From a virus (lineage: Duplodnaviria; Heunggongvirae; Uroviricota; Caudoviricetes): DNA of 29,964 nucleotides. Shown here piece after piece: positions 1 through 29,964 of the stretch. The notes below the pieces were generated by a model, which saw only the letters and a list, made by a program, of their open reading frames with translations, made no database searches and was not told the origin of the DNA. The stretch lies in the IMG/VR virus record IMGVR_UViG_2778261393_000002; one strand, written 5' to 3'. The position numbers and the translations under genes were made by a program. Within the stretch, counting starts at the first letter, position 1. Every line of letters starts with the position of its first letter.

Positions 1-355
1 CTGCCCGGTAAATTTCTCACGAAACTGAATGCGGTTAAGGTCGGTAAGTGACAGGTTAATCATGGCGCACCTCCTGGCGAATACGGGCGGCGAATACCAT
101 CACGCAGCCAGCCGGAGATTGCTGGCGTGCTTCCTGTTCGTTGGTGGCCTCAATGGTAATCACGCGCGGCTGTGCCGTGCTCAGGGCGATAAAACGCCAG
201 ATGTATTTATTCAGGTTGTGCGAGTCCCGCCCTTGCGGGTGTGTGGTATGATTTCTCATAGCTACCTCGATACTGTTGCTATCGTTGGTGGTTAGAAGCC
301 CCGTTACTGCTCCAACAGTGCGGGGTTTCGTCGTTTCTGTGCCTTGCATCAACAA

Positions 356-439
356 GGTGTAAGACACAATGTAAAATAACGGTGTCTTACACGTCAACCC
401 TTCAAAATAATTTTTTTTCGTGTATATTGTCTTACACCA
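356..439 (+). promoter_or_regulatory. Operator-like triple motif and putative promoter upstream of small gene 459..638
   Basis: GGTGTAAGACAC at 356-367, with reverse-complement copies GTGTCTTACAC at 382-392 and TGTCTTACACC at 429-439. The third copy overlaps a TATATT -10-like hexamer at 423-428. AAGGAG SD at 447-452 precedes the ATG at 459. Confidence 0.4.
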
Positions 440-458
440 AAAACATAAGGAGTTAGAC

Positions 459-638
459 ATGGCAACAGGTCCAAAGAATGCAAAATCACAATCTGTAACT
501 GCACGTATTGCCCATGAAATTATTGAAGGCATGGAAAAAGTGAAAGAAGAAGGCGAAAGTACAGGACAGTTTATAAGCGCAGCCATGCGTGGCGAGATCA
601 AACGCCGCCAGCGCCGCCAGGCCAAAGAATCAGAATAA
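459..638 (+). CDS. Small basic protein, 59 aa, function unknown
   Basis: ATG at 459 is 7 nt downstream of AAGGAG. Translation MATGPKNAKSQSVTARIAHEIIEGMEKVKEEGESTGQFISAAMRGEIKRRQRRQAKESE has a basic C-terminal tail. Family not recognised. Confidence 0.5.
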   Translation: MATGPKNAKSQSVTARIAHEIIEGMEKVKEEGESTGQFISAAMRGEIKRRQRRQAKESE

Positions 639-647
639 AAACAACCT

Positions 648-664
648 GCGCCGTGGTGTGAGGA
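648..664. repeat. 17-bp direct repeat GCGCCGTGGTGTGAGGA, copy 1
   Basis: Exact 17-mer, 10 nt after the stop of ORF 459..638. It can pair with CCGGCGC at 668-674 to form a hairpin. Confidence 0.6.
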
Positions 665-695
665 ACTCCGGCGCATTGCTTTACAGGTACACAGA

Positions 696-890
696 ATGAC
701 CAACAAAGAATCAACCAATACACCATCACCGGCACGGAAAAGACGGCGCAGAAAGATAGAGCATGAATCAGAAAGATTCGCGCCATGTGCTTTTGCCCTT
801 GAGCAATTCCTTAAAGAGTACAGGCGCACAAAAATGGGGTCGCATACCTGGAAAACATCACGACATGGTGATGTTGAAGAGCAGAAATAA
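696..890 (+). CDS. Hypothetical small basic protein, 64 aa
   Basis: Open frame with ATG start and weak SD. Its stop is followed by the second copy of the 17-bp repeat. Coding status uncertain. Confidence 0.25.
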   Translation: MTNKESTNTPSPARKRRRRKIEHESERFAPCAFALEQFLKEYRRTKMGSHTWKTSRHGDVEEQK

Positions 891-899
891 CCACTATCA

Positions 900-916
900 G
901 CGCCGTGGTGTGAGGA
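900..916. repeat. 17-bp direct repeat GCGCCGTGGTGTGAGGA, copy 2
   Basis: Exact second copy, 252 bp from copy 1, again about 10 nt after a small-ORF stop codon (890). Confidence 0.6.
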
Positions 917-1561
917 TCCATGGCACAAAGAAGTATCCAAGAGAAAAATGATGGACGCACAGAAACTAGATATACTCACCTCCTTTCTGGAAGAACGTAA
1001 ACGAAAATGGGGGATAAAACCCCATCCTTCCACCAGAGAATTACCAAGAGCATCAACAGAGTGTTTTTTGCTTGAGGATTTCATCAAAAAGAGCAGCCCT
1101 GTTTTGTGCAGGAATAAGCGATACAAGTAATCATTACCCACTCCAGGCAACAGGGAAAAAATTCCGCTAAAGCTTTGCCCACCAGCCGCAAATGTGGCAT
1201 TGTTGGTGATGCTCATGCGTTGGGGATAACGTGTAGCTTGTGTTGAAGGGCCACCGTAGCGGGTGGCCTTTGTTTTGCCTGTTATCCGGCAATTGTGGCG
1301 CTTCGTCACACGGTTGATATAATCCCACTGCTCAGATTCATTTTTTGCGCAGTAGGTTAATTGTTCACAAAGGCGCTCCGGCAACGGGGCGCTTTTTGTT
1401 TTTACCCACCAGCACAATAAAAATCTTCATTTTCCATTTTTGTAAAATTTCATGCTTTCCGGACGGCTGACCATATATCATTTTTTAGCAGAAGATTTTG
1501 CCTTGCTGGTGGGTAGCTTCCCGGTTAACACGATGTACCGTATAATCAGCACTGCGAGTGG

Positions 1562-2140
1562 TTACTGAATACGCTCACCAAAGTAAAACTCATGCTGATA
1601 TTCACGTATCAGCCTTTTTTCTTCTTCCTCCAGCTCACGCTTTTTGCGCTTACATGCCTGTAGCTCCCTCCCCTTCTCGCTGGCACTTATCTGATATTGC
1701 TCTTTACGGCGGGAAAAATCCTGTAATGCGCCCCACGGGATACCATAAGCCCCCGTTTTTCTGATACCCGGTATCACATTTCTGAATACCCAGTTACTGA
1801 AACGATGGGCGAACGTGCCAGGCGTCGTTGCTTTGCGGCTACGGGCTATTAGTTTGTAGAAACCTGACTCGCATACAGTTCGCATTGTTTGATTTCCGCC
1901 AAGGGTGGGTATTAAACACTCCCCCTTTTCATCATCATCGAGACGGCGTAACGCAACCTTGTGATCAACAATTTCCAGCGCAGCGCACACGTCAACTGCA
2001 ACAAACCACGGATCGCCGTTCAGATACACCACGCGAACGTTCACACCATCAAAGCGCAGAACGACCAGATCACGAATATCACAGAATTTTTTTACTAGAC
2101 GAGCGTCACCTTTGCCCGTCACGGCAATATTTTTATTCAT
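1562..2140 (-). CDS. Bro-N domain protein, phage antirepressor-like
   Basis: 192-aa ORF. N-terminal region (VRVVYLNGDPWFVAVDVCAALEI ... ESGFYKLIARSRKATTPGTFAHRFSNWVFRNVIPGIRKTGAYG) has the conserved Bro-N pattern. C-terminus is a charged coiled-coil-like tail. Confidence 0.7.
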   Translation of the reverse strand: MNKNIAVTGKGDARLVKKFCDIRDLVVLRFDGVNVRVVYLNGDPWFVAVDVCAALEIVDHKVALRRLDDDEKGECLIPTLGGNQTMRTVCESGFYKLIARSRKATTPGTFAHRFSNWVFRNVIPGIRKTGAYGIPWGALQDFSRRKEQYQISASEKGRELQACKRKKRELEEEEKRLIREYQHEFYFGERIQ

Positions 2141-2158
2141 CGCTTTTTACCTCACATA

Positions 2159-2183
2159 CAAAAAACCCCGCATTGAGCGGGGC
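2159..2183 (-). terminator. Rho-independent terminator downstream of alpA
   Basis: Stem CCCCGC (2166-2171) and GCGGGG (2177-2182) with 5-nt loop, followed on the minus strand by a T-run (plus-strand AAAAAA at 2160-2165). Confidence 0.6.
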
Positions 2184-2199
2184 TGTGTTTATCTCCTGG

Positions 2200-2466
2200 T
2201 TATTGCTGTTTTGTTTTTTCCGGTTTCCATCCTGGGTGCCAATCGCCACGGATCCACGCCTGAATCTCCGAGAGACGATAGCCAGCGGCACGTTCACCAA
2301 TCTTAATACGTTTTGGGAACTTACCTGTCTTTTCCAGTTTCCAGCGTGTTGAATTTGCCAGCGTAGTAAGTGCCACGCATTCTTTTTCACGAATGACACG
2401 ATCAATATCCGGCATTGCAGTAAAATCTTTTTCATCAACAAGTGAATAAACTGACATATCAAACAA
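2200..2466 (-). CDS. alpA: AlpA-family phage transcriptional regulator, excisionase-like
   Basis: Translation contains DRVIREKECVALTTLANSTRWKLEKTGKFPKRIKIG, typical of AlpA/Vis-type winged-helix proteins. Sits immediately downstream of and overlapping the integrase stop. Exact start uncertain (M1, M4 or M18). Confidence 0.75.
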   Translation of the reverse strand: MFDMSVYSLVDEKDFTAMPDIDRVIREKECVALTTLANSTRWKLEKTGKFPKRIKIGERAAGYRLSEIQAWIRGDWHPGWKPEKTKQQ

Positions 2467-3700
2467 CCTCTTTACTCAGTTCAATAACGTTATTATTAAA
2501 TCCGGCTATCGTGTTAAGGTAATTAACCCACATATTAAGAACCTCAAGTTTTTTCTTTACATGCTTGCTTTTATTATAAACACCCGCCACACCTTTAACT
2601 TTATGACCAAGCAGAAGCTCTACAATATAAGGATCGGCACCCATATCGTTAAGCATTGTTGAAAATGTACGCCTGAAATCATGTATGCACCACAGACCAT
2701 TTACATCATGCCCTAGCCGCCTGCATATCCGGCTTGCTGCTCCTGTTATTGTCGCTCGCTTCAGTGATCTACCGATAACACAATCCCGGTGCTTTGTTTC
2801 CGCATAAAGATTAATAACCCATTGTTTTATTCCATCAGGGACTGGTCTTACAATAACCTCGCCGTTCTTGCTGTGCTCTTTTGGAACTGTCCAAATCCAG
2901 TTTTTTAAATCCCATTCTTCCCAAGTGGATAACCGCGCCTCCTGCTGACGGCAACCAAACACCAGGCAGATAACCATAATTCTTCGGTTATGTATTGATG
3001 AAAGGGTAAGTAAATTGTTGCCATAGGCATAAGACCATACGTCAGCGGCTTCATTAATACTCAGAACACGATCCCTTATGCCTGCTGAACGTCCAACATA
3101 ACTAACGTTAATATCACCGAATGGATCGCAACTAATGTATTGCCTGATACGGCAAAAACGTAACGCCTGTTTAATATCAAGAAAAATAGCACCAGACATA
3201 ACAGGAGCATTTTTTTTAATTCTGTCAAATACAGTAAGCCAGGTATGCAATTTGCACTGTTCTATAGCCATATCTCCGATATATGGAAAAATATGCTTTT
3301 CAAATCTTTTTATTAAATACTCATGCTGCTTTCTGGCTGTCCTGGCGTGATTATCGTACCAGTAAAGCACCGCATCCCTTACAGTTACAGGGCGCATGTT
3401 TTTTTCAGCTACAAGTTTTATTTGTCTGCGAGGATCCAGATTTTCCGCCAGCCATTCACGGCACTGGTCGCGTAATCTCCTGGCGGCTGCCAGAGACATA
3501 TCAGGATAACGCCCAAGGGTCAGCCATACCGGAGGGGCATCCCTGCCGCCAATACGATAGTAAAAAACGAAACTAATTCCCCCAACCACGCTTACACGAA
3601 CAGATAGCCCCCGCCCATCAGCCATGATTTTTTGTCTGTCCTGCGGCTTACCTGCAAGACTTTTCAGAAGTTTGTCAGTCAGTTTATTCTCGATAGCCAT
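2459..3700 (-). CDS. int: Tyrosine integrase, P4-like
   Basis: 413 aa from MAIENKL (start codon 3698-3700). Phage-integrase catalytic region visible (HDFRRTF ... LLGHK ... VYN). Paired with alpA as in P4-family elements. The listed ORF extends 24 codons further upstream to 3772. Confidence 0.85.
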   Translation of the reverse strand: MAIENKLTDKLLKSLAGKPQDRQKIMADGRGLSVRVSVVGGISFVFYYRIGGRDAPPVWLTLGRYPDMSLAAARRLRDQCREWLAENLDPRRQIKLVAEKNMRPVTVRDAVLYWYDNHARTARKQHEYLIKRFEKHIFPYIGDMAIEQCKLHTWLTVFDRIKKNAPVMSGAIFLDIKQALRFCRIRQYISCDPFGDINVSYVGRSAGIRDRVLSINEAADVWSYAYGNNLLTLSSIHNRRIMVICLVFGCRQQEARLSTWEEWDLKNWIWTVPKEHSKNGEVIVRPVPDGIKQWVINLYAETKHRDCVIGRSLKRATITGAASRICRRLGHDVNGLWCIHDFRRTFSTMLNDMGADPYIVELLLGHKVKGVAGVYNKSKHVKKKLEVLNMWVNYLNTIAGFNNNVIELSKEVV

Positions 3701-3718
3701 ATGTAGCCTACACGTCAA

Positions 3719-3772
3719 TTTGCAATACACACCCCATCCAAACGCCAACTTGCAATACACATTGCAATACAC
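3719..3772. repeat. Three direct copies of TTGCAATACAC upstream of the integrase start
   Basis: Copies at 3720-3730, 3750-3760 and 3762-3772. The last two are tandem with a 12-bp period. They lie about 20-70 bp upstream of the int start codon. Confidence 0.6.
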
Positions 3773-3849
3773 AAAACCGCGAAAAACACGAAAGGTAATG
3801 AACGGTCATCATAAATACAAAAAACGACATTCCAGACATATCAAGGGTT

Positions 3850-4716
3850 TTAGTGGAGTTGATGAATGGTGGCGACAACTACGGGGAGATAATAGACATA
3901 AATGGCGCGAACCACCGCCGACTGCAGTTGCGTGGCCTGCAGTGTGTCGAGCATCTTGAGACGCTCCATTACAGAATAAAACTGGTTGGCCCCGCGGGTC
4001 TGCCCGTCTTCCTGTGGCTGAAACACATGGATCATTCCCGGTCGTCCGGAAGGCAGTGTTGCCGTAATTCGTGTCCATTTACTGACACCGTAGCCGGGCC
4101 AGTCATCATCCTGAACATGGTAGGCCAGCGCTTTTCCGTGTCGGTTTATTTCCACCCCGGCACGCATAAAACGATCGCCGGTACCATAACCGGGTGTACT
4201 GACACGCTTCGGGCTGATGGTTTTGAATTTCGTCCGGAATAATGACGTGGATTCCGCATCCCATACGGGCTGGACAAAAATTTCACCGTTAAACGTATGG
4301 ACCCCCACCCCTTCACGAATGAATTCGGTAAACGAACGACGCCCTTCCACATCCATCGTACCAAACACCGGATCGCAGTATTCCATCCACGCCGCCTCAA
4401 CATCTTCAATAAAAGCATGTGAATCTGCTTCCGACATCCCCAGCCAGCGCCAGTTGGGACGGTAACTCAGACGAAACATGTGCCCGACAATATGATCCTT
4501 ATGAATTTCCACTGCATTCGATGCAATACCGTTGTTACGGACCAGCTCATCCGCGCGGGCGTTACCCAGATGAATGGAAGGTAAGAGCGCCACGTCGGCA
4601 CTTTCCGGTGCAGGCAGCCATTCTGCCATTTGCCCACCGAACCCGGAACCACCACCAGAATATCCCATGCTTTGCCGTAAAGGCTGCCCATGAATATCCA
4701 CCAGTTCCCCGTTCAC
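3850..4716 (-). pseudogene. B: Lambda-like portal protein (gpB), N-terminal fragment only
   Basis: 288-aa ORF co-linear with the lambda gpB N-terminus as I recall it (YSGGGSGFGGQ, LLP..GNARADELVRNNG, LFRTKFKTISPKRVSTP, IHVFQPQEDGQTRGANQFYSVMERLKMLDTLQATQLQSA). Similarity ends near residue 271 (about nt 3900). Lambda gpB is about 533 aa, so the C-terminal half is missing. Confidence 0.8.
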
Positions 4717-4925
4717 AGCCCCACTCCTGCCGGGCCACGACGCCGTCCGGATACACCCAGCGCACTTTCCAGCTCTTCAATATACTGACGCAGTTCACCA
4801 ATTGTCGCCCGCGAATACTGAACCTGACGCCCGTCCTTGCTGACGGAAACCACAGCACGTCCGATCATCAGTTCATGTAACGCCCGGCGGGCATCGCATA
4901 GCATTTCATGCGTATAAATCATCAC
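4713..4925 (-). CDS. W: Head-tail joining protein, lambda gpW-like
   Basis: 70 aa. ARRALHELMIGRAVVSVSKDGRQVQYSRATIGELRQYIEELE ... RRRGPAG matches the lambda gpW pattern. Position between terminase large subunit and portal as in lambda. Confidence 0.75.
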   Translation of the reverse strand: MMIYTHEMLCDARRALHELMIGRAVVSVSKDGRQVQYSRATIGELRQYIEELESALGVSGRRRGPAGVGL

Positions 4926-6845
4926 TTATCCTCCACTCAGAGCAGCCGCGATTTCTTCAATAGTCATTTCATCGTCGTCCTGTTCATCTCTTCTGGCGCG
5001 GGCCAGTGCATCCAGATCCAGTTGCCACCGCTGAACGGAAATGCGCAGCGCTGCATAGGCATACACCAGACAGTCCAGAGCTTCATTACGCCGTTTTCTG
5101 GCATCCCACTGGAGTTTCACCCGCCCGTTCACAACTTTTTCAACCAGCTCTTCTGCCACGAGTTGTTTAGCTTCAACATCAGAAAAAATGTCCGGGTTAT
5201 CCGGAAAACGGAAGGTATACGGTGCGACTTCACTGGCAGATACCACCGGCAGGGCAAAACGCGCATACAGCATTTCCTTGACGGTATCGGAACCCACCTC
5301 ACACAAAAACACCCCACGCTGGTTTCGCTTTTTTGGCATGGTGATCACCGGCTTGCCGTACACCGACGCCCCTTTGATGGGGAGCACAAAAAAAGTGCCG
5401 TGTTTTCTGGATCGCTGATACACAATGTCCTGGTCAATACCACCGGTATCCCAGCAGACGCGGGAAATGGAAATTTCAGTGCCATCTGCATGACGGTATT
5501 TTTTCCGGATCACGGCATCAACGCGTTTAAGGGTGTCCTCATCTTCCGGTCTCCCCATGATGATCTGCTTGTCAATCAGAAAAGCTTCTTCGCCAGGAGC
5601 CCAGCCCCAGACATAAATCTCATAACGGTTTTTCTGAGAGTCGATCCCTGCGGTCAGGTAAACCACCCGCAGGGGAACCTGCGCATCATAGTGGCAGACT
5701 TTTTCCAGCAATAACTCAAAGCTCAGTTTTTCTGCCACAGCCTCTTCATAAGGCTCCCCCAGCGTGGTGTTAATGAACGTCTTGACGCCATTCGGATCCT
5801 TCAGTGCATCAAGCCAGTCATAAACAATCTGTACCCAGGTGGTGAACGGGCTGTATGCCGTCCAGATGTGGTACGAGATTGAGCGCGGTGGCGGGATTTC
5901 CTCATCACCGGCGCTGTAAAATGTCAGACCGTCACGCGTCCACATCCCGGTATTGTCACAAATCCACCGCCCGTCGGTCTGGTCAAGTTCCGACTGACGG
6001 ATCGCGCAGCCATTATGTTCACACAGGTAATACACCGTCTCCGGCTTGCCCTTCTCCCATTTCAGGCCAAAGGTTGTCGCATCATCGCCAAACTTCAGAT
6101 ACTGGGCTTCACCACAATGAGGGCATGGCACATAAAACCGCATAAAATGTGCAGATTCGTTCGCGGCTTTTTCAATCTGGCAAAAACCTTTAATTTTGGG
6201 CGTTGAGCCGCGTATGGATTTAGGCCATACCGAACCTTCGATACGCTTATCGCCAAGCAGAGTTGGTGAACCTTCTTTTTCCACATCCGGTTCAAACGAG
6301 GAGAGTTCGTCATAGCAGACCACATCCACAGATTTTTCACGGTAGTTTTTGGCAGCAGCTCCGCCCAGACACCAGAATCCCACACCGGAGGAGAAACGTT
6401 TCAGGGTAAGCGTGTTGTCCCGATGTTTTCTGCCAAACCACGGAGCCAGCTCCAGTAATACAGGAACGTCTCTTATCGTTGGTTCGACATGGGATTTCAT
6501 AAAATCTTCTGCCGCAGAATCTGTCGGCTGAAAAAGCAGGCTGTTACGGGATTTGTGTTCAATAAAATAAGCCTCCACCCCCAACAGCATTTTGGTGTAA
6601 CCAACACGCGCCGATTTAATCAGATTAACGGTGCGGATCCGGTCATTCCCCATGCTGTTCATGATGGCAACCTGAAACGGCAGTGTTTCCCATTGCCCGG
6701 GAGTATATGAAGACTCTTTTGGCAGATAATAATGCTGATCAGCCCACTGAACTGTCGTCAGTGGTACCGGAATATTGAGAGATACAAGCCCTGTTGCTAT
6801 CGCACCGGCTGCATTAGCTGCCTTCTGTGCGTCTGAAATCATCAA
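4926..6845 (-). CDS. A: Terminase large subunit, lambda gpA-like
   Basis: 639 aa, co-linear with lambda gpA along the whole length ([94 protein letters not shown]). Confidence 0.95.
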
Positions 6846-7362
6846 TCCACCCGCCTACGTTCTCACCAGCTTTAGCTGCAACGTTGGAGGCTTTTGCGAT
6901 TTCAGTTTTCACCACATCAAGGTGTGACGGTGAAATATCCGGATATTTACGCTGTAATGTCAGCGGCACACGTACAAGTATCCCCGAAATCTCCTGTGCC
7001 ACACGTTGCAGAATGAAGGTAAACAATTCCGTTTCCAGTACCAGCCCTTCTTCGCGGGCATTTTTCAGTTCCTGTGCATCAGCCTGTGCTTTTGTGAGTC
7101 GGTAGCGCTCATAGTCAATGGTGCCGGGTTGTAAATCTGATTCCGCAGCCGCACGCAAATCCTCGGTCTCTTTGCGGAGTTTTTCGTTTTCAATATCGGC
7201 TTCGCGCTGCGCATACCACTGAATTGCCATGGCGGTATCAAATACAGATTCAACCCCCTTACTACCACCAGAGACACAAGAGAGCCCCTGAGACTGCCAG
7301 CGTTCAATCGTTCGTGGATCCACGTTGAAAATTTCCGCGAGCTTCTTTTTATTAACCTTCAT
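6814..7362 (-). CDS. nu1: Terminase small subunit, lambda Nu1-like
   Basis: Start taken at [12 protein letters not shown] (codon 7360-7362), matching the lambda Nu1 N-terminus MEVNKKQLADIF. Conserved stretch [27 protein letters not shown]. The 3' end overlaps the terminase large-subunit start. Confidence 0.9.
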
Positions 7363-7387
7363 AAAACATTTCCATATCAAATGCAGG

Positions 7388-7440
7388 GTCCGACATGGAA
7401 GTGCTCAAAAACGTCTTTTTCGGGCACTTTCATGTCGGAC
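7388..7440. repeat. 53-bp palindrome between cos and the Nu1 start
   Basis: Perfect 10-bp arms GTCCGACATG (7388-7397) and CATGTCGGAC (7431-7440) with partly self-complementary interior. Lies in the cosB-equivalent region. Confidence 0.6.
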
Positions 7441-7500
7441 CTTTTACGGATGTGATTGATGAAAAAACAATGAGTTATACACGAGAAGTACCGACACGCT

Positions 7501-7560
7501 TTTTCCCGAAAAATTTTCATAAATAGCGAAAATCCGCGCCGCTGCCGCCCCGTGGCAGAC
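7501..7560 (-). other. Cohesive end site (cosN/cosB-like)
   Basis: Minus-strand sequence GGGGCGGCAGCGGCGCGGATTTTCGCTATTTATGAAAATTTTTCGGG closely matches the lambda left end GGGCGGCGACCTCGCGGGTTTTCGCTATTTATGAAAATTTTCCGG as recalled. cosN analogue at about 7539-7550, upstream of Nu1. Confidence 0.75.
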
Positions 7561-7905
7561 CACCCCACCGGAAGGACCCGTACAAATAGAGTTATTATTA
7601 ATTACATTTACAGTAGGAATGATGTACATCATTGAAACACCATTCAGTCATATACCGACAGCATTCGGTGTTGCACTTCATAACTCTGCGACTACGGTTA
7701 TAAAAGCATTGGCTACTTTTGCCACCGGCAAATCTTCAATGGATTTCCCCTGCCGGTTTTTTATTTTCATCGATGCATAACATTGCTTTTACATCAATAG
7801 CAGCTATTGTCAGTAGTATGTTGTATCGATGCATGGGTGGTATTGGCGATCTTCGCCGACCGGTTCTGTGTAGCTCCCTATGACCGGTTTTTTTATTTCT
7901 AAGAT

Positions 7906-7940
7906 TATAGAAGTCCTTCACTGTATGAAGGACTTCTATA
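7906..7940. repeat. 35-bp perfect palindrome
   Basis: TATAGAAGTCCTTCA (7906-7920), loop CTGTA, TGAAGGACTTCTATA (7926-7940). 15-bp perfect arms. Preceded by a T-run (7889-7895). Confidence 0.7.
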
Positions 7941-8045
7941 ACGCTTCTTACTTTGTAATTTTCGCACCTTCCGGTAATTCCATAGGTTAAAAAAACCTCA
8001 TAATCTCTGACAATTTGATCCTACCCACGTAATATGGACACAGGC

Positions 8046-8912
8046 CTAAGCGAGGTTCTGGTTTTCAAATTGTTCCGGACTGAGGCCGCCACACCAACTG
8101 TGCCGCCGCCACCGATTGTAATCACATTCGATATAATTAAACACCGTTGCCCGCATTATTTCCCGGCTGATAAAGTGTTCTCCATGGATACATTCCACTT
8201 TCAGCGAATGAAAGAAGCTTTCCACGCAGGCATTATCGTAGCAGCAACCTTTTGCGCTCATACTTCCACGCAGATTATGCCGCTTCAGTTGCGCCTGATA
8301 ATCTGCTGAACAGTACTGGCCTCCACGGTCCGTGTGAACGATAACGTTCCAGGGCCTCTTACGCCGCCACAGCGCCATCTGCAGGGCATCGCAGGCCAGT
8401 TGCGCCGTCATGCGTGGCGACATTGACCAGCCAATAACGGCACGTGACCACAGGTCAATGACCACTGCCAGATACAGCCAGCCTTCATCTGTACGTAAGT
8501 ACGTGATGTCTCCTGCCCACTTCTGGTTCGGGCCACTGGCGTAAAAATCCTGCTCCAACAGATTTTCTGACACAGGCAGGCCGTGTGCGCGGTAGCTGAC
8601 CGGGCTGAACTTCCGGGAGGCCTTTGCCCTCAGTCCCTGACGGCGCAGGCTTGCCGCCACGGTTTTTTCGTTAAAGGGGTAACCCTGAGCACGCAGTTCA
8701 TCCGTCAGGCGTGGGGCACCGTAACGCTGTTTTGACCGGGTAAAAGCCGCGAGGACAACGCTGTCGCAGTGTTGGCGGAACTGCTGACGCGTGCTTATCC
8801 TTGTCCGCCGCTGACACCACGTATACCAGCCGCTGCGGGCCACCCGGAGCACGCGGCACATTGCTTTGATGCTGAACTCAGCCTGATGTTTTTCAATAAA
8901 GACATACTTCAT
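8046..8912 (-). CDS. insF: IS3 transposase OrfB
   Basis: 288 aa with DDE transposase/integrase core (WAGDITYL ... HTDRGGQY ... [11 protein letters not shown]). Matches IS3 InsF as remembered. Confidence 0.95.
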
Positions 8913-9217
8913 TTCAGGCGCTTCGCGAAGTATGTCGCGGCCTTTTGGAGGATAGCCAGCTCTTCATCCCGTTCTGCCAGCTGGCGTTTGAGACGTGCAA
9001 TCTCGGTAGACATCTCCAGTTCACGTTCAGAAGACGTCTGCTGATTTTGCTGTTTACTGCGCCAGTTGTAGAGCTGTGATTCATACAGGCTGAGTTCACG
9101 GGCTGCGGCAGTAACACCGATGCGTTCAGCAAGCTTCAGGGCTTCACTGCGAAATTCAGGCGAATGCTGTTTACGGGGTTTTTTACTGGTTGATACTGTT
9201 TTTGTCATGTGAGTCAC
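8909..9217 (-). CDS. insE: IS3 transposase OrfA (HTH)
   Basis: 102 aa ending in a leucine-zipper-like segment. Its stop overlaps the orfB ATG in the -1 frame, as expected for IS3-family programmed frameshifting. Confidence 0.95.
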
Positions 9218-9370
9218 CTCTGACTGAGAGTTTACTCACTTAGCCGCGTGTCCACTATTGCTGGGTAAGATCAATTATCATCCACACAGGATAAAGACAT
9301 CTGACCAGATTGCAGTATTAAAAGCTCTCATGCAGACTACGCACCCCATATCATATACAAGGTTATACTG

Positions 9371-9781
9371 ATGGCTCAGGTTGCCCTTTTTAAAGAAATA
9401 TTTGATCAAGTGCGGAAAGATTTAAACTGTGACCGATTTTACTCTGAACTAAAACGTCACAATGTCTCACATTACATTTACTATTTAGCCACAGGTAATA
9501 TTCACGTTGTATTGAAAAATGATAACGCAGTGTTAATAAAAGGACTTGAGGAGGTTGTGAATGTTAAATTTCGCAGAGACACGCGACTTATAGAAACTTA
9601 CTCTCATAAGTTGAAATCAAGAGAAATCACATTTCATGAATACAGGGAAAATCTGGCTAAGGCTGGAGTTTTCCGATGGGTTACAAATGTCCATGAACAC
9701 AAAAGGTATTACTATACCTTTGACAACTCATTATTGTTTACCGAAAGCATTCAGAACACGACACAATTTTTTCCACGCTAA
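9371..9781 (+). CDS. DUF1398 / YbcV-like prophage protein
   Basis: 136 aa ([47 protein letters not shown] ...) closely resembles DLP12 YbcV as recalled. Upstream of and co-oriented with bor. Confidence 0.7.
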
Positions 9782-10005
9782 ACCATATCGCCCGGTTTAA
9801 TCCCCCTCACTATCCGGCACTCCCACACAGGAGTTACCAGTCGGTACTGAGGACATAGTTAATCCGGGAATACAATGAAAATACAGCACATCTGGCATAC
9901 TTTAATAAACATTAAAAATATGAGATTTCAACTCATTGTTTAGGTTTTGTTTAAATTTCTACAAATACGATTCAACAACCTTAAAAACACAACGGGAATA
10001 ACACT

Positions 10006-10299
10006 ATGAAAAAAACGCTACTCACTTTCACGCTGGCCCTGCTTATCTCTGGATGTGCTCAACAGACGTTTACTGTTGAAAACCAACCGACAACAGTAAC
10101 ACCGAAGGAAACCATCACTCATCATTTCTTCGTTTCTGGAATTGGTCAGAAGAAAACTGTCGATGCAGCCAAAATTTGTGGTGGCGCAGAAAAAGTTGTT
10201 AAGACTGAAACCCAGCAAACATTCGTAAATGGATTGCTCGGTTTTATCACTTTCGGCATTTATACTCCGCTGGAAGCTCGGGTATATTGCTCACAATAA
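10006..10299 (+). CDS. bor: Bor lipoprotein (serum-resistance lipoprotein)
   Basis: 97 aa with signal peptide and lipobox LISGC. Sequence near-identical to lambda Bor/BorD as recalled. Convergent with the lysis genes as in lambda. Confidence 0.85.
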   Translation: MKKTLLTFTLALLISGCAQQTFTVENQPTTVTPKETITHHFFVSGIGQKKTVDAAKICGGAEKVVKTETQQTFVNGLLGFITFGIYTPLEARVYCSQ

Positions 10300-10307
10300 T
10301 ATCATAA

Positions 10308-10329
10308 GTTGCCCATCTCGATGGGCAAC
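10308..10329. terminator. Perfect 10-bp stem hairpin after bor
   Basis: GTTGCCCATC TC GATGGGCAAC at 10308-10329, 9 nt after the bor stop. No strong T-run, so terminator function is uncertain. Confidence 0.45.
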
Positions 10330-10616
10330 TCTATCTGCACTTGATGCGCAAATAACAACCTCCAAAAGAAAAATAGCAAAAGCAGACCGTGTCACATAAA
10401 GACGTGCAGTTACTTTCTTTTCTATTCCTTTCATAACAGACGGCTTTAAAAGAAGATTTATACGATCTGCCGAGGATTTTTCTCTGTACTCACTGATTCA
10501 TATTCTCCTCTTTGTTTGGTATAAAAACCGAACTCTTTCTCCAGTCGTTTTTCTTGTTCGGTAAGTCTAATAACAAGCTAACCGCAGGTTGGATTTACTG
10601 GCCTCATTAATGCCAA

Positions 10617-11162
10617 CTACACCACCACGCGCTCTTTCATCCAGCCATACACGAACGATTCATTAGCCTCACGTTTTTCTGCCAGTTCAAGGTAGCGATC
10701 TCCCTGCGTACAGTTTAGCGCTGTCAGAATCACCAACTCACCATCCCTGCCACGTTTTGACAAATAGGCGCGTAACGCATTAATGGTACGTGGGCCGATA
10801 CAACCATCTGCATCAATGTCCGGATACAACTCTCCTTTCTGGTTAAATACATTAAGCCAGCGCTGAAGCATTCTGGATGCCACTGACGGCCCCATGTTTA
10901 CGCCGGTATCACACAATTCAGCAGCGATCTCCGGAGACAGGCTCGCAACCTTGTGAAAACGTGGCCCGTACCAGTAGTCCGCTTCAAGAATTTCGAGGGC
11001 CTGCCCACGCGTCAGGTCACGAATATCCCCCTGATAACCGTGTGCACGGGCAACTTTTCCAGTAATGCCCCATTTAGTCGGACCACCTTTATCATCAGGG
11101 TGGTTGACGTAGCCGCCCTCTTTGCCAAGAACAGCATCAAAAATTTCATCTTTCGACTTCAT
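10617..11162 (-). CDS. Endolysin, GH108-type lysozyme with peptidoglycan-binding domain
   Basis: Start taken at MKSKDEIF (codon 11160-11162). Motif LGKEGGYVNHPDDKGGPTKWGIT is characteristic of the GH108 N-terminal domain. Follows two holin-like genes. Confidence 0.75.
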   Translation of the reverse strand: MKSKDEIFDAVLGKEGGYVNHPDDKGGPTKWGITGKVARAHGYQGDIRDLTRGQALEILEADYWYGPRFHKVASLSPEIAAELCDTGVNMGPSVASRMLQRWLNVFNQKGELYPDIDADGCIGPRTINALRAYLSKRGRDGELVILTALNCTQGDRYLELAEKREANESFVYGWMKERVVV

Positions 11163-11163
11163 C

Positions 11164-11442
11164 TCAGCGCCTTCGTAATACAAAGATTTTTGAAACGTTC
11201 CCACGAGCACGAACCACCAGCACGCAGAACAGCAGGTTAAAAAACACTTCCAGCCAGCCCGTTGCTAACGGGCGACCACACAGATAGCTGAGGGGCGCAA
11301 AGGCATACAGCAGCATCAGCAACCAGGCCAGCCATGACATCAGCGGTTTATGTCTGGAATCACGACGACGATAAAAAAAGAGCGTCAGCACGATAACCGT
11401 GCATAACGCCACATTCAGCAATCCGGGAAGGTTACTTAACAT
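11164..11442 (-). CDS. Holin or antiholin-like small membrane protein
   Basis: 92 aa from MLSNLPGLL with 2-3 predicted hydrophobic helices and a basic C-terminus. Located between a holin-like gene and the endolysin. Confidence 0.55.
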   Translation of the reverse strand: MLSNLPGLLNVALCTVIVLTLFFYRRRDSRHKPLMSWLAWLLMLLYAFAPLSYLCGRPLATGWLEVFFNLLFCVLVVRARGNVSKIFVLRRR

Positions 11443-11824
11443 TGCCGCCTCCTCCACCCCGCAGGCGGGAGAACAGGCCGGACACCAGCGATGCAATATC
11501 CTGCTGGTGGATGAACGAGAGAATCTTCACCGACACCACCGCCACCAGCACCGCACACAGAGCATCCGCCGATGTACCGTCATAACCTGTTTTTGATGCA
11601 ATCCAGGCTGACAGCACATGCGCACCCAGCACGCCAACGATAAACGACACCAGAAAATGCGCTGCCACACGCCAGGCAGATAGTGCCTGCGGCATTGTGG
11701 CCACAAACAGCGCCCCGGCAAATGCGCCAAACACAATCCCGAAATCCGTTCCGGTAAACAGCCCGAATACCGTCGCCCCGCCGAGCGCCGCAGCCGTGCC
11801 GGAACCGGATAAGGGTTCAGACAT
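11432..11824 (-). CDS. Putative holin, multi-TM membrane protein
   Basis: 131 aa from MSEPLSGSG (SD GGAG upstream) with several Gly/Ala-rich hydrophobic helices. First gene of the lysis cassette. Confidence 0.6.
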   Translation of the reverse strand: MSEPLSGSGTAAALGGATVFGLFTGTDFGIVFGAFAGALFVATMPQALSAWRVAAHFLVSFIVGVLGAHVLSAWIASKTGYDGTSADALCAVLVAVVSVKILSFIHQQDIASLVSGLFSRLRGGGGGNVK

Positions 11825-12003
11825 ACTTTTTCTCCTGTAAATAAAAAAGGGCCACTGTCGGCCCGTAAAAAAACAACACCCCGTCAAAGGCACCCGCAGA
11901 TACCTTTTGTGTGGTGTTATCTGATGTGATGTGCGCCGGACGTGGCGCGGATATAAAAAAGGCCCGCCGCAGCGAGCCTGTTTTCAATGAGTGCAAAATT
12001 CAA

Positions 12004-12747
12004 TTATTCTTGAGTAACACTTAAACTCATCTCATTGAATGCAGCCATCCTGTAACCTGCCGGTGTAACACCAAAATAACTCCTGAATACGCTGATAAAA
12101 TAAGATGTAAAATTATAGCCACACTGAGCAGCGATTCTGTTGATGGCGCAACGAGATTGATTCAACAGCATTGCTGCCATTCTCATTCTCTCTGTAAGCA
12201 ACAACTCACTGAAACAGGTGCCTTCTTCTTTCAGTCTTTTTTTTAACAAACTTTCACTGATACATAACCGCGAAGACACATCTCTCAGAGTCCAGTTTGC
12301 TGCAATGTCCGTACGAAACAATGCACTAAGCCTGTCACTAATATTGCCAATACACGCGGTCAGAAACGACGAAAACATTTTCTCTGATGAGAAAAACGCC
12401 AGACACGAAAAGGAAAGCATTTCCGCTAAATTGTCCGTATGAATCTTTTCCTCACAAAGATAATCAATCAGGATGCCCATCAATTCTGCCTTGGGAAAAC
12501 TCACGCAAAGATATCGTGGTATTTGCCGGACTAAAACTACATCCTGTTTTTCGTCTCCACACAACAGGTAACGGATAATTGTCGATTCACTGAGACTTAT
12601 TCGCCGAAAACATTCCGAAAAGGGCAATAACGATCCAGCTCCCCCCCTGACAAGAAGTGCACTACCACTTTCCAGAGAGAGCTCTTTTCCTTCAAAGAGC
12701 ACAACAAACGGGGAATGAACAAAAACAACAGAACAAGCTTCATTCAT
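12004..12747 (-). CDS. AraC-family transcriptional regulator, AppY/GadX-like
   Basis: C-terminal AraC HTH signature (SESLLKKRLKEEGTCFSELLLTERMRMAAMLLNQSRCAINRIAAQCGYNFTSYFISVFRSYFGVTPAGY). N-terminal CSVVF motif shared with DLP12 AppY as recalled. Start taken at MNEACSVVF. Confidence 0.8.
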   Translation of the reverse strand: MNEACSVVFVHSPFVVLFEGKELSLESGSALLVRGGAGSLLPFSECFRRISLSESTIIRYLLCGDEKQDVVLVRQIPRYLCVSFPKAELMGILIDYLCEEKIHTDNLAEMLSFSCLAFFSSEKMFSSFLTACIGNISDRLSALFRTDIAANWTLRDVSSRLCISESLLKKRLKEEGTCFSELLLTERMRMAAMLLNQSRCAINRIAAQCGYNFTSYFISVFRSYFGVTPAGYRMAAFNEMSLSVTQE

Positions 12748-12969
12748 ATCAATTGCCCTGACATTACTGGTCACAAGATAAGTATATATCGATTTACAAA
12801 AATACAAGCCGAAAGACCAGTATTCGCAACCACCAGCGCGTTTAACGTCCTGTACCGTTTTTCAGGCATAAAAAACCCGCTCAGTGGCGGGTTTAAGCTG
12901 TTTGGCGTAGTAACCACTCTTAACAGGATATTCAACTTTTTACGATCGTAAAGCGTTCGGGGAAAATTT

Positions 12970-13458
12970 TTAAAACCGTTCCAGAGTGCATACCATCGCA
13001 TCGGCGGGTAGTTTTTCCGTGAAGTCGACCTGACCGTGTTTATCGAAGTGGATCAGTAATGCGCATCCATCATTTTGGGTTGGGGTGTTTTGTGCTGCTG
13101 GTGGTTGTTTTTGGCTGAAATAACAGTCTTCCAGTTTTTCGAACACTTCCCACGCCTGATCGGTTTCCAGCATTTTGGCGTGACGGGCTGCTCCGCGTTC
13201 TGTCCAGAGGATGAGGTGCTTTGTACGCGGTGCAACTAAGTTACTTTGAGTAACCTTGTTCTTAAATTCCCGCAACTCAGCCCCTTCCAATTTGAAGTAG
13301 TGTTTCCCACAAACAAAACGCTCGGCATTGCGTGTATAGTTCACTTTGATGTTATTAGTTTCGGTGCCATAAAGTTGTGCCAAAAGCTCGGTAGTAATGA
13401 CAGGGATTTGGTTATGGGTGATCGGGGAAAGAGTTTCAACTGAGATTTGAATAGCCAT
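12970..13458 (-). CDS. ORF6N-domain DNA-binding protein, antirepressor-like
   Basis: 162 aa. N-terminus (ITTELLAQLYGTETNNIKVNYTRNAERFVCGKHYFKLEGAELREFK) fits the ORF6N/KilA-N-like pattern. SD AAGGA upstream. Confidence 0.6.
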   Translation of the reverse strand: MAIQISVETLSPITHNQIPVITTELLAQLYGTETNNIKVNYTRNAERFVCGKHYFKLEGAELREFKNKVTQSNLVAPRTKHLILWTERGAARHAKMLETDQAWEVFEKLEDCYFSQKQPPAAQNTPTQNDGCALLIHFDKHGQVDFTEKLPADAMVCTLERF

Positions 13459-13612
13459 AGGATGATCCTTTTTCTATGTGAATCATCACCACTGCTGACG
13501 CCAATCAGTATGGTGGTGAACTGTGCAGGGTTGGCGTAACCGGGAAAAAGGAACCGGCGCGGATCGCTCCGCCCCCACACAGCCCACCATTGAGATGTGA
13601 CAGTGCAAACGA

Positions 13613-13637
13613 CAATAAAAAAGACGCTGGCGCGTCT
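13613..13637 (-). terminator. tR'-like Rho-independent terminator downstream of Q
   Basis: Stem AGACGC (13622-13627) and GCGTCT (13632-13637) with 4-nt loop, then a U-run on the minus strand (plus-strand AATAAAAA 13613-13620). About 95 nt downstream of the Q stop, as expected for a late-promoter leader terminator. Confidence 0.5.
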
Positions 13638-13731
13638 GTTGTCGCCTTTTTCATCCGGGACGCCAATCCCGACGCCAGATTTTGCTGGCGCGTGAGGAAT
13701 ATAGCCCCGGACAATGTGTCTGGTCAAGCTC

Positions 13732-14127
13732 CTACATGATTCGTTCTACGTATCTGTCCATCTCCAGTCGGATATCAAGCATCATCAACATGCCATCAAT
13801 AACCCCTTCCGCTTTCTGCAGGCGCTTGCCAATACAGGTATCCGAACACCCATGCTTTCGTGCCAACCCCATAAAAGTCATTCCACCTACGTAATAATCC
13901 ACCAACAAATCGTGCAAATCCTGATTTTTCTTGTTCAACCGGGCCATACAGCCACAAATTATCATTGCATCATCATCAGAACACTGAGGGCGTGATTTCA
14001 CTTTCGGCGGGATTAATCCTTTAAAACCAGCAGCGATTGACGCCCATGACACATCTTCGTGATTGTTCGCAGCCCATGCTCCCCACCGCTCCATAACCTG
14101 CTGAATATCACGCACCATCGTTATCAC
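13732..14127 (-). CDS. Late-gene antiterminator Q (QuuD / phage 82 family)
   Basis: 131 aa ([60 protein letters not shown] ...) closely resembles DLP12 QuuD as recalled. Start may be M1 or M4. Confidence 0.8.
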
Positions 14128-14485
14128 CTGTAATTTCGTAAATCTTCACGCCCAACCGCCCACCAGGAACAGGCAGTCCGCGCACAATATTGATTTCATC
14201 AAACTGCTCGTCGTCTATAAGTAGTCCGGCATGCGTCAGCGCATCCAGTGGTGCCTTCAGGATATTGTCCAGGTCGCGGCGGCGCTTATCCGGTGGCTCT
14301 GCAATAATTTTTATTGCCAGCCTTCCGGACAGGTTTAATTTCAGTCGCTGCTGGCGAACAATAAGCGCCACATCACGGCGATAACGCTCACCGGCTTTTG
14401 ATACAAAATATGTGCTGCCACGACGTCGCCAGTAGGTATTCACCGTCGGCGGGTAAGGCAAAACAAATTCTATGCGTTCAGTCAT
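14108..14485 (-). CDS. rusA: Holliday junction resolvase RusA
   Basis: 125 aa with RusA pattern ([31 protein letters not shown] ... GGRLGVKI). Confidence 0.85.
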
Positions 14486-15616
14486 TCATGCTTTCCACTT
14501 CAGGACACCCGAATTTCTCGCGTGCATTAAAAAACGAATCAGCAACAACAGCTGGCTGCCGTGTTTTTCTTCAAAATCTTTTACCCCGGCGTGCAGTTCG
14601 TTATGACATTTACGGCACAGCGGAATAACAAACAAATCATCAGCCTTTGTTCCCATCCCTCCCTGACCGTGACCAATCAGGTGATGGGGATCGTCGGCTG
14701 GTTGACCACAACACGCACACGGCTGTGTCTTCACCCAGCGCGTATATTTCTCATTTACCCAACGGCGACGTTTAGGTCGCCTCATGAAAGATTCCGGAGA
14801 CTCCGGATCAACGGTGATGCATACCACCGTCTTTTCCTGTGATGGGTTTTGTTGCTGGTGGGCGTGAGGCAACGGTGCAAGATTTTTTGTGCGCTGTTTC
14901 AATATGCTGGTGGCGGTCTGCTCTCCCGGTACGATGTCGCTTTCGCGGTACACCGAGCAGTTTTTTTCCGCTGGTAATCCCAGCGAGCGACGTAATACCG
15001 CTTCCGGTAGCGCGTCCGCCACCTGATTGCGGACCGCCCACCAGGATAATTCAGCCAGAGATAATTCACGCTCCTGCGTACCGCTTATTGCGTGACCGAT
15101 GACGTCAATCATCCATGCTGACAGGTTTTGATGAGCAAGCTGCCCGAGTGATTCGGATGTCTGGTCACGCAACTGGTTGTCGCAGTGCCAGCACAACACC
15201 ATCGCGCCGGTACCGTAACGATGTATGACGATTTCACTGTGATGATAGTCACCATGAGGCCACTGGCAGGATTTGACATGACGCAACAGCCAGTCAGACA
15301 GTGCCCCAGCGCCGCCAGCAGCACGAATCACCCGCTCATCGCTGAAAAATGGCAGTAATGATTTATCCTCCGCCAGCGGCTGGCGAACGGCAGGGACGAC
15401 TCCGGACGGCAGACCGCGCATGCTTTTCGGTTCAGGCTCCACCAGCACTCGAGGGTTATGAAATACTTGCATGGATTCACGGCCCGGCCTAAGGACCACC
15501 AGCCCAAGTTCCGGTACCAGAACAGGTCGAAGTAATATCCGCACGTTACCTCCAGATCCGTTGCTGGTATGTGCGGGATGGGCGCGGTGGGCGTTCGGAA
15601 TAAGGGAGCCTGACAT
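14486..15616 (-). CDS. DUF968-domain protein, YdfU-like
   Basis: C-terminal Cys/His-rich domain (CACCGQPADDPHHL ... IPLCRKCHNELH) typical of DUF968 proteins in lambdoid nin regions. N-terminal start uncertain (M1 at 15616 overlaps the upstream ORF; alternative Met at 15472). Confidence 0.7.
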   Translation of the reverse strand: MSGSLIPNAHRAHPAHTSNGSGGNVRILLRPVLVPELGLVVLRPGRESMQVFHNPRVLVEPEPKSMRGLPSGVVPAVRQPLAEDKSLLPFFSDERVIRAAGGAGALSDWLLRHVKSCQWPHGDYHHSEIVIHRYGTGAMVLCWHCDNQLRDQTSESLGQLAHQNLSAWMIDVIGHAISGTQERELSLAELSWWAVRNQVADALPEAVLRRSLGLPAEKNCSVYRESDIVPGEQTATSILKQRTKNLAPLPHAHQQQNPSQEKTVVCITVDPESPESFMRRPKRRRWVNEKYTRWVKTQPCACCGQPADDPHHLIGHGQGGMGTKADDLFVIPLCRKCHNELHAGVKDFEEKHGSQLLLLIRFLMHARNSGVLKWKA

Positions 15617-15824
15617 AGATTATCCAGTGACGATAATCGAGGCTGAGGGCTTTCTTAATCTCGTATCCGCGTCTGCGATAGTTATGAATTAGCCATTCGG
15701 CCTGTTCTTCAGTACATGGGTCATGCTGGAACCAGTCAGATTTGAAAGTGCGGGAACGCCGCCCGCGCCTGCTGGCAAAGACGGCAGAATCATCAGAATT
15801 GTGTAATTTGGTATCGTGCGCCAT
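15546..15824 (-). CDS. Small prophage protein, possibly Rem-like
   Basis: Start taken at MAHDTKLH (92 aa), so that it does not overlap the terminator at 15895-15921. Positional analogue of rem between ydfU and hok in K-12 Qin. Weak SD. Confidence 0.3.
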   Translation of the reverse strand: MAHDTKLHNSDDSAVFASRRGRRSRTFKSDWFQHDPCTEEQAEWLIHNYRRRGYEIKKALSLDYRHWIIYVRLPYSERPPRPSRTYQQRIWR

Positions 15825-15894
15825 CGGTTGTCTCTGCTGGCGCAGCAGGTGCCAGTTGTTCAGGCTGGCGTGCGAATTGTAAACCAGAATGCCA

Positions 15895-15921
15895 GGAAAA
15901 AACAAAACCCGCCGAAGCGGG
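15895..15921 (-). terminator. Rho-independent terminator, UUCG-loop hairpin plus U-run
   Basis: Minus strand reads CCCGC UUCG GCGGG followed by TTTTGTTTTTT (plus 15895-15921). Confidence 0.5.
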
Positions 15922-16120
15922 TATGCTAAAACAAACTGAAAGTAATATACCGGACTTGTAAAGGAACGATAGAATAATTATTGGATTAAACCCTGACTCA
16001 ATCCAGATTTCATAGGCAACAACTACGGACTAATCATCACAGTCATGTTTGATAGGCTTAGTCCACATTGGGTGAGGGTTTACGGCGTTTTCACTAATAA
16101 TTTATCGTCCAAGCTATACA

Positions 16121-16513
16121 CTACTGCCCTGTTTTAACGAAGTTTTTAAAGGAAACAACTGCCTGATAGGGGTTTGGTTGACAGCCAAACATATTATCGC
16201 AAAAAGGCTTGATGAAAATTCTTGAGGATCCATCTTCATTTGGCATTTTACTCACTTGATAAGCGAGGAATGGACTATTTGGAGAGGGATTATAAGTGGA
16301 AATTAGCGTGTCTGTCGCCGTTTGAATTTTCCATGAGGAATTATTAGCCAACCAGAATTGCGCTCGTTTCCAATAAAAGTCACATTGCTTTTCATCATTA
16401 CATGTTAGTGGCTTCATTGCTTCTGCTTTCAACGCTGGATCGACCTTTGCTGCACACCCTCCCAACATTACTGTTGCAATCATTACACCTGCGACTAAAA
16501 CAAGTTTCTTCAT
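16121..16513 (-). CDS. Lipoprotein of unknown function (moron)
   Basis: 130 aa with signal peptide and lipobox (MKKLVLVAGVMIATVMLGGCAAK). Mature part has four Cys. Flanking DNA looks AT-rich by eye. Confidence 0.65.
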   Translation of the reverse strand: MKKLVLVAGVMIATVMLGGCAAKVDPALKAEAMKPLTCNDEKQCDFYWKRAQFWLANNSSWKIQTATDTLISTYNPSPNSPFLAYQVSKMPNEDGSSRIFIKPFCDNMFGCQPNPYQAVVSFKNFVKTGQ

Positions 16514-16656
16514 CTCCCTGCCCCATCAATAAAAGTTCGGTTCTCTAATAACTAGAGTTAATCAACGGAAAAAACGCCGAAGCGGGTTAAGTGCGGGTGC
16601 GTTGAGGATGCCTGACACATCAGAGGTGGCGAGGGATTTCTCCCCCGCCAGGTCTC

Positions 16657-16812
16657 TTACTCCTCAGGTTCGTAAGCTGTGAAGACAGCGACCTCCGTCT
16701 GGCCGGTTCGGATTCGTACCTCGCAGAGGTCTTTCCTCGTTACCAGTGCCGTCACAATGACGGTTAAACAGATGACGATCAGGGCGATTAACATCGCCTT
16801 TTGCTGCTTCAT
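16657..16812 (-). CDS. hokD: Hok/Gef-family type I toxin
   Basis: 51 aa MKQQKAMLIALIVICLTVIVTALVTRKDLCEVRIRTGQTEVAVFTAYEPEE with AAGGAG SD, matching HokD/RelF as recalled. An overlapping upstream frame (to 16869) is the mok-like reading frame. Confidence 0.85.
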   Translation of the reverse strand: MKQQKAMLIALIVICLTVIVTALVTRKDLCEVRIRTGQTEVAVFTAYEPEE

Positions 16813-17023
16813 AGCCTGCTTCTCCTTGCCTTTCGGCACGTAAGAGGCTAACCTAGATTTGCCGTTCATAGATTGAGCCTCAGATTAATGTTAAGCGTCT
16901 TGCAGGACGCGTAATGTTAACTGGGGCTTTTCTCTATCTGCCTTTGGTGTTCATGCCTGAGACAGATAGCCTCAAGCACCCGCAGCCATTCTACTTAACT
17001 CCCGTTACCTCGCCAATATAAAA

Positions 17024-17113
17024 TCAATCAGAAAGGCGATCCATAAGAACAACAGCAAGACAATAAATTGCCATTACAGCTGCAATAGCCAGCGCACATT
17101 TGAGAACCAGCAC
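17024..17113 (-). CDS. Candidate small hydrophobic peptide, 29 aa
   Basis: Perfect SD AGGAGG (plus 17119-17124), 5 nt spacer, GTG start (17111-17113). Translation (M)LVLKCALAIAAVMAIYCLAVVLMDRLSD is one transmembrane helix plus a short charged tail. Not in the supplied ORF track because it is under 60 aa. Confidence 0.3.
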   Translation of the reverse strand: MLVLKCALAIAAVMAIYCLAVVLMDRLSD

Positions 17114-17399
17114 GACAACCTCCTGTATTGGACGTACACCAGTCCTGATAAATATGAGGCTGTCTCATCATTGATGAGATACAACTATTGGGTATAGTTT
17201 CTGTGATTTTGTTCTGTAGAAATGGAACACAACAACCAGTCACCACCAGCACTTCTTTAAATACGCCAAGTCCGACGCAAGCTAACCTTCTAGTCCGCTT
17301 TGAGCGAGAAGCGGGCCTTTCGACAACCATATTTAGATGAATAGTGGGCTAGGAATACTTTAGCAATTACATTGCTAATATCAATATAAGTAGTAGATT

Positions 17400-17433
17400 C
17401 AAAAAAAATAAGCCACCTAAAAAGCATGGCTTA
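17400..17433 (-). terminator. Rho-independent terminator ending the AT-rich cargo cassette
   Basis: Stem TAAGCCA (17409-17415) and TGGCTTA (17427-17433), followed on the minus strand by an 8-nt U-run (plus-strand A-run 17401-17408). 13 nt after the stop of the 417-aa ORF. Confidence 0.6.
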
Positions 17434-17445
17434 ATTGCAAATAAA

Positions 17446-18699
17446 TTACATTTTATCAATTTCAGAAATGATCCTATCAATTTCATCAATGCTTGCTTGA
17501 ATTGTTAGATTATTTTTTATTATCTCAAGTAATTCTATTGCTCTTCTTTTGGGCCTTGATGACACCAGTTCTGAATTTGCTCTTTCATTCTCCACGAACA
17601 ACCGTGAGAGAGCCATCAATTGATTACTATTTAACACATCTAAAAATGGTTGAAGTACTAAATGTGCATCAGATCTTCCCCAGTAATTCCCCACCCAAAC
17701 AGTAAGTATTTCTTGATATACATCTTCAAATGCAATAGATGGAACATGAGGTCCAAATTGTATAAGTGCCTTGGCTGCTCTTTCTTCATCATTCCAGCCG
17801 TAAGATGTATCCTTAGCTTTAGCTAGCTGTTTAACCGCATGTCTGTATAAACTTGCCCTAGCAGCATCAGGTATAAATTTCACACCATTAACTTTTACTA
17901 AAGTCTCTAAAATTCTTATTTTTGCTCCTTTATCCTCACTTGTATCCGATTCGGGCTCCAGCATAAATGAGTGATATCTTTCCCCCGCTGTTTTTTTAAG
18001 GTCATCATTAGATCTTTCCCATGCTTGTTCAAACAACTTGCTAGCATTAACATAAGCAGGATTTTCCCCCTTAGTTATTAAATCCAATAAAAATCCAAAT
18101 GTTATTCTTATATCAGCTTGCTTAAATGCTCTTATTTGATCTTTAAGTAAGTCTATGCTCTCAATTGATAGTTCAGATTTTTTTATGGGTTCAAATAATC
18201 CAGATGGCGAATGTCCAGGGTCTGGCATATCAGATTCGAATAAATTCTTCTGGAGCATAAGAGCCAAAGCAAACACATCCTCAGACTCTACTTTACTATC
18301 ACTTGCATGGGCTGGAGAGGCATGGTTTCTCATCCAATTGATCATTTCTAATGATTTTCCAGCTTTCTTATGCAGAACCCCTAATTTGGTGGCTCCACTT
18401 ATTAGCACTAAATCATCTACACCTGACCATCTCTCGTTTATTGTTTCACCATCTTTATCATATTTTTTACGACCACTATCATCCTTTATTGCGGAAAGGA
18501 ATAAGTCTAAACCATAAGCCTCAATTCGCCGCCTAAGATTATGAATGGATGCATTCCATATATCTAAAAGAGCATGATCAGGGAAGCCAGAATCTAACAA
18601 CTTTCTAGCTTGCGAAAGGAATTCTATTTCAGTATTAACTGTTGCAGGAAAATTAGTTGTTGATGGCGAGCTTAATAAAACCGGGAGATTTTTTGACAT
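17446..18699 (-). CDS. Hypothetical protein, 417 aa (cargo gene B, candidate defence effector)
   Basis: Long uninterrupted ORF in an AT-rich segment with SD AAGGAAA upstream. No family recognised. Contains an R-x6-H motif (MRNHASPAH) of the kind seen in HEPN RNases. Confidence 0.8.
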   Translation of the reverse strand: MSKNLPVLLSSPSTTNFPATVNTEIEFLSQARKLLDSGFPDHALLDIWNASIHNLRRRIEAYGLDLFLSAIKDDSGRKKYDKDGETINERWSGVDDLVLISGATKLGVLHKKAGKSLEMINWMRNHASPAHASDSKVESEDVFALALMLQKNLFESDMPDPGHSPSGLFEPIKKSELSIESIDLLKDQIRAFKQADIRITFGFLLDLITKGENPAYVNASKLFEQAWERSNDDLKKTAGERYHSFMLEPESDTSEDKGAKIRILETLVKVNGVKFIPDAARASLYRHAVKQLAKAKDTSYGWNDEERAAKALIQFGPHVPSIAFEDVYQEILTVWVGNYWGRSDAHLVLQPFLDVLNSNQLMALSRLFVENERANSELVSSRPKRRAIELLEIIKNNLTIQASIDEIDRIISEIDKM

Positions 18700-19312
18700 T
18701 GAATTTCCTTTAAGTAAAAATTATAATCTATGTCTTTGTGAACAAATTTACACGATATTGTAACCTTGCAGGTGCAAGAAGTAGTGTTCAAATAAATACG
18801 TGAAGAGAAAAAATCCGCCATGACAAAGCTATACACTATTCCCAATTCTTAAAAAATTCAATATGTTTAAAAAATTAATTTTCAAAACTAGCATCCTAAT
18901 ACTCTAAACACACCTATATACAACTAAGGATATGAACAGTATCCTTTTATAGAAGGAGTCTGATCCCTACAGATTTAGAGATTTTAATGTTTGTTAACTT
19001 CCGCCTATGACACAGAGGTGCTGTTGCAGCCCTAAAAACCTTATGTTTTGTTCAAGTCAGAGCTATACGACGCATCGTCGAATTCAATGCCCAAGCAACG
19101 GATTGTGCTTGCCAGTTTCTTATGGTTCAACAGAGGTTCAATGATTAGTATGCTGTAAAGCAAATCTTCGAGACAAAACTTCTCTACCCCCCATGAAAAA
19201 TTTCGGTTGAATTGCCTGGGTGATGTGTGCCGGATAGCTCCAACTCGAGACTGAAGCATGAAGTCTTTACTATGAAAATTAGCAGACTGTATACGCAGCC
19301 TGCTAGTTTATG

Positions 19313-20434
19313 TTAGAGCTTATAAAGTTCAATTAATCTGGATTTTTCTCTGTCAAATTCTTCATCAAGATTTGAGAAGTCTGGAAGTGTAACCATTAAA
19401 TCCTTAAGTTGATGAATAACATTCCAGACATCGTAATGAATAAAGGGATTTAAGCCAATTACATTCCCCTCATCATTATTTTTAGATTTCCCTACACCAC
19501 ACAATTTGATGAATTTGTTGATTGCAGTTGTTTCATTCCAGTCCGAGACAAAAAGAAGCAAGGCAGATACAGCCAAAAGGGGGTTATTTTTTTTAACAGC
19601 GGATATACCCCTGATTTTCCTAAAAAGAAATTCGTGATGCCTGGTTATTTTTTGTGCAACTCTTATCGTTGCTTCATATTTTTCTTTAAGCAACCTTCTA
19701 TCATAAACCTGATAACCTCGATCTCGTGCTACTAATCGATGTGCTTGTTTAGTAAATGTGGTACTATTCACAAGATTATAGAAAACAGAATTATTTTCAT
19801 TAGTCATGTCGATCATCAATGATGGATATTTGAATCTTAACGAACGATACACTTCATCGTTTATATCAAACCAGGATTTATTTTTCCTCTCTTCATCTAC
19901 AATATATTTACTTTCTCCCTTACGGGAATACATGCTGGCCCTTATTAGATTGATCATGTGAGGGCTATAGTTAACAGAAAAAGTGCCTGACTGGCGTAAT
20001 TCTGTAAACCATTGCCGCATGTTTCGAATATCTTCCTGATTGAACTCATCATGTTCAATACCTCTACATACAAGCTCGCGAATTATACTTGTAATCTCAG
20101 AACCTGAGGTGCCGAATTTTATAAAACCATCCCTTGATGAATCTATTTGCTTATCATTACCACTGTAATGATCGCAAAATACTTTGTGTGCATCAGTTCC
20201 GTCTTTTGTTCTAAACGAAAAATGAGATTGGCTGACTATCTTATTTGTTCTTTTCGAATAACCTTCTGAAACAACAATCGCACCGCTTACATTGCAAATT
20301 GGGCACTCTGCATCAAAGGCAACAAATTCCTTGAAATCACTGAAATTGAGTGCGTTATCTGATGAGTAATGGTTTAACAATTGAACCATGTCCAATTCCT
20401 TTTTGAATGTACGAGAATAGACCGTAATTGCCAT
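19313..20434 (-). CDS. Hypothetical protein, 373 aa (cargo gene A)
   Basis: Start taken at MAITVYS (codon 20432-20434) with SD AAGGGAG 7 nt upstream. No family recognised. N-terminal Cys/His cluster (ECPICNVSG ... HKVFCDHY). Confidence 0.8.
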   Translation of the reverse strand: MAITVYSRTFKKELDMVQLLNHYSSDNALNFSDFKEFVAFDAECPICNVSGAIVVSEGYSKRTNKIVSQSHFSFRTKDGTDAHKVFCDHYSGNDKQIDSSRDGFIKFGTSGSEITSIIRELVCRGIEHDEFNQEDIRNMRQWFTELRQSGTFSVNYSPHMINLIRASMYSRKGESKYIVDEERKNKSWFDINDEVYRSLRFKYPSLMIDMTNENNSVFYNLVNSTTFTKQAHRLVARDRGYQVYDRRLLKEKYEATIRVAQKITRHHEFLFRKIRGISAVKKNNPLLAVSALLLFVSDWNETTAINKFIKLCGVGKSKNNDEGNVIGLNPFIHYDVWNVIHQLKDLMVTLPDFSNLDEEFDREKSRLIELYKL

Positions 20435-20635
20435 TTGAACTCCCTTCATCATAATTTTGGTTGTATGAAATATTATCGCATAAAGATACTAATGAGCCAG
20501 TAATATAACTAGAAACGACTTTTTGTGGTTCAGCGAACTAGACGTCCGCTCCTGGCACAAAGCGGACAACCACGCTAGCTCTACCCTGTGCCACAAAATG
20601 TCAATTTGCATCTGAACTAATGCACTTTAATCTCG

Positions 20636-21058
20636 TCACTTCAATAAATACCGAACATCACCCTGATAAAACGACAATATGCGCTGCATAACTTCACTCT
20701 TCCGGCACTCGCGACAGATTATGTTCTGACGCCTGTCGTAGCGACGTATTTCTCCGTCAGGTAATGACCAGATAAGGTCCGGATCAACCGCAGATGGTTT
20801 CTTCAGCTTTGCCCTTGAGAGCTTTTTACGGGCATTTTGCCAGTCCTTACGCGCCTGTTCAGACGGGAATAACCCGTAACCAGAGTTGTATACATCGCCG
20901 CTGGCAACCAGCTCTCTTGCGAGAACGCTCATCAGATATCTTGTCGCACCTGTCTTGACTTCCAGTTGCCGTAACGTCTCACGCCCACTCTGGCGTACGA
21001 GTTCAACAACCTGTCCTTTAATTTTTTCCCGCTCTTCTTGTGTAAAAACTTTTGCCAC
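20636..21058 (-). CDS. Hypothetical prophage protein, 140 aa
   Basis: Basic protein with a C-terminal CxxC-like segment (IICRECRK), immediately downstream of the replication gene. Family not recognised. Confidence 0.55.
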   Translation of the reverse strand: MAKVFTQEEREKIKGQVVELVRQSGRETLRQLEVKTGATRYLMSVLARELVASGDVYNSGYGLFPSEQARKDWQNARKKLSRAKLKKPSAVDPDLIWSLPDGEIRRYDRRQNIICRECRKSEVMQRILSFYQGDVRYLLK

Positions 21059-21098
21059 AAGCCCTCCTGAAAATTACCTCATGACCAGAAATTAACAC

Positions 21099-22175
21099 TT
21101 ACCCCCTGAAGCCCGGCGGAATTTCGTTATCCGGTTCAGAAATATGATTCACACAACGCTGGTTGTTCGTGCCGCTTACCGGGAGCAACCAGGGGTTCTC
21201 AAAATTCCGGTCCGGTCCAAAAAACGTCGTCGCTCGCTGAACAAATTCCGTTCCCGTTTTCCCGGTAGCCGCCAAGTATCTTGCGTAACGCCTCACGCCA
21301 TCCAGCATGGCCTCTGGTGGCACCCCCTCGCGTAATCTGGCCTTCCAGGCACTGAAAGCTGATTTCTTCGGGTTTGCTCCGGCACGCAACGGGTACTCCC
21401 GCCAGACCTGTTCGAACACATCCGGATAATCCACTCGTCCCACAGACTGCCCGGTGTTTTCCGGGACTACCCGATCGGCTTCCCGCTGAATGGCGGAATC
21501 GGCTTCGGGCTGCTGCAGTTGGTGTGATTGCTCCAGCCTTGCGGTCATCACCTGCTGCACAGCGCCCGAATCGGCTTTCAGCGCATACGCTGAATCGGCT
21601 TCCGGTGTCGTGCCTGCTGGCTGACCAAGATTGACGGTCTGAACATCCCCTGCCTGGTTCGTGGCGTTTTTTACGCCATGGACCATAGTGTTTTGATCTT
21701 CTTGATCTGTATCTTTATCTGTATCTTTATCTGTCGTGACTCGTCGTGACATGTGCGTGACATTTCGTGACGCGCCGTGACAATCGCCATTTTGTTCCCG
21801 CTTTCTTTCCCTCTCTCGCTGCGCCCTCTTGCGCTCTGCAGGAGATTTTGCGGTTTGCGAAATATTGCCGTTGTCCTCTTTAAGCACCTGGCGTTTTTCC
21901 CATCCAGTGATTAAATCACCATCAAGTACCCGCCCCTGCATCGTCTGCAAAATTGAATCAATTACCTCTTCTGTCACGTCGAGCGCACTTGCCAAATCTT
22001 CTGTCGTGACATCAATGTGACCTCGCGTGACATTTCGTGACGCGCTCACCAGGAGGTGGATATACACTGCCATCACTGTTGCAATTGGCTGCCCTGACAC
22101 CCTGGCAATTGTTCGCCACTTAGGGTCATTTGGCATGTCATGCCATAATCTGAGCCAGGCGTTAGCCATACTCAC
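21099..22175 (-). CDS. Putative phage replication initiation protein with internal origin repeats
   Basis: 358 aa in the O-gene position (after cro and YdaT-like). N-terminal helix-rich domain and an acidic/low-complexity middle (DKDTDKDTDQEDQ). The coding DNA contains two iteron clusters. Confidence 0.55.
   Translation of the reverse strand: MSMANAWLRLWHDMPNDPKWRTIARVSGQPIATVMAVYIHLLVSASRNVTRGHIDVTTEDLASALDVTEEVIDSILQTMQGRVLDGDLITGWEKRQVLKEDNGNISQTAKSPAERKRAQRERERKREQNGDCHGASRNVTHMSRRVTTDKDTDKDTDQEDQNTMVHGVKNATNQAGDVQTVNLGQPAGTTPEADSAYALKADSGAVQQVMTARLEQSHQLQQPEADSAIQREADRVVPENTGQSVGRVDYPDVFEQVWREYPLRAGANPKKSAFSAWKARLREGVPPEAMLDGVRRYARYLAATGKTGTEFVQRATTFFGPDRNFENPWLLPVSGTNNQRCVNHISEPDNEIPPGFRG
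21690..21781. repeat. Iteron cluster 1: five phased CGTGAC repeats plus adjacent tandem repeats
   Basis: CGTGAC at 21735, 21745, 21756, 21766 and 21776 (10-11 bp spacing), preceded by tandem ATCTTTATCTGT x2 and GATCT motifs (21690-21730). Confidence 0.65.
22005..22044. repeat. Iteron cluster 2: four phased (C/T)GTGAC repeats
   Basis: Repeats at 22005, 22015, 22026 and 22036. The 19-mer CGTGACATTTCGTGACGCG at 22026-22044 is an exact copy of 21756-21774. Confidence 0.65.
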
Positions 22176-22240
22176 CTCTTCTGATACCGAATCTTTTTAC
22201 TCACGAGTTGCCGGAAGCGATTCGATATGGCTATTGTCAG

Positions 22241-22666
22241 TCAATGTACTGCCACAGCATTTCCTGCCGGGCCACCACGGTTCATCTGATTGAAACCGGC
22301 GATTGCCACTGCGACAAAATCATCAGCGTCTCTCACCAGCCGCTCCCGCGTCTCCACCAGCTCCCGAAAATAAGCTGAACTGTGGCTGCGCATTCTGGCC
22401 ACCAGCAAAGGTGGCATTGCCTTTTCGATCGCTGGTAACAACGCCTGAATTTTTTCAACTGCATCAGGGGTGTCTTTCTCTATCCAGCGGAAAATTTTCT
22501 GGGTATTGCGAGCCAGGGCGTCCGGATGGCTGTCGTCGTACAGTTCAGGAAACGTCATACCCAACTCAAAATAAGCCTGGGTTATTCCAGCTGCCGGAAC
22601 TTTTTCGCCATCAGGACGTGCCCAGGCATTCATCGCCATGCGGATGTGTTCATGCTTGATTTTCAT
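22241..22666 (-). CDS. YdaT-like protein (cII-position gene)
   Basis: Start taken at MKIKHEHI, which matches the N-terminus of Rac YdaT as recalled. Directly downstream of and overlapping the Cro-like gene. Confidence 0.6.
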   Translation of the reverse strand: MKIKHEHIRMAMNAWARPDGEKVPAAGITQAYFELGMTFPELYDDSHPDALARNTQKIFRWIEKDTPDAVEKIQALLPAIEKAMPPLLVARMRSHSSAYFRELVETRERLVRDADDFVAVAIAGFNQMNRGGPAGNAVAVH

Positions 22667-22892
22667 GAATCCCCCCTTGGTTAGAAGGCGGATTATGATC
22701 AGAACCGGGAATGACAACCGTCGGTATGTGTAACTCATATTTGAGCGCCCCGGCAGTGACTGCCTGAATTAGCAACGCCCATTTCCACGGAACGTCTTCC
22801 CCCCACATGCTGACTGTGGTTTTTGACGTTCCTAGAGCGGCGGCTGTTTTAACAACTCCGCCAAAATAGCCTAATACTTCTGATTTTTTCAT
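22650..22892 (-). CDS. Cro/DicC-like (YdaS-family) HTH regulator
   Basis: 80 aa from MKKSEVLGYFGG (SD GGAG upstream). Divergent from the CI-like repressor across a 91-bp intergenic region. Confidence 0.65.
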   Translation of the reverse strand: MKKSEVLGYFGGVVKTAAALGTSKTTVSMWGEDVPWKWALLIQAVTAGALKYELHIPTVVIPGSDHNPPSNQGGIHENQA

Positions 22893-22983
22893 GATTCGCT
22901 CCATAAAACTGAACGCCAAAAGTTTAATAATCAAAACCAAAGAAAGTCAAGAAACAAAACCATCTGTGTTTTAAAATCAAAAC

Positions 22984-23622
22984 ATGAACAAGCAAACAAT
23001 ATCTGAACGCATAACCCAACGTATGCATGCGCTAAACTTGAAAGGCAAAGACCTTGTCAATGCCACTGGCGCATCAAAAGGCTCCGTAAGTCAATGGATG
23101 AACGGTGGAGGAGCGCCGTCCTCGCGTTACATAAGCTCACTGGCAAAGATATTGAAAGTAAACGAAAATTGGCTTCTTAATGGAGGAGAGTTAAATACAG
23201 GTGATTCGCTTGATCTATCTTTACCGCCGATAAAAACGGTTCCGCTACTATCACTTCAGCAGGCAGCAAGCTGGAGTGATTATATGAAAAATTCCTCAAT
23301 AACCTCTTGTGTGCAGCTTGTCGGAGAAATCCCGGCCAATACCTTTGCTGTTGTTCTAGAGAGTGACAGTATGTCGACATCTGGTGGTGGAGTTTCCATC
23401 CCAAATGGTTCAACAGTTTTTGTTGATCCCGATCGAATCGTACAACCAGGAAATATTGTCCTTGCCTTACCCAAAGGGACCACAACGCCTGTCATTCGCA
23501 AACTGGAGATAGAAGGGCCGGATATTCTTTTAGTCCCCACGAATCCTCGCTACCCTTCAATTATGCTGGATGATCTATCTTGCATATTGGGAGTATGCTT
23601 TAAAATTCAACAAGATATTTAA
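22984..23622 (+). CDS. CI-like repressor with N-terminal HTH and C-terminal S24 (LexA-like) peptidase domain
   Basis: 212 aa. N-terminal XRE-type HTH (LKGKDLVNATGASKGSVSQWMNG). C-terminal peptidase region with SDSMS serine and a downstream Lys (VIRKLE). Confidence 0.85.
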   Translation: MNKQTISERITQRMHALNLKGKDLVNATGASKGSVSQWMNGGGAPSSRYISSLAKILKVNENWLLNGGELNTGDSLDLSLPPIKTVPLLSLQQAASWSDYMKNSSITSCVQLVGEIPANTFAVVLESDSMSTSGGGVSIPNGSTVFVDPDRIVQPGNIVLALPKGTTTPVIRKLEIEGPDILLVPTNPRYPSIMLDDLSCILGVCFKIQQDI

Positions 23623-23914
23623 CCAACCTCATCTATTTGATTAACTGTATGCCATCGTAGTGATGGCGTAACAGCTGCCTGCTTAAAATGTTTTGATAAA
23701 AAAACATTGACCTTAAATGTTCATTTTCCTAAACTTCATTCATTCCCTCACCCCGCCCCACAGAATGCAGGGCAATACTTCGAGTTACCAGGCAGTGGTC
23801 AGGGGTTAAGTAGCCAGCCCGAGGCGTAAGAACATGACGGCAGGGTTCAACTTTAATAACTATGCAGCAGGTTTTTGTTCCGCTACCCCGGCGTTAAGGG
23901 GAAATGAGGTCAGC

Positions 23915-24070
23915 ATGGATACTATCGATCTTGGCAACAACGAATCTCTGGTATACGGCGTGTTTCCCAACCATGACGGAACGTTCACCGCGATGACGTA
24001 TACCAAAAGCAAAACGTTTAAAACCGAAACTGGCGCACGTCGCTGGCTGGAAAGAAATTCAGGTGAGTGA
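23915..24070 (+). CDS. YdfA-like small protein
   Basis: 51 aa MDTIDLGNNESLVYGVFPNHDGTFTAMTYTKSKTFKTETGARRWLERNSGE. First gene after the repressor as in the Qin dicB operon. Alternative upstream start at 23834. Confidence 0.5.
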   Translation: MDTIDLGNNESLVYGVFPNHDGTFTAMTYTKSKTFKTETGARRWLERNSGE

Positions 24071-24071
24071 T

Positions 24072-24200
24072 ATGGATTTCGACGCAATCATGAAAAAGGC
24101 TTACGAAGAATACTTCGAAGGCCTTGCCGAAGGCGAAGAAGCTCTCAGCTTCGGTGAGTTTAAACAGGCGCTTTCCAGTTCGACAAAATCTATCGACTAA
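24072..24200 (+). CDS. YdfB-like small protein, 42 aa
   Basis: ATG at 24072 with SD AGGTGAG. MDFDAIMKKAYEEYFEGLAEGEEALSFGEFKQALSSSTKSID. Under 60 aa, so absent from the ORF track. Confidence 0.5.
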   Translation: MDFDAIMKKAYEEYFEGLAEGEEALSFGEFKQALSSSTKSID

Positions 24201-24211
24201 CGGGGTTAAAG

Positions 24212-24370
24212 ATGGAATTTAAAGATTTACCTCCAGACACTCAGAAAATCGCCGCAGAAACACTGAAATCTCTCATTTTGAACGGGGAGACAGAAAAGGT
24301 AGAGCCAGCTAAAAAACTGGCTCAAGAAATCAGAGAAGCCTTTATTGCTCTTTATCAGTCTTCTCCATAG
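24212..24370 (+). CDS. YdfC-like small protein, 52 aa
   Basis: ATG at 24212. MEFKDLPPDTQKIAAETLKSLILNGETEKVEPAKKLAQEIREAFIALYQSSP. Position matches ydfC in the Qin dicB operon. Confidence 0.45.
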   Translation: MEFKDLPPDTQKIAAETLKSLILNGETEKVEPAKKLAQEIREAFIALYQSSP

Positions 24371-24527
24371 CGGCTTGTTTTTCTTCTTTTAATATATTGC
24401 GAATTGTAATAACTGAATTAGCCGCCTCTGAAGGGGATGACATTTTGCCAGCCCGAATTAACTCAACTGTTAAGTTCAAAGCTGCAACAGATGGATAGGT
24501 AAATGGGTTAATTAACTTGTCTGACAT
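24342..24527 (-). CDS. Hypothetical small protein, 61 aa, convergent with ydfC-like gene
   Basis: ATG preceded by a perfect GGAGG SD (ATGGAGGATAAAATG). MSDKLINPFTYPSVAALNLTVELIRAGKMSSPSEAANSVITIRNILKEEKQAAMEKTDKEQ. Overlaps the ydfC-like 3' end by 29 nt. Confidence 0.3.
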   Translation of the reverse strand: MSDKLINPFTYPSVAALNLTVELIRAGKMSSPSEAANSVITIRNILKEEKQAAMEKTDKEQ

Positions 24528-24857
24528 TTTATCCTCCATTGAGGTTCTGGGTTAAAAATGGAGACCAACATGCTGCCACATGTGGTCGTGCGCCGGACAC
24601 GGATAAGAATCCGGCACTGACAGTTTACTGAAAGGATATATCCCTGAAAAGTCAGGGCATAACGCGAAAGCGCACGGCGAAGTTCGTCTCACTGTACGGT
24701 GTCGTTAAATTTAATTCGACCGTGCGCTTCCGGTTGTGGCACTCCGCGAAATGGCGCGGCGGTACGTATGGCGGGGTTATTCCTTCCCCCTGTTGAGGAC
24801 ACCGGGTTGTCAGGTTGACCATACGCCTGAGTGACAACCCCGCTGCAACAACCCATG

Positions 24858-24911
24858 TTGATTACCTTTTGGCGGCATCAGTTTCATTGCTGGCTGATGT
24901 CCGTCCTTTTT
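24858..24911 (+). ncRNA. dicF: DicF-like small RNA
   Basis: TTTGGCGGCATCAGTTTCATTGCTGGCTGATGTCCGTCCTTTTT resembles the K-12 DicF sequence as I recall it (TTTGGCGGTATCAGTTTTACTCCGTGACTGCTCTGCCGCCC). Has a 3' hairpin (CATCAG/CTGATG) and T-run. Position between ydfC and dicB as in Qin. Boundaries approximate. Confidence 0.45.
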
Positions 24912-24916
24912 AAAGT

Positions 24917-25076
24917 GAATTTTGTGATGCGGTGAATGCGGCTCAGCGCACGCGGAACAGTTAAAAAGGCCAGTTGACTTCCGTATTGGTTCTTATGGGT
25001 GGGTTCTCTGTATCCGGCGTTAATTGTTAACTAGTTAACGTCACCTGGAGGCACCAGGCACCGCATCACAAAATTC
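24917..25076. repeat. 18-bp perfect long-range inverted repeat enclosing a 14-bp palindrome, upstream of dicB
   Basis: GAATTTTGTGATGCGGTG (24917-24934) and CACCGCATCACAAAATTC (25059-25076), 124 bp apart. GTTAACTAGTTAAC palindrome at 25026-25039. Confidence 0.7.
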
Positions 25077-25094
25077 ATTGTTGAGGACGCGATA

Positions 25095-25277
25095 ATGGAA
25101 ACGTTATTACCAAACGTCAATACGTCTGAAGGTTGTTTTGAAATTGGTGTCAGAATCAGTAACTCTGTATTTACTGAAGATGCCATTAATAAGAGAAAAC
25201 ACGAACGGGAGCTATTAAATCAAATATGCATTGTTTCAATGCTGGCCCGTTTACGCCTGATGCAAAAAGGACGCTGA
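25095..25277 (+). CDS. dicB: Cell-division inhibitor DicB
   Basis: 60 aa METLLPNVNTSEGCFEIGVRISNSVFTEDAINKRKHERELLNQICIVSMLARLRLMQKGR, near-identical to K-12 DicB as recalled. Confidence 0.85.
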   Translation: METLLPNVNTSEGCFEIGVRISNSVFTEDAINKRKHERELLNQICIVSMLARLRLMQKGR

Positions 25278-25279
25278 CA

Positions 25280-25483
25280 ATGAATACAGCATTTGCTCTC
25301 GTTCTGACAGTTTTTCTTAATACAGGCGAACCAGTCGATCTTGTTATTGGTATACATGACTCAATGAAAGAATGCATGGCTGCCGCAGCGGAACAGAAAA
25401 TTCCCGGCAACTGTTATCCGGTTGATAAAGTTATTCGCATGGACAATAACGAAATCCCGGCAGGACTTAAAACAGCACCATAA
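25280..25483 (+). CDS. ydfD: YdfD-like small membrane protein
   Basis: Start taken at MNTAFALVLTVFL. AAAEQKIPGNCYPVDKVI matches YdfD as recalled. Immediately after dicB. Confidence 0.7.
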   Translation: MNTAFALVLTVFLNTGEPVDLVIGIHDSMKECMAAAAEQKIPGNCYPVDKVIRMDNNEIPAGLKTAP

Positions 25484-25563
25484 TTAATATCCGGTTTCAT
25501 TTTTATATGCCAGCAATGGCAGGGATTTGTTCACCCTTAAATCTGTAATGAGGTTAAAACAAA

Positions 25564-28002
25564 ATGAGTAAAGTCTTTATTTGCGCCGCCATTCCGGACG
25601 AACAGGCAATAAAGGAAGAAGGTGCAGTCGCTGTAGCCACTGCCATTGAAGCCGGCGACGAACGCCGCGCCCGTGCCAAATTTACCTGGCAATTCCTGGA
25701 GCAATATCCGGCTGCTCAGGACTGCGCTTATAAATTTCTTGTTTGCGAGGATAAACCCGGCATGCCCCGCCCTGCCATCAACTCCTGGGATACCGAATAT
25801 ATGCTGGAAAACCGCTGGGATGAAGAGTCAGCCTCTTTTGTCCCGATCGAACCAGAATCCGATCCGATGAACGTCAATTTTGACAAGCTGTCCCTTGAAG
25901 TACAGAACGCGGTCCTGGTTAAGTTCGGTACATGTGAAAACATCACCGTTGATATGGTGATTAGTGCACAGGAATTGTTGCAGGAGGACATGGCAACATT
26001 CGACGGGCATATCGTTGAGGCATTGATGAAAATGCCTGAAGTTAACGTCATGTATTCAGAACTAAAGCTGTTCGCCATCGGGTGGGTTAAACATAAATGT
26101 AAGCCGGGTGCAAAATGGCCTGAGATCCAGACAGAATTACGCACCTGGAAAAAACGTCGCGAAGCCGAACGCAAAGAAACCGGGAAATACACGTCTGTTG
26201 TTGATCTTGCCCGCGCCAGAGTCAACCGGCAGCACACTGAAAACTCAGCAGGAAAAATCAACCCCGCCACTGCCGCCATTCGTCGCGAATACAAGCAGAC
26301 ATGGAAAACGCTGGATGAAGAACTGGCCTACGCTCTGTGGCCTGGCGATATTAATGCCGGAAACATTGACGGCAGCATCCATCGCTGGGCAAAAAATGAA
26401 GTTATCGACAAAGATCGCGAAGACTGGAAGCGCATTTCCGCATCAATGCGCAAACAACCCGATGCCGTCCGCTACGACCGTCAGACTATTTTTGGCCTTG
26501 TCCGTGAGCGTCCGATCGACATTCACAAAGATCCCGTGGCACTGAACAAATACATCACTGAATACCTGGCGACAAAGGGCGTGTTTGAGGATGAAGAAAC
26601 AGACCAGAACACTGCTGATATTCTCCAGCCGTCAGCAGCACAAACTGATGCAGTGGAAACTGAAGTATCTGATACCCAAAAAAATGAAAGCACGCTGGAA
26701 ACTGAACCATCTGTAGAGCGTGAGGGGCCGTTCTACTTCCTTTTCACCGATAAGGATGGCGAAAAATATGGTCGTGCAAACAAACTTTCTGGTCTGAATA
26801 AGGCGCTGGCTGCAGGGGCTACTGAAATCACGAAAGAAGAATATTTTGCCCGCAAAAACGGCACATACTCAGGTTCACAACAAAATACTGGTGCATCTGA
26901 CACGATCGCACAACCAGAGCCGGTAAAAGTTACCGCTGACGAAGTAAACAAAATTATGCAGGCAGCCAATATCAGCCAGCCTGACGCCAATAAGTTGCTT
27001 GCTGTATCACGTGGTGAATTTGTTGCAGGGATTAGCGACCCGAATGATCCGAAATGGGTGAAGGGGATTGAAACCCGCGATTCAGTGAATCAGAACCAGC
27101 AAGAAACGGAACAGAACGACCAGAAAGCGGAACAAAACAGCCCAAATGCGCAACAGGAGCCGGAAAAAGCCTGCACCGCCTGCGGTCAGACCAGCGGCGG
27201 CAACTGCCCTGATTGTGGTGCGGTGATGGGCGACGCAACGTATCAGGAAACCTTTAATGAAGAAAATCTGGATGAATCTCAGGAAAAAGATCCGGAGGAA
27301 ATGGAAGGCGCTGAACATCCACACAAGGAGAATGCTGGCAGCTATCAGGACCACGCCAGCGATAGCGAAACTGGCGAGACGGCAGATCCCTTAATTGCGG
27401 TGAACGGTCATCACGTTATCACATCCACCAGCAGAGTGTGGTACCACCTGATGATCGACCTTGAAACGATGGGTAAAAAAAGTAATGCCCCCATCGTGGT
27501 TATTGGTGCTGTGTTCTTCGATCCGCAGACCGGGGAAATCGGGCCAACATTTTATATCGTTATCAGCCTGGTTGACGCTATGGACACGGGTGCTGTTCCT
27601 GATGGTTCCACCATCGAATGGTGGCTTGCTCAGTCCAGCGAAGCCAGATCTGCAATTTTAGTTGATCAGGTAAAACTGGTTGACGCTCTTATTCAATTTC
27701 GGGAATTCATCAATGAGTACTCGGATGAAAAATTCGTTCAGGTATGGGGCAATGGTGCAACTTTCGACAACACTATTTTACGAACCTCGTACGAACGCCT
27801 GAACATCCCCTGCCCGTGGCGTTACTACAACGATCGCGATGTACGTACAATCGTTGAACTGGGAAAAACTATCGGCTTCGATGCCAGAACAGTTATTCCA
27901 TTTGAAGGCGTGCGCCACCATGCGCTGGATGATGCCCGTCACCAGGCGAAATACGTTACAGCCACGATACAAAAACTGATCCCGAATCAGGCTGATTTTT
28001 AA
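25564..28002 (+). CDS. Large prophage exonuclease with C-terminal DEDDh-type 3'-5' exonuclease domain and a CxxC..CxxC zinc ribbon
   Basis: 812 aa. C-terminus has DnaQ-like motifs (MIDLETMG ... WGNGATFDN ... HHALDDARHQAKY). Zinc-ribbon-like CTACGQTSGGNCPDCG. Sits in the exo/recombination position between dicB and xis-int. Confidence 0.75.
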   Translation: MSKVFICAAIPDEQAIKEEGAVAVATAIEAGDERRARAKFTWQFLEQYPAAQDCAYKFLVCEDKPGMPRPAINSWDTEYMLENRWDEESASFVPIEPESDPMNVNFDKLSLEVQNAVLVKFGTCENITVDMVISAQELLQEDMATFDGHIVEALMKMPEVNVMYSELKLFAIGWVKHKCKPGAKWPEIQTELRTWKKRREAERKETGKYTSVVDLARARVNRQHTENSAGKINPATAAIRREYKQTWKTLDEELAYALWPGDINAGNIDGSIHRWAKNEVIDKDREDWKRISASMRKQPDAVRYDRQTIFGLVRERPIDIHKDPVALNKYITEYLATKGVFEDEETDQNTADILQPSAAQTDAVETEVSDTQKNESTLETEPSVEREGPFYFLFTDKDGEKYGRANKLSGLNKALAAGATEITKEEYFARKNGTYSGSQQNTGASDTIAQPEPVKVTADEVNKIMQAANISQPDANKLLAVSRGEFVAGISDPNDPKWVKGIETRDSVNQNQQETEQNDQKAEQNSPNAQQEPEKACTACGQTSGGNCPDCGAVMGDATYQETFNEENLDESQEKDPEEMEGAEHPHKENAGSYQDHASDSETGETADPLIAVNGHHVITSTSRVWYHLMIDLETMGKKSNAPIVVIGAVFFDPQTGEIGPTFYIVISLVDAMDTGAVPDGSTIEWWLAQSSEARSAILVDQVKLVDALIQFREFINEYSDEKFVQVWGNGATFDNTILRTSYERLNIPCPWRYYNDRDVRTIVELGKTIGFDARTVIPFEGVRHHALDDARHQAKYVTATIQKLIPNQADF

Positions 28003-28063
28003 TGTTCAACCGTCGCCAGTTGTAGTTGGTATTCTGCAACTGGCGCGTTCCGGAGTGATAACC

Positions 28064-28333
28064 ATGAGCGAACAGTACCTGATAACGCTCGATGAGTGGA
28101 AACCCAAACGGTTCAGTCTCCCAATAACAAACACTACCCTGGTGAAATACGGAAAACTTGGATACATCGTACCAAGACCACAAAAAATTCGTGGACGTTG
28201 GCTGATAGATCGCCGGGCAGTATTTGTTGGACCTGGTGAAACGGGAATTGCGCCGGAAATTCATACTGGCGATGATGATGCACTGAAGGAGATTTTAACT
28301 CATGTCACCGAGGCCACGAAAAAACAGCACTGA
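28064..28333 (+). CDS. xis: Excisionase
   Basis: 89 aa from MSEQYLITLDEWKPKRF (ATG 28064, SD GGAG 8 nt upstream). Overlaps the int start, typical xis-int arrangement. Confidence 0.7.
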   Translation: MSEQYLITLDEWKPKRFSLPITNTTLVKYGKLGYIVPRPQKIRGRWLIDRRAVFVGPGETGIAPEIHTGDDDALKEILTHVTEATKKQH

Positions 28334-29420
28334 CGTAGCCGGTCTTTACGAAAAGTTTGATCGCAGAACTGGCAGAGTTTACTACCAGTATAAAAACCCT
28401 GTGACTGGAAAATTTCACGGACTCGGAACAGACAAAGGCAAAGCTGAAAGAATCGCTTCCACAGCCAATCAGCGAATAGCTGCAGCAGAAGCCGAATATT
28501 TCATGCGCAAAATTGATGAAAGTCCATCAGCAACAAAACGTCGGGGTATCAGATTAAAGGCATGGGTTGATCGATATCTGAAAATACAGGACACGCGACT
28601 GAAAAATGGAGATATTGCAGCTACAACTCACAAAGAAAAAACTCGAATGGCTGCATACCTGGTTTCCCGTCTGGGAAACCACCCATTGAAAGAACTGGAA
28701 GTAAGAGACTTTGCATTAATACTGGATGAGTGGCTGGATAAAGACATGGTCAGCACAGCGAGAGTAAATCGTGGATTATGGGTTGATATTTATAAAGAAG
28801 CACAGCATGCAGGGGAAGTTCCTCCTGGATGGAATCCTCCGGAGGCTACCCGTAAACCGATCCCTAAAGTAACCAGAGCCAGACTCACCCTGGAAGACTG
28901 GCAAAAAATTTACAACGCAACGCCTGAAAAACACTTTATCCGTAACGCAATGCTTCTTGCGATTGTTACTGGTCAGCGCCGTGATGACATTTGCCATATG
29001 CGTTTTTCAGATGTGTGGAACGAACACCTGCATATTACCCAGGGAAAAACTGGAATGCGTCTGGCGTTACCGCTGACGCTACGCTGTGATGCCATTGGGA
29101 TATCGCTAAAAGAAGTGATTGATGGATGCAGGGACAGAATATTGAGTCCATACCTGATTCATAGTCGGCACCAAAAACAACCAAAACCAATGAGTAAAGA
29201 CAACCTGAGCGATTACTTTGCCAAAGCGCGGGAGCTGGCTGGAATAATTCCACCAGCAGGAAAAACTCCGCCAACATTTCATGAACAACGTTCTCTATCA
29301 GAACGGCTGTACCGTGCACAGGGTATCGATACAAAAACATTACTGGGACATAAAGTCCAGGCAACCACCGATCGTTATAACGATACTCGTGGTCAGGAAT
29401 GGGTTAAATTGGTTGTTTGA
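28302..29420 (+). CDS. int: Lambda-type tyrosine integrase
   Basis: 372 aa, co-linear with lambda Int as recalled (LAIVTGQRRDDICHMRFSDV, EQRSLSERLY, LLGHK, RYNDTRGQEW). Confidence 0.9.
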   Translation: MSPRPRKNSTDVAGLYEKFDRRTGRVYYQYKNPVTGKFHGLGTDKGKAERIASTANQRIAAAEAEYFMRKIDESPSATKRRGIRLKAWVDRYLKIQDTRLKNGDIAATTHKEKTRMAAYLVSRLGNHPLKELEVRDFALILDEWLDKDMVSTARVNRGLWVDIYKEAQHAGEVPPGWNPPEATRKPIPKVTRARLTLEDWQKIYNATPEKHFIRNAMLLAIVTGQRRDDICHMRFSDVWNEHLHITQGKTGMRLALPLTLRCDAIGISLKEVIDGCRDRILSPYLIHSRHQKQPKPMSKDNLSDYFAKARELAGIIPPAGKTPPTFHEQRSLSERLYRAQGIDTKTLLGHKVQATTDRYNDTRGQEWVKLVV

Positions 29421-29465
29421 CGAAATAAATACAGCTGAAAAATGTTGATATTACTTTGCTAGTGT

Positions 29466-29488
29466 AAAAACCCCGGCATCAACCGGGG
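29466..29488 (-). terminator. Rho-independent terminator
   Basis: Stem CCCCGG (29471-29476) and CCGGGG (29483-29488) with 6-nt loop, then a U-run on the minus strand (plus-strand AAAAA 29466-29470). 9 nt after the stop of the 155-aa minus-strand gene. Confidence 0.6.
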
Positions 29489-29496
29489 TTCGGAGA

Positions 29497-29964
29497 CTAA
29501 TCTTGATCAGGTTCCTGCTTAGAATAATGTTTTCCAACAATAAATGCCGTAACCAATGCAACAAGATCTATTGAAACGAGAGTTCCGGCAAGAACTGTCT
29601 CCCCCATGACGCCAAAGACAGTGGCAGCTAAGATGATCAATATTGCCAACCAAAAAGCCTTTGTTTGACCATCTCTGGCAATATCAATGCTATCAGCCAC
29701 TGTTTTATGGCGATGAGCCTGCTCTTTTTCGGTCAACTCAACAAGTCGATTTGCAAGCCCTGGCACCAGTTGATCATACTTTTTAAGCATTGAAGGTGGC
29801 GGAACAGGCCCCTGAAAATGCTGGCAAACAATAGCCCGCACCTGCGGACTATCCAAAACCCTGTTTAAGACCTCTGGATTTTCGATTACTCGAGAAACCA
29901 GTTCATTATCCTTTTGTTCTTCACAAGTGAGTTTGGTGTTCTCACTTTCTTTTTGATCTGGCAT
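29497..29964 (-). CDS. Membrane protein, DUF2335-like
   Basis: 155 aa; start codon is the last three bases of the window. Hydrophilic N-terminal region then two C-terminal hydrophobic helices (AFWLAILIILAATVFGVMGETVLAGTLVSIDLVALVTAFIVG). Confidence 0.5.
   Translation of the reverse strand: MPDQKESENTKLTCEEQKDNELVSRVIENPEVLNRVLDSPQVRAIVCQHFQGPVPPPSMLKKYDQLVPGLANRLVELTEKEQAHRHKTVADSIDIARDGQTKAFWLAILIILAATVFGVMGETVLAGTLVSIDLVALVTAFIVGKHYSKQEPDQD

Follow-up and report, generated by a model that had tools for sequence, protein, structure and literature searches.

HepS, from the Gifsy-1 prophage of Salmonella, is a single prophage HEPN protein that acts by abortive infection; it is inactive until a phage protein binds it, then becomes an RNase, and it has no antitoxin partner (Sargen et al., Nature 2026, PMC13043305). 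Tha, from S. aureus prophages, is also a single-protein HEPN abortive-infection system (Nat Microbiol 2024, PMC11087260). The toxins of HepT/MntA pairs (PDB 5yep, 8xdj, 7ae2) are about 130 aa long and are neutralised by an adjacent MNT nucleotidyltransferase. The window analysed here (the whole stretch of 29,964 nucleotides) carries two long genes, ORF-A and ORF-B, in a cargo slot of a lambda-like E. coli prophage, and these were compared with the described systems.

ORF-A would resemble HepS as an antitoxin-less single HEPN protein carried as cargo by a lambda-like (Siphoviridae) prophage, and by analogy it may work in a similar way. HepS is about 205 aa long with a single HEPN domain and the motif R100-x4-H105, and ORF-A differs from it in size, motif spacing and architecture; a profile search of PDB sequences, assumed to include the HepS entries, returned nothing at E<1 for the ORF-A or the ORF-B family. 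Tha-1 (301 aa), set apart by its description, carries its HEPN domain (R265-x4-H270) at the C-terminus, after an N-terminal part without structure, whereas in ORF-A the predicted HEPN domain comes first and is followed by a helical repeat that was predicted well; ORF-A also comes from another host phylum than Tha-1 and Tha-2. Unlike HepT, ORF-A has a large fused domain and no MNT neighbour in the contexts examined. Those HEPN systems of DefensePredictor that are named in the text of that source (e.g. DS-11, CBS+HEPN) differ from ORF-A in architecture.

PD-T7-3 (PADLOC PDLC04108, PD-T7 series) is single-gene cargo of the same slot with the same border stem-loops, but its sequence is unrelated to ORF-A and ORF-B, neither of which matches the PADLOC model. 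As the first-pass annotation had stated, relBE lies in K-12 Qin, where it is immediately upstream of hokD. It is toxin-antitoxin cargo at the equivalent position, but its sequence is not related to either ORF-A or ORF-B, and the locus is without the two border stem-loops. No mention of the RefSeq accessions or PHROG ids of ORF-A and ORF-B was found in the papers or supplements searched.

The reading preferred here, which is judged to be slightly on the probable side, is that the slot holds a stack of two cargo modules, each a single gene acquired horizontally and independent of the other, ORF-A being an abortive-infection RNase and ORF-B a separate immunity-related gene. The coordinates of the features are given in Table 1.

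Table 1. Features of the cargo slot and its flanks, with positions in the window
Feature	Position	Strand	Description
hokD toxin gene and sok antisense RNA region	16657-16812 (hokD); 16807-16981 (sok)	-	conserved downstream-side neighbour
Left border element of cargo slot	17280..17314	.	one arm of 35-nt imperfect inverted repeat; stem-loop GTCCGCTT-N8-AAGCGGGC
ORF-A intrinsic terminator	17400..17433	-	stem-loop followed by U8; the U8 tract is the main support
ORF-A, 417 aa	17446..18699	-	predicted N-terminal HEPN domain and C-terminal helical-repeat domain; RefSeq WP_000042049.1 'hypothetical protein'
ORF-A C-terminal all-helical domain	17449..18207	-	residues ~165-417; presumed sensor/autoinhibitory; pLDDT mostly >88
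ORF-A HEPN domain (predicted), approximate	18235..18642	-	residues ~20-155
ORF-A invariant motif E-M-I-N-W-M-R124-N-H-A-S-P-A-H131	18307..18348	-	Rx6H, presumed catalytic HEPN motif
Intergenic spacer, 613 bp	18700..19312	.	without known RNA family, without tandem repeats
Tyrosine-recombinase (integrase) gene debris	18997..19280	-	75-79% identity to integrase fragments adjoining ORF-B homologues elsewhere
ORF-B terminator hairpin	19280..19305	-	10-bp stem, -15.4 kcal/mol, z -4.95
ORF-B, 373 aa	19313..20434	-	predicted beta-rich N-terminal domain with C-C-H-C site, putative UBA-like three-helix bundle and helical C-terminal domain
ORF-B presumed zinc site, C44-x2-C47 to H83-x3-C87	20174..20305	-	four residues invariant in 52 homologues
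Right border element	20546..20580	.	other inverted-repeat arm; stem-loop GTCCGCT-N10-AGCGGAC
DUF977/LygF-family gene	20636..21058	-	last replication-module gene; conserved upstream-side neighbour

The AT-rich segment and its bordered slot

GC content was 35.5% in the variable segment 17315-20541 but 47.7% in the remainder of the window, and none of the 406 equal-sized windows outside it was below 44.3% (mean 47.7%, sd 1.7). The GC3 values of ORF-A (0.25) and ORF-B (0.31) were low beside those of the adjoining prophage genes (0.49-0.55), and the AT-richness that the first-pass annotation had judged by eye was borne out. Both of the long minus-strand ORFs it had described were present and intact, and its placing of them between the replication module and hok was right, with the DUF977 gene on one side and hokD/sok on the other. 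The terminator it had called strong was also found after ORF-A: a U8 tract preceded by a stem of 8+2 bp, for which the energy was -9.9 kcal/mol and z only -1.4. The stronger terminator of ORF-B had been overlooked. These results supported the view that the segment is AT-rich cargo of foreign origin, placed in a slot that varies among lambda-like E. coli prophages.

Homology of the flanks with loci holding other cargo stopped exactly at the left border element, and the inner 22 nt of the inverted repeat occurred in the 30-kb window only at the two borders (0 expected by chance). PD-T7-3 or other cargo always lay between the same two 24-35-nt stem-loops in related phages; PD-T7-3 (E 1e-93) was found between identical flanks in other E. 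coli prophages, and phages Evi and Tritos had the slot filled by other cargo. The shortest fillings seen measured about 235 bp, in strain A20, and about 960 bp, in the second prophage of strain M1, and an empty slot with abutting border arms was not found in the loci examined. The slot between the replication module and hok/sok is a hotspot for defence, candidate-defence or toxin-antitoxin cargo, and the cargo hotspot that had been proposed at the outset agreed with these loci and with relBE beside hokD in Qin. The two conserved stem-loops provide a simple handle for harvesting more cargo, since the flanks are present in many E. coli genomes.

Linkage of ORF-A and ORF-B

ORF-A and ORF-B had been taken by the first-pass annotation as one cassette. 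They share a strand, and the block of both genes with the 613-bp spacer was 99.6-99.8% identical in the lambdoid slot, in a Qin-like prophage and in a tRNA-Ser island. That the two genes and their spacer move together in these three settings counts against the reading of two independent modules, and it would fit a true two-gene system in which ORF-B is the sensor, regulator or antitoxin and ORF-A the HEPN effector, the two acting together. Such a system is nevertheless very unlikely in view of the diverged loci. In the pair test, made by tblastn over all loci collected, the two genes shared a locus only where the copies were 99% or more identical; 13 of the 5,426 complete E. coli genomes had the pair. 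ORF-A was found without ORF-B at 94% identity on 22 contigs, with four insertion contexts demonstrated, and it was also solitary at 83%, 73%, 63%, 61%, 59% and 57% identity, that is, in every diverged context. ORF-A was absent from all of the approximately 80 diverged ORF-B loci, and 68 genome loci with ORF-B were likewise without it. At 90% nucleotide identity, ORF-B was followed by the same integrase debris, but the downstream gene was DUF4365.

The pair was therefore not kept across divergence in the manner of a conserved two-gene defence or toxin-antitoxin operon. The gap of 613 bp, the strong hairpin directly 3' of ORF-B (z -4.95) and the integrase debris that follows it also argued against co-transcription. 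Some ORF-B homologues lay in an operon-like manner 1-50 bp from effector-like genes (FRG, SIR2 and a 387-aa protein with an RNDFLHG motif), which would again favour a two-gene system, but the 387-aa protein was unrelated to ORF-A (hhalign probability 0.1%). The reading of ORF-A and ORF-B as one joint module was unsupported because the two co-occurred only in near-identical copies, had separate terminators and were separated by integrase debris. That two genes are neighbours in recent E. coli copies says little by itself about whether they form an operon, and two stacked single genes in place of a two-gene system alter the choice of constructs to clone. A 72-aa ORF in the spacer (19041..19259) was considered as a gene; it had no Pfam match and was treated as part of the integrase debris.

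ORF-A and its predicted HEPN domain

ORF-A showed 0 matches at E<=1 against Pfam and NCBIfam, including the curated HEPN families, and neither ORF-A nor ORF-B had an HMM match at E<=1 in PADLOC-DB v2.0.0. Both proteins are undescribed in these three collections, and both matched PHROGs, in unknown-function families only, which agrees with the earlier remark that no family could be recognised. Precomputed Pfam assignments were blank ('-') for each of the 120 close homologues listed; of the 120 members listed for a distant clade, 119 were also blank and one carried PF27235. Fifteen distant relatives searched against PADLOC had no family in common. ORF-A homologues at 57-94% identity, with the length fixed at 417 aa, occurred in hosts from several phyla. 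The close 417-aa family comprised more than 435 clusters, and the related clade of about 475 aa more than 1,500, with a spread over Proteobacteria, Actinobacteria, Cyanobacteria and Myxococcota.

The AF2 model of ORF-A (pLDDT 87.9) showed the four-helix up-and-down bundle of about 110-130 residues that is expected of a HEPN domain, and the conserved R-x4-6-H motif was present as R124-N-H-A-S-P-x-H131 (Rx6H), invariant across 39 homologues. In the distant clade of about 475 aa, MRNhASAAHP was kept in most of 27 relatives and lost in 4. The motif lay where helix 111-126 ends, about 77% of the way along the HEPN domain, a position which we take to agree only roughly with that in known HEPN toxins. 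Judged by fold and motif, ORF-A is a HEPN-fold protein that founds an unannotated family and is a predicted RNase; by analogy, this fold is of the type usual in abortive-infection effectors. Throughout the superfamily the C-terminal domain was conserved together with the HEPN part, and its only structural matches were weak alpha-solenoid ones. A Foldseek search of the full PDB with the ORF-A model returned nothing significant (best E 0.018), with helical-repeat look-alikes only. The lack of a Pfam HEPN or PADLOC match and the few distant relatives without the R/H motif count against ORF-A as an abortive-infection RNase.

According to the proposed mechanism, the C-terminal helical-repeat domain would keep the N-terminal HEPN domain inactive, and the sensing of a phage cue would release it. 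A HEPN dimer built around R124/H131 could then cleave RNA (tRNA or rRNA) and stop phage growth, and ORF-A would be a self-contained abortive-infection RNase. A lone toxic RNase without an antitoxin requires tight autoinhibition, which is assumed for ORF-A. The conservation of ORF-A is unusually high for a sensor, which would suit the recognition of a conserved target, or a function outside defence, no less than it suits defence. If ORF-A defends, it would be a widespread new architecture among the few one-protein HEPN abortive-infection systems, with HEPN joined to a sensor-like domain, well folded and highly conserved, that offers a trigger to be mapped.

The genomic contexts of ORF-A homologues were varied. 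Prophages of Photobacterium, Pseudomonas and Cyanobium carried them in accessory slots, and in Lentisphaerota one lay 44 bp after a chromosomal type I R-M operon, by an integrase. UvrD_C_2+DUF2290 genes adjoined the homologue in Burkholderia, and a TIR fragment lay beside that on another contig; no conserved neighbour of any kind was seen in the contexts examined. Membership of ORF-A in a type III Abi/TA system with an RNA antitoxin (ToxIN/AbiF-like) was rejected because the spacer had no tandem repeats, the cassette matched no Rfam family, and the upstream gaps at other ORF-A loci were as short as 44 bp.

ORF-B and its neighbourhood

The start codon of ORF-B at 20434 was favoured because of the homologue alignment and an AAGGGAG Shine-Dalgarno sequence; a 379-aa reading from 20452 is also possible. 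The closest RefSeq proteins were WP_072651455.1 and WP_001018849.1 (99.5-99.7% identity), both annotated as 'hypothetical protein'. Residues C44, C47, H83 and C87 formed a CxxC...HxxxC pattern of the kind seen in zinc-ribbon or treble-clef-type metal sites. The four did not vary among 52 sequences, the most distant of them at 25% identity, and they presumably make up a zinc site. The structure model (pLDDT 89.4, pTM 0.86) had no whole-fold match in the PDB; its three-helix bundle carried conserved R137, R140 and Q133, and its C-terminal helical domain bore GNxxGxNPF. ORF-B had no match at E<=1 in Pfam, NCBIfam or PADLOC, and no enzymatic or effector domain was recognised. Scans of the 52 relatives against Pfam and NCBIfam found nothing, and those against PADLOC gave only three single-member matches (E 0.002-0.009).

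A PADLOC-recognised gene was the immediate neighbour at 23 or more of the 83 ORF-B loci. These neighbours were GajA, GajB, PDC-S02, PDC-S15 (FRG), PDC-S25 (SIR2) and a 2TM-SAVED effector, from which ORF-B homologues lay 0-90 bp away on the same strand, and an LmuB-like (Lamassu-like) ATPase. By sequence and model, ORF-B appears to be a zinc-binding protein of unrecognised fold that is habitually located in defence islands, and it is probably a separate immunity-related gene. It would then be a lead to an immune mechanism without a recognisable enzyme domain. A stronger version, that ORF-B founds a stand-alone immune family with a new fold and mechanism, with ORF-A a second independent immune gene in a hairpin-bordered exchange slot, is possible but doubtful.

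BrxR/CapW-type regulators are a precedent for accessory regulators shared by defence systems. ORF-B could likewise be a shared regulator or sensor of many defence systems, with no effector of its own, and might control ORF-A in trans; its close same-strand neighbours and its lack of an enzymatic domain are in keeping with this, and the presumed zinc site and three-helix bundle could bind nucleic acid. This role is unlikely, however, as about 70% of the ORF-B loci had no recognised defence neighbour and the commonest neighbour family accounted for at most about 7 of the 116 immediate neighbours. The 'S' label of PDC-S15, PDC-S25 and PDC-S02 presumably marks single-gene candidate systems, and no HTH or regulator family was detected in ORF-B; its 373 aa and three conserved domains also make it larger than a plain regulator would be expected to be. 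Pairing of ORF-B with a HEPN partner was also considered for the 387-aa RNDFLHG neighbour, seen at four alphaproteobacterial loci; that protein had no Pfam or PADLOC match, and the pairing was rejected for lack of evidence.

ORF-B homologues also occurred on large phage or plasmid-like contigs, by methyltransferases, and on an IncFII plasmid, and a role in anti-defence or regulation would be compatible with this too. The adjoining gene on the viral contigs of about 100 kb encoded a 567-aa protein that was DNA methyltransferase-like by eye. More broadly, one or both genes may serve the mobile element, as a host-takeover or superinfection-exclusion RNase, in anti-defence or in other lysogenic conversion. 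That phages, plasmids and islands carry both genes, that both are in PHROGs, and that ORF-A is very highly conserved, unlike fast-evolving immune sensors, would agree with such service. It is quite unlikely, though, given that ORF-A is found in islands that contain defence genes and, in one chromosome, just behind a type I R-M operon. ORF-B adjoins Gabija or further defence genes in many genome assemblies, and the same prophage slot in relatives holds PD-T7-3 and a toxin-antitoxin pair.

Composition of the cargo and its variable slot

Comparison with a locus of the same flanks and different cargo delimited a variable segment with a GC content of 35.5%, versus 47.7% in the remainder of the window; the lowest value among equal-sized windows elsewhere was 44.3%. 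The segment contained two minus-strand reading frames, ORF-A (GC3 0.25) and ORF-B (GC3 0.31), versus a GC3 of 0.49-0.55 for the adjoining genes. Both reading frames had been proposed in the first-pass annotation, and the AT-richness it had judged by eye was borne out by these computations. The start of ORF-B in the table was preferred because of an AAGGGAG Shine-Dalgarno sequence and the conserved M-x-I-T N-terminus of the homologues. The 3' end of ORF-A carried a stem-loop followed by U8, in agreement with the terminator said to close the cassette, and ORF-B had a separate, stronger hairpin right behind its stop codon. The placement between the replication module (DUF977 gene) and hokD/sok was also as described. 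A second AT-rich dip in the window (GC approximately 0.36-0.40) contained, per RefSeq annotation of 99.9% identical DNA, DUF1398 (YdfO-like) and Bor-family lipoprotein genes adjoining an IS3 element and a GH108 lysozyme gene; its genes are an ordinary lambdoid accessory set.

Coordinates of features in the window and in comparison loci (L numbers) from other genomes and viral contigs
Sequence	Feature	Coordinates	Strand	Description
Window	Second AT-rich dip	9250-10300
Window	hokD/sok	16657-16981		Flank of cargo
Window	Left border stem-loop arm	17280-17314
Window	Variable segment	17315-20541
Window	ORF-A	17446-18699	minus	417 aa
Window	Spacer debris	18997-19280
Window	ORF-B	19313-20434	minus	373 aa, preferred reading
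Window	Right border stem-loop arm	20546-20580
Window	DUF977 gene	20636-21058		Replication module, flank of cargo
L001	Border pair	9024-9058/14842-14876		Qin-like prophage, strain 2012EL-2448
L001	Three further genes	12330-14658
L002	Border pair	5081-5115/6947-6981		Combat13F7
L002	PD-T7-3	5281-6648		Two ORFs
L004	Border pair	7989-8023/11256-11290
L111	Border pair	2581-2615/4014-4048
L112	Border pair	2581-2615/4397-4431
L114	Filling between hairpins	4255-5205		Strain M1, second prophage
L020	ORF-B homologue; FRG-domain gene	1-1119; 1139-2089		Viral contig
L066	Three-gene arrangement	5167-5940; 6001-7020; 7170-8333		Alphaproteobacteria

From genome to genome, identical left and right flanks enclosed differing cargo. 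The fillings were PD-T7-3 in E. coli Combat13F7 and relatives (two ORFs on one PADLOC model, E 1e-93 and 2e-49), an acetyltransferase with a regulator in phage Evi, a 444-aa hypothetical protein in phage Tritos, approximately 235 bp in strain A20, approximately 960 unannotated bp between border hairpins in the second prophage of strain M1, and, in a Qin-like prophage, the A+B block (both reading frames and their 613-bp spacer) with three further genes. In K-12 Qin, relBE was found at the hokD-proximal position, in line with the first-pass annotation. The proposed reading of the segment as cargo in a defence/toxin-antitoxin hotspot is well supported. None of the loci compared had a truly empty slot, the A20 filling being the smallest.

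The border elements were two inverted stem-loop copies of approximately 24-35 nt with the stem GTCCGCT(T)/(A)AGCGGRC, and their 35-nt arms were 77% complementary. The inner 22 nt occurred at two sites only in the window, namely the borders (0 expected by chance), and divergence of all cargos started immediately inside both stem-loops. Around the A+B block of an unrelated tRNA-Ser island, the inner approximately 22 nt of both stem-loops were kept, with one base altered correspondingly in the two arms, and the outer flanks differed. The hairpins may be a targeted cargo-exchange (recombination) site, or they may be merely conserved terminator-like flanks.

One 432-position PADLOC model was matched in its N-terminal and its C-terminal part by the 99-aa and 318-aa ORFs of Combat13F7; a frameshift or stop has therefore probably divided the PD-T7-3 gene of that strain. 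The M1 filling may conceal a small unannotated cargo gene. The Qin-like prophage shows further cargo accretion in the same slot, with a 200-aa integrase fragment, an HTH regulator and an SDR oxidoreductase from ORF-B to the right border hairpin.

Association between ORF-A and ORF-B

The whole A+B block was rare, being present in 13 of 5,426 complete E. coli genomes at 99.6-99.8% identity, in three settings: the lambdoid slot, a Qin-like prophage beside hokD, and the tRNA-Ser island, where it adjoined a VbhA-family antitoxin gene and a DUF2254 gene. It looks like a unit, but one of very recent origin. Results of tblastn with both proteins over 106 loci (119 were collected overall) showed that they co-occurred only where each matched the window at 99% identity or more. 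ORF-A homologues without ORF-B were found at every divergence level from 94% to 57% identity: at an integrative island edge (94%; 22 contigs, four insertion contexts shown), adjoining a TIR-fragment gene (83%), behind a DUF1367 gene in a Photobacterium lambdoid prophage (73%), 44 bp behind a type I R-M hsdR gene with an adjoining integrase in Lentisphaerota (63%), in a Burkholderia island with H-NS and UvrD_C_2+DUF2290 genes (61%), between Prim-Pol and holin genes in a P. viridiflava prophage (59%), and between portal-like and terminase-like genes in a Cyanobium prophage (57%). ORF-A was absent from all of the approximately 80 diverged ORF-B loci, which were drawn from 22 viral contigs, 68 genome contigs, and several targeted look-ups.

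The spacer contained tyrosine-recombinase gene debris with 75-79% identity to integrase fragments flanking ORF-B homologues elsewhere. Strain SF-468, whose integrase fragment matched Pfam Phage_integrase (E 4e-11), and Serratia Ag1 carried an ORF-B copy (90% nucleotide identity) with the same debris, followed by a DUF4365 nuclease-like gene and not by ORF-A. The two-gene module of the first-pass annotation did not hold, since diverged homologues of each protein lacked the partner; stepwise accretion of two single-gene modules is the simplest reading.

ORF-A and its HEPN domain

The close ORF-A family comprised more than 435 clusters. Nearly all members listed were exactly 417 aa, with 57-94% identity to ORF-A and named hosts that include Providencia, Vibrio, Photobacterium, Acinetobacter, Burkholderia, Pseudomonas, Cyanobium, and Lentisphaerota. 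Mean column identity of the family alignment was 68%, and all positions of the block E118-M-x-N-W-M-R-N-H-A-S-P-x-H131 except the two x were invariant. The AF2 model was all-helical and confident (pLDDT 87.9) and, with the Rx6H motif, led to the assignment of an N-terminal HEPN domain (residues ~20-155). The other approximately 260 residues were well predicted as a helical-repeat domain, for which structure search of the PDB gave only weak resemblances to alpha-solenoids and nothing that matched over the full length. No sequence relation of ORF-A to any solved structure was detectable.

An exhaustive profile search gave 420 superfamily representatives at 50% clustering. A distant clade of ~475 aa (more than 1,500 members; named hosts include Streptomyces, Micromonospora, Stigmatella, and Rhizobium) mostly kept MRNhASAAHP and aligned with the ORF-A family over its whole length, so the HEPN and C-terminal domains evolve as one unit. 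Its named members were all "hypothetical" except one with a VapD label from a single source, precomputed Pfam was empty for 119 of the 120 members listed, and PADLOC had no model for the clade. In the libraries searched, the ORF-A family is undescribed. Four distant superfamily members (P0348, P0355, P0360, and P0374) had lost the R...H motif and kept the full-length architecture; they may be catalytically dead paralogues.

Literature cited in PMC13092281 and PMC13043305 describes the typical HEPN domain as a dimeric, metal-independent RNase and assigns many of these domains an effector role in abortive infection. Two single-protein prophage HEPN defences are characterised: HepS (~205 aa), a tetramer that is opened by phage tail-tip protein J and then cuts tRNA anticodon loops (PMC13043305), and Tha (301 aa), which has a C-terminal HEPN domain, is triggered by a minor tail protein and degrades RNA non-specifically (PMC11087260). 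ORF-A lies outside the HepS, Tha, and HepT families, differing in size, domain order, and motif spacing. No conserved antitoxin candidate was found among its neighbours in the contexts examined, and no RNA antitoxin signature near it, from which we infer that ORF-A would be inhibited by its own C-terminal domain and activated by a phage cue. Its unusually high conservation points to a trigger or target that is itself conserved, and could equally fit a role outside defence. ORF-A is a new family with a new architecture within the single-protein HEPN abortive-infection effectors, with a putative defence function.

ORF-B and its neighbours

ORF-B had 107 homologues with identity down to 25%, reaching Alpha-, Beta-, and Gammaproteobacteria and Cyanobacteria in the genome-contig scan. 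T4, S7, E13, Q18, C44, C47, F72, F74, H83, C87, R140, A288, and L294 were invariant, as was the G323/G327/N329/P330 motif, and the structure model was confident (pLDDT 89.4, pTM 0.86). Neighbours were very heterogeneous, with no universal partner. Defence genes were recurrent immediate neighbours, and cluster counting gave a PADLOC-recognised one at a minimum of 23 of 83 loci. These neighbours were GajB (6-7 loci), GajA (4 loci), the candidate family PDC-S02 (DUF1016-like nuclease by eye, 3 loci), FRG-domain PDC-S15 exactly 20 bp downstream (4 related loci), an LmuB-like ATPase (2 loci), SIR2 PDC-S25 (1 locus), and a 2TM-SAVED effector (1 locus); DUF4365 was one gene farther at 3 loci. This guilt by association supports an immunity-related role in general rather than any particular mechanism. 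ORF-B may alternatively act as a regulator or sensor shared between systems, or serve the mobile element itself. ORF-B is an orphan with a defence-island habit, and its defence function is presumptive.

A recurring three-gene arrangement was observed in Alphaproteobacteria (L065, L066, L070, and L101). The gene upstream of the ORF-B homologue encoded either a 257-aa protein or a PDC-S02 nuclease, and the gene 23 bp downstream encoded a protein of 387 aa in which an "RNDFLHG" motif was present. Neither the 257-aa nor the 387-aa protein matched Pfam or PADLOC. On viral contigs L020-L023, ORF-B homologues of 55-57% identity were followed on the same strand, after the 20-bp gap, by the FRG-domain gene (Pfam PF08867; PDC-S15, E 5e-105); in this one lineage the closely spaced genes may form a genuine two-gene unit.

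What the first reader, a model, noticed from the sequence alone, without database searches (positions are those of the whole stretch)
17446..18699. 417-aa cargo protein carries an R-x6-H motif consistent with a HEPN-type RNase
The sequence MINWMRNHASPAHASD contains Arg, six residues, His, embedded in a helix-rich protein. The R-x(4-6)-H motif is the catalytic signature of HEPN RNases, which are common effectors of abortive-infection and TA systems. This is a motif-level inference only.
Basis: inference. Interest (0 to 1): 0.6.

Follow-up and report, generated by a model that had tools for sequence, protein, structure and literature searches.

The report
Unannotated solo HEPN-like prophage cargo protein
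A prophage cargo gene encodes a protein from a widespread, never-annotated family whose front third is predicted to fold like a HEPN RNA-cutting domain with its catalytic motif fully conserved, which makes it a good but untested candidate for a single-gene anti-phage suicide nuclease.

The parts
17446..18699 (-). CDS of the 417-aa protein (stop codon 17446-17448, ATG 18697-18699)
   Evidence: ORF list and translation. The start is shared by homologues of the same length. The exact protein is on record as an uncharacterised E. coli/Enterobacteriaceae protein, A0A8H9XQD3.
18220..18642 (-). N-terminal HEPN-like domain, residues ~20-160: helix 1 (22-36), helix 2 (40-62), insert (63-110), helix 3 (111-126), loop, helix 4 (139-154)
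18307..18330 (-). R124-N-H-A-S-P-A-H131, the R-x6-H motif (proposed catalytic Arg and His, with a polar Asn after the Arg)
   Evidence: Translation. Invariant in 33 homologues. R 69/82, N 71/82 and H 70/82 in the distant set. [quoted passage not shown]
17449..18207 (-). C-terminal all-helical domain, residues 165-417, of unknown function (proposed sensor/regulatory domain)
   Evidence: Model pLDDT is mostly above 90. The only matches are generic alpha-solenoids at Foldseek E >= 0.01. hhalign finds no similarity to the N-domain. Many invariant polar residues, for example F201-G-F, Y300-G-W, Y328-Q-E and G337-N-x-W-G-x-S.
18706..18709 (-). AGGA Shine-Dalgarno-like sequence, 6 nt before the ATG
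   Evidence: Read directly from the sequence. Inference only.
18720..18725 (-). TATAAT hexamer, a possible -10 element of the gene's own promoter
   Evidence: Read directly from the sequence. The consensus scan found no full -35/-10 pair here on this strand, so this is weak.
17315..20545 (.). Low-GC cargo cassette carrying this gene and the 379-aa hypothetical gene
   Evidence: GC 0.32-0.39 against ~0.5 in the flanks. Similarity to phage Evi stops at 17314 and resumes at 20542, and Serratia shares only 17301-20568.
17280..17314 (.). Left arm of a 35-nt imperfect inverted repeat bounding the cassette; the arm is itself a small hairpin
   Evidence: the repeat finder pair I1, 77% complementary. 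Present in the backbone of phage Evi and E. coli 2018-166.
20546..20580 (.). Right arm of the bounding inverted repeat

Best explanation
The gene encodes a stand-alone two-domain protein. Residues ~20-160 form a HEPN-fold domain whose R124-N125-x5-H131 motif is proposed to be a metal-independent endoribonuclease site. Residues 165-417 form a conserved helical domain of unknown function. I propose that the protein is an accessory gene of mobile elements that works as a single-gene abortive-infection defence. It would be made in the lysogen in an inactive state. Like other single-HEPN proteins, it would assemble as a homo-oligomer that brings two R..H motifs together. A phage-infection cue sensed through the C-terminal domain would switch it on, and it would then cut cellular RNA (tRNA, rRNA or mRNA) and stop phage growth. 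Shown computationally: the fold, the position and conservation of the motif, the absence of a partner gene, and the mobile, patchy, low-GC distribution. Inferred: RNase activity, oligomerisation, the trigger, the RNA target and the defence phenotype.
Against: No profile library recognises the protein at E <= 1 (Pfam, NCBIfam, PADLOC), and no PDB sequence matches. Foldseek E-values are not significant: the best is 0.35 for the domain, and the whole model matches only generic helical repeats. Four-helix bundles match each other easily. The tools gave no residue-level superposition, so I could not confirm that R124 and H131 overlay the catalytic Arg and His of solved HEPN enzymes. The helix-2 acidic Ex3[KR] motif often seen in HEPN is not evident; E60 is invariant only in the close family. 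Many neighbourhoods are housekeeping genes (aconitase, AcrB, ClpB, LptD), so enrichment in defence islands is not demonstrated. No isolated phage genome carries the gene. Identity is unusually high across phyla (48-57%) and the length is fixed at 417 aa, which is atypical for a sensor of fast-evolving phage proteins. About 13 of the 81 distant representatives lack the Arg/His. There is no experimental datum of any kind.
Confidence: 0.5

Rival explanations
1. A HEPN-fold protein that is a real RNase but not a defence gene. It could be a prophage or mobile-element factor acting on host or element RNA, for example for regulation of lysogeny, host shut-off or RNA processing.
For: Many homologues sit among housekeeping genes with no defence neighbours. 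The sequence is strongly conserved across phyla, which fits a conserved cellular substrate or partner. No defence-model hit anywhere in the family.
Against: The distribution is patchy: 13 of 5426 E. coli genomes. The gene has low GC relative to its flanks, pseudogenised copies exist (L036), and it sits at a cargo hotspot where unrelated genes alternate. It is absent from 50,697 isolated phage genomes, so it is not part of a phage life cycle.
Confidence: 0.2
2. A catalytically inert HEPN-like helical bundle used for ligand or protein binding, as in nucleotidyltransferase-associated HEPN, sacsin or MtlR. Any activity would reside in the conserved C-terminal domain.
Against: R124, N125 and H131 are invariant in the close family and are the best-conserved polar positions of the N-domain in the wider family. 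They sit exactly where the HEPN active site lies. The C-terminal domain resembles no known enzyme fold.
Confidence: 0.12
3. The toxin of a toxin-antitoxin pair. The antitoxin would be the 379-aa neighbour, a small adjacent ORF or an upstream RNA.
For: In Enterobacterales the 417-aa and 379-aa genes travel together in one 3.2-kb cassette. HEPN toxins with MNT antitoxins are common, and 5yep and 7ae2 are among the structural hits.
Against: No neighbour family is shared by the loci outside the near-identical enterobacterial islands. The 379-aa gene occurs alone next to an integrase (H14) and has its own terminator-like hairpin. Its family is far narrower, at 82 clusters mostly from Enterobacterales. 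There are no tandem repeats or conserved non-coding flank upstream, and no MNT-like gene nearby.
Confidence: 0.06
4. The HEPN resemblance is a chance similarity between helical bundles, and the conserved R..H block serves an unrelated function.
Against: Two methods on two models put HEPN chains first or near first. Four independent defining features coincide: motif spacing, motif position, the polar residue after Arg, and the helix 2-3 insert. The only recurrent weak Pfam hits are Abi_C, DUF4145 and HEPN.
Confidence: 0.12

Closest known systems
HepS (HEPN Solo defence element) of Salmonella prophage Gifsy-1 (PMC13043305)
   Same: A single protein with one HEPN domain and no partner gene. It is carried by a lambdoid prophage in the accessory slot after the replication genes, and homologues are spread over distant bacteria. 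It is proposed to be inactive until triggered.
Tha-1/Tha-2 of Staphylococcus aureus prophages (PMC11087260)
   Same: A prophage-encoded HEPN protein with an R-N-...-H motif and a second domain of unknown fold. Its structure matches the same HEPN toxin entry (5yep). It works by abortive infection through RNase activity.
   Different: The domain order is reversed: the HEPN domain is C-terminal in the 301-aa Tha and N-terminal here. Tha has a four-residue spacer. The non-HEPN part of Tha is predicted to be disordered, whereas here it is a confidently folded helical domain. Tha has a cognate inhibitor (Ith), and none is seen here.
HEPN superfamily Abi families of Anantharaman et al. 2013 (AbiJ, AbiU2, AbiD/F, Abi_C PF14355, DUF4145, Ymh, C6orf70/DUF4209; PMC3710099)
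   Same: A HEPN core with Rx4-6H at the end of helix 3, fused to family-specific helical domains. Solo genes are often near restriction-modification operons, and six-residue spacers are documented.
   Different: None of the Pfam or PADLOC profiles for these families reaches E <= 0.05 on any member tested. The C-terminal domain is not one of the described partner domains as far as profiles can tell.
HepT/MntA-type HEPN toxins (SO_3166, 5yep; 7ae2; 8xdj)
   Same: They are among the best structural matches of the N-domain and have a catalytic Rx4H RNase motif.
   Different: They are ~130-aa single-domain toxins neutralised by an adjacent MNT antitoxin. This protein is 417 aa with no MNT or other conserved neighbour.

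Membership tests
HEPN superfamily (fold and active site as defined in PMC3710099) | Four-helix up-and-down core | tested here: met
HEPN superfamily | [quoted passage not shown] | tested here: met
   R124 is two residues before the end of helix 111-126, and H131 is in the 127-138 loop. The definition is quoted.
HEPN superfamily | Polar residue (N, D or H) immediately after the conserved Arg | tested here: met
   N125 is invariant in 33 of 33 and present in 71 of 82 sequences.
HEPN superfamily | [quoted passage not shown] | tested here: met
   Residues 63-110 hold short helices and a beta-hairpin.
HEPN superfamily | Conserved acidic residue in helix 2, typically Ex3[KR] (present in many but not all families) | tested here: inconclusive
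   E60 is invariant in the close family but found in only 18 of 82 sequences of the wider set. The conserved helix-2 positions are W48, N/D49, L55 and R/K56. Proximity to the motif could not be measured without coordinates.
HEPN superfamily | Statistically significant sequence or profile similarity to a recognised HEPN family | tested here: not met
   No Pfam, NCBIfam or PADLOC hit at E <= 1 for the window protein. There are only sub-threshold Abi_C, DUF4145 and HEPN hits in a few members and no PDB sequence hit. HHpred-type profile-profile search against Pfam or PDB was not available.
HEPN superfamily | Metal-independent endoRNase activity that depends on the Arg and His | not testable with these tools
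   Needs biochemistry and point mutants.
Solo HEPN abortive-infection proteins (HepS/Tha type) | Acts without a partner gene | tested here: met
   No conserved neighbour in 39 loci and no upstream repeat RNA. This shows only genomic independence, not functional sufficiency.
Solo HEPN abortive-infection proteins (HepS/Tha type) | Carried as prophage or mobile-element accessory cargo | tested here: met
   Window prophage cargo site. Cyanobium and Pseudomonas prophages. R-M/integrase island. Distant relatives on 84 plasmids.
Solo HEPN abortive-infection proteins (HepS/Tha type) | Protects against phage by abortive infection and is activated by a phage protein | not testable with these tools
   Needs plaque and MOI-dependent survival assays and escaper mapping.
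HEPN-MNT type II/VII toxin-antitoxin | Adjacent minimal nucleotidyltransferase antitoxin | tested here: not met
   No conserved neighbour of any kind, and no nucleotidyltransferase family appears among the 25 most frequent Pfam families in the neighbours.
Known defence families in PADLOC-DB 2.0 (AbiJ, AbiU, ApeA, PD-T4-2 and others) | Match to the family HMM | tested here: not met
   No hit for the window protein. Across the 82 sequences of the distant set there are only seven single hits at E 0.007-0.07, one of them AbiJ at 0.07.

The most novel reading that the evidence does not exclude
The family is a previously unrecognised, pan-bacterial solo HEPN immune nuclease, reaching Candidate Phyla Radiation lineages, Firmicutes, Bacteroidota, Spirochaetes and Cyanobacteria. 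Its large and unusually conserved C-terminal helical domain would not read a variable phage protein. Instead it would monitor a universally conserved cellular component or infection-induced signal, in a guard-type or ligand-gated activation. That would explain why the protein keeps 48-57% identity and a fixed length of 417 residues across phyla.
Probability: 0.15. Interest if true: 0.7.

Novelty: new variant of a known kind. Interest (0 to 1): 0.45.

Why it matters
If the prediction holds, this adds a new and very widely distributed family to the solo HEPN abortive-infection nucleases. That class has only recently gained mechanistic examples (Tha in 2024, HepS in 2026). The family currently has no annotation in Pfam, NCBIfam, PADLOC or PHROGs, so defence-system finders miss it in every genome that carries it, including pathogenic E. 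coli prophages. Its confidently folded and strongly conserved C-terminal domain offers a tractable system for asking how a single polypeptide couples infection sensing to HEPN activation. The 417-aa protein is small enough for direct biochemical and structural work. If it proves inert or unrelated to defence, the finding reduces to one more hypothetical prophage moron.

Tried and rejected
1. Sequence-profile identification failed. Pfam, NCBIfam and PADLOC gave nothing at E <= 1. PHROGs gave only an 'unknown function' family, phrog_27609. Profiles of 33 and 82 sequences against all PDB sequences gave only noise. Ten distant relatives also lack Pfam hits.

2. Whole-model Foldseek against the PDB returned only generic alpha-solenoids (PP2A B56, importins) at E >= 0.01 and TM 0.2-0.3. 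This says nothing specific about the C-terminal domain.

3. The afdb50 fold library was not available.

4. A partner or antitoxin search found none. All-against-all clustering of 587 ORFs from 39 loci gave no shared neighbour. TRF and blastn of upstream and downstream regions found no repeat-RNA antitoxin or conserved flank.

5. A second, degenerate HEPN in the C-terminal half (a Cas13-like dyad) was rejected. hhalign of the N-domain against the C-domain gave probability <= 1%. The second R-x5-H (R281..H287) lies mid-helix and its His is not conserved.

6. R124-x-H126 as the relevant pair was rejected, because H126 is kept in only 40 of 82 sequences of the distant set.

7. Literature searches found nothing. 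The RefSeq accession of the near-identical E. coli protein, a peptide string, and the DefensePredictor supplementary tables gave no mention. Those tables are partly truncated in the held copy.

8. Defence-island enrichment could not be established. Neighbours are a mix of R-M, PrrC, MADS, integrase and TraG genes with ordinary housekeeping genes.

9. One cluster look-up was wasted because I trimmed the wrong end of the minus-strand ORF. It was repeated correctly.

Full report
**Observation**

The ORF at 17446-18699 is real, but it lies on the minus strand. It runs from an ATG at 18699-18697 to a stop at 17448-17446 and encodes 417 codons. The plus-strand frame is closed. The quoted peptide is residues 119-134, and 18307-18330(-) translates to RNHASPAH, which is R124, six residues, H131. 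An AGGA lies 6 nt upstream of the ATG, and a TATAAT hexamer lies 21 nt upstream.

As a pattern the motif means nothing. With 22 Arg and 10 His, 80% of 5000 shuffles contain an R-x(4-6)-H. The protein also has a second match (R281..H287), and its His is not conserved.

**Conservation**

A search of 5.8 billion proteins found 435 clusters. Almost all are 413-420 aa long, all are hypothetical, and none has a Pfam domain. They come from Providencia, Vibrio, Acinetobacter, Burkholderia, Pseudomonas, Lentisphaerota and Cyanobium, among others.

In 33 of these, at 57-94% identity, the block E118-M-x-N-W-M-R-N-H-A-S-P-x-H131 is invariant. A species-level genome scan added loci from Campylobacterales, Syntrophales, Bacteroidota, Acidobacteriota, Anaerolineae, Treponema, Saccharibacteria, Wolfebacteria, Kaiserbacteria and Firmicutes at 48-66% identity.

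A full HMMER scan of 1.84 billion representatives found 421 at E <= 0.001. These include a branch of 470-495-aa proteins that match both domains. In 82 sequences (the query plus 81 such representatives) the consensus is MRNxxSAAHP. R124 is kept in 69, N125 in 71 and H131 in 70, but H126 in only 40.

**Fold**

AlphaFold2 on the 33-sequence alignment gives pLDDT 90.2 and pTM 0.77. The first 165 residues alone give pLDDT 90.6 and pTM 0.86, with the same secondary structure:
- helices 22-36 and 40-62
- an insert at 63-110
- helix 111-126
- a loop at 127-138
- helix 139-154

Foldseek on the isolated domain again places 2q00/2jpu (TM 0.63 by target length), 2hsb (0.56), SO_3166, MntA-HepT toxins, MtlR and 7ae8 near the top. 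However, its best E-value is 0.35, so this is agreement in ranking, not significance.

Anantharaman et al. [quoted passage not shown] They also note a polar N/D/H after the Arg and occasional six-residue spacers. All four features are met here. The helix-2 acidic Ex3[KR] element is not clearly present.

**What did not work**

- No Pfam, NCBIfam or PADLOC model matches at E <= 1.
- No PDB sequence matches either profile.
- The only recurrent sub-threshold Pfam hits among family members are Abi_C (3/33 and 3/82), DUF4145 (2/82) and HEPN (1/33). This is suggestive but not proof.
- I could not obtain a residue-level superposition or run a profile-profile search against HEPN families.

**C-terminal domain**

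Residues 165-417 are confidently helical. They resemble only generic alpha-solenoids, and hhalign finds no similarity to the N-domain. The domain carries many invariant polar and aromatic residues. It is somewhat less conserved than the N-domain: mean pairwise identity is 0.59 against 0.73 in the close family, and 0.23 against 0.30 in the wide family.

**Genomic context**

The window is a lambdoid, Rac/Qin-like prophage. It carries a CI-like repressor, YdaT, DUF977, DUF968, RusA, Q and the terminase gpA, and also hok/sok.

The gene lies in a ~36% GC cassette. The edges of the cassette, about 17315 and 20545, are set by comparison with other records:
- Phage Evi has an acetyltransferase and a regulator at this site.
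- E. coli 2018-166 has extra cargo there.
- Serratia montpellierensis shares only 17301-20568, at 99% identity.

The cassette also holds a 379-aa hypothetical gene. That gene's family is much narrower. It occurs alone elsewhere (H14) and has its own terminator-like hairpin.

Clustering all ORFs in 39 loci shows no neighbour conserved with the 417-aa gene. No repeat RNA or conserved flank exists either.

Elsewhere the gene is found in several settings:
- as an opposite-strand moron between portal and terminase in Cyanobium prophages
- between replication and lysis genes in a Pseudomonas viridiflava prophage
- immediately after hsdR in a type I R-M/PrrC/Mrr/integrase island in a Lentisphaerota genome
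- beside H-NS in a Burkholderia island
- near Type IIG R-M and TraG genes, and also among housekeeping genes

Its GC is at least 0.04 below the flanks in 21 of 29 loci. Thirteen of 5426 complete E. coli genomes carry the cassette. No isolated phage genome carries the gene. Distant relatives sit on 84 plasmids.

**Interpretation**

The gene is best read as a mobile, stand-alone accessory gene encoding an N-terminal HEPN nuclease domain and a C-terminal regulatory or sensor domain. This is the logic of HepS and Tha.

HepS is a solo HEPN protein in Gifsy-1, at the accessory slot after the replication genes. It forms an inactive tetramer that tail-tip protein switches on, and it cuts tRNA anticodon loops (PMC13043305). 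Tha is a prophage HEPN RNase triggered by minor tail proteins (PMC11087260).

By sequence this protein is not a member of either family, nor of any profiled Abi family. It differs in spacer length, in domain order relative to Tha, and in its large conserved helical domain. I therefore file it as a new variant of a known kind.

RNase activity, oligomerisation, the trigger, the target and the defence phenotype are all inferences. I estimate about 0.75 that the N-domain is a true HEPN with an active-type motif. I estimate about 0.5 for the full claim of a solo abortive-infection nuclease.

**Literature**

No paper in the held library mentions the accession of the near-identical E. coli protein or the peptide. 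The protein is not in the held DefensePredictor tables. UniProt lists it as uncharacterised (A0A8H9XQD3).

Noticed in passing
window 17280-17314 and 20546-20580: A 35-nt imperfect inverted repeat (77% complementary) brackets the low-GC cargo cassette exactly. Each arm is itself a small hairpin (CCGCTT..AAGCGG and CCGCT..AGCGG) and lies in the conserved phage backbone. Phage Evi keeps both arms around different cargo, and the segment shared with Serratia breaks inside the arms. These could be boundary or recombination sequences for cassette exchange at this hotspot.
   Followed up: partly
window 19313-20452 (-): The 379-aa hypothetical neighbour has no Pfam, NCBIfam or PADLOC hit (phrog_12525, unknown function). 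Its 82 protein clusters come mostly from Enterobacterales. It travels with the 417-aa gene in E. coli and Serratia, but in E. coli SF-468 it also occurs alone next to a tyrosine integrase. It has its own terminator-like hairpin at 19305-19280. It may be a second, independent cargo or defence candidate.
   Followed up: partly
window 16657-16981 (-): A hok/sok-type type I toxin-antitoxin locus lies directly beside the cassette. It consists of a 70-aa Mok/Hok-like ORF and a sok RNA (Rfam RF01794, 110 bits).
   Followed up: no
window 13509-13704 (-): isrK sRNA and C4 antisense RNA with its a1/b1 target lie just downstream of the Q antiterminator gene. This is the P1/P7-like immunity RNA module seen in some lambdoid prophages.
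   Followed up: no
distant family representatives (P0185, P0227, P0239, P0240, P0243, P0247, P0248, P0250, P0251, P0256, P0261, P0263, P0268): About 13 of the 81 full-length distant relatives keep both domains but have lost the Arg and His of the motif. They may be an inactivated or repurposed sub-branch.
   Followed up: no
L040 (C. perfringens plasmid, 4803-6221), L041 (Pantoea plasmid, 4797-6212) and 82 other plasmids: Relatives of ~470 aa at 22-25% identity sit on 84 plasmids, including 25 from Escherichia, 12 from Klebsiella and 11 from Shigella; 47 of the 84 are conjugative. All are annotated as hypothetical. In the C. perfringens plasmid the gene lies among HicB and Phd antitoxin genes.
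   Followed up: partly
L036 8001-9251 (Aliamphritea spongicola): The homologue there is broken into three ORFs (184, 112 and 82 aa), so it is a pseudogene. Truncated copies also exist in Pectobacterium and Klebsiella.
   Followed up: no
window 2459-3772 (-) and 4926-6845 (-): A tyrosine integrase gene lies only ~1 kb from the terminase large-subunit gene. This suggests that the prophage is truncated or that a second element abuts it.
   Followed up: no

Follow-up and report, generated by a model that had tools for sequence, protein, structure and literature searches.

A spacer between two cargo genes of a Qin-type Escherichia coli prophage is probably the seam between two cassettes of a site-specific recombination array

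The DNA analysed here, hereafter the window (29,964 nucleotides, IMG/VR record IMGVR_UViG_2778261393_000002), corresponds to a defective, Qin-type lambdoid prophage of Escherichia coli. Besides the integrase, DUF977 and hok/sok loci listed in Table 1, the prophage encodes a lysozyme, a terminase, a cI-like repressor and a RecE-like exonuclease, and it contains a replication gene, DUF968, C4/isrK RNAs and an IS3 element. An island of low GC content (about 36%, against 46% in the window, mean 46.4%) separates DUF977 from hok/sok, and in it two open reading frames, here named geneA and geneB, are read from the minus strand. Neither of them matched a Pfam, NCBIfam or PADLOC family. The N-terminus of geneB is predicted to have a HEPN-like fold, and we regard geneB as a candidate HEPN-like anti-phage gene.

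The coordinates of the two reading frames leave exactly 613 bp between them (18700-19312), as a previous sequence-only reading of this DNA had stated. The same reading had called the spacer AT-rich. This holds against the window (36.4% vs 46.4% GC) but not against the flanking genes, which the spacer equals in GC content (35.3% and 36.2%). The markedly AT-rich part is in fact 18700-18996 only, at 28.6% GC, with the recombinase fragment described below at 42% and the site region at 49%. Read on the minus strand, the gap consists of four parts: a terminator-type hairpin, the relic of a recombinase gene, a decayed site and the leader of geneB.

Table 1. Features of the window that bear on the spacer, in the order in which the minus strand is read.
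Feature	Position	Strand	Evidence and remarks
Lambda-type integrase	28302-29420		
DUF977	20636-21058		
'A' site, upstream array boundary	20544-20567	-	GTCCGCTTT-GTGCCA-GGAGCGGAC; written whole GTCCGCTTTGTGCCAGGAGCGGAC
geneA	19313-20452	-	379 aa; PHROG 12525, unknown function; putative cargo of the upstream cassette
Stem-loop, probable intrinsic terminator of geneA	19280-19305	-	terminator-like scan match and fold
Recombinase pseudogene, about codons 99-200 of a 200-aa tyrosine recombinase	19041-19297	-	tblastn, blastn, alignment
Decayed remnant of the post-recombinase hairpin	19013-19034	-	alignment: TAGGGCTGC-AACA-GCACCTCTG here, CAGGGCTGC-AACA-GCAGCCCTG in intact copies
Core half of an 'A'-type site, decayed	18997-19014	-	TGTGTCATAGGCGGAAGT; live form TGTGCCAGGAGCGGACGT or TGTGCCATAAGCGGAAGT
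Leader of the geneB cassette	18700-18996	-	about 296 nt, 28.6% GC; sequence and Providencia comparison
'Hairpin 1', chance inverted repeat in the geneB leader	18927-18945	+	fold, Providencia comparison
-10 box TATAAT, perfect	18725-18720	-	read from the sequence
Shine-Dalgarno AAGGA	18710-18706	-	read from the sequence
geneB	17446-18699	-	417 aa; PHROG 27609; putative cargo of the downstream cassette
Stem-loop and U8, probable terminator of geneB	17401-17433	-	dG -9.9, z -2.0
'B' site, downstream array boundary	17293-17316	-	GCCCGCTTC-TCGCTC-AAAGCGGAC; written whole GCCCGCTTCTCGCTCAAAGCGGAC
hok/sok	16807-16981		Rfam sok match

When the spacer was searched by blastn against 5426 complete E. coli genomes, about 830 genes annotated as 'site-specific integrase' were matched; about 830 of the 5426 genomes match the recombinase part of the spacer. 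All of these matches fall within spacer positions 292-593, corresponding to 18991-19292 of the window. By tblastn, residues 100-191 of an intact protein align to 19292-19071 on the minus strand (E 2e-24). The intact relatives are recombinases of 200 aa with little beyond the Phage_integrase catalytic domain, and they match PF00589 with E values from 2e-17 to 5e-19, whereas the fragment has no Pfam match. It is homologous to these PF00589 members, yet it lacks the complete catalytic set (Arg, His-x-x-Arg, Tyr) in an intact frame. The first 98 codons, including the region of the first catalytic Arg, are absent from it. The alignment has a gap of 18 aa over THSMRRTKPYLIYKKTKN, where a 54-nt in-frame deletion at about 19149/19150 has removed the HxxR box (HSMRR), and the catalytic Tyr has become Cys (RYLG to RCLG). 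Since both the HxxR box and the catalytic tyrosine are lost, the fragment is dead, a pseudogene. Furthermore, it differs from an intact copy by a pN of 0.22 at a pS of 0.39, while intact homologues show a pN of 0.10-0.18 at a pS of 0.8-0.9, where synonymous sites are saturated; this comparison points to relaxed constraint on the fragment.

The sequence-only reading had considered that the spacer might hold a missed small ORF. A 72-aa ORF does exist at 19041-19259, but it is simply the frame of the dead recombinase fragment, and a conserved small ORF was not found in the spacer. One might nevertheless ask whether this ORF still gives rise to a small protein with a function, such as a fragment that binds DNA or acts in a dominant-negative manner, given that the frame is open, begins with ATG and has kept the stretch LLNHKKL..T..R.LG. 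However, such a protein would lack the first Arg region and the HxxR box and carry Cys in place of the Tyr nucleophile; it has no Pfam match, its non-synonymous change is elevated and no Shine-Dalgarno sequence was seen ahead of its ATG. In addition, SF-468 carries a copy of the same truncated recombinase that is much less decayed, and the copy in the window appears to be simply older or evolving freely. We consider a functional product of this ORF very improbable.

A hairpin stands on the minus strand close to the geneA stop codon, as had been noticed from the sequence. We located it at 19280-19305 rather than at 19284-19307, starting 7 nt past the stop, and found it larger than described, with a 10-bp stem that includes five G-C pairs and a 6-nt loop. 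It folds with a dG of -15.4 kcal/mol (z -4.2), which none of 200 shuffles equalled, and it was called terminator-like in the scan. The homologous hairpins of SF-468 (dG -21.3, z -6.7) and of L117, a metagenomic homologue of geneA with 82% identity (dG -24.9, z -7.9), likewise fold well, and strong folding is thus found in all three lineages. In the alignment of these hairpins, 97% of the cells are paired and two pairs have changed on both sides; with three distinct sequences, 110 of 500 shuffles reach this score. A stable, G+C-containing stem-loop with a U-tract just past a stop codon is what the sequence of an intrinsic terminator should offer, and all of this is found at 19280-19305. The both-side pair changes may be compensatory. 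On the other hand, the U-tract is short (the tail, ATTTTCATAG, reads AUUUUC, with only four U), and the 3' arm doubles as the point of fusion with the recombinase fragment. Based on these findings, the hairpin is probably the intrinsic terminator of geneA, and transcription of geneA would end there.

The relation between this hairpin and the recombinase fragment becomes clear from L117. Here, a perfect hairpin (CTAACAGGCTGC-ATAA-GCAGCCTGTTAG) comes right after the geneA stop; a B site (described below) follows after 60 nt, and an A site after a further 18 nt. Because L117 shows the undeleted arrangement, the hairpin can be assigned to geneA as its own terminator-type hairpin. We had also considered it as a recombination core or the relic of a B site, and rejected this since in L117 the hairpin lies inside the geneA cassette and a separate B site follows 60 nt on. 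In both the window and SF-468, the 3' arm of the hairpin runs directly into codon ~99 of the recombinase, and the hairpin arm and recombinase sequences are alike at the fusion point (ACAGCCTGTTA and ACAGCTTAGCA).

Past the stop codon of the fragment stand the remnants of a hairpin and of a site. The remnant hairpin at 19013-19034 folds with a dG of -10 (z 0.19), against -22 (z -2.1) for the intact copy of strain 2018-166. In four aligned loci, homology continues past the recombinase stop, through the hairpin and the motif TGCCAGGAGCGGACGT, and then turns into total divergence; all loci with the recombinase gene (int) diverge immediately past GCGGA(C/A)GT. Likewise, in 80 loci of other genera the recombinase stop is followed by a hairpin whose sequence varies (median z -3.3 over 81 distinct flanks), with GCCA-RRA-GCGGAC next in about half of them.

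The same limit is reached from the other side. A geneB cassette of Providencia, whose protein is 94% identical, matches the window over 19001-17297 and nowhere else (84.7% over 1732 nt), with an A-like site at its start and a decayed B-like site at its end. These homology limits assign 18996-18700 to the geneB cassette as its leader, and the DNA upstream of 18997 to another unit. As judged from these comparisons, 18997-19014 can be taken as the boundary between the unit of geneA and recombinase and the geneB cassette. In SF-468, geneA and the int fragment are followed by a different cassette, which encodes DUF4365 and ends in a B site, and this indicates that the cargo past the junction has been exchanged.

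The leader of geneB is about 70% identical between the window and Providencia, with indels of 2, 4 and 10 nt that argue against a conserved small ORF. Its best-conserved stretch abuts the start codon and comprises TTTGTTnACAA, the -10 box (TATTAT in Providencia) and the Shine-Dalgarno sequence. No -35 element could be recognised for the TATAAT box of the window, and a consensus promoter scan of the minus strand of the spacer gave nothing at threshold. We suggest that geneB would be transcribed from its own leader. The stem-loop that probably terminates geneB was not called by the simple terminator scan.

A small RNA, antisense or regulatory, had also been proposed as a product of the spacer, and our data do not support this. 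In a scan of the whole window with Rfam 15, the spacer gave no match at gathering scores; at E<=1 its sole match was a eukaryotic element with 16.7 bits against a threshold of 41 bits, and nothing relevant. The leader is not more stable than its shuffles on either strand (z 0.02 on the minus strand and -1.24 on the plus strand), and conservation is confined to one close cassette lineage, with indels. The plus-strand hairpin AGGATA-TGAACAG-TATCCT that had been pointed out is present, with TTTA after it, but it is weak (dG -7.7 kcal/mol, z -1.5), equalled by 18 of 200 shuffles and not conserved, its 3' arm TATCCT being TCTTTA in Providencia without compensation. With a fold at chance level and an arm that is not conserved, we rejected it as a terminator or sRNA element.

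In its most concrete form, the RNA hypothesis would have a plus-strand transcript start from the promoter-like sites at 18693-18727, run antisense to the geneB leader and proceed towards a terminator-like site at 19092-19111. The plus strand does hold two promoter-like matches (10/12) and one terminator-like site, and AT-rich horizontally acquired DNA often has spurious promoters. Nonetheless, the two promoter-like sites do not exceed the shuffle mean of 2.4. Moreover, the candidate terminator lies inside the decaying recombinase fragment, and the DNA upstream of more distant geneB homologues is unrelated. We judge a small RNA from this spacer distinctly unlikely.

The island as a whole is bracketed by two sites, which we call A and B. 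When a position weight matrix trained only on sites from other genera was run on the 30-kb window and compared with 200 shuffles, it scored 36.9 at A (shuffle maximum 18.7) and 29.8 at B (shuffle maximum 18.0), and these were the sole two matches above shuffles. Both sites are laid out as a 9-bp arm, a 6-bp centre (GTGCCA in A, TCGCTC in B) and a 9-bp arm, and about 20 of the 24 positions of A agree with the reverse complement of B. Read in the direction of the recombinase gene, A stands upstream and B downstream, which is the arrangement that defines an A/B cassette. Homology breaks at the A site in four genomic contexts and at the B site in comparison both with strain M1 and with Providencia. 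About 13 complete E. coli genomes share the 3.3-kb block 17292-20567 between these breaks at more than 99% identity; one of them, strain M1, carries it in a tRNA-Ser island unrelated to the prophage.

An insertion and its empty site were found as well. Strain 2018-166 (L006) carries an extra unit of 2.5 kb exactly at the position of the window's A site, with genes for an SDR oxidoreductase, a WYL regulator and an intact recombinase (WP_024178309), and on either side of the unit stands one copy of an 18-nt direct repeat, the A core (TGTGCCAGGAGCGGACGT). Such a repeat of the core reads as the classical footprint of site-specific insertion. Furthermore, three related prophages (L087, L088, L089) have the same A and B sites around other cargo, namely NUDIX and HAD hydrolases, an unannotated stretch of about 1 kb, or no more than 250 bp.

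Arrays of this kind extend beyond E. coli prophages. At 11 other Enterobacterales loci, successive sites build up ordered arrays (A..B-A..B-int-A..B) whose orientation is always that of the recombinase gene. Among these loci we counted 17 distinct B-N15-18-A junctions, in which the composites total about 66 nt. The recombinase gene itself lies inside such a junction, with the B site 62 nt ahead of its start codon. Each cassette comprises one to three genes, which may point either way, and has leaders and terminators of its own. Some cassettes amount to an entire defence system of known type, such as Lit (PADLOC E 4e-126) or SIR2-HerA (E 5e-210 and 9e-226). From this arrangement we infer that the 200-aa recombinase would move cassettes by recombination at the 24-bp sites, and that the existence of two centre types may keep A and B from recombining with each other. 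Near distant homologues of geneA or geneB, Providencia excepted, A and B sites are absent, which suggests that these genes predate their capture.

Do geneA and geneB nevertheless belong together? In 10 of the 10 places listed for the identical geneB protein (27 contigs), which cover at least four genomic contexts, geneB is preceded by geneA across the 613-bp gap, and this constancy could mean that the pair works together. Along with the short U-tract of the geneA hairpin and the lack of a consensus promoter found for geneB, it is also what an operon encoding a two-gene system would predict, with the spacer read through and the recombinase relic irrelevant. However, the wider distribution of the two genes speaks against an operon. 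We found 435 geneB homologues of 57-94% identity, from Vibrio to Burkholderia and Cyanobium, and in Providencia, Photobacterium and metagenomic islands they stand alone, without geneA. Their neighbours include Gabija genes and a TIR-domain gene, or they lie inside another lambdoid prophage. Homologues of geneA, in turn, are found alone or with an FRG-domain gene, and they occur without geneB.

The locus itself points in the same direction. In several genomes (L091, L092, L095) geneA is split or truncated while geneB is intact; one strain tolerates an IS903B insertion in the spacer, at about 19020-19031; and the remnant of a recombination site, with a cassette boundary, lies between the two genes. 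Considering both sides, we find the operon rather unlikely, and the comparison favours geneA and geneB as two independent cassettes that now travel together. The proposal that they are separate transcription units gains indirect support from the conserved hairpin past geneA, from their assignment to different cassettes and from the occurrence of geneB alone elsewhere.

The size of the recombinase invites another comparison. In the fimB/fimE-fimS-fimA layout, small recombinase genes are followed by an invertible switch and a co-oriented gene, and a gene for a tyrosine recombinase of about 200 aa, some 300 bp of DNA and the co-oriented geneB resemble it. The region from the recombinase remnant to geneB would then be a fimS-like promoter switch, locked by the death of the recombinase. 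A 9-nt imperfect inverted repeat (18738-18746 and 18990-18998) would fit as the ends of the switch, but there are 25 comparable inverted repeats within 800 bp, and the distal arm is not conserved in Providencia. Moreover, the full-length E. coli matches listed are either single-piece or consist of two co-linear pieces with IS903B, none of them inverted, and intact loci carry different cargo past the recombinase rather than the same segment flipped. A promoter switch is, in our opinion, scarcely credible here. The likeness to the FimB and FimE invertases lies in their being tyrosine recombinases of about 200 aa without an N-terminal core-binding domain. As to the differences, the recombinase described here is far under the family threshold (the match to the NCBIfam model 'tyrosine-type DNA invertase' is weak, with E 2e-6 and 27.5 bits against a cut-off of 222), and the comparative evidence is for cassette insertion and exchange, with none for inversion.

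Considering all the above results, we propose, with a probability of about 0.82, that the spacer marks where two independently acquired cassettes of a site-specific recombination array meet on the defective lambdoid (Qin-like) prophage. On the minus strand, the end of geneA would be followed by its own terminator hairpin, and a small tyrosine recombinase gene would formerly have stood between the two cassettes. A single deletion, presumably at the short stretch of similar sequence noted above, would have fused the recombinase, from about codon 99 onward, to the terminator's 3' arm; the B site at the cassette end, codons 1-98 and the promoter region of the recombinase would have gone with it. 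Later decay of the fragment has cost it both the HxxR box and the catalytic tyrosine. Past its stop codon stand, in decayed form, the hairpin and A-type core that follow every intact copy, and from 18996 down comes the geneB cassette, made up of a leader of about 296 nt with a -10 box and a ribosome-binding site, geneB with its probable terminator, and the B site at the end.

The intact recombinases are widely distributed. In a collection with one genome per species, more than 547 loci encode a relative, and the best 80 of them, 60-99% identical, come from Enterobacterales, Pseudomonas, Burkholderiales, Alteromonadales and some non-proteobacterial MAGs. A solved structure related by sequence to the small recombinase was not found. 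The ydfW/intK gene of K-12 was considered as a member of the family and rejected, as tblastn gave no match. Our literature searches, which included the literal site sequences, returned no description of the A and B sites or of the recombinase-cassette system. The consulted passages of a classification of tyrosine recombinases (PMC8138268) make no mention of a comparable group.

Integrons are among the known systems closest to this one. In both, cassettes that share one orientation and are set apart by imperfect palindromic sites stand in an ordered array associated with a tyrosine recombinase, and cassette content next to the recombinase varies, both in the 11 Enterobacterales loci and in E. 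coli prophages; the cargo includes complete anti-phage systems, and the same cassette occurs in different arrays and genera. On the other hand, the recombinase has 200 aa and a catalytic domain only, whereas IntI has about 320 aa with an IntI-specific insertion. Its gene lies inside a junction (B-int-A) and is co-oriented with the array, instead of being divergent at one end. The sites are 24-bp units of 9-6-9 layout, of two kinds and with conserved sequence, as opposed to the R''/L''/L'/R' organisation of attC, and the cassettes differ in their one to three genes, in either orientation, with leaders and terminators of their own.

Acinetobacter plasmids contain pdif modules, which are bounded by XerC/XerD sites of alternating orientation. 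Like the cassettes described here, they are discrete modules with short arm-centre-arm sites in opposite orientation at their ends, they are found in many contexts, and their cargo includes toxin-antitoxin and accessory genes. The differences, drawn from their description, are that the present system has a dedicated recombinase gene in place of host XerC/XerD, sites of 9-6-9 layout with GTCCGC arms in place of 11-6-11 dif-like ones, and a site pair of its own for each cassette, which leads to two sites 15-18 nt apart at the junctions. The small-recombinase cassette array can thus be said to resemble an integron or a pdif-module system, yet its recombinase fails the IntI integrase test, the NCBIfam integron integrase models giving E 0.002-0.003 and 17 bits against cut-offs of 265 and 435.

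A third comparable system comes from another phylum. Ross et al. 2019 reportedly described recombinase-associated acquired interbacterial defence (rAID-1) arrays of Bacteroidales. These share with the present system a conserved tyrosine recombinase adjoining an array of small accessory or defence genes, and they are described as integron-like; they are set apart, again by description, by phylum, recombinase lineage and cargo (T6SS immunity genes). The term rAID-1 is used in bioRxiv 10.1101/2025.05.03.651265.

We tentatively suggest, at somewhat under even odds, that the spacer is the fossil junction of a widespread and apparently undescribed integron-like system of Proteobacteria, in which a recombinase in the arrangement B-int-hairpin-A would capture, stack and exchange cassettes of 0.6-6 kb, some of them for defence, by means of two kinds of 24-bp site. 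The exchange of cassettes among prophages, plasmids and genomic islands would be part of the same proposed system, and we hold this joint reading just as tentatively.

As an RNA candidate, the spacer is ordinary, in that it would be a scar, and its interest lies in its context. The two cargo genes would be separate cassettes, and each may be considered by itself, for instance as a one-gene defence candidate. Beyond this, the scar leads to a system of recombinase and sites that is both highly conserved and spread very widely, and in which the A and B sites precisely bound cassettes, including known defence systems. If the recombinase acts on these sites, it would provide a concrete mechanism for cassette exchange in the hotspots of prophages and islands, and hence a route by which defence genes move between such hotspots. 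In that case, the A and B sites could also serve as a simple sequence signature for delimiting cargo modules and mining new defence genes. As a separate observation, K-12 has an A/B pair around flxA.

The larger block with the order SDR, WYL regulator, the gene of the 200-aa tyrosine recombinase (int), geneA, the decayed int fragment and geneB was also found outside the prophage, in the homologous loci L092, L094 and L099, where it adjoins, for example, a dynamin-like GTPase gene, or a replicase gene and AlpA. This occurrence in other contexts indicates that segments of several cassettes move as units. On a Pectobacterium plasmid (L007), an array of cassettes bounded by A and B sites, the 24-bp sites at the cassette ends, extends over 1733-14056 and carries complete known defence systems (see table).

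Features of the window, and of the Pectobacterium plasmid locus L007
Feature	Position	Strand	Remarks
P4-type integrase (second integrase, Arm-DNA-bind_3 domain) and IS3-family transposase	window 2459-3772, 8046-9217	(-)	left part
C4 antisense RNA, its a1/b1 target, isrK	window 13509-13704	(-)	Rfam, gathering score
sok	window 16807-16981	(-)	Rfam, gathering score
ORF, 100 aa	window 17028-17330	(-)	overlaps B site and start of hok/sok region
geneA	window 19313-20452	(-)	379 aa, PHROG 12525, unknown function
lambda-type integrase	window 28302-29420	(+)	right end
Lit	L007 4166-5187		sole cargo of 1-kb cassette
SIR2-HerA	L007 6609-9938		cassette immediately upstream of B-int (B site, then recombinase gene)
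SIR2/ThsA-like gene	within L007 array		

The Qin prophage of E. coli K-12 MG1655 (L118) also has an A-type and a B-type site, one on each side of flxA, at 1645981 and 1646972. This pair is oriented opposite to the window's array, its A site falls within the annotated ydfV ORF, and no homology to the small recombinase was found around the two sites. The K-12 gene ydfW, considered as a member of the small-recombinase family, was rejected, as tblastn gave no match.

In Pseudomonas, the recombinase loci (L076, L084, L045, L047 and others) keep the same order of B-like site, int, hairpin and A-like site, with shifted site sequences such as GGCCGC arms and the centres CGGCCA or GGGTCG; one example 3' of the hairpin reads AACCGGCCAAAAGCGGAC. 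These shifts suggest a co-evolution of the recombinase and its sites. The shufflon recombinase Rci acts on sfx sites with the 7-bp spacer GTGCCAA, which the 6-bp centre of the A site, GTGCCA(G/A), resembles (e.g. window 20553-20558, minus strand). We regard this likeness as a lead only; the NCBIfam models that matched the small recombinase included none for Rci.

With regard to the cargo, a Pantoea homologue of geneA with 55% identity has a gene for a protein with an FRG domain 2 nt downstream, a hint that the ancestral system may have comprised two genes. In several genomes geneB is intact but geneA is truncated or split. The spacer between the two genes carries IS903B in strain JMF1 (L096, 3615-4668), at the equivalent of window ~19020-19031; the insertion interrupts the decayed post-recombinase hairpin and leaves the genes on both sides intact.

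Just past the B site at the edge of the window's array, the minus strand of 17250-17292 holds the conserved prophage sequence TAGAAGGTTAGCTTGC-GTCGGAC-TTGGCG. It can be likened to the spacer and A-site 5' arm of a B-N-A junction (B site, short spacer and A site between adjacent cassettes), as in ctcggcttGGTTAGCTT-GTCCGC of L007, and may represent a decayed terminal junction. The 100-aa ORF overlapping this edge had no match in family searches and is probably not a gene. The C4, a1/b1, isrK and sok matches adjoin the cassette array. The prophage holds an extra P4-type integrase and an IS3-family transposase beside its lambda-type integrase, and looks composite or degraded.

Follow-up and report, generated by a model that had tools for sequence, protein, structure and literature searches.

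We wanted to determine whether a 373-amino acid (aa) cargo protein encoded in a 29,964-nucleotide (nt) stretch of viral DNA (the whole of which we refer to as the window) acts on its own or together with the product of a 417-aa gene beside it. An earlier reading of the window, made without database searches (the sequence-only reading), had correctly placed the 373-aa gene upstream of the 417-aa gene (17446..18699, minus strand) and had proposed that its product could be the sensor or partner in a two-component system. We call the two genes and their products A and B, respectively. The open reading frame of A is real, as the ORF list, a RefSeq copy, and the family alignment all show, and its coding sequence occupies positions 19313..20434 on the minus strand, stop codon included. 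The ORF list entry itself extends over 19313..20452 on that strand; the RefSeq annotation of a 99.8%-identical Escherichia coli copy (WP_072651455) and the family alignment, in which 223 of 227 members have Met-1, agree on the ATG at 20434 as the start, and the sequence AAGGGAG lies 7 nt upstream of it. A terminator-like hairpin found by a consensus scan (19280..19305, minus strand; 10-bp stem with five G-C pairs and a T-rich tail) follows 8 nt past the stop codon, which argues that A is probably monocistronic. The cassette that contains both genes lies within a low-GC island (GC 0.34-0.38 compared with 0.45-0.53 in the flanks).

The sequence-only reading had found no recognisable family for A, and this holds for Pfam, NCBIfam, and PADLOC: neither A nor B matched any entry in the first two or, at E values of up to 1, any PADLOC-DB 2.0 model. 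Matches among the PHROGs were, for both proteins, to families of unknown function only, A falling in PHROG 12525, and searches of PDB sequences with single sequences and with profiles gave no match for either. When 1.84 billion representatives were searched with a profile of A, only relatives of the same length and fragments were recovered; neither fusions nor ties to a known family emerged. The A family comprises 107 clusters. A nuclease-associated module had also been suggested for A, but no nuclease family or fold (HNH, PD-(D/E)xK, TOPRIM, or others) was detected by sequence or fold. Helix-turn-helix and other DNA-binding families were likewise absent by sequence and fold, no catalytic motif was detectable, and searching the literature for the protein accession and the PHROG id returned no match. 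The AlphaFold model of A has a pLDDT of 88.8 and a pTM of 0.85; an N-terminal, beta-rich domain containing the putative zinc site (approximately residues 1-100) precedes an all-helical C-terminal part, which is mildly basic (pI 9.0). A transmembrane-like hydrophobic segment is lacking (the best 19-residue Kyte-Doolittle mean is 1.5), which rules out a membrane protein. We conclude that A represents an uncharacterised family with a novel fold that has no counterpart among solved structures.

The feature of A that had drawn attention was a cluster of cysteines and histidines in two strings, ECPICNVSG (residues 43-51) and HKVFCDHY (residues 83-90), both of which are indeed present, and which had been read as a CxxC...CxH arrangement compatible with zinc binding. 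Conservation across 227 distinct full-length family members upholds the first half of this arrangement and corrects the second. Cys-44, Cys-47, and His-83 occur in all 227 members and Cys-87 in 226, and no other position in the protein is conserved as highly, a clustering of Cys and His far beyond chance. His-89, in contrast, is present in no more than 43 of the 227 members, Phe taking its place in 129 and Tyr in 42, which rules out a SWIM-like CxxC...CxH finger. The site is thus CxxC...HxxxC, with the first ligand pair, the CxxC knuckle read from the sequence as C44-P-I-C47, encoded at 20294..20305 and the second, H83-K-V-F-C87, at 20174..20188 (both on the minus strand). It resembles C2HC or treble-clef-type zinc sites in combining a CxxC knuckle with an HxxxC pair, in its four invariant ligands with their spacing (C-x2-C-x35-H-x3-C), and in the setting of these ligands within a small beta-rich domain. 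A metal-binding module is therefore supported by the invariant CCHC ligands and not by those originally named, and the conservation of these ligands suggests that the site presumably holds zinc.

In the neighbouring protein B (minus strand), a HEPN domain is predicted at the N terminus, with helical repeats after it. The HEPN-type Rx6H motif, R124-N-H-A-S-P-A-H131 (codons at 18307..18330, minus strand), fits the Rx4-6H pattern with a polar residue (Asn-125) after the arginine, and B also has the four-helix fold expected of the superfamily. Across 37 homologues from several phyla, which are 57-94% identical, Arg-124, Asn-125, His-126, Ala-127, Ser-128, Pro-129, and His-131 are invariant. Compared with HEPN abortive-infection and toxin proteins (AbiD/F, HEPN-MNT toxins, and LsoA/RnlA), B differs in its large C-terminal helical-repeat domain, in having no antitoxin-like gene adjacent, in having no sequence match in Pfam, PADLOC, or the PDB, and in its unusual conservation at these identities across phyla. 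B is a stand-alone, highly conserved, predicted HEPN RNase, and it is usually solitary.

We next consider whether A and B form one system. The 613-nt spacer between them holds not only the terminator-like hairpin but also a remnant of a tyrosine-recombinase gene (19148..19280, minus strand), recognised by homology to a stretch of E. coli SF-468 annotated as [quoted passage not shown] In strain JMF1, an IS903B element is inserted between A and B and leaves both genes intact. The short spacer expected of an operon is therefore absent. Further, each gene belongs to a module that circulates without the other. The A module (19148..20567, minus strand), which extends from 133 nt upstream of A to 165 nt downstream of it, is found at 90% nucleotide identity over exactly this interval in E. 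coli SF-468 (L002), Serratia sp. Ag1 (L003), and a viral contig (L087), all without B. The B module (17297..19003, minus strand), consisting of B with ~300 nt upstream and ~150 nt downstream, is found at 84% nucleotide identity over exactly its interval in loci that encode the P0108 cluster (L066, L067, and L070) and lack A; protein homologues of B at 94 and 73% identity are also without A. The P0108 cluster is attributed by NCBI to Providencia rettgeri. The A+B composite, a cassette of 3.3 kb, is inserted in the cargo slot of the prophage at 17292..20567. It is 99.8% identical to a copy in an E. coli tRNA-Ser island (L001) and 99% identical to one in Serratia montpellierensis (L004), with different flanks, and it occurs in 13 of 5426 complete E. 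coli genomes. Among 57 species-representative and 13 viral loci, B adjoins an A homologue only in cassette copies that are at least 99% identical (L001, L004, L085, and L086). Co-occurrence across genomes was the check proposed for a sensor-partner pair, and in the 57 species-level loci it extends only to near-identical copies of this one cassette; the two-gene reading accordingly fails. We conclude that A is a self-contained gene and not an obligate partner of B, and that the two are independent modules with separate histories and boundaries, stacked side by side. The apparent two-gene locus then simply reflects modules that happened to be stacked in a hotspot, and is a caution for functional calls made from adjacency.

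The position of the cassette points to what A may do on its own. The slot belongs to a Rac/Qin-like lambdoid prophage, with the DUF977 (Ren-like) gene on one side of it and hok/sok on the other, and its flanks (16569-17069 and from 20664 onwards) are conserved in the XJ34 prophage, where the slot holds a P2 Old-type nuclease; in DC71, it holds PD-T7-1. A variable slot between conserved phage flanks, occupied by known defence genes in related prophages, fits a defence hotspot; a literature search for a described DUF977 hotspot found nothing specific. Further, in two P2-like prophages (L084 and L092), the interval from gpA to the portal gene holds an A homologue of 50-51% identity and no other cargo of appreciable size, and the P2 gpA-gpQ slot is an experimentally validated defence hotspot (PMC9122126). 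From Enterobacterales to Alphaproteobacteria and cyanobacteria, the family as a whole is found in prophages, P2-like phages, phage-plasmids, conjugative plasmids, and chromosomal islands. Other homologues occur by themselves on plasmids, IncX1 and many more (266 records), as well as on the phage-plasmid SSU5. We note, as a counterpoint to a defence reading, that plasmids and phage-plasmids, on which the family is common, are also home to anti-defence genes.

By its location and neighbours, A most likely has a defence role. The explanation that we favour, and to which we give about an even chance, is that A is a "moron," a self-contained cargo gene for exclusion or defence that has a terminator of its own, lies in a variable anti-phage hotspot, and encodes a soluble protein of novel fold with a Cys2-His-Cys site that works by binding. 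In this respect, A resembles the single-gene exclusion morons P2 Old and Tin, and PD-T7-1 in Rac-like prophages: it is cargo of low GC content that ends in a terminator of its own and occupies a variable temperate-phage slot, it has homologues in the P2 gpA-gpQ hotspot, and the window's slot is taken by Old or PD-T7-1 in other prophages. It differs from Old, an ABC ATPase with a TOPRIM domain, in showing no similarity to it in sequence or fold, and it resembles no PADLOC model either.

The alternative that survives best is that A and B do work jointly here, as one instance of a general design in which A senses infection and activates whichever effector lies adjacent, in this case the HEPN RNase. 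We consider this unlikely, although several observations speak for it. The A+B unit moves as a whole, bracketed by a 35-nt imperfect inverted repeat (I1; left arm 17280..17314, right arm 20546..20580), and is found in at least four contexts, namely the E. coli tRNA-Ser island, Serratia, and two different prophages. The effector-like neighbour, which shares the strand of A, moreover differs from one A clade to the next (FRG, SIR2, or GajA-GajB). FRG is separated from A by a 2-nt gap in two loci (L062 and L073) and is also downstream of A in L074-75 and L088-91, and SIR2 lies ~100 nt downstream in L093-97; a reciprocal metagenome search for FRG relatives returned a single locus, which was already in the set. 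The 2-nt gap in some clades suggests that A may not always act alone, and a looser role as companion of swappable effectors (FRG, SIR2, Gabija, and here the HEPN protein) may apply. Against joint action, however, stand the spacer with its hairpin and integrase remnant, the tolerated IS, and the fact that A and B each have their own conserved upstream region and are each found without the other. The B family is also the larger (>435 compared with 107 clusters) and is alone in all contexts examined other than the A+B cassette, just as A is solitary in P2 hotspots, on IncX1 plasmids, and on SSU5. Finally, the FRG and SIR2 neighbours match the PADLOC candidate models PDC-S15 and PDC-S25, respectively, in which we take the "S" to mean single-gene.

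The most frequent neighbour of A is Gabija, and this raises a second alternative, to which we assign a low probability: that A serves DNA-sensing nuclease-helicase systems, chiefly Gabija, as an accessory or third component, with the copy in the window being an orphan or acting with a host-encoded Gabija-type system. GajA and/or GajB lie within a few kb of A in 27 of 53 species-level loci, with four Gabija subtypes and several gene orders; because Gabija is present in only ~8.5-15% of genomes (review, PMC10568477), chance would bring the two together far less often. In two independent types of cassette, GajA, GajB, and A make up a discrete block of three genes, and the DNA conserved between genera (L014/L016/L020 and L042/L043) stops no more than ~100 nt from GajA and from A. 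One natural GajA-GajB-A cassette is that of Bradyrhizobium sp. LB11.1 (L016, 4644-9217); in L009, L041, and L044, GajA-GajB is 74-140 nt downstream of A. Gabija is described as a two-gene system (PMC10568477), and we found no literature on a third Gabija gene with a zinc site; the sole "GajC" comes from type II Gabija, where a split MazF-like protein takes the place of GajA (PMC13069673), and it belongs to a different family from A. On the other side, the whole 30-kb window contains neither GajA nor GajB, and the enterobacterial clade to which its copy of A belongs almost never has Gabija nearby. The Gabija and A blocks are also found apart or rearranged (L035 compared with L029, L039, and L032). 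Further, where A adjoins GajB, normalised similarity is 0.5-0.74 for A and 0.02-0.03 for GajB, and the A-GajB Mantel correlation is weak (rho 0.37) and driven by near-identical cassettes. With closely similar A proteins beside unrelated GajB subtypes, there is therefore no sign of A co-evolving with a specific partner. A itself has no ATPase, TOPRIM, or helicase motif, unlike GajA (an OLD-family nuclease with AAA_15 and OLD TOPRIM domains) and GajB (a UvrD-like helicase), even though its relatives adjoin and are co-transferred with four Gabija subtypes. Should it be borne out, a third gene travelling with four Gabija subtypes would bear on how Gabija is triggered or restrained, and the recurrent, partly cassette-level linkage is without mention in the literature that we searched.

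Other direct neighbours of A, besides FRG and SIR2, are HamB, LmuB, and NERD-UvrD. As a point against a defence role, nine of the ten flanking proteins that were tested, from ten A loci lacking recognised defence neighbours, matched no PADLOC model. Gabija, Hachiman, Lamassu, and NERD-UvrD are nuclease, helicase, and ATPase systems that are said to sense foreign DNA ends or replication intermediates (in part, PMC13069673). Returning to A as a self-contained exclusion or defence gene, we regard recognition by binding as its likeliest mode and enzymatic attack as less likely, because A has no catalytic motif and its usual neighbours are DNA-sensing systems. A would then act on its own in conflicts between mobile elements, in phage or plasmid exclusion or in defence; its zinc domain could recognise foreign DNA structures or a phage protein, upon which the conserved helical domain might block or signal. 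If the defence reading is true, A is an undescribed family of single-gene immunity or exclusion proteins with a fold absent among solved structures.

The range of neighbours could also be accommodated by a more sweeping proposal, which we put forward as speculation with little chance of being right in full: that the A family is a zinc-dependent recognition module of new fold that plugs into many immune effectors, as third component in a large share of Gabija cassettes and as companion of Hachiman, Lamassu, SIR2, FRG, and HEPN proteins, and either broadens sensing or sets the threshold between self and non-self. Solitary copies on phages and plasmids, including that in the window, would in such a case be stand-alone exclusion factors, or decoys that disarm a host system via the same interface.

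Carriage on mobile elements invites the opposite reading as well, that A is a counter-defence protein which neutralises a host system such as Gabija, and that the chromosomal copies in Gabija cassettes are built-in regulators or antidotes. Its occurrence alone on conjugative and other plasmids, SSU5-like phage-plasmids, and prophages, its lack of an enzymatic motif, as fits a binding inhibitor, and its linkage to one type of system across many lineages are consistent with such a role. We nevertheless think it very unlikely: prophage copies of A sit in slots that otherwise hold defence genes (Old, PD-T7-1, and the P2 hotspot) and beside other defence-type genes, and co-orientation and co-transfer with Gabija in chromosomal islands would be unusual for an inhibitor. 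WYL-type regulators (BrxR and CapW) accompany many different defence systems. A is like them in being one conserved protein beside many unrelated systems, and its Cys/His site and mildly basic C-terminal part might suit a zinc-finger transcription regulator of the adjacent cargo, yet with no winged helix-turn-helix, WYL domain, or other DNA-binding family by sequence or fold, with A as the sole cargo in P2 hotspots, and with its own terminator and a position often downstream of the system, a regulator is a most improbable identity for A.

The edges of the cassette are themselves structured. The arms of I1 are 77% complementary; the left arm is itself a small hairpin (CCGCTT-8-AAGCGG) and the right arm carries the hairpin GTCCGCT-CCTGGCACA-AGCGGAC, with the homology breakpoint at 17292 falling inside the left arm. 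A sigma-54 promoter in the TGGCAC-containing boundary hairpin was ruled out by eye, as there is no TTGC at the correct spacing. The right arm marks the DUF977-proximal edge of the slot, where the boundary hairpin occupies 20544-20567. This hairpin, together with the prophage-side flank, is present in 2073 of 5426 E. coli genomes; both examples that we inspected have it just downstream of DUF977, beside other cargo.

The window corresponds to a lambdoid prophage of the Rac/Qin-like type. It carries genes encoding an integrase (28302-29420), a product that contains a 3'-5' exoribonuclease-like domain (25564-28002), a cI-like repressor on the plus strand (22984-23622), a candidate Cro on the minus strand (22650-22940; named from its position and the annotation of related prophages), a YdaT-like protein, a replication initiator (21099-22175), and a DUF977/Ren-like protein (20636-21058). 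At the opposite edge of the cargo slot lies a minus-strand sok RNA (16807-16981; Rfam RF01794, 110 bits), which points to a hok/sok type I toxin-antitoxin locus comparable with the hokD region of related prophages. Beyond the slot and hok/sok are DUF968, RusA, and Q, with names taken from the related XJ34 prophage, and, further along, the gene for the large terminase subunit. The late region is broken by an IS3-family transposase gene (8046-9217). We also noted, past the large terminase gene, a second tyrosine integrase (2459-3772) of 437 aa with an Arm-DNA-bind_3 domain, and its presence suggests another integrative element adjoining the prophage.

A low-GC island (0.34-0.38 versus 0.45-0.53 in the surroundings) separates DUF977 from hok/sok and contains two minus-strand genes, the gene under study (gene A; 19313-20434, 373 aa) and its neighbor (gene B; 17446-18699, 417 aa). 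In related prophages, the flanks of this slot are kept and the cargo differs: XJ34 carries a P2 Old-type ATP-dependent nuclease; DC71 carries PD-T7-1 and a gene of unknown function; FDAARGOS_497 carries a 340-aa gene of unknown function; and the viral contig L086 carries a WYL regulator, a short-chain dehydrogenase, and an integrase fragment stacked beside the 3.3-kb A+B cassette (17292-20567 in the window). The DUF977-hok/sok interval (17070-20663 in the window; also loci L060, L079, L080, and L086) is a variable cargo hotspot of Rac/Qin-like prophages, of which we found no description in the literature searched. At the two ends of the cassette are the arms of an imperfect inverted repeat of 35 nt (17280-17314 and 20546-20580; complementarity 77%), each of them a small hairpin in its own right; the homology breakpoints of the cassette fall symmetrically within these arms. 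The same end motifs flank a B-only module in another genus (L066). Together with the flank on its prophage side, the right hairpin is present in 2073 of the 5426 E. coli genomes; two of these cases were inspected, and in both it lies where the slot borders DUF977. In the L086 prophage, an 18-nt part of the hairpin is found twice, once on each side of the additional 2.5-kb insert that holds the three stacked genes between DUF977 and the cassette. The hairpins may thus mark a site of cargo exchange, by homologous or site-specific recombination.

The start codon of A was placed at 20434, with AAGGGAG 7 nt upstream, in agreement with the family alignment and with the RefSeq annotation of a 99.8%-identical copy. 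The sequence-only reading had described an N-terminal Cys/His cluster in A of the form CxxC...CxH. The cluster is real, but the ligand assignment of its second half required correction. Among 227 distinct full-length family members, with identity down to about 25%, the four most conserved positions are C44, C47, and H83 (227/227 each) and C87 (226/227), whereas H89 is conserved in only 43/227; the site is therefore CxxC...HxxxC. Also near-invariant are residues of the extreme N terminus (M1, T4, S7, E13, and Q18), R140 inside IRNMRxWF, a hydrophobic helix (LLAxSALLLFVSDW), and GNxIGLNPF (residues 323-331), and none of these features constitutes a recognizable catalytic signature. The homologues form a compact family: clustering at 90% identity gave 107 clusters in one database, and a profile search of 1.84 billion proteins gave 214 representatives at 50% identity. 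Apart from fragments, the members have about 360-400 aa; they are annotated as hypothetical throughout and, among those found, contain no domain fusions. A had no match in Pfam, NCBIfam, or PADLOC and is assigned in PHROGs to phrog_12525, with function unknown there. A confident AlphaFold model from a 35-sequence alignment (pLDDT 88.8, pTM 0.85) places the ligands in an N-terminal beta-rich domain followed by about 260 helical residues; we found no structural match in BFVD and, by sequence and profile searches, no match in the PDB. The C-terminal part of A is mildly basic, and no transmembrane-like hydrophobic segment was found.

It had further been proposed that A is a sensor or partner of B in a two-component system, which five lines of evidence refute in this specific form. 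First, a scan limited to a single genome for each species gave 57 loci containing A homologues, with up to 8 kb per side; B was present beside A in just two of them, from E. coli (L001) and Serratia montpellierensis (L004), both copies being at least 99% identical to the cassette in the window. Second, the cassette occurs 13 times in 5426 complete E. coli genomes, where it sits in a tRNA-Ser island and not in a prophage, and other E. coli strains have A without B at 90% nucleotide identity. Third, the breakpoints show that A and B are two modules. The A module (19148-20567), comprising A, 133 nt upstream, and an integrase gene remnant, is found again, with B absent, in SF-468, Serratia sp. Ag1, and one viral contig; the B module (17297-19003), comprising B and about 300 nt upstream, recurs without A at 84% identity in loci encoding P0108 (a cluster attributed by NCBI to Providencia rettgeri). 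Fourth, a terminator-like hairpin lies 8 nt past the A stop codon, and in E. coli JMF1 (L099, 3289-4212) IS903B occupies the A-B spacer with both genes intact. Fifth, the B family is larger than that of A (more than 435 clusters), and B occurs alone in a Photobacterium lambdoid prophage and at the edge of an apparent integrative element, near Antirestrict and DUF932 genes. In the tRNA-Ser islands, we noted that the cassette adjoins genes for a VbhA-family antitoxin and a DUF2254 protein.

Homologues of B share 57-94% identity across Gammaproteobacteria, Betaproteobacteria, Lentisphaerota, and cyanobacteria and are exactly 417 aa in nearly all matches listed. The motif LEMINWMRNHASPAH is invariant except for the conservative substitutions I120V and A130S. 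Because R124-N-x5-H131 within B fits the HEPN Rx4-6H signature, we predict that B is a stand-alone HEPN RNase, of a family outside Pfam and PADLOC, and would have RNase activity. A is thus stacked beside an independent predicted HEPN gene.

In two P2-like prophages (L084 and L092), the interval from gpA to the portal gene contains a single sizeable gene, an A homologue (50-51% identity); this interval is the old and tin site in P2 and an experimentally shown defense hotspot (PMC9122126). Homologues are also found on 266 plasmids, including an IncX1-type Salmonella Dublin plasmid on which A adjoins a truncated AbiD, on the phage-plasmid SSU5, and in islands flanked by integrase or recombinase genes; in an E. 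coli clade with A only, the flanking genes include a dCTP-deaminase-type defense gene and a DUF4365 nuclease-like gene. A is shown to be a conserved and apparently monocistronic cargo gene that lies in a bona fide defense hotspot and belongs to a novel family whose CCHC site is invariant. Since it is the sole cargo in P2 hotspots and on plasmids, A would act autonomously in conflicts between mobile elements; as it has no catalytic signature, it would most likely do so through its presumed zinc domain, by recognizing structures in foreign DNA or a phage protein.

On a phylogeny of A, the typical neighbor differs clade by clade. In the clade at 50-58% identity, A is followed by an FRG-domain gene (candidate PDC-S15 in PADLOC), which begins 2 nt after the A homologue in L062 (6001-8092) and L073 (6001-8089), is present also in L074-75 and L088-91, and is reduced to a 42-aa remnant in L081 and L083; in the 46% clade, the downstream neighbor is a SIR2 gene (PDC-S25) at a distance of about 100 nt (L093-97). 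Elsewhere, A directly follows HamB (Hachiman) or LmuB (Lamassu) or directly precedes a NERD-UvrD helicase. That A is a promiscuous adaptor for neighboring effectors, here B, is conceivable, although we consider it unlikely. The A-FRG and A-SIR2 pairs, from sister clades, both recur in differing mobile elements.

A role as a Gabija accessory appears somewhat less probable still. In a distant A clade (Alphaproteobacteria, some Gammaproteobacteria, and cyanobacteria), Gabija, described in a review as a two-gene system and as present in about 8.5-15% of genomes (PMC10568477), occurs in 27 of 53 loci, with four subtypes by best PADLOC model and the orders GajA-GajB-A, A-GajA-GajB, and convergent. 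In two unrelated types of GajA-GajB-A cassette shared between alphaproteobacterial genera (L014 2672-7178, L016 4644-9217, and L020 4447-9149; L042 3497-9180 and L043 3451-9175), the limits of the conserved DNA block lie about 100 nt or less from the outermost genes, and these are therefore genuine three-gene mobile units. The link is nevertheless not exclusive because closely related A proteins adjoin unrelated GajB subtypes, A blocks and Gabija blocks also occur apart, 9 of 10 flanking proteins tested from ten A loci without recognized defense neighbors had no PADLOC match, and the window contains neither GajA nor GajB. The published "GajC" (PMC13069673) was rejected as a member of the A family, being a MazF-like protein. 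That A is a counter-defense factor is the least probable of these three readings and can be regarded as doubtful at best.

A is credibly a member of a defense-associated family, undescribed in the literature searched, with an unexpected affinity for Gabija cassettes; the comparative evidence for this family is solid and experiments would be easy, in a field with many competing candidate families. Finally, one clade of Alphaproteobacteria encodes, on the same strand as the A homologue and about 60 nt upstream of it, a 257-aa protein that matched nothing in Pfam or PADLOC (e.g. L032, 7167-7940; also L028, L035-L037, L039, and L056), with or without Gabija nearby.

Follow-up and report, generated by a model that had tools for sequence, protein, structure and literature searches.

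Where this prophage starts its replication, and why a phage initiator gene should carry two separate clusters of one short repeat, are the questions raised by this locus. In the DNA analysed (29,964 nt, hereafter the window), the cro-like and CII-like/YdaT genes of a lambdoid E. coli prophage are followed by a gene which the first-pass annotation had taken for a replication gene holding both clusters. Both lie within one minus-strand ORF (21099-22175), which begins at GTG 22175 in the program-made ORF list (358 aa) and at an ATG, window position 22169, in RefSeq. That the protein might belong to a non-replicative family, one of two objections raised in that annotation, is contradicted by its match to PHROG 3729 'replication initiation protein' (E = 3e-257) and by the NCBI name of the exact protein sequence, 'phage replisome organizer', seen on 509 contigs. 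In RefSeq, the 15 genomes with the best matches label the gene as 'hypothetical protein', and the annotation of the UTI89 record includes no origin. Taken as a whole, the interval is best explained, with reasonable probability, as the replication origin of the prophage, located inside its own initiator gene and having one of the two clusters (array B) as an auxiliary cis part. The features involved are the following:

21099..22169, minus strand: replication initiator or replisome-organizer gene, 356 aa from the ATG (RefSeq CDS of 1071 nt, UTI89).
21882..22169, minus strand: part coding for the N-terminal domain (about aa 1-96), a possible winged helix and the presumed origin-binding domain.
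22005..22041, minus strand: array B, four iterons (GTCACG, GTCACG, GTCACA, GTCACG) at steps of 10/10/11 nt.
21973..21978, plus strand: single inverted iteron, CGTGAC on the coding strand, 26 nt past the last B iteron, within D-V-T codons.
21735..21781, minus strand: array A, five exact GTCACG copies at coding-strand steps of 10/10/11/10 nt, in the inter-domain linker (aa 130-145).
21685..21734, minus strand: AT-rich tract, polypurine on the coding strand, (ACAGATAAAGAT)x3 plus the following bases; candidate DNA unwinding element.

Exact copies of CGTGAC are found on the plus strand at 21735, 21745, 21756, 21766 and 21776 (steps of 10, 11, 10 and 10 nt), as had been reported for the interval 21735-21781. 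The second cluster, described as four copies at 22005-22041, does have four slots (steps of 11, 10 and 10 nt), of which only those at 22005, 22026 and 22036 are exact, the one at 22016 being TGTGAC, with one mismatch; and the exact copy common to both arrays, first given as 19 nt, is 21 nt long (21755-21775 is identical to 22025-22045). Both clusters are iteron arrays in the sense of at least three direct repeats at helical spacing, with five exact copies in array A and three plus one in array B, and the recurrence of the 6-bp cores every 10-11 bp places them on one face of the helix. Array B starts about 130 nt into the ORF and lies some 230-260 bp upstream of array A along transcription. Of the 17 CGTGAC/GTCACG sites in the window, nine are packed into 307 nt, and the five-copy chain of identical hexamers at 10-11-nt steps is the sole chain of three or more in the window; the longest chain in 300 first-order Markov shuffles was of two copies in 299 cases and of three in one. 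No other iteron cluster was found in the window, nor in the 36.7-kb partial genome record of a related phage.

The tandem repeat reported ahead of the five-copy cluster was recovered by TRF at 21700-21734 (period 12, 2.9 copies, 95% matches, unit TCTTTATCTGTA). It forms part of a tract containing the most AT-rich 40-mers of the interval 21000-22300 (72-75% AT vs 46% for the gene), in which two GATC sites (21695 and 21704) are present. Array A and this tract together occupy nt 389-485 from the ATG (395-491 from the GTG) and encode aa ~130-160, between the domains. In a scan of 21000-22300, the initiator gene gave no match to the DnaA-box or IHF consensus, and the neighbouring gene gave a single DnaA-box-like match, at 21039. 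Promoter and terminator scans gave results at chance level, nothing promoter-like being found between the pR-like site and the gene, and no Rfam family was detected in the interval; an RNA element or an internal promoter, both considered, are unsupported by these three kinds of scan.

In order to place these arrays in a wider context, a family set of 56 homologous genes was used, that is, the gene of the window and 55 from other genomes. The sample corresponds to the usable loci among 60 genome loci, the window gene and phage phi1; the 60 genome loci were gathered by N-domain peptide motifs only, iterons not being used. Diversity was supplied by a scan of genome contigs with the N-domain alignment, and a scan of viral contigs with the N-domain yielded 80 loci, all of them 100% identical over the query. 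In 43 of the 56 genes both arrays occur at the same two places, and the hosts of these 43 genes include Enterobacterales, Pseudomonas, Burkholderiales, sphingomonads and Acidobacteria. Most family members have phased arrays at the corresponding position of the linker, and array B keeps its 10-11-nt phasing and 3-4 copies across the family. The hexamer class (GTCACG, GTAACG, CGAACG or GTGACG) is identical in B and A in 43 of 43 cases; there is no clearly discordant locus, and in one further locus (L137) array B is a mix of two hexamer classes. The class also changes repeatedly: in a tree from which the B-encoded residues were left out, GTAACG is found at no fewer than five separate positions. 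The density of the hexamer that is phased in zone A is 37.6 per kb in zone B, vs 0.63 in the rest of the N-domain part and 0.29 in the C-terminal part. The initial remark that two separated clusters are unusual has therefore gained substance, since the second one is conserved and co-varies with the first across a wide family. Nine loci had no clear exact-hexamer array under the four classes used.

Conservation of the arrays is also apparent at synonymous sites. The sample used for this purpose consisted of 20 GTCACG-class genes, with 68% as their median DNA identity. The eight codons that have their third base in a B core show a normalised codon entropy of 0-0.28, vs a median of 0.845 for 50 other conserved codons (B cores lower, Mann-Whitney p = 5.9e-6). 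At the inverted copy, the Val codon GTG is kept in 17 of the 17 genes that have Val there, and a direct iteron copy is written by relatives with other synonymous D-V-T codons. Variation in length points in the same direction. In-frame insertions that add iterons to array B are found in loci L085, L104/107/108, L117 and L126, and in two lineages they consist of 21 nt (two iteron units) within the B-encoded loop. In another case (L136) the upstream array is displaced about 60 nt further along the domain, which indicates that the conserved thing is the upstream array and not the peptide. Both arrays are under purifying selection at the DNA level and evolve in concert across the family, and it is highly probable that both are functional DNA elements.

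A purely proteic origin of the repeats, namely a duplicated peptide motif (SRNVT...VT) with no role in DNA, would account for the peptide S-R-N-V-T appearing twice (aa 44-48 and 134-138). However, the 10-11-nt period is not a multiple of three, and the iteron copies are read as V-T, S-R or C-H/G-H depending on the frame; the copies of array A sit in reading frames 2, 3, 1, 3 and 1, and because all three frames are occupied the repeats must be considered to act as DNA and not as peptide. Moreover, the linker peptides vary among relatives but the DNA cores persist, with the synonymous choice fixed in them, and the 42 nt after array A are AT-rich in all 46 family loci with such an array, G+C-rich genes included (mean of 67% vs 45%, Wilcoxon p = 3.5e-9), with GATAAA/GATACA repeats in 23 of the 46, again in G+C-rich genes as well. 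This explanation is thus extremely improbable. The related objection of the first-pass annotation, that the repeats could be just a duplicated coding segment, does not hold either, given the use of the three frames and the frozen synonymous sites of the 20 genes.

A different objection concerns only array B, which could be a functionless by-product, copied from array A into a permissive loop segment by repeated gene conversion or by slippage. Signs of sequence exchange do exist, because in individual genomes the two arrays have spacers in common, and not only cores (for example, the 21-mer of the window and the longer shared stretches of L126, L115 and L124), and the B-encoded loop accepts many sequences and insertions. 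The shared spacers imply that the co-variation of both arrays may come mechanically from gene conversion rather than from independent selection. On the other hand, 43 of the 56 genes, belonging to many bacterial groups, have array B at one and the same place, with its phasing and its 3-4 copies, and its synonymous sites are frozen at about 68% DNA identity, whereas neutral conversion tracts would decay and scatter. For a functionless array B the probability is consequently very low.

The protein itself has a modular organization. Three further features belong here:

21099..21698, minus strand: part coding for the C-terminal module (about aa 158-356), also found behind unrelated N-domains in other phages.
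21102..21173, minus strand: DnaT-like tail, the last 24 codons, nearly identical in product to the tail at the C-terminus of DnaT, a primosomal protein of the host.
21655..21685, strand not applicable: palindrome with 13-bp arms and a 5-nt loop, directly past the AT-rich tract.

In the AlphaFold2 (AF2) model the N-domain (mean pLDDT of 82) is composed of helices 4-14, 16-25, 29-45, 56-63 and 67-77 followed by a beta hairpin (78-88). The PDB was searched with this model in Foldseek without any significant match (best E = 0.39); winged-helix regulators top the list, which is taken just as a hint of a winged-helix fold. Array B encodes aa 43-55, where in the model helix 3 ends and the loop leading to helix 4 follows, and the D-V-T codons of the inverted iteron correspond to the turn of the helix-turn-helix. 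No Pfam family matches the initiator at E <= 0.01, and at E <= 10 only HTH_Crp_2, Phage_rep_org_N and PhyR_sigma2 appear, all of them sub-threshold; the match to Phage_rep_org_N (12.8 bits, cut-off of 23.3) is colinear, from aa 7-124 and profile positions 1-118 of 121. The PHROG replisome-organizer families 4880 and 5968 match the initiator with E = 4e-6 and 2e-4, respectively.

As for the C-terminal module, tblastn gave 63% identity between aa 160-358 (numbered on the 358-aa product) and 'primosomal protein I' of Shigella phage 75/02, the N-terminal part of which has no similarity in the same search. PHROG 1701 'DnaD-like helicase loader' matches with E = 7e-63, and there are matches to PHROG 26426 and 270 too. 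The last 24 residues align with positions 156-179 of the 179 of the NCBIfam DnaT model (E = 6.6e-4), and the PDB DnaT chains 6aep, 2ru8 and 9zbt align to this tail as ...VN.[IV]SEPD..IPPGFRG. The whole initiator was considered as a DnaT homologue and rejected, since the full model reaches 19.4 bits vs a cut-off of 201 and the last 24 residues alone align; judging by these alignments, the segment appears to be a borrowed tail. According to the literature, it is not yet known how DnaB/DnaC are recruited by DnaT itself (PMC5778457, PMC13377028). Downstream of the initiator there are a DUF977/Ren-like gene (20636-21058) and then a gene coding for a 379-aa protein without assigned function, and no helicase or loader gene (P-, DnaC- or DnaB-like) was found after the initiator in the prophage by examination of the window ORFs with Pfam and PHROGs. 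In relatives, the gene that follows the initiator gene codes for a Toprim-DnaB helicase or a DnaC-type loader. The DnaT-like tail, with no adjoining loader gene, might offer a route into the host replication-restart or DnaB/DnaC machinery. The palindrome has a folding energy of -10.9 kcal/mol as single-stranded DNA (z = -5.1) and is retained, with a flipped loop-closing pair, in Shigella phage 75/02; from this comparison it would belong to this C-terminal module. As a feature of the family it was discarded, being detected in 5 of 46 loci under criteria that missed the imperfect palindrome of the window itself.

Module exchange provides the link between the arrays and the N-domain. The N-domain region is 69.5% identical to that of Pseudomonas phage phi1, and the match to phi1 stops at aa 140, so the joint of the swap falls in array A and the AT-rich tract. 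In phage phi1 this N-domain and these iterons are joined to another C-terminal part, and phage 75/02 combines the same C-terminal module with a different N-domain and lacks a GTCACG array. Binding of the arrays by some other factor, either from the host or from another phage gene, could be invoked because no N-domain residue outside the B-encoded loop was found to track the hexamer class; yet the arrays move with the N-domain in these swaps (phi1 vs 75/02), and the hexamer class has switched repeatedly within one protein family whose hosts are very different, which disfavours a conserved host factor. We regard this as highly improbable. That array A and the AT-rich tract constitute the origin, and that it is bound by the product of this same gene, is in turn likely.

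In the mechanism proposed, the initiator consists of three parts: a putative winged-helix domain at the N-terminus, a linker that is basic and disordered, and a C-terminal module by which the helicase machinery of the host would presumably be recruited. N-domain monomers would bind the 6-bp GTCACG cores, and array A plus the AT-rich polypurine tract would be the origin core, where an initiator filament formed on A would cause melting at 21685-21734 and the helicase would be loaded at this same place. Array B, with its four sites and one inverted copy, would be a second binding array for the same protein, and the role favoured for it is that of an auxiliary cis-acting part of the origin that would raise the local initiator concentration and, by looping, bridge to A and stabilise the nucleoprotein complex. 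The cognate binder, the melting site and the positive role of B are what we infer from the arrangement as a whole.

This arrangement resembles that of lambda O/ori, as the first-pass annotation had proposed, because, along the direction in which the gene is transcribed, an AT-rich tract comes after the iterons, and both are located in the linker-coding middle of the gene. In lambda, four iterons of 18 bp and a 38-bp AT-rich stretch are found within O (PMC3349717). The likeness to lambda (and also to P22 gene 18 and other lambdoid O genes) includes an origin placed mid-gene between the N-terminal and C-terminal domains, four to five direct repeats and then an AT-rich tract along pR transcription, and a gene slot in the early-right operon after cro-like and CII-like genes; furthermore, the N-domain and the iterons are exchanged as one module against varied C-terminal parts. 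Unlike lambda, with iterons of 18-19 bp at steps of ~20 bp, the locus studied here has 6-bp cores at 10-11-bp steps, no P-like, DnaC-like or DnaB-like gene comes next in the prophage, and a second conserved array is present in the part coding for the N-domain. We know of no second array of such a kind in lambda. Membership of the initiator in the lambda O family was considered and rejected, as there is no Pfam match to Phage_rep_O even at E <= 10, and for this reason the initiator is said to work like lambda O and not to be a member of its family.

Another example is gene 38 of SPP1, which holds the experimentally proven oriL (PMC5737612). Its AB-box iterons and AT-rich unwinding element are sufficient for G38P-dependent replication in vitro (PMC5737612), and a second G38P-binding region, oriR, has been described (PMC5737612, PMC3485210). 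In the sequence of gene 38, nt ~362-449 contain the repeats together with the AT-rich stretch; this is the linker that directly follows the N-domain and corresponds to the position of array A. G38P shares with the initiator the family name 'phage replisome organizer'. Homology to G38P is not claimed, because BLASTP between both proteins was not significant (E = 0.38, for the region corresponding to the domain named next), and the Phg_2220_C (DnaD-like) domain, matched by G38P with E = 2e-20, was not detected by Pfam in the initiator. No second repeat family was found in the N-domain part of gene 38. The oriR of SPP1 is located tens of kilobases away, in non-coding DNA, while the second array described here is only ~250 bp off, inside the same gene.

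More complex is the physiological role of array B. That it acts positively on initiation is a tentative proposal, with a probability slightly below even. The main alternative, which we consider possible and yet rather unlikely, is that array A and the AT-rich tract are the origin and B is a control locus and not a positive element. In plasmids P1 (incC/incA) and F (ori2/incC) there are two clusters of an initiator-binding repeat, one of them at the origin beside an AT-rich region; the clusters flank rep in non-coding DNA, and the second one exerts negative control of copy number. The present locus is similar in having two clusters of one iteron, one beside an AT-rich region and the other separate, and differs in that both clusters are within coding sequence and the element is the candidate origin of a lytic/temperate phage. 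By analogy with P1 incA and F incC, B could titrate the initiator or 'handcuff' with A; another variant of the same idea is that B is an initiator-dependent roadblock to pR transcription, limiting both initiator synthesis and transcriptional activation of the origin. In accordance with a control function, B has the cores and the orientation of A, as the control iterons of P1 and F do, and it is placed ~130 nt inside the ORF and upstream of A, the stretch from the pR-like site to the gene having nothing that resembles a promoter. On the other hand, a lytic-phase phage origin has no obvious need to restrain its copy number, and there is no promoter at B for classical autorepression.

Two groups of relatives are relevant to this discussion. 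Array A only is present in L120 (seven copies) and L140 (4-5 copies), which for a control locus indicates that B is dispensable for the basic origin; however, the seven copies of A in L120 vs the usual 3-5 look rather like compensation for the loss of a positive element. Genes coding for N-domain-HNH fusions keep array B and have neither an A array nor the AT-rich tract, which speaks for the control function and fits a role tied to the N-domain (e.g., self-regulation) at least as well as a role in the origin. Finally, the conserved direct/inverted pair (GTCACG, 26 nt, CGTGAC) resembles the operators for Rep dimers, which in iteron plasmids are inverted repeats. Returning to the auxiliary origin role, the distance from B to A varies from 127 to 340 nt among family loci, and a Rayleigh test of the B-A phase gave a significant-looking result at a 10-nt period that is confounded by gain or loss of end iterons (shifts of ~10 nt) and by the kinship of the loci; these variable distances, with no demonstrable helical phase, do not favour a rigid loop. 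A further precedent is the bipartite origin of the satellite phage P4: ori and crr, ~4.5 kb apart, carry one short iteron in common, the initiator binds to the two of them, and both are needed in cis. Two separated sets of one short iteron are thus common to P4 and to this locus, but the P4 initiator alpha is a primase-helicase unrelated to this protein, and neither P4 element lies in the coding sequence of a DNA-binding domain.

Array B is an array in the coding part of a DNA-binding domain, recurrent in related phage genes, for which no description was found in the literature. In fact, the search retrieved no account of the origin of this family or of a gene-internal bipartite phage origin, with older phage papers thinly covered. 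When all the parts are joined, the locus would be a bipartite self-encoded origin with concerted type switching and a new architectural class, a reading that as a whole we find doubtful. The binding sites would be written twice, in the linker and in a permissive loop belonging to the domain by which they are read, and gene conversion would keep both arrays identical, so that a change in origin specificity could sweep both at once; such sweeps would have happened at least five times. Array B would be a required cis element in this scheme, either looping to A or gating pR transcription into the origin. If true, concerted switching would create new replication 'incompatibility types' among competing prophages, the architecture would be a new class of phage origin beyond an extra copy of a known element, and the N-domain-HNH fusions would be nucleases directed against the same-type origins of rivals.

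The significance of the locus is not restricted to that scheme. It is an unusually clean case of overlapping codes, in which two arrays of putative binding sites are written, in all three frames, over a sequence that codes for protein, and the effects of this overlap are measurable in codon choice, in the loop sequence and in in-frame insertions (21 nt). The concerted switching of iteron type in both arrays constitutes a natural experiment on the evolution of initiator-origin specificity. The proposed location of the origin also provides a handle on the induction and replication of these prophages, including the Stx-phage relatives that share the C-terminal module, and could be used for phage-derived replicons and for predicting replication-level interference between co-resident prophages. 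Matches to the DNA of the module are present in 4,217 of 5,426 complete E. coli genomes, and in ~1,560 of them it is nearly whole.

Two phased arrays of one motif, with an adjoining AT-rich tract, are present inside a single minus-strand open reading frame (21099-22175). Array A lies in the linker-coding part of this gene and array B in the part coding for the N-terminal domain, at these positions:

21735, 21745, 21756, 21766 and 21776, plus strand: CGTGAC cores of array A
22005, 22026 and 22036, plus strand: CGTGAC cores of array B
22016, plus strand: TGTGAC, fourth slot of array B
21973-21978: single inverted copy of the core

The five phased CGTGAC repeats claimed in the first-pass annotation are found at all five starts, and its tandem repeats adjoin them at 21700-21734 (period 12, 2.9 copies). 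The second cluster, described as four copies, holds three CGTGAC cores, the fourth slot being TGTGAC, and the supposed exact 19-mer copy measures 21 nt (21755-21775 = 22025-22045). A 307-nt span contains 9 of the 17 occurrences of CGTGAC or its inverted copy in the whole 29,964-nt window, and the five identical hexamers form the window's sole chain of at least three at 10-11-nt steps; the longest chain in 300 first-order Markov shuffles had two members 299 times and three members once. Further iteron clusters were seen neither in the window nor in the 36.7-kb partial genome record of a related phage. GTCACG is the coding-strand core of both arrays. With a period of 10-11 nt, the cores are spread over several reading frames (2, 3, 1, 3, 1 in array A; 3, 1, 2, 1 in array B), being translated as C-H/G-H, S-R or V-T. 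The arrays are DNA elements rather than peptide repeats.

The placement of both clusters within a replication gene is borne out by PHROG 3729 'replication initiation protein', which matches the product (the initiator) with E = 3e-257. Weaker PHROG matches are to 'replisome organizer' and 'DnaD-like helicase loader' families, and the exact sequence bears the NCBI name 'phage replisome organizer'; the worry about a non-replicative protein family is answered by PHROG 3729 and this name. No family was returned by a Pfam search of the protein. The RefSeq start is the ATG equivalent to 22169, giving 356 aa. The neighbourhood is the early-right operon of a lambdoid prophage:

22984-23622, strand opposite to the initiator gene: LexA/CI-like repressor gene
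22650-22940, minus strand: Cro-like gene
22241-22738, minus strand: YdaT/CII-like gene (165 aa, mechanical ORF list)
20636-21058: DUF977/Ren-like gene, downstream of the initiator gene

The homologous prophage in E. coli UTI89 is adjoined by ompW, and the replication module is matched in 4,217 of 5,426 complete E. coli genomes (1,559 covering at least 80% of the 2.4-kb query). As mechanically listed, the Cro-like and YdaT/CII-like ORFs overlap by 89 nt; the UTI89 RefSeq versions are shorter (YdaT family gene 426 nt, Cro/CI 243 nt), and both genes probably begin at internal sites. Two genes downstream of the initiator gene, a region that in lambdoid phages often holds replication or nin genes, lies a 379-aa ORF (19313-20452, minus strand) without Pfam or NCBIfam match, its only PHROG match being phrog_12525 of unknown function (E = 8e-148).

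The arrays have been followed across the family in 60 genome loci, gathered by two N-domain peptides only (W[LF]RLWHDM and P[NT]DPKWRT), so that the sampling was blind to iterons. Hosts include Enterobacterales, Pseudomonas, Bordetella, Acidovorax, Janthinobacterium, sphingomonads, Acidobacteria and others. Over the first 660 nt of every gene, the commonest hexamers (GTCACG, GTAACG, CGAACG(C) or GTGACG, depending on the lineage) cluster in 10-11-nt steps at two fixed places, about nt 129-165 (zone B) and nt 350-450 (zone A). When the hexamer was defined from the linker zone alone and then counted elsewhere, 103 hits were obtained in the 2,736 nt of zone B (37.6 per kb), 6 in the 9,582 nt of the rest of the N-domain (0.63 per kb) and 4 in the 13,937 nt of the C-terminal part (0.29 per kb).

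Constraint is also evident at synonymous sites. In 20 indel-free GTCACG-class genes (N-domain DNA identity, median 68%), codons with their third base inside a B core are almost invariant (Ser TCA 19/20, first Val GTC 20/20, first Thr ACG 20/20, Gly GGT 20/20, His CAC 19/19, second Val GTC 20/20, second Thr ACG 19/20), and the Val of the inverted copy is encoded by GTG in 17/17 genes. Other conserved four- or six-fold codons have a codon entropy of 1.5-2.5 bits; normalised entropy is 0-0.28 at 8 core codons versus a median of 0.845 at 50 others (Mann-Whitney p = 5.9e-6). A merely duplicated coding segment, the alternative raised in the first-pass annotation, is contradicted by this near-invariance and by copies in all three frames.

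The hexamer class is identical in B and A in 43 of 56 genes, with no clear discordance among the 56, and GTAACG appears at no fewer than five separate places of a neighbour-joining tree of the N-domain from which B-encoded residues were left out. Spacer sequence is also common to A and B within genomes (the 21-mer here, longer in L126, L115 and L124). Both arrays are under DNA-level purifying selection and evolve in concert, probably via gene conversion between them. The mixed gene of that survey, L137, carries CGAACG and GTGACG copies in zone B and GTGACG only in array A, and may be a specificity switch caught in mid-transit. Array B has acquired 21-nt (two-iteron) in-frame insertions in E. 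albertii (L085) and in the L104/L107/L108 lineage, and longer ones adding iterons in L117 and L126; in L136 it is shifted onward by about 60 nt and falls in the part coding for the helix-turn-helix. These insertions and the displaced array indicate that what is conserved at B is an upstream array of putative binding sites and no peptide. In an AF2 model (pLDDT 82) the N-domain is a winged helix in which array B codes for the end of helix 3 and the loop preceding helix 4, a permissive spot for insertions.

Immediately downstream of array A in the direction of transcription are three copies of ACAGATAAAGAT, in a tract, the candidate unwinding element, that is polypurine on the coding strand, with 72-75% AT versus 46% for the gene (the AT maximum of 21000-22300). 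The 42 nt behind array A are AT-rich in all 46 A-bearing loci (mean 67% vs 45% for the gene; Wilcoxon p = 3.5e-9), and GATAAA/GATACA is repeated at least three times in 23 of them, translated DKDK or DTDT. As G+C-rich genes are among these, the comparison points to DNA-level constraint on the tract. Within it are two GATC (Dam) sites 9 nt apart (21695 and 21704), the only other in 21000-22300 being at 21473; the pair could tie melting to methylation state or SeqA. Directly behind the tract lies a stable imperfect palindrome (21655-21685; 13-nt arms, 5-nt loop), with -10.9 kcal/mol and z = -5.1 as single-stranded DNA of the plus strand, on which (antisense to the gene) it is terminator-like. 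It is retained in Shigella phage 75/02 with the loop-closing pair flipped from T-A to A-T, and is absent from other C-terminal-module types in the family, hence not general.

By tblastn against phage genomes the initiator divides into two modules. Over residues 3-140 it shares 69.5% identity with an unannotated ORF of Pseudomonas phage phi1, which differs in its C-terminal part and precedes a Toprim-DnaB-type primase-helicase gene. Over residues 160-358, in the 358-aa numbering, it shares 63% identity with 'primosomal protein I' of phage 75/02, which is followed by a DnaC/IstB-type loader gene and whose N-terminal part showed no similarity in the same search. Both GTCACG arrays, in mixed frames, and an AT-rich tract behind the linker array are retained in phi1, whereas 75/02 lacks the arrays; therefore the iterons travel with the N-domain. 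To judge from these alignments, the swap joint is the candidate origin itself, likewise as in lambdoid O genes. The C-terminal 24 residues (21102-21173, minus strand; ...QRCVNHISEPDNEIPPGFRG) are near-identical to the host DnaT tail (...RDVNTVSEPDSQIPPGFRG), the remainder being without DnaT match. In this prophage the initiator gene has neither a helicase nor a loader gene behind it. Through its tail the initiator may latch onto the partner of the DnaT tail; recruitment of DnaB/DnaC by DnaT is still regarded as unexplained (PMC5778457, PMC13377028).

Array A shares its layout, iterons with an AT-rich tract behind them in the middle of the initiator gene, with ori-lambda, which has four 18-bp iterons and 38 AT-rich bp within O (PMC3349717), and with SPP1 oriL, situated inside gene 38 (PMC5737612). 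In a sequence check, the repeats and AT-rich stretch of gene 38 lie at about nt 362-449, right behind the N-domain, the position of array A here; no second repeat family was seen in its N-domain part. By analogy, the candidate origin may work like these two. N-domain monomers would bind the cores along one helix face, an initiator filament on array A would melt 21685-21734, and the C-terminal module would recruit the host helicase system. The initiator is not a sequence member of the lambda O family, Phage_rep_O being absent from its Pfam matches even at E <= 10; the Pfam replisome-organizer model scores 12.8 bits, below its 23.3 cut-off, and BLASTP against SPP1 G38P gives E = 0.38. Plasmids P1 and F are classic cases of a second iteron cluster, and the ori/crr of P4 is bipartite. 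Those clusters lie in non-coding DNA, outside the sequence coding for the DNA-binding domain, whereas array B is inside it. No description of this family's origin, or of a gene-internal bipartite phage origin, was found in the literature searched, which lacks much of the older phage work.

Array B is tentatively favoured as an auxiliary positive element acting via looping or cooperative loading, because it is so widely kept and because A is present in seven copies, versus three to five, in L120, the one relative that clearly lacks B and has a strong origin. The B-to-A distance is 127-340 nt across the family, and a phasing test of it is confounded. A serious but less probable rival is a control element acting by titration, handcuffing or as a roadblock to pR transcription; B lies upstream of A with respect to transcription, and its conserved direct/inverted pair is reminiscent of plasmid Rep operators. 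Control would also suit the genes in which the N-domain is fused in-frame to an HNH nuclease (Pfam PF01844/PF14279; proteins of about 180-190 aa), which retain B without any A array:

P0040, P0059, P0060, P0072, P0092, P0094, P0101 and P0119: fusion proteins
L144, 4001-4546: fusion gene
L142: fusion gene

The fusion point is just ahead of the would-be place of array A. Fusions have been seen more than once, in different iteron classes (both GTCACG-type and CGAACG-type loop peptides occur), and HNH parts that are almost identical stand behind different N-domains. The gene in L144 has four GTCACG at the B position and no array A; a 75/02-type initiator gene comes next. These fusions may be nucleases aimed at origins, or an HNH element invading initiator genes at the origin.

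Finally, other elements were matched by Rfam elsewhere in the prophage:

13509-13594, minus strand: C4 antisense RNA
13652-13704, minus strand: C4 a1/b1 target motif
13617-13691, minus strand: isrK
16807-16981, minus strand: sok antitoxin RNA (110 bits)

The first three are predicted elements of P1/P7-type antisense immunity and antirepressor control in a lambdoid prophage. The fourth probably marks a hok/sok type I toxin-antitoxin locus, since hokD is annotated in the corresponding map part of the homologous UTI89 prophage.

Follow-up and report, generated by a model that had tools for sequence, protein, structure and literature searches.

Genomic context of the dicF-dicB region

The segment 24858-25277 of the window, by which we mean the whole stretch of DNA that was analysed (29,964 nt), is the dicF-dicB part of the early-left operon of a lambdoid prophage, read on the + strand. 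The genes and signals that surround the DicF region are the following:

22650-22940, - strand: P22-Cro-like gene, divergent
22984-23622: cI-like repressor gene with HTH and S24 peptidase domain, upstream of the DicF region
23707-23735: promoter-like site TTGACC-17-TAAACT, just 3' of the cI-like repressor gene
23834-24070: ydfA-like DUF1391 gene, upstream of the DicF region
25083-25087, + strand: Shine-Dalgarno sequence GAGGA of dicB, 4 nt past the base of helix P1 (described below), read from the sequence
25095-25277, + strand: dicB, cell-division inhibitor gene, with a full-length Pfam DicB match (E=4e-37)
25280-25483: DUF1482/ydfD-like gene, downstream of dicB
25564-28002: gene for an exonuclease-domain protein of 812 aa, downstream of dicB

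The early-left operon probably starts at the promoter-like site 23707-23735, and a promoter scan found no promoter-like site on the + strand between the DicF terminator and dicB. Of 5,426 complete E. coli genomes, 4,718 contain a match to an 801-nt query around the dicF-dicB spacer; strain EC11 has the best one (99.6% identity), and there the counterpart gene is annotated as dicB. The DicF-like RNA lies between ydfABC-like genes and dicB, and the gene order is the same as in K-12 and EC11. DicF and DicB are textbook prophage-encoded inhibitors of E. coli cell division, and the output of one versus the other from a single transcript hinges on the termination and processing that take place between them.

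A divergent allele of the DicF family

Two features were identified at the 5' end of the segment:

24856-24911, + strand: DicF-family sRNA allele with its intrinsic terminator (sub-threshold Rfam DicF match and terminator scan; 5' boundary uncertain)
about 24871-24906, + strand: DicF terminator hairpin, followed by a U-run at 24907-24911

The sequence 24856-24906 spans the whole Rfam DicF model (RF00039) with 28.6 bits (E=4.7e-4 in the search of 801 nt) and does not reach the gathering score of 48; K-12 DicF scores 76.7 bits. The original prediction had called this RNA DicF-like, a description that holds for its scaffold and its synteny but not for the Rfam threshold nor for the two known target-pairing regions, both of which differ. 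Alignment to K-12 dicF, proposed at the time as a check, is similarly divided: the core UUUGGCGG(U/C)AUCAG and the 3' intrinsic-terminator architecture are retained, whereas the 5' seed UUUCUGGUGACG carries a 10-nt deletion and substitutions, and the loop and the 3' half differ. The terminator-like 3' end was recovered independently by the terminator scan, as a hairpin and T-run at 24874-24911.

The targets of the K-12 5' seed UUUCUGGUGACG are xylR and pykA, and the 3' region of K-12 DicF base-pairs at the ribosome-binding site of ftsZ (PMC5069750). With ftsZ from -60 to +30 the window allele formed no favourable duplex (-26.5 kcal/mol, worse than shuffles, z=+0.9), against -38.5 kcal/mol for K-12 DicF with ftsZ from -29 to +25; this comparison is crude, as duplex folding of long sequences overfits, and has the value of a weak negative only. 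The targets of the window allele may be different from those of K-12 DicF. This allele was found in about 90 of the 5426 complete E. coli genomes and, among the matches listed, no RNA feature is annotated under it. Judging from its sequence, the RNA is best called a minority, divergent allele of the DicF family.

The inverted repeat and helix P1

A few bases after the terminator begins the first of two complementary strands:

24914-24934, + strand: 5' strand of helix P1, left arm of the inverted repeat (inverted repeat, fold, covariation)
25059-25079, + strand: 3' strand of helix P1, right arm of the inverted repeat (inverted repeat, fold, covariation)

A perfect inverted repeat of 18 bp with arms 124 bp apart had been described here. 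The repeat is indeed perfect, with the same spacing of 124 nt, but its arms, at 24916-24934 (TGAATTTTGTGATGCGGTG) and 25059-25077, are 19 nt long (100% complementary). It is the longest inverted repeat in the full 29,964-nt window; in dinucleotide-preserving shuffles of the region 24600-25400 the longest perfect repeat measured 8.7 nt on average and 11 nt at most (n=100). As RNA, the arms are extended by one A-U and one G.U pair into a helix, P1, of 21 bp, which contains 19 consecutive Watson-Crick pairs and, with no interruption, spans roughly the two turns (20-22 bp) of double-stranded RNA expected of an RNase III substrate. RNA folding, suggested beforehand as another check, returned the 21-bp helix, with -71.6 kcal/mol for the + strand (z=-7.0) compared with -56.9 kcal/mol for the - strand.

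The 19-nt arms differ from those of K-12 at two positions, both of which are still paired (C-G becomes U.G, and G-C becomes G.U). Across 22 leader-type relatives, all non-identical sequences from viral contigs, P1 is 97.6% paired with compensatory changes at 9 pairs, and it exceeds all controls. One lineage (loci L036, L041 and L095) has an outer half of P1 that is wholly different in sequence and keeps the pairing, and another relative (L082) shows the swaps U-A to C-G and A-U to G-C. A scan of one genome per species found further P1 helices of 16-23 bp, of unrelated sequence, in independent lineages (Citrobacter, Lelliottia, Buttiauxella and locus L211), each with a ribosome-binding site and a small ORF downstream. 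Since G.U pairs and compensatory changes preserve the helix in relatives, these comparisons indicate that the inverted repeat acts at the RNA level, as a helix maintained in evolution as RNA.

A five-helix domain with a pseudoknot

P1 closes a conserved five-helix, pseudoknotted RNA domain of about 166 nt (24914-25079), and not a plain hairpin. Between its two strands lie:

24938-24953, + strand: P2 hairpin, 5 bp, bulged A, loop UCAGC (RNAalifold)
24958-24964, + strand: 5' strand of the pseudoknot, CAGUUAA, in the junction after P2
24965-25015, + strand: variable region P3, with a 14-nt insertion relative to K-12 (alignment)
25016-25042, + strand: P4 hairpin, stem GGCGUUAA / UUAACGUC, 11-nt loop at 25024-25034
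25027-25033, + strand: 3' strand of the pseudoknot, UUAACU(A), in the P4 loop
25044-25058, + strand: P5 hairpin CCUGG-AGGCA-CCAGG, abutting the P1 3' strand with zero spacer

P2 is paired in 98.9% of cells across the family and covaries at three pairs (G-C to C-G), and the P4 stem has five covarying pairs. P5 is 100% paired, with a middle pair that is U-A in one subfamily and G-C in another; its invariance is due in part to selection of the sequences, since the P5 motif served as the search pattern. The strand CAGUUAA does not vary among the 22 leader-type sequences. ARAGORN found no tRNA- or tmRNA-like gene, so that a tRNA-like reading of the core is without support from that program.

The 14-bp palindrome GTTAACTAGTTAAC that had been noticed between the arms is present at 25026-25039, inside the P4 hairpin. 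In 21 of the 22 aligned relatives it is imperfect (GTTAACTGGTTAAC). The P4 loop reads CUAG in the window and CUGG in relatives, a G-to-A change that, among the relatives examined, is common only to EC11, and therefore the perfect palindrome is confined to the window allele and EC11. Since this same change, absent from the other 21 aligned relatives, is what perfects it, the palindrome is a by-product of P4.

In nearly all members of the STnc100-related family discussed below, the P4 loop can pair with the junction that follows P2, with 40 distinct strand sequences (for example CAGUUAA/UUAACUG, CCAGUC/GACUGG and AGACUGACAAA/UUUGUCAGUCU). Because MAFFT failed to align the variable P3 and P4 across the whole family, this pairing was evaluated by a permutation script instead of column counts. 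Cognate pairs scored 16 on average. With permuted partners the mean was 10.9, and the highest value in 5,000 permutations was 12.5; a pseudoknot is therefore part of the family fold. Its strands in the window are A24959-A24964 and U25027-U25032, which form six of seven pairs, the seventh being lost because the loop reads CUAG and not CUGG. The pseudoknot between junction and P4 loop is newly proposed here, as the Rfam alignment shows nested structure only. Invariant unpaired bases in the midst of covarying helices suggest a specific partner of the core.

Kinship with STnc100 and PasD

The interior of the element, 24918-25072, matches Rfam STnc100 (RF02076) with 33 bits and does not reach the gathering score of 47; the match (E=2.4e-5 locally, 9e-4 for the whole window) covers only positions 21-154 of the 206 of the model. 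At gathering thresholds Rfam reports neither DicF nor STnc100 here, and both surface in E-value mode only.

A scan of viral contigs with a 20-nt motif around P5 gave 120 loci. Over all loci collected, the P5 motif occurs 138 times: 40 copies belong to leader-type elements and 98 to STnc100-type ones, which are genuine STnc100 with scores of 69-132 bits, often in tandem and adjoining phage tRNA genes. In 37 diverse sequences the shared core fold is paired in 89% of cells, and its covariation score is 0.38, compared with 0.15 in shuffles (none of 500 reach it) and at most 0.17 with slid partners.

The window element has in common with STnc100 and PasD the closing helix P1 ending in GGUGAAU...CACC, the 5-bp P2 with its bulged A and UNNGC loop, a P4 hairpin with a loop that pairs to the junction following P2, a variable P3, and the P5 hairpin CC(G/U)GG-AGGCA-CC(C/A)GG abutting P1. 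PasD and STnc100 are prophage-encoded, Hfq-associated sRNAs, and the stand-alone copies accumulate as terminated small RNAs. Immediately before some of the stand-alone STnc100-type copies there is a -10-like TAAAAT; an intrinsic terminator comes after many of them and, in those read, lies at least 25 nt from P1 without overlapping it. Unlike them, the window element has no promoter, single-stranded seed or terminator of its own, and its 3' flank is the dicB ribosome-binding site. It is also located in the early-left operon, whereas STnc100 and PasD lie in the late region near stx, tRNA or lysis genes. P1 lengths are bimodal: the helix measures 6-9 bp where an STnc100-type copy stands alone and 20-25 bp where a copy is embedded in an operon ahead of an ORF; with 21 bp the window element belongs to the second class. 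On the strength of the shared fold, we regard the dicF-dicB domain as an unannotated branch of the STnc100/PasD family that lies below the Rfam thresholds.

Leader-type copies ahead of other genes

In nearly all leader-type copies examined, P1 starts a few bases from the U-run of a DicF-like terminator. The genes 3' of the leader are dicB alleles and kilR (annotated in Rac-SA53), and also a 283-aa insert followed by dicB or kilR, a ydaE-like protein, and hydrophobic peptides of 36-38 aa. The distance from P1 to the start codon ranges from 14 to about 45 nt, and in all leader-type examples read by eye the Shine-Dalgarno sequence is outside P1.

Probable processing by RNase III

Cleavage by RNase III was evaluated from the features listed here, the first of which lies upstream of the DicF region:

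24657-24738, + strand: long imperfect stem including the inverted repeat 24665-24677 / 24720-24732 (MFE fold)
24925/24926, + strand: predicted RNase III cut in the P1 5' strand, transferred from the 3' end of the K-12 72-nt DicF
25069/25070, + strand: predicted RNase III cut in the P1 3' strand, from the rule of 2-nt 3' overhangs

A 72-nt species of DicF in K-12 is RNase III-dependent according to two later papers that cite Faubladier 1990 (PMC5069750, PMC9438474). The dicF gene is annotated at 1649382-1649434 in MG1655 and, counting 72 nt from its 5' end, an arithmetic that relies on the length given in these secondary citations, one arrives at position 654 of the K-12 counterpart (locus L123), between AAAGUGAAUUUUGU and GAUGUGGUG, that is 10 nt into its 19-nt 5' arm (645-663). 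Gordon et al. 2017 (Table S1, wild type versus rnc deletion) report a site at 1649470, 'intergenic dicF-dicB' and marked Known, with 0 reads in the wild type and 26 in the rnc mutant, which is not nucleotide-resolved. It corresponds to L123:671, 8 nt inside the domain and outside the arm. The zero wild-type reads in the core could mean that the excised RNA is degraded, or that small RNAs were lost in library preparation.

By the rule of 2-nt 3' overhangs, the paired cut in K-12 is predicted at L123:784/785. The cuts predicted for the window are at the centre of the 21-bp helix with a G-C among the two intervening pairs, in agreement with the in vivo rules for RNase III, a 2-nt 3' overhang and G-C between the cuts (PMC6212723).

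Another cleavage makes the RNase III-dependent 5' end of a 190-nt DicF species (Ragunathan et al. 2023, PMC10448788), who describe the upstream site only. Counting 190 nt back from the terminator end in K-12 leads to about position 450, whose aligned position in the window is 24731. By this alignment the stem 24657-24738 probably corresponds to the upstream RNase III site that generates the 5' end of the 190-nt precursor.

The original prediction had proposed a long stem suited to RNase III processing. Homology to published K-12 experiments lends support to this, because the 19-nt inverted repeat aligns with the K-12 dicF-dicB spacer, where the 72-nt DicF end would fall in the 5' arm and an rnc-dependent site is listed.

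Proposed mechanism

We consider it probable, with good confidence, that this locus makes a DicF-family RNA by termination and, on read-through, a P1-closed domain that RNase III cuts in the middle of P1 into three products. Transcripts stopping at the intrinsic terminator 24874-24911 would give the DicF-family small RNA, and read-through transcripts would fold 24914-25079 into the five-helix domain closed by the 21-bp P1. RNase III would most likely cut both P1 strands near the middle, at about 24925/24926 and 25069/25070. The expected products are a longer DicF species with a 3' end made by RNase III, a pseudoknotted core RNA of about 144 nt with a 9-bp P1, and a dicB mRNA with an unstructured leader of 25 nt carrying the Shine-Dalgarno sequence. 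The helix, its conservation as RNA, its orthology to the K-12 spacer and its family ties come from the present analysis, and the RNase III dependence comes from the K-12 literature. Where exactly the window allele is cut, what becomes of the core after excision and how DicB synthesis responds are inferences.

The 9 bp of P1 that the cut predicted in K-12 would leave on the core equal the length seen in stand-alone RNAs, which fits a role of the outer half of P1 as a processing stalk. A further step, which we put forward tentatively and hold to be rather doubtful at present, is that the dicF-dicB spacer is a processing cassette that releases a pseudoknotted RNA of about 130-145 nt, belonging to a large, Enterobacterales-wide branch of STnc100/PasD and having a function of its own with a specific partner. 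If true, the core would be a structured RNA in its own right, made alongside the division inhibitors dicB and kilR; once released it might bear a loose analogy to stable RNAs encoded next to phage tRNA clusters.

Alternative explanations

P1 and its domain might instead be mainly a cis element for the stability or translation of dicB, keeping toxic DicB low, with RNase III cleavage being incidental, an explanation that we regard as unlikely. Ribosome access could be limited by the rigid helix that stands 4 nt away from the Shine-Dalgarno sequence, or by pairing of the 3' side of the DicF terminator with that sequence. Counted from the AUG, P1 occupies -36 to -16, the MFE structure of the read-through transcript does pair CGUCCUU (24902-24908) with GAGGACG (25083-25089), and division inhibitors (dicB, kilR) are among the downstream genes. 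However, the variable distance between P1 and the start codon and the position of the Shine-Dalgarno sequence outside P1 mean that a simple occlusion mechanism is not conserved, and a helix of 20-25 bp maintained in unrelated sequences suits a dsRNA-specific enzyme better than occlusion. The pairing between terminator and Shine-Dalgarno sequence has a C.A mismatch in K-12 and its geometry is not conserved, and we dropped it as a means of control.

It is quite improbable that the domain is a leader sensing a ligand or factor, either riboswitch-like or as a put-like processive antiterminator, and controlling transcription into dicB and the genes downstream. Loops, bulged A and pseudoknot that are invariant while the helices covary are typical of partner-binding RNAs; the element is found near a promoter in the early-left operons of several other genera, and the terminators after stand-alone copies recall aptamer-plus-terminator arrangements. 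Against a riboswitch, the perfect 21-bp P1 is too stable for switching, and in the examples read P1 and terminator are at least 25 nt apart without overlap. Antitermination is unlikely because the stand-alone copies (PasD, STnc100) are small RNAs that terminate after the domain and because K-12 transcripts with the element still end after ydfD (PMC10448788). The element also matches no Rfam riboswitch or antiterminator family.

That a miniature mobile or repetitive element (MITE- or ERIC-like) was inserted between dicF and dicB seems to us very improbable. The 19-nt terminal inverted repeats around about 124 nt and the many related copies per genome, and per prophage, would agree with such an insertion. 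However, there is no target-site duplication at the flanks, and the interior is conserved, with RNA covariation that includes the pseudoknot, and the termini are not, the long arms differing completely between lineages and yet pairing.

The covariation pattern contradicts this explanation and equally the one to which we give hardly any credence, raised in the original prediction, that a regulatory protein controlling dicB binds the inverted repeat and the 14-bp palindrome as DNA: perfect as arms and palindrome are in the window, the arms are 124 bp apart and no closely spaced half-sites, the U.G and G.U pairs of relatives would be mismatched dyads (T:G-type) in DNA, in other relatives the arms differ in sequence and are fully compensated, 21 of the 22 aligned relatives lack a perfect palindrome, the folding energy is unequal between strands (the + strand folds 15 kcal/mol better), and no promoter-like site lies on the + strand from the terminator to dicB.

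Significance

The RNase III interpretation comes down, in essence, to what is already known of the K-12 dicBF operon, met in the window as a divergent allele. What is new is the structural definition of the RNase III site, its reuse ahead of other early prophage genes, and the sub-threshold membership in STnc100/PasD with a covarying pseudoknot. The RNase III step 3' of DicF in K-12 thereby gains a defined, evolutionarily supported structure, and the same leader is reused before kilR and other small early genes. Through fold and pseudoknot, the dicF-dicB spacer is tied to the STnc100/PasD sRNAs of Stx and other lambdoid phages. Rfam-based annotation misses both the window DicF allele and the leader-type relatives of STnc100. 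Two predictions can be tested: that RNase III yields three products, and that the core RNA has a partner which is conserved.

Comparison with known systems

The closest system is the dicF-dicB spacer of the K-12 Qin prophage, which occupies the same operon position, aligns column for column with the window and has an identical dicB ribosome-binding site; P2, P4, P5 and the pseudoknot strands are the same. The window differs from it in the DicF allele, in the 14-nt insertion in P3 and in CUAG for CUGG in the P4 loop. The repressor upstream is also different, being cI-like with an S24 peptidase domain in the window, unlike the DicA of K-12 (PMC10448788).

The kilR leader of Rac-type prophages has the same core sequence and fold ahead of another FtsZ-directed division inhibitor; in the kilR copies P1 contains a bulge of one base, and the DicF-like RNA that precedes them has a different 5' part. 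In P7 and D6 the same core, closed by a short P1, stands between tRNA genes and tciA (terB) in the ban operon; in P7, where tRNA genes take the place of DicF and tciB follows tciA, P1 is only 8 bp long.

Stalks cut by RNase III that excise stable RNAs or separate cistrons are found in the stems of rRNA precursors, in the T7 early mRNA and in the lambda N leader. P1 resembles them as a long helix formed by the flanks of a structured RNA, with a predicted double cut that would leave 2-nt 3' overhangs, and it is unlike them in that cleavage has been shown for the K-12 orthologue only, and there in the 5' arm only.

The dicF-dicB region

The spacer between DicF and dicB and the sequence preceding DicF contain the following repeats:

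24657-24738, + strand: long imperfect stem upstream of DicF, containing the inverted repeat 24665-24677 / 24720-24732
24791-24800 and 25079-25088, + strand: exact 10-nt direct repeat TGTTGAGGAC

The dicB Shine-Dalgarno sequence falls inside the second copy of the direct repeat, and both copies are also found in K-12. The MFE structure predicted for the read-through RNA pairs CGUCCUU (24902-24908), on the 3' side of the DicF terminator, with GAGGACG (25083-25089, + strand) in the dicB Shine-Dalgarno region, and the resulting duplex stacks beneath P1, the closing helix of the five-helix element. The conservation of this pairing is doubtful, because K-12 has a C.A mismatch at the same place.

Concerning the stem upstream of DicF, position 24731 is the aligned counterpart of K-12 position ~450, i.e. 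190 nt before the terminator end. This stem probably corresponds to the RNase III site upstream of DicF that generates the 190-nt DicF precursor.

Related RNAs in the compared loci

DicF-like RNAs located upstream of kilR (loci L011, L068, L072 and L080) have a distinct 5' part, GCUGUGUGUAGUC, and the same motif was found after a G/C-type element in L003-type loci; the DicF family may include several seed variants. In other genera (L095, L141, L191), leader-type copies of the element (those with a long P1 ahead of an ORF) are preceded, at a distance of 30-60 nt, by a conserved hairpin, ACCACC..GCCUGAAGUGG, with an A-run after it. This hairpin is close to the start of a divergent gene and looks like boxB.

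In the loci L013, L029, L004, L124 (phage P7) and L222, bona fide STnc100 is found in tandem arrays, with four copies in L013 and three in L029, and beside phage tRNA genes. In P7 the copy sits between tRNA genes and tciA, and in L222 a tRNA-gene-like sequence directly follows one copy. This suggests processing or a genomic niche in common with tRNAs.

Other features of the prophage

24342-24539, - strand: 65-aa ORF between the ydfB-like gene and DicF, on the opposite strand
25564-28002, + strand: 812-aa ORF
13509-13704, - strand: adjoining C4 antisense RNA, its a1/b1 targets and isrK (Rfam)
16807-16981, - strand: sok antitoxin RNA (Rfam)

The 65-aa ORF, whose region has a promoter-like site at 24555-24526, has no match in Pfam and is annotated as hypothetical in EC11, the E. 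coli strain best matching the dicF-dicB region. The last 175 residues of the 812-aa ORF form an Rv2179c-like 3'-5' exoribonuclease domain, its long N-terminal part has no match in Pfam, and the EC11 counterpart is annotated as frameshifted. C4/isrK and sok are P1/P7-immI-like and hok/sok modules, respectively, within this lambdoid prophage.
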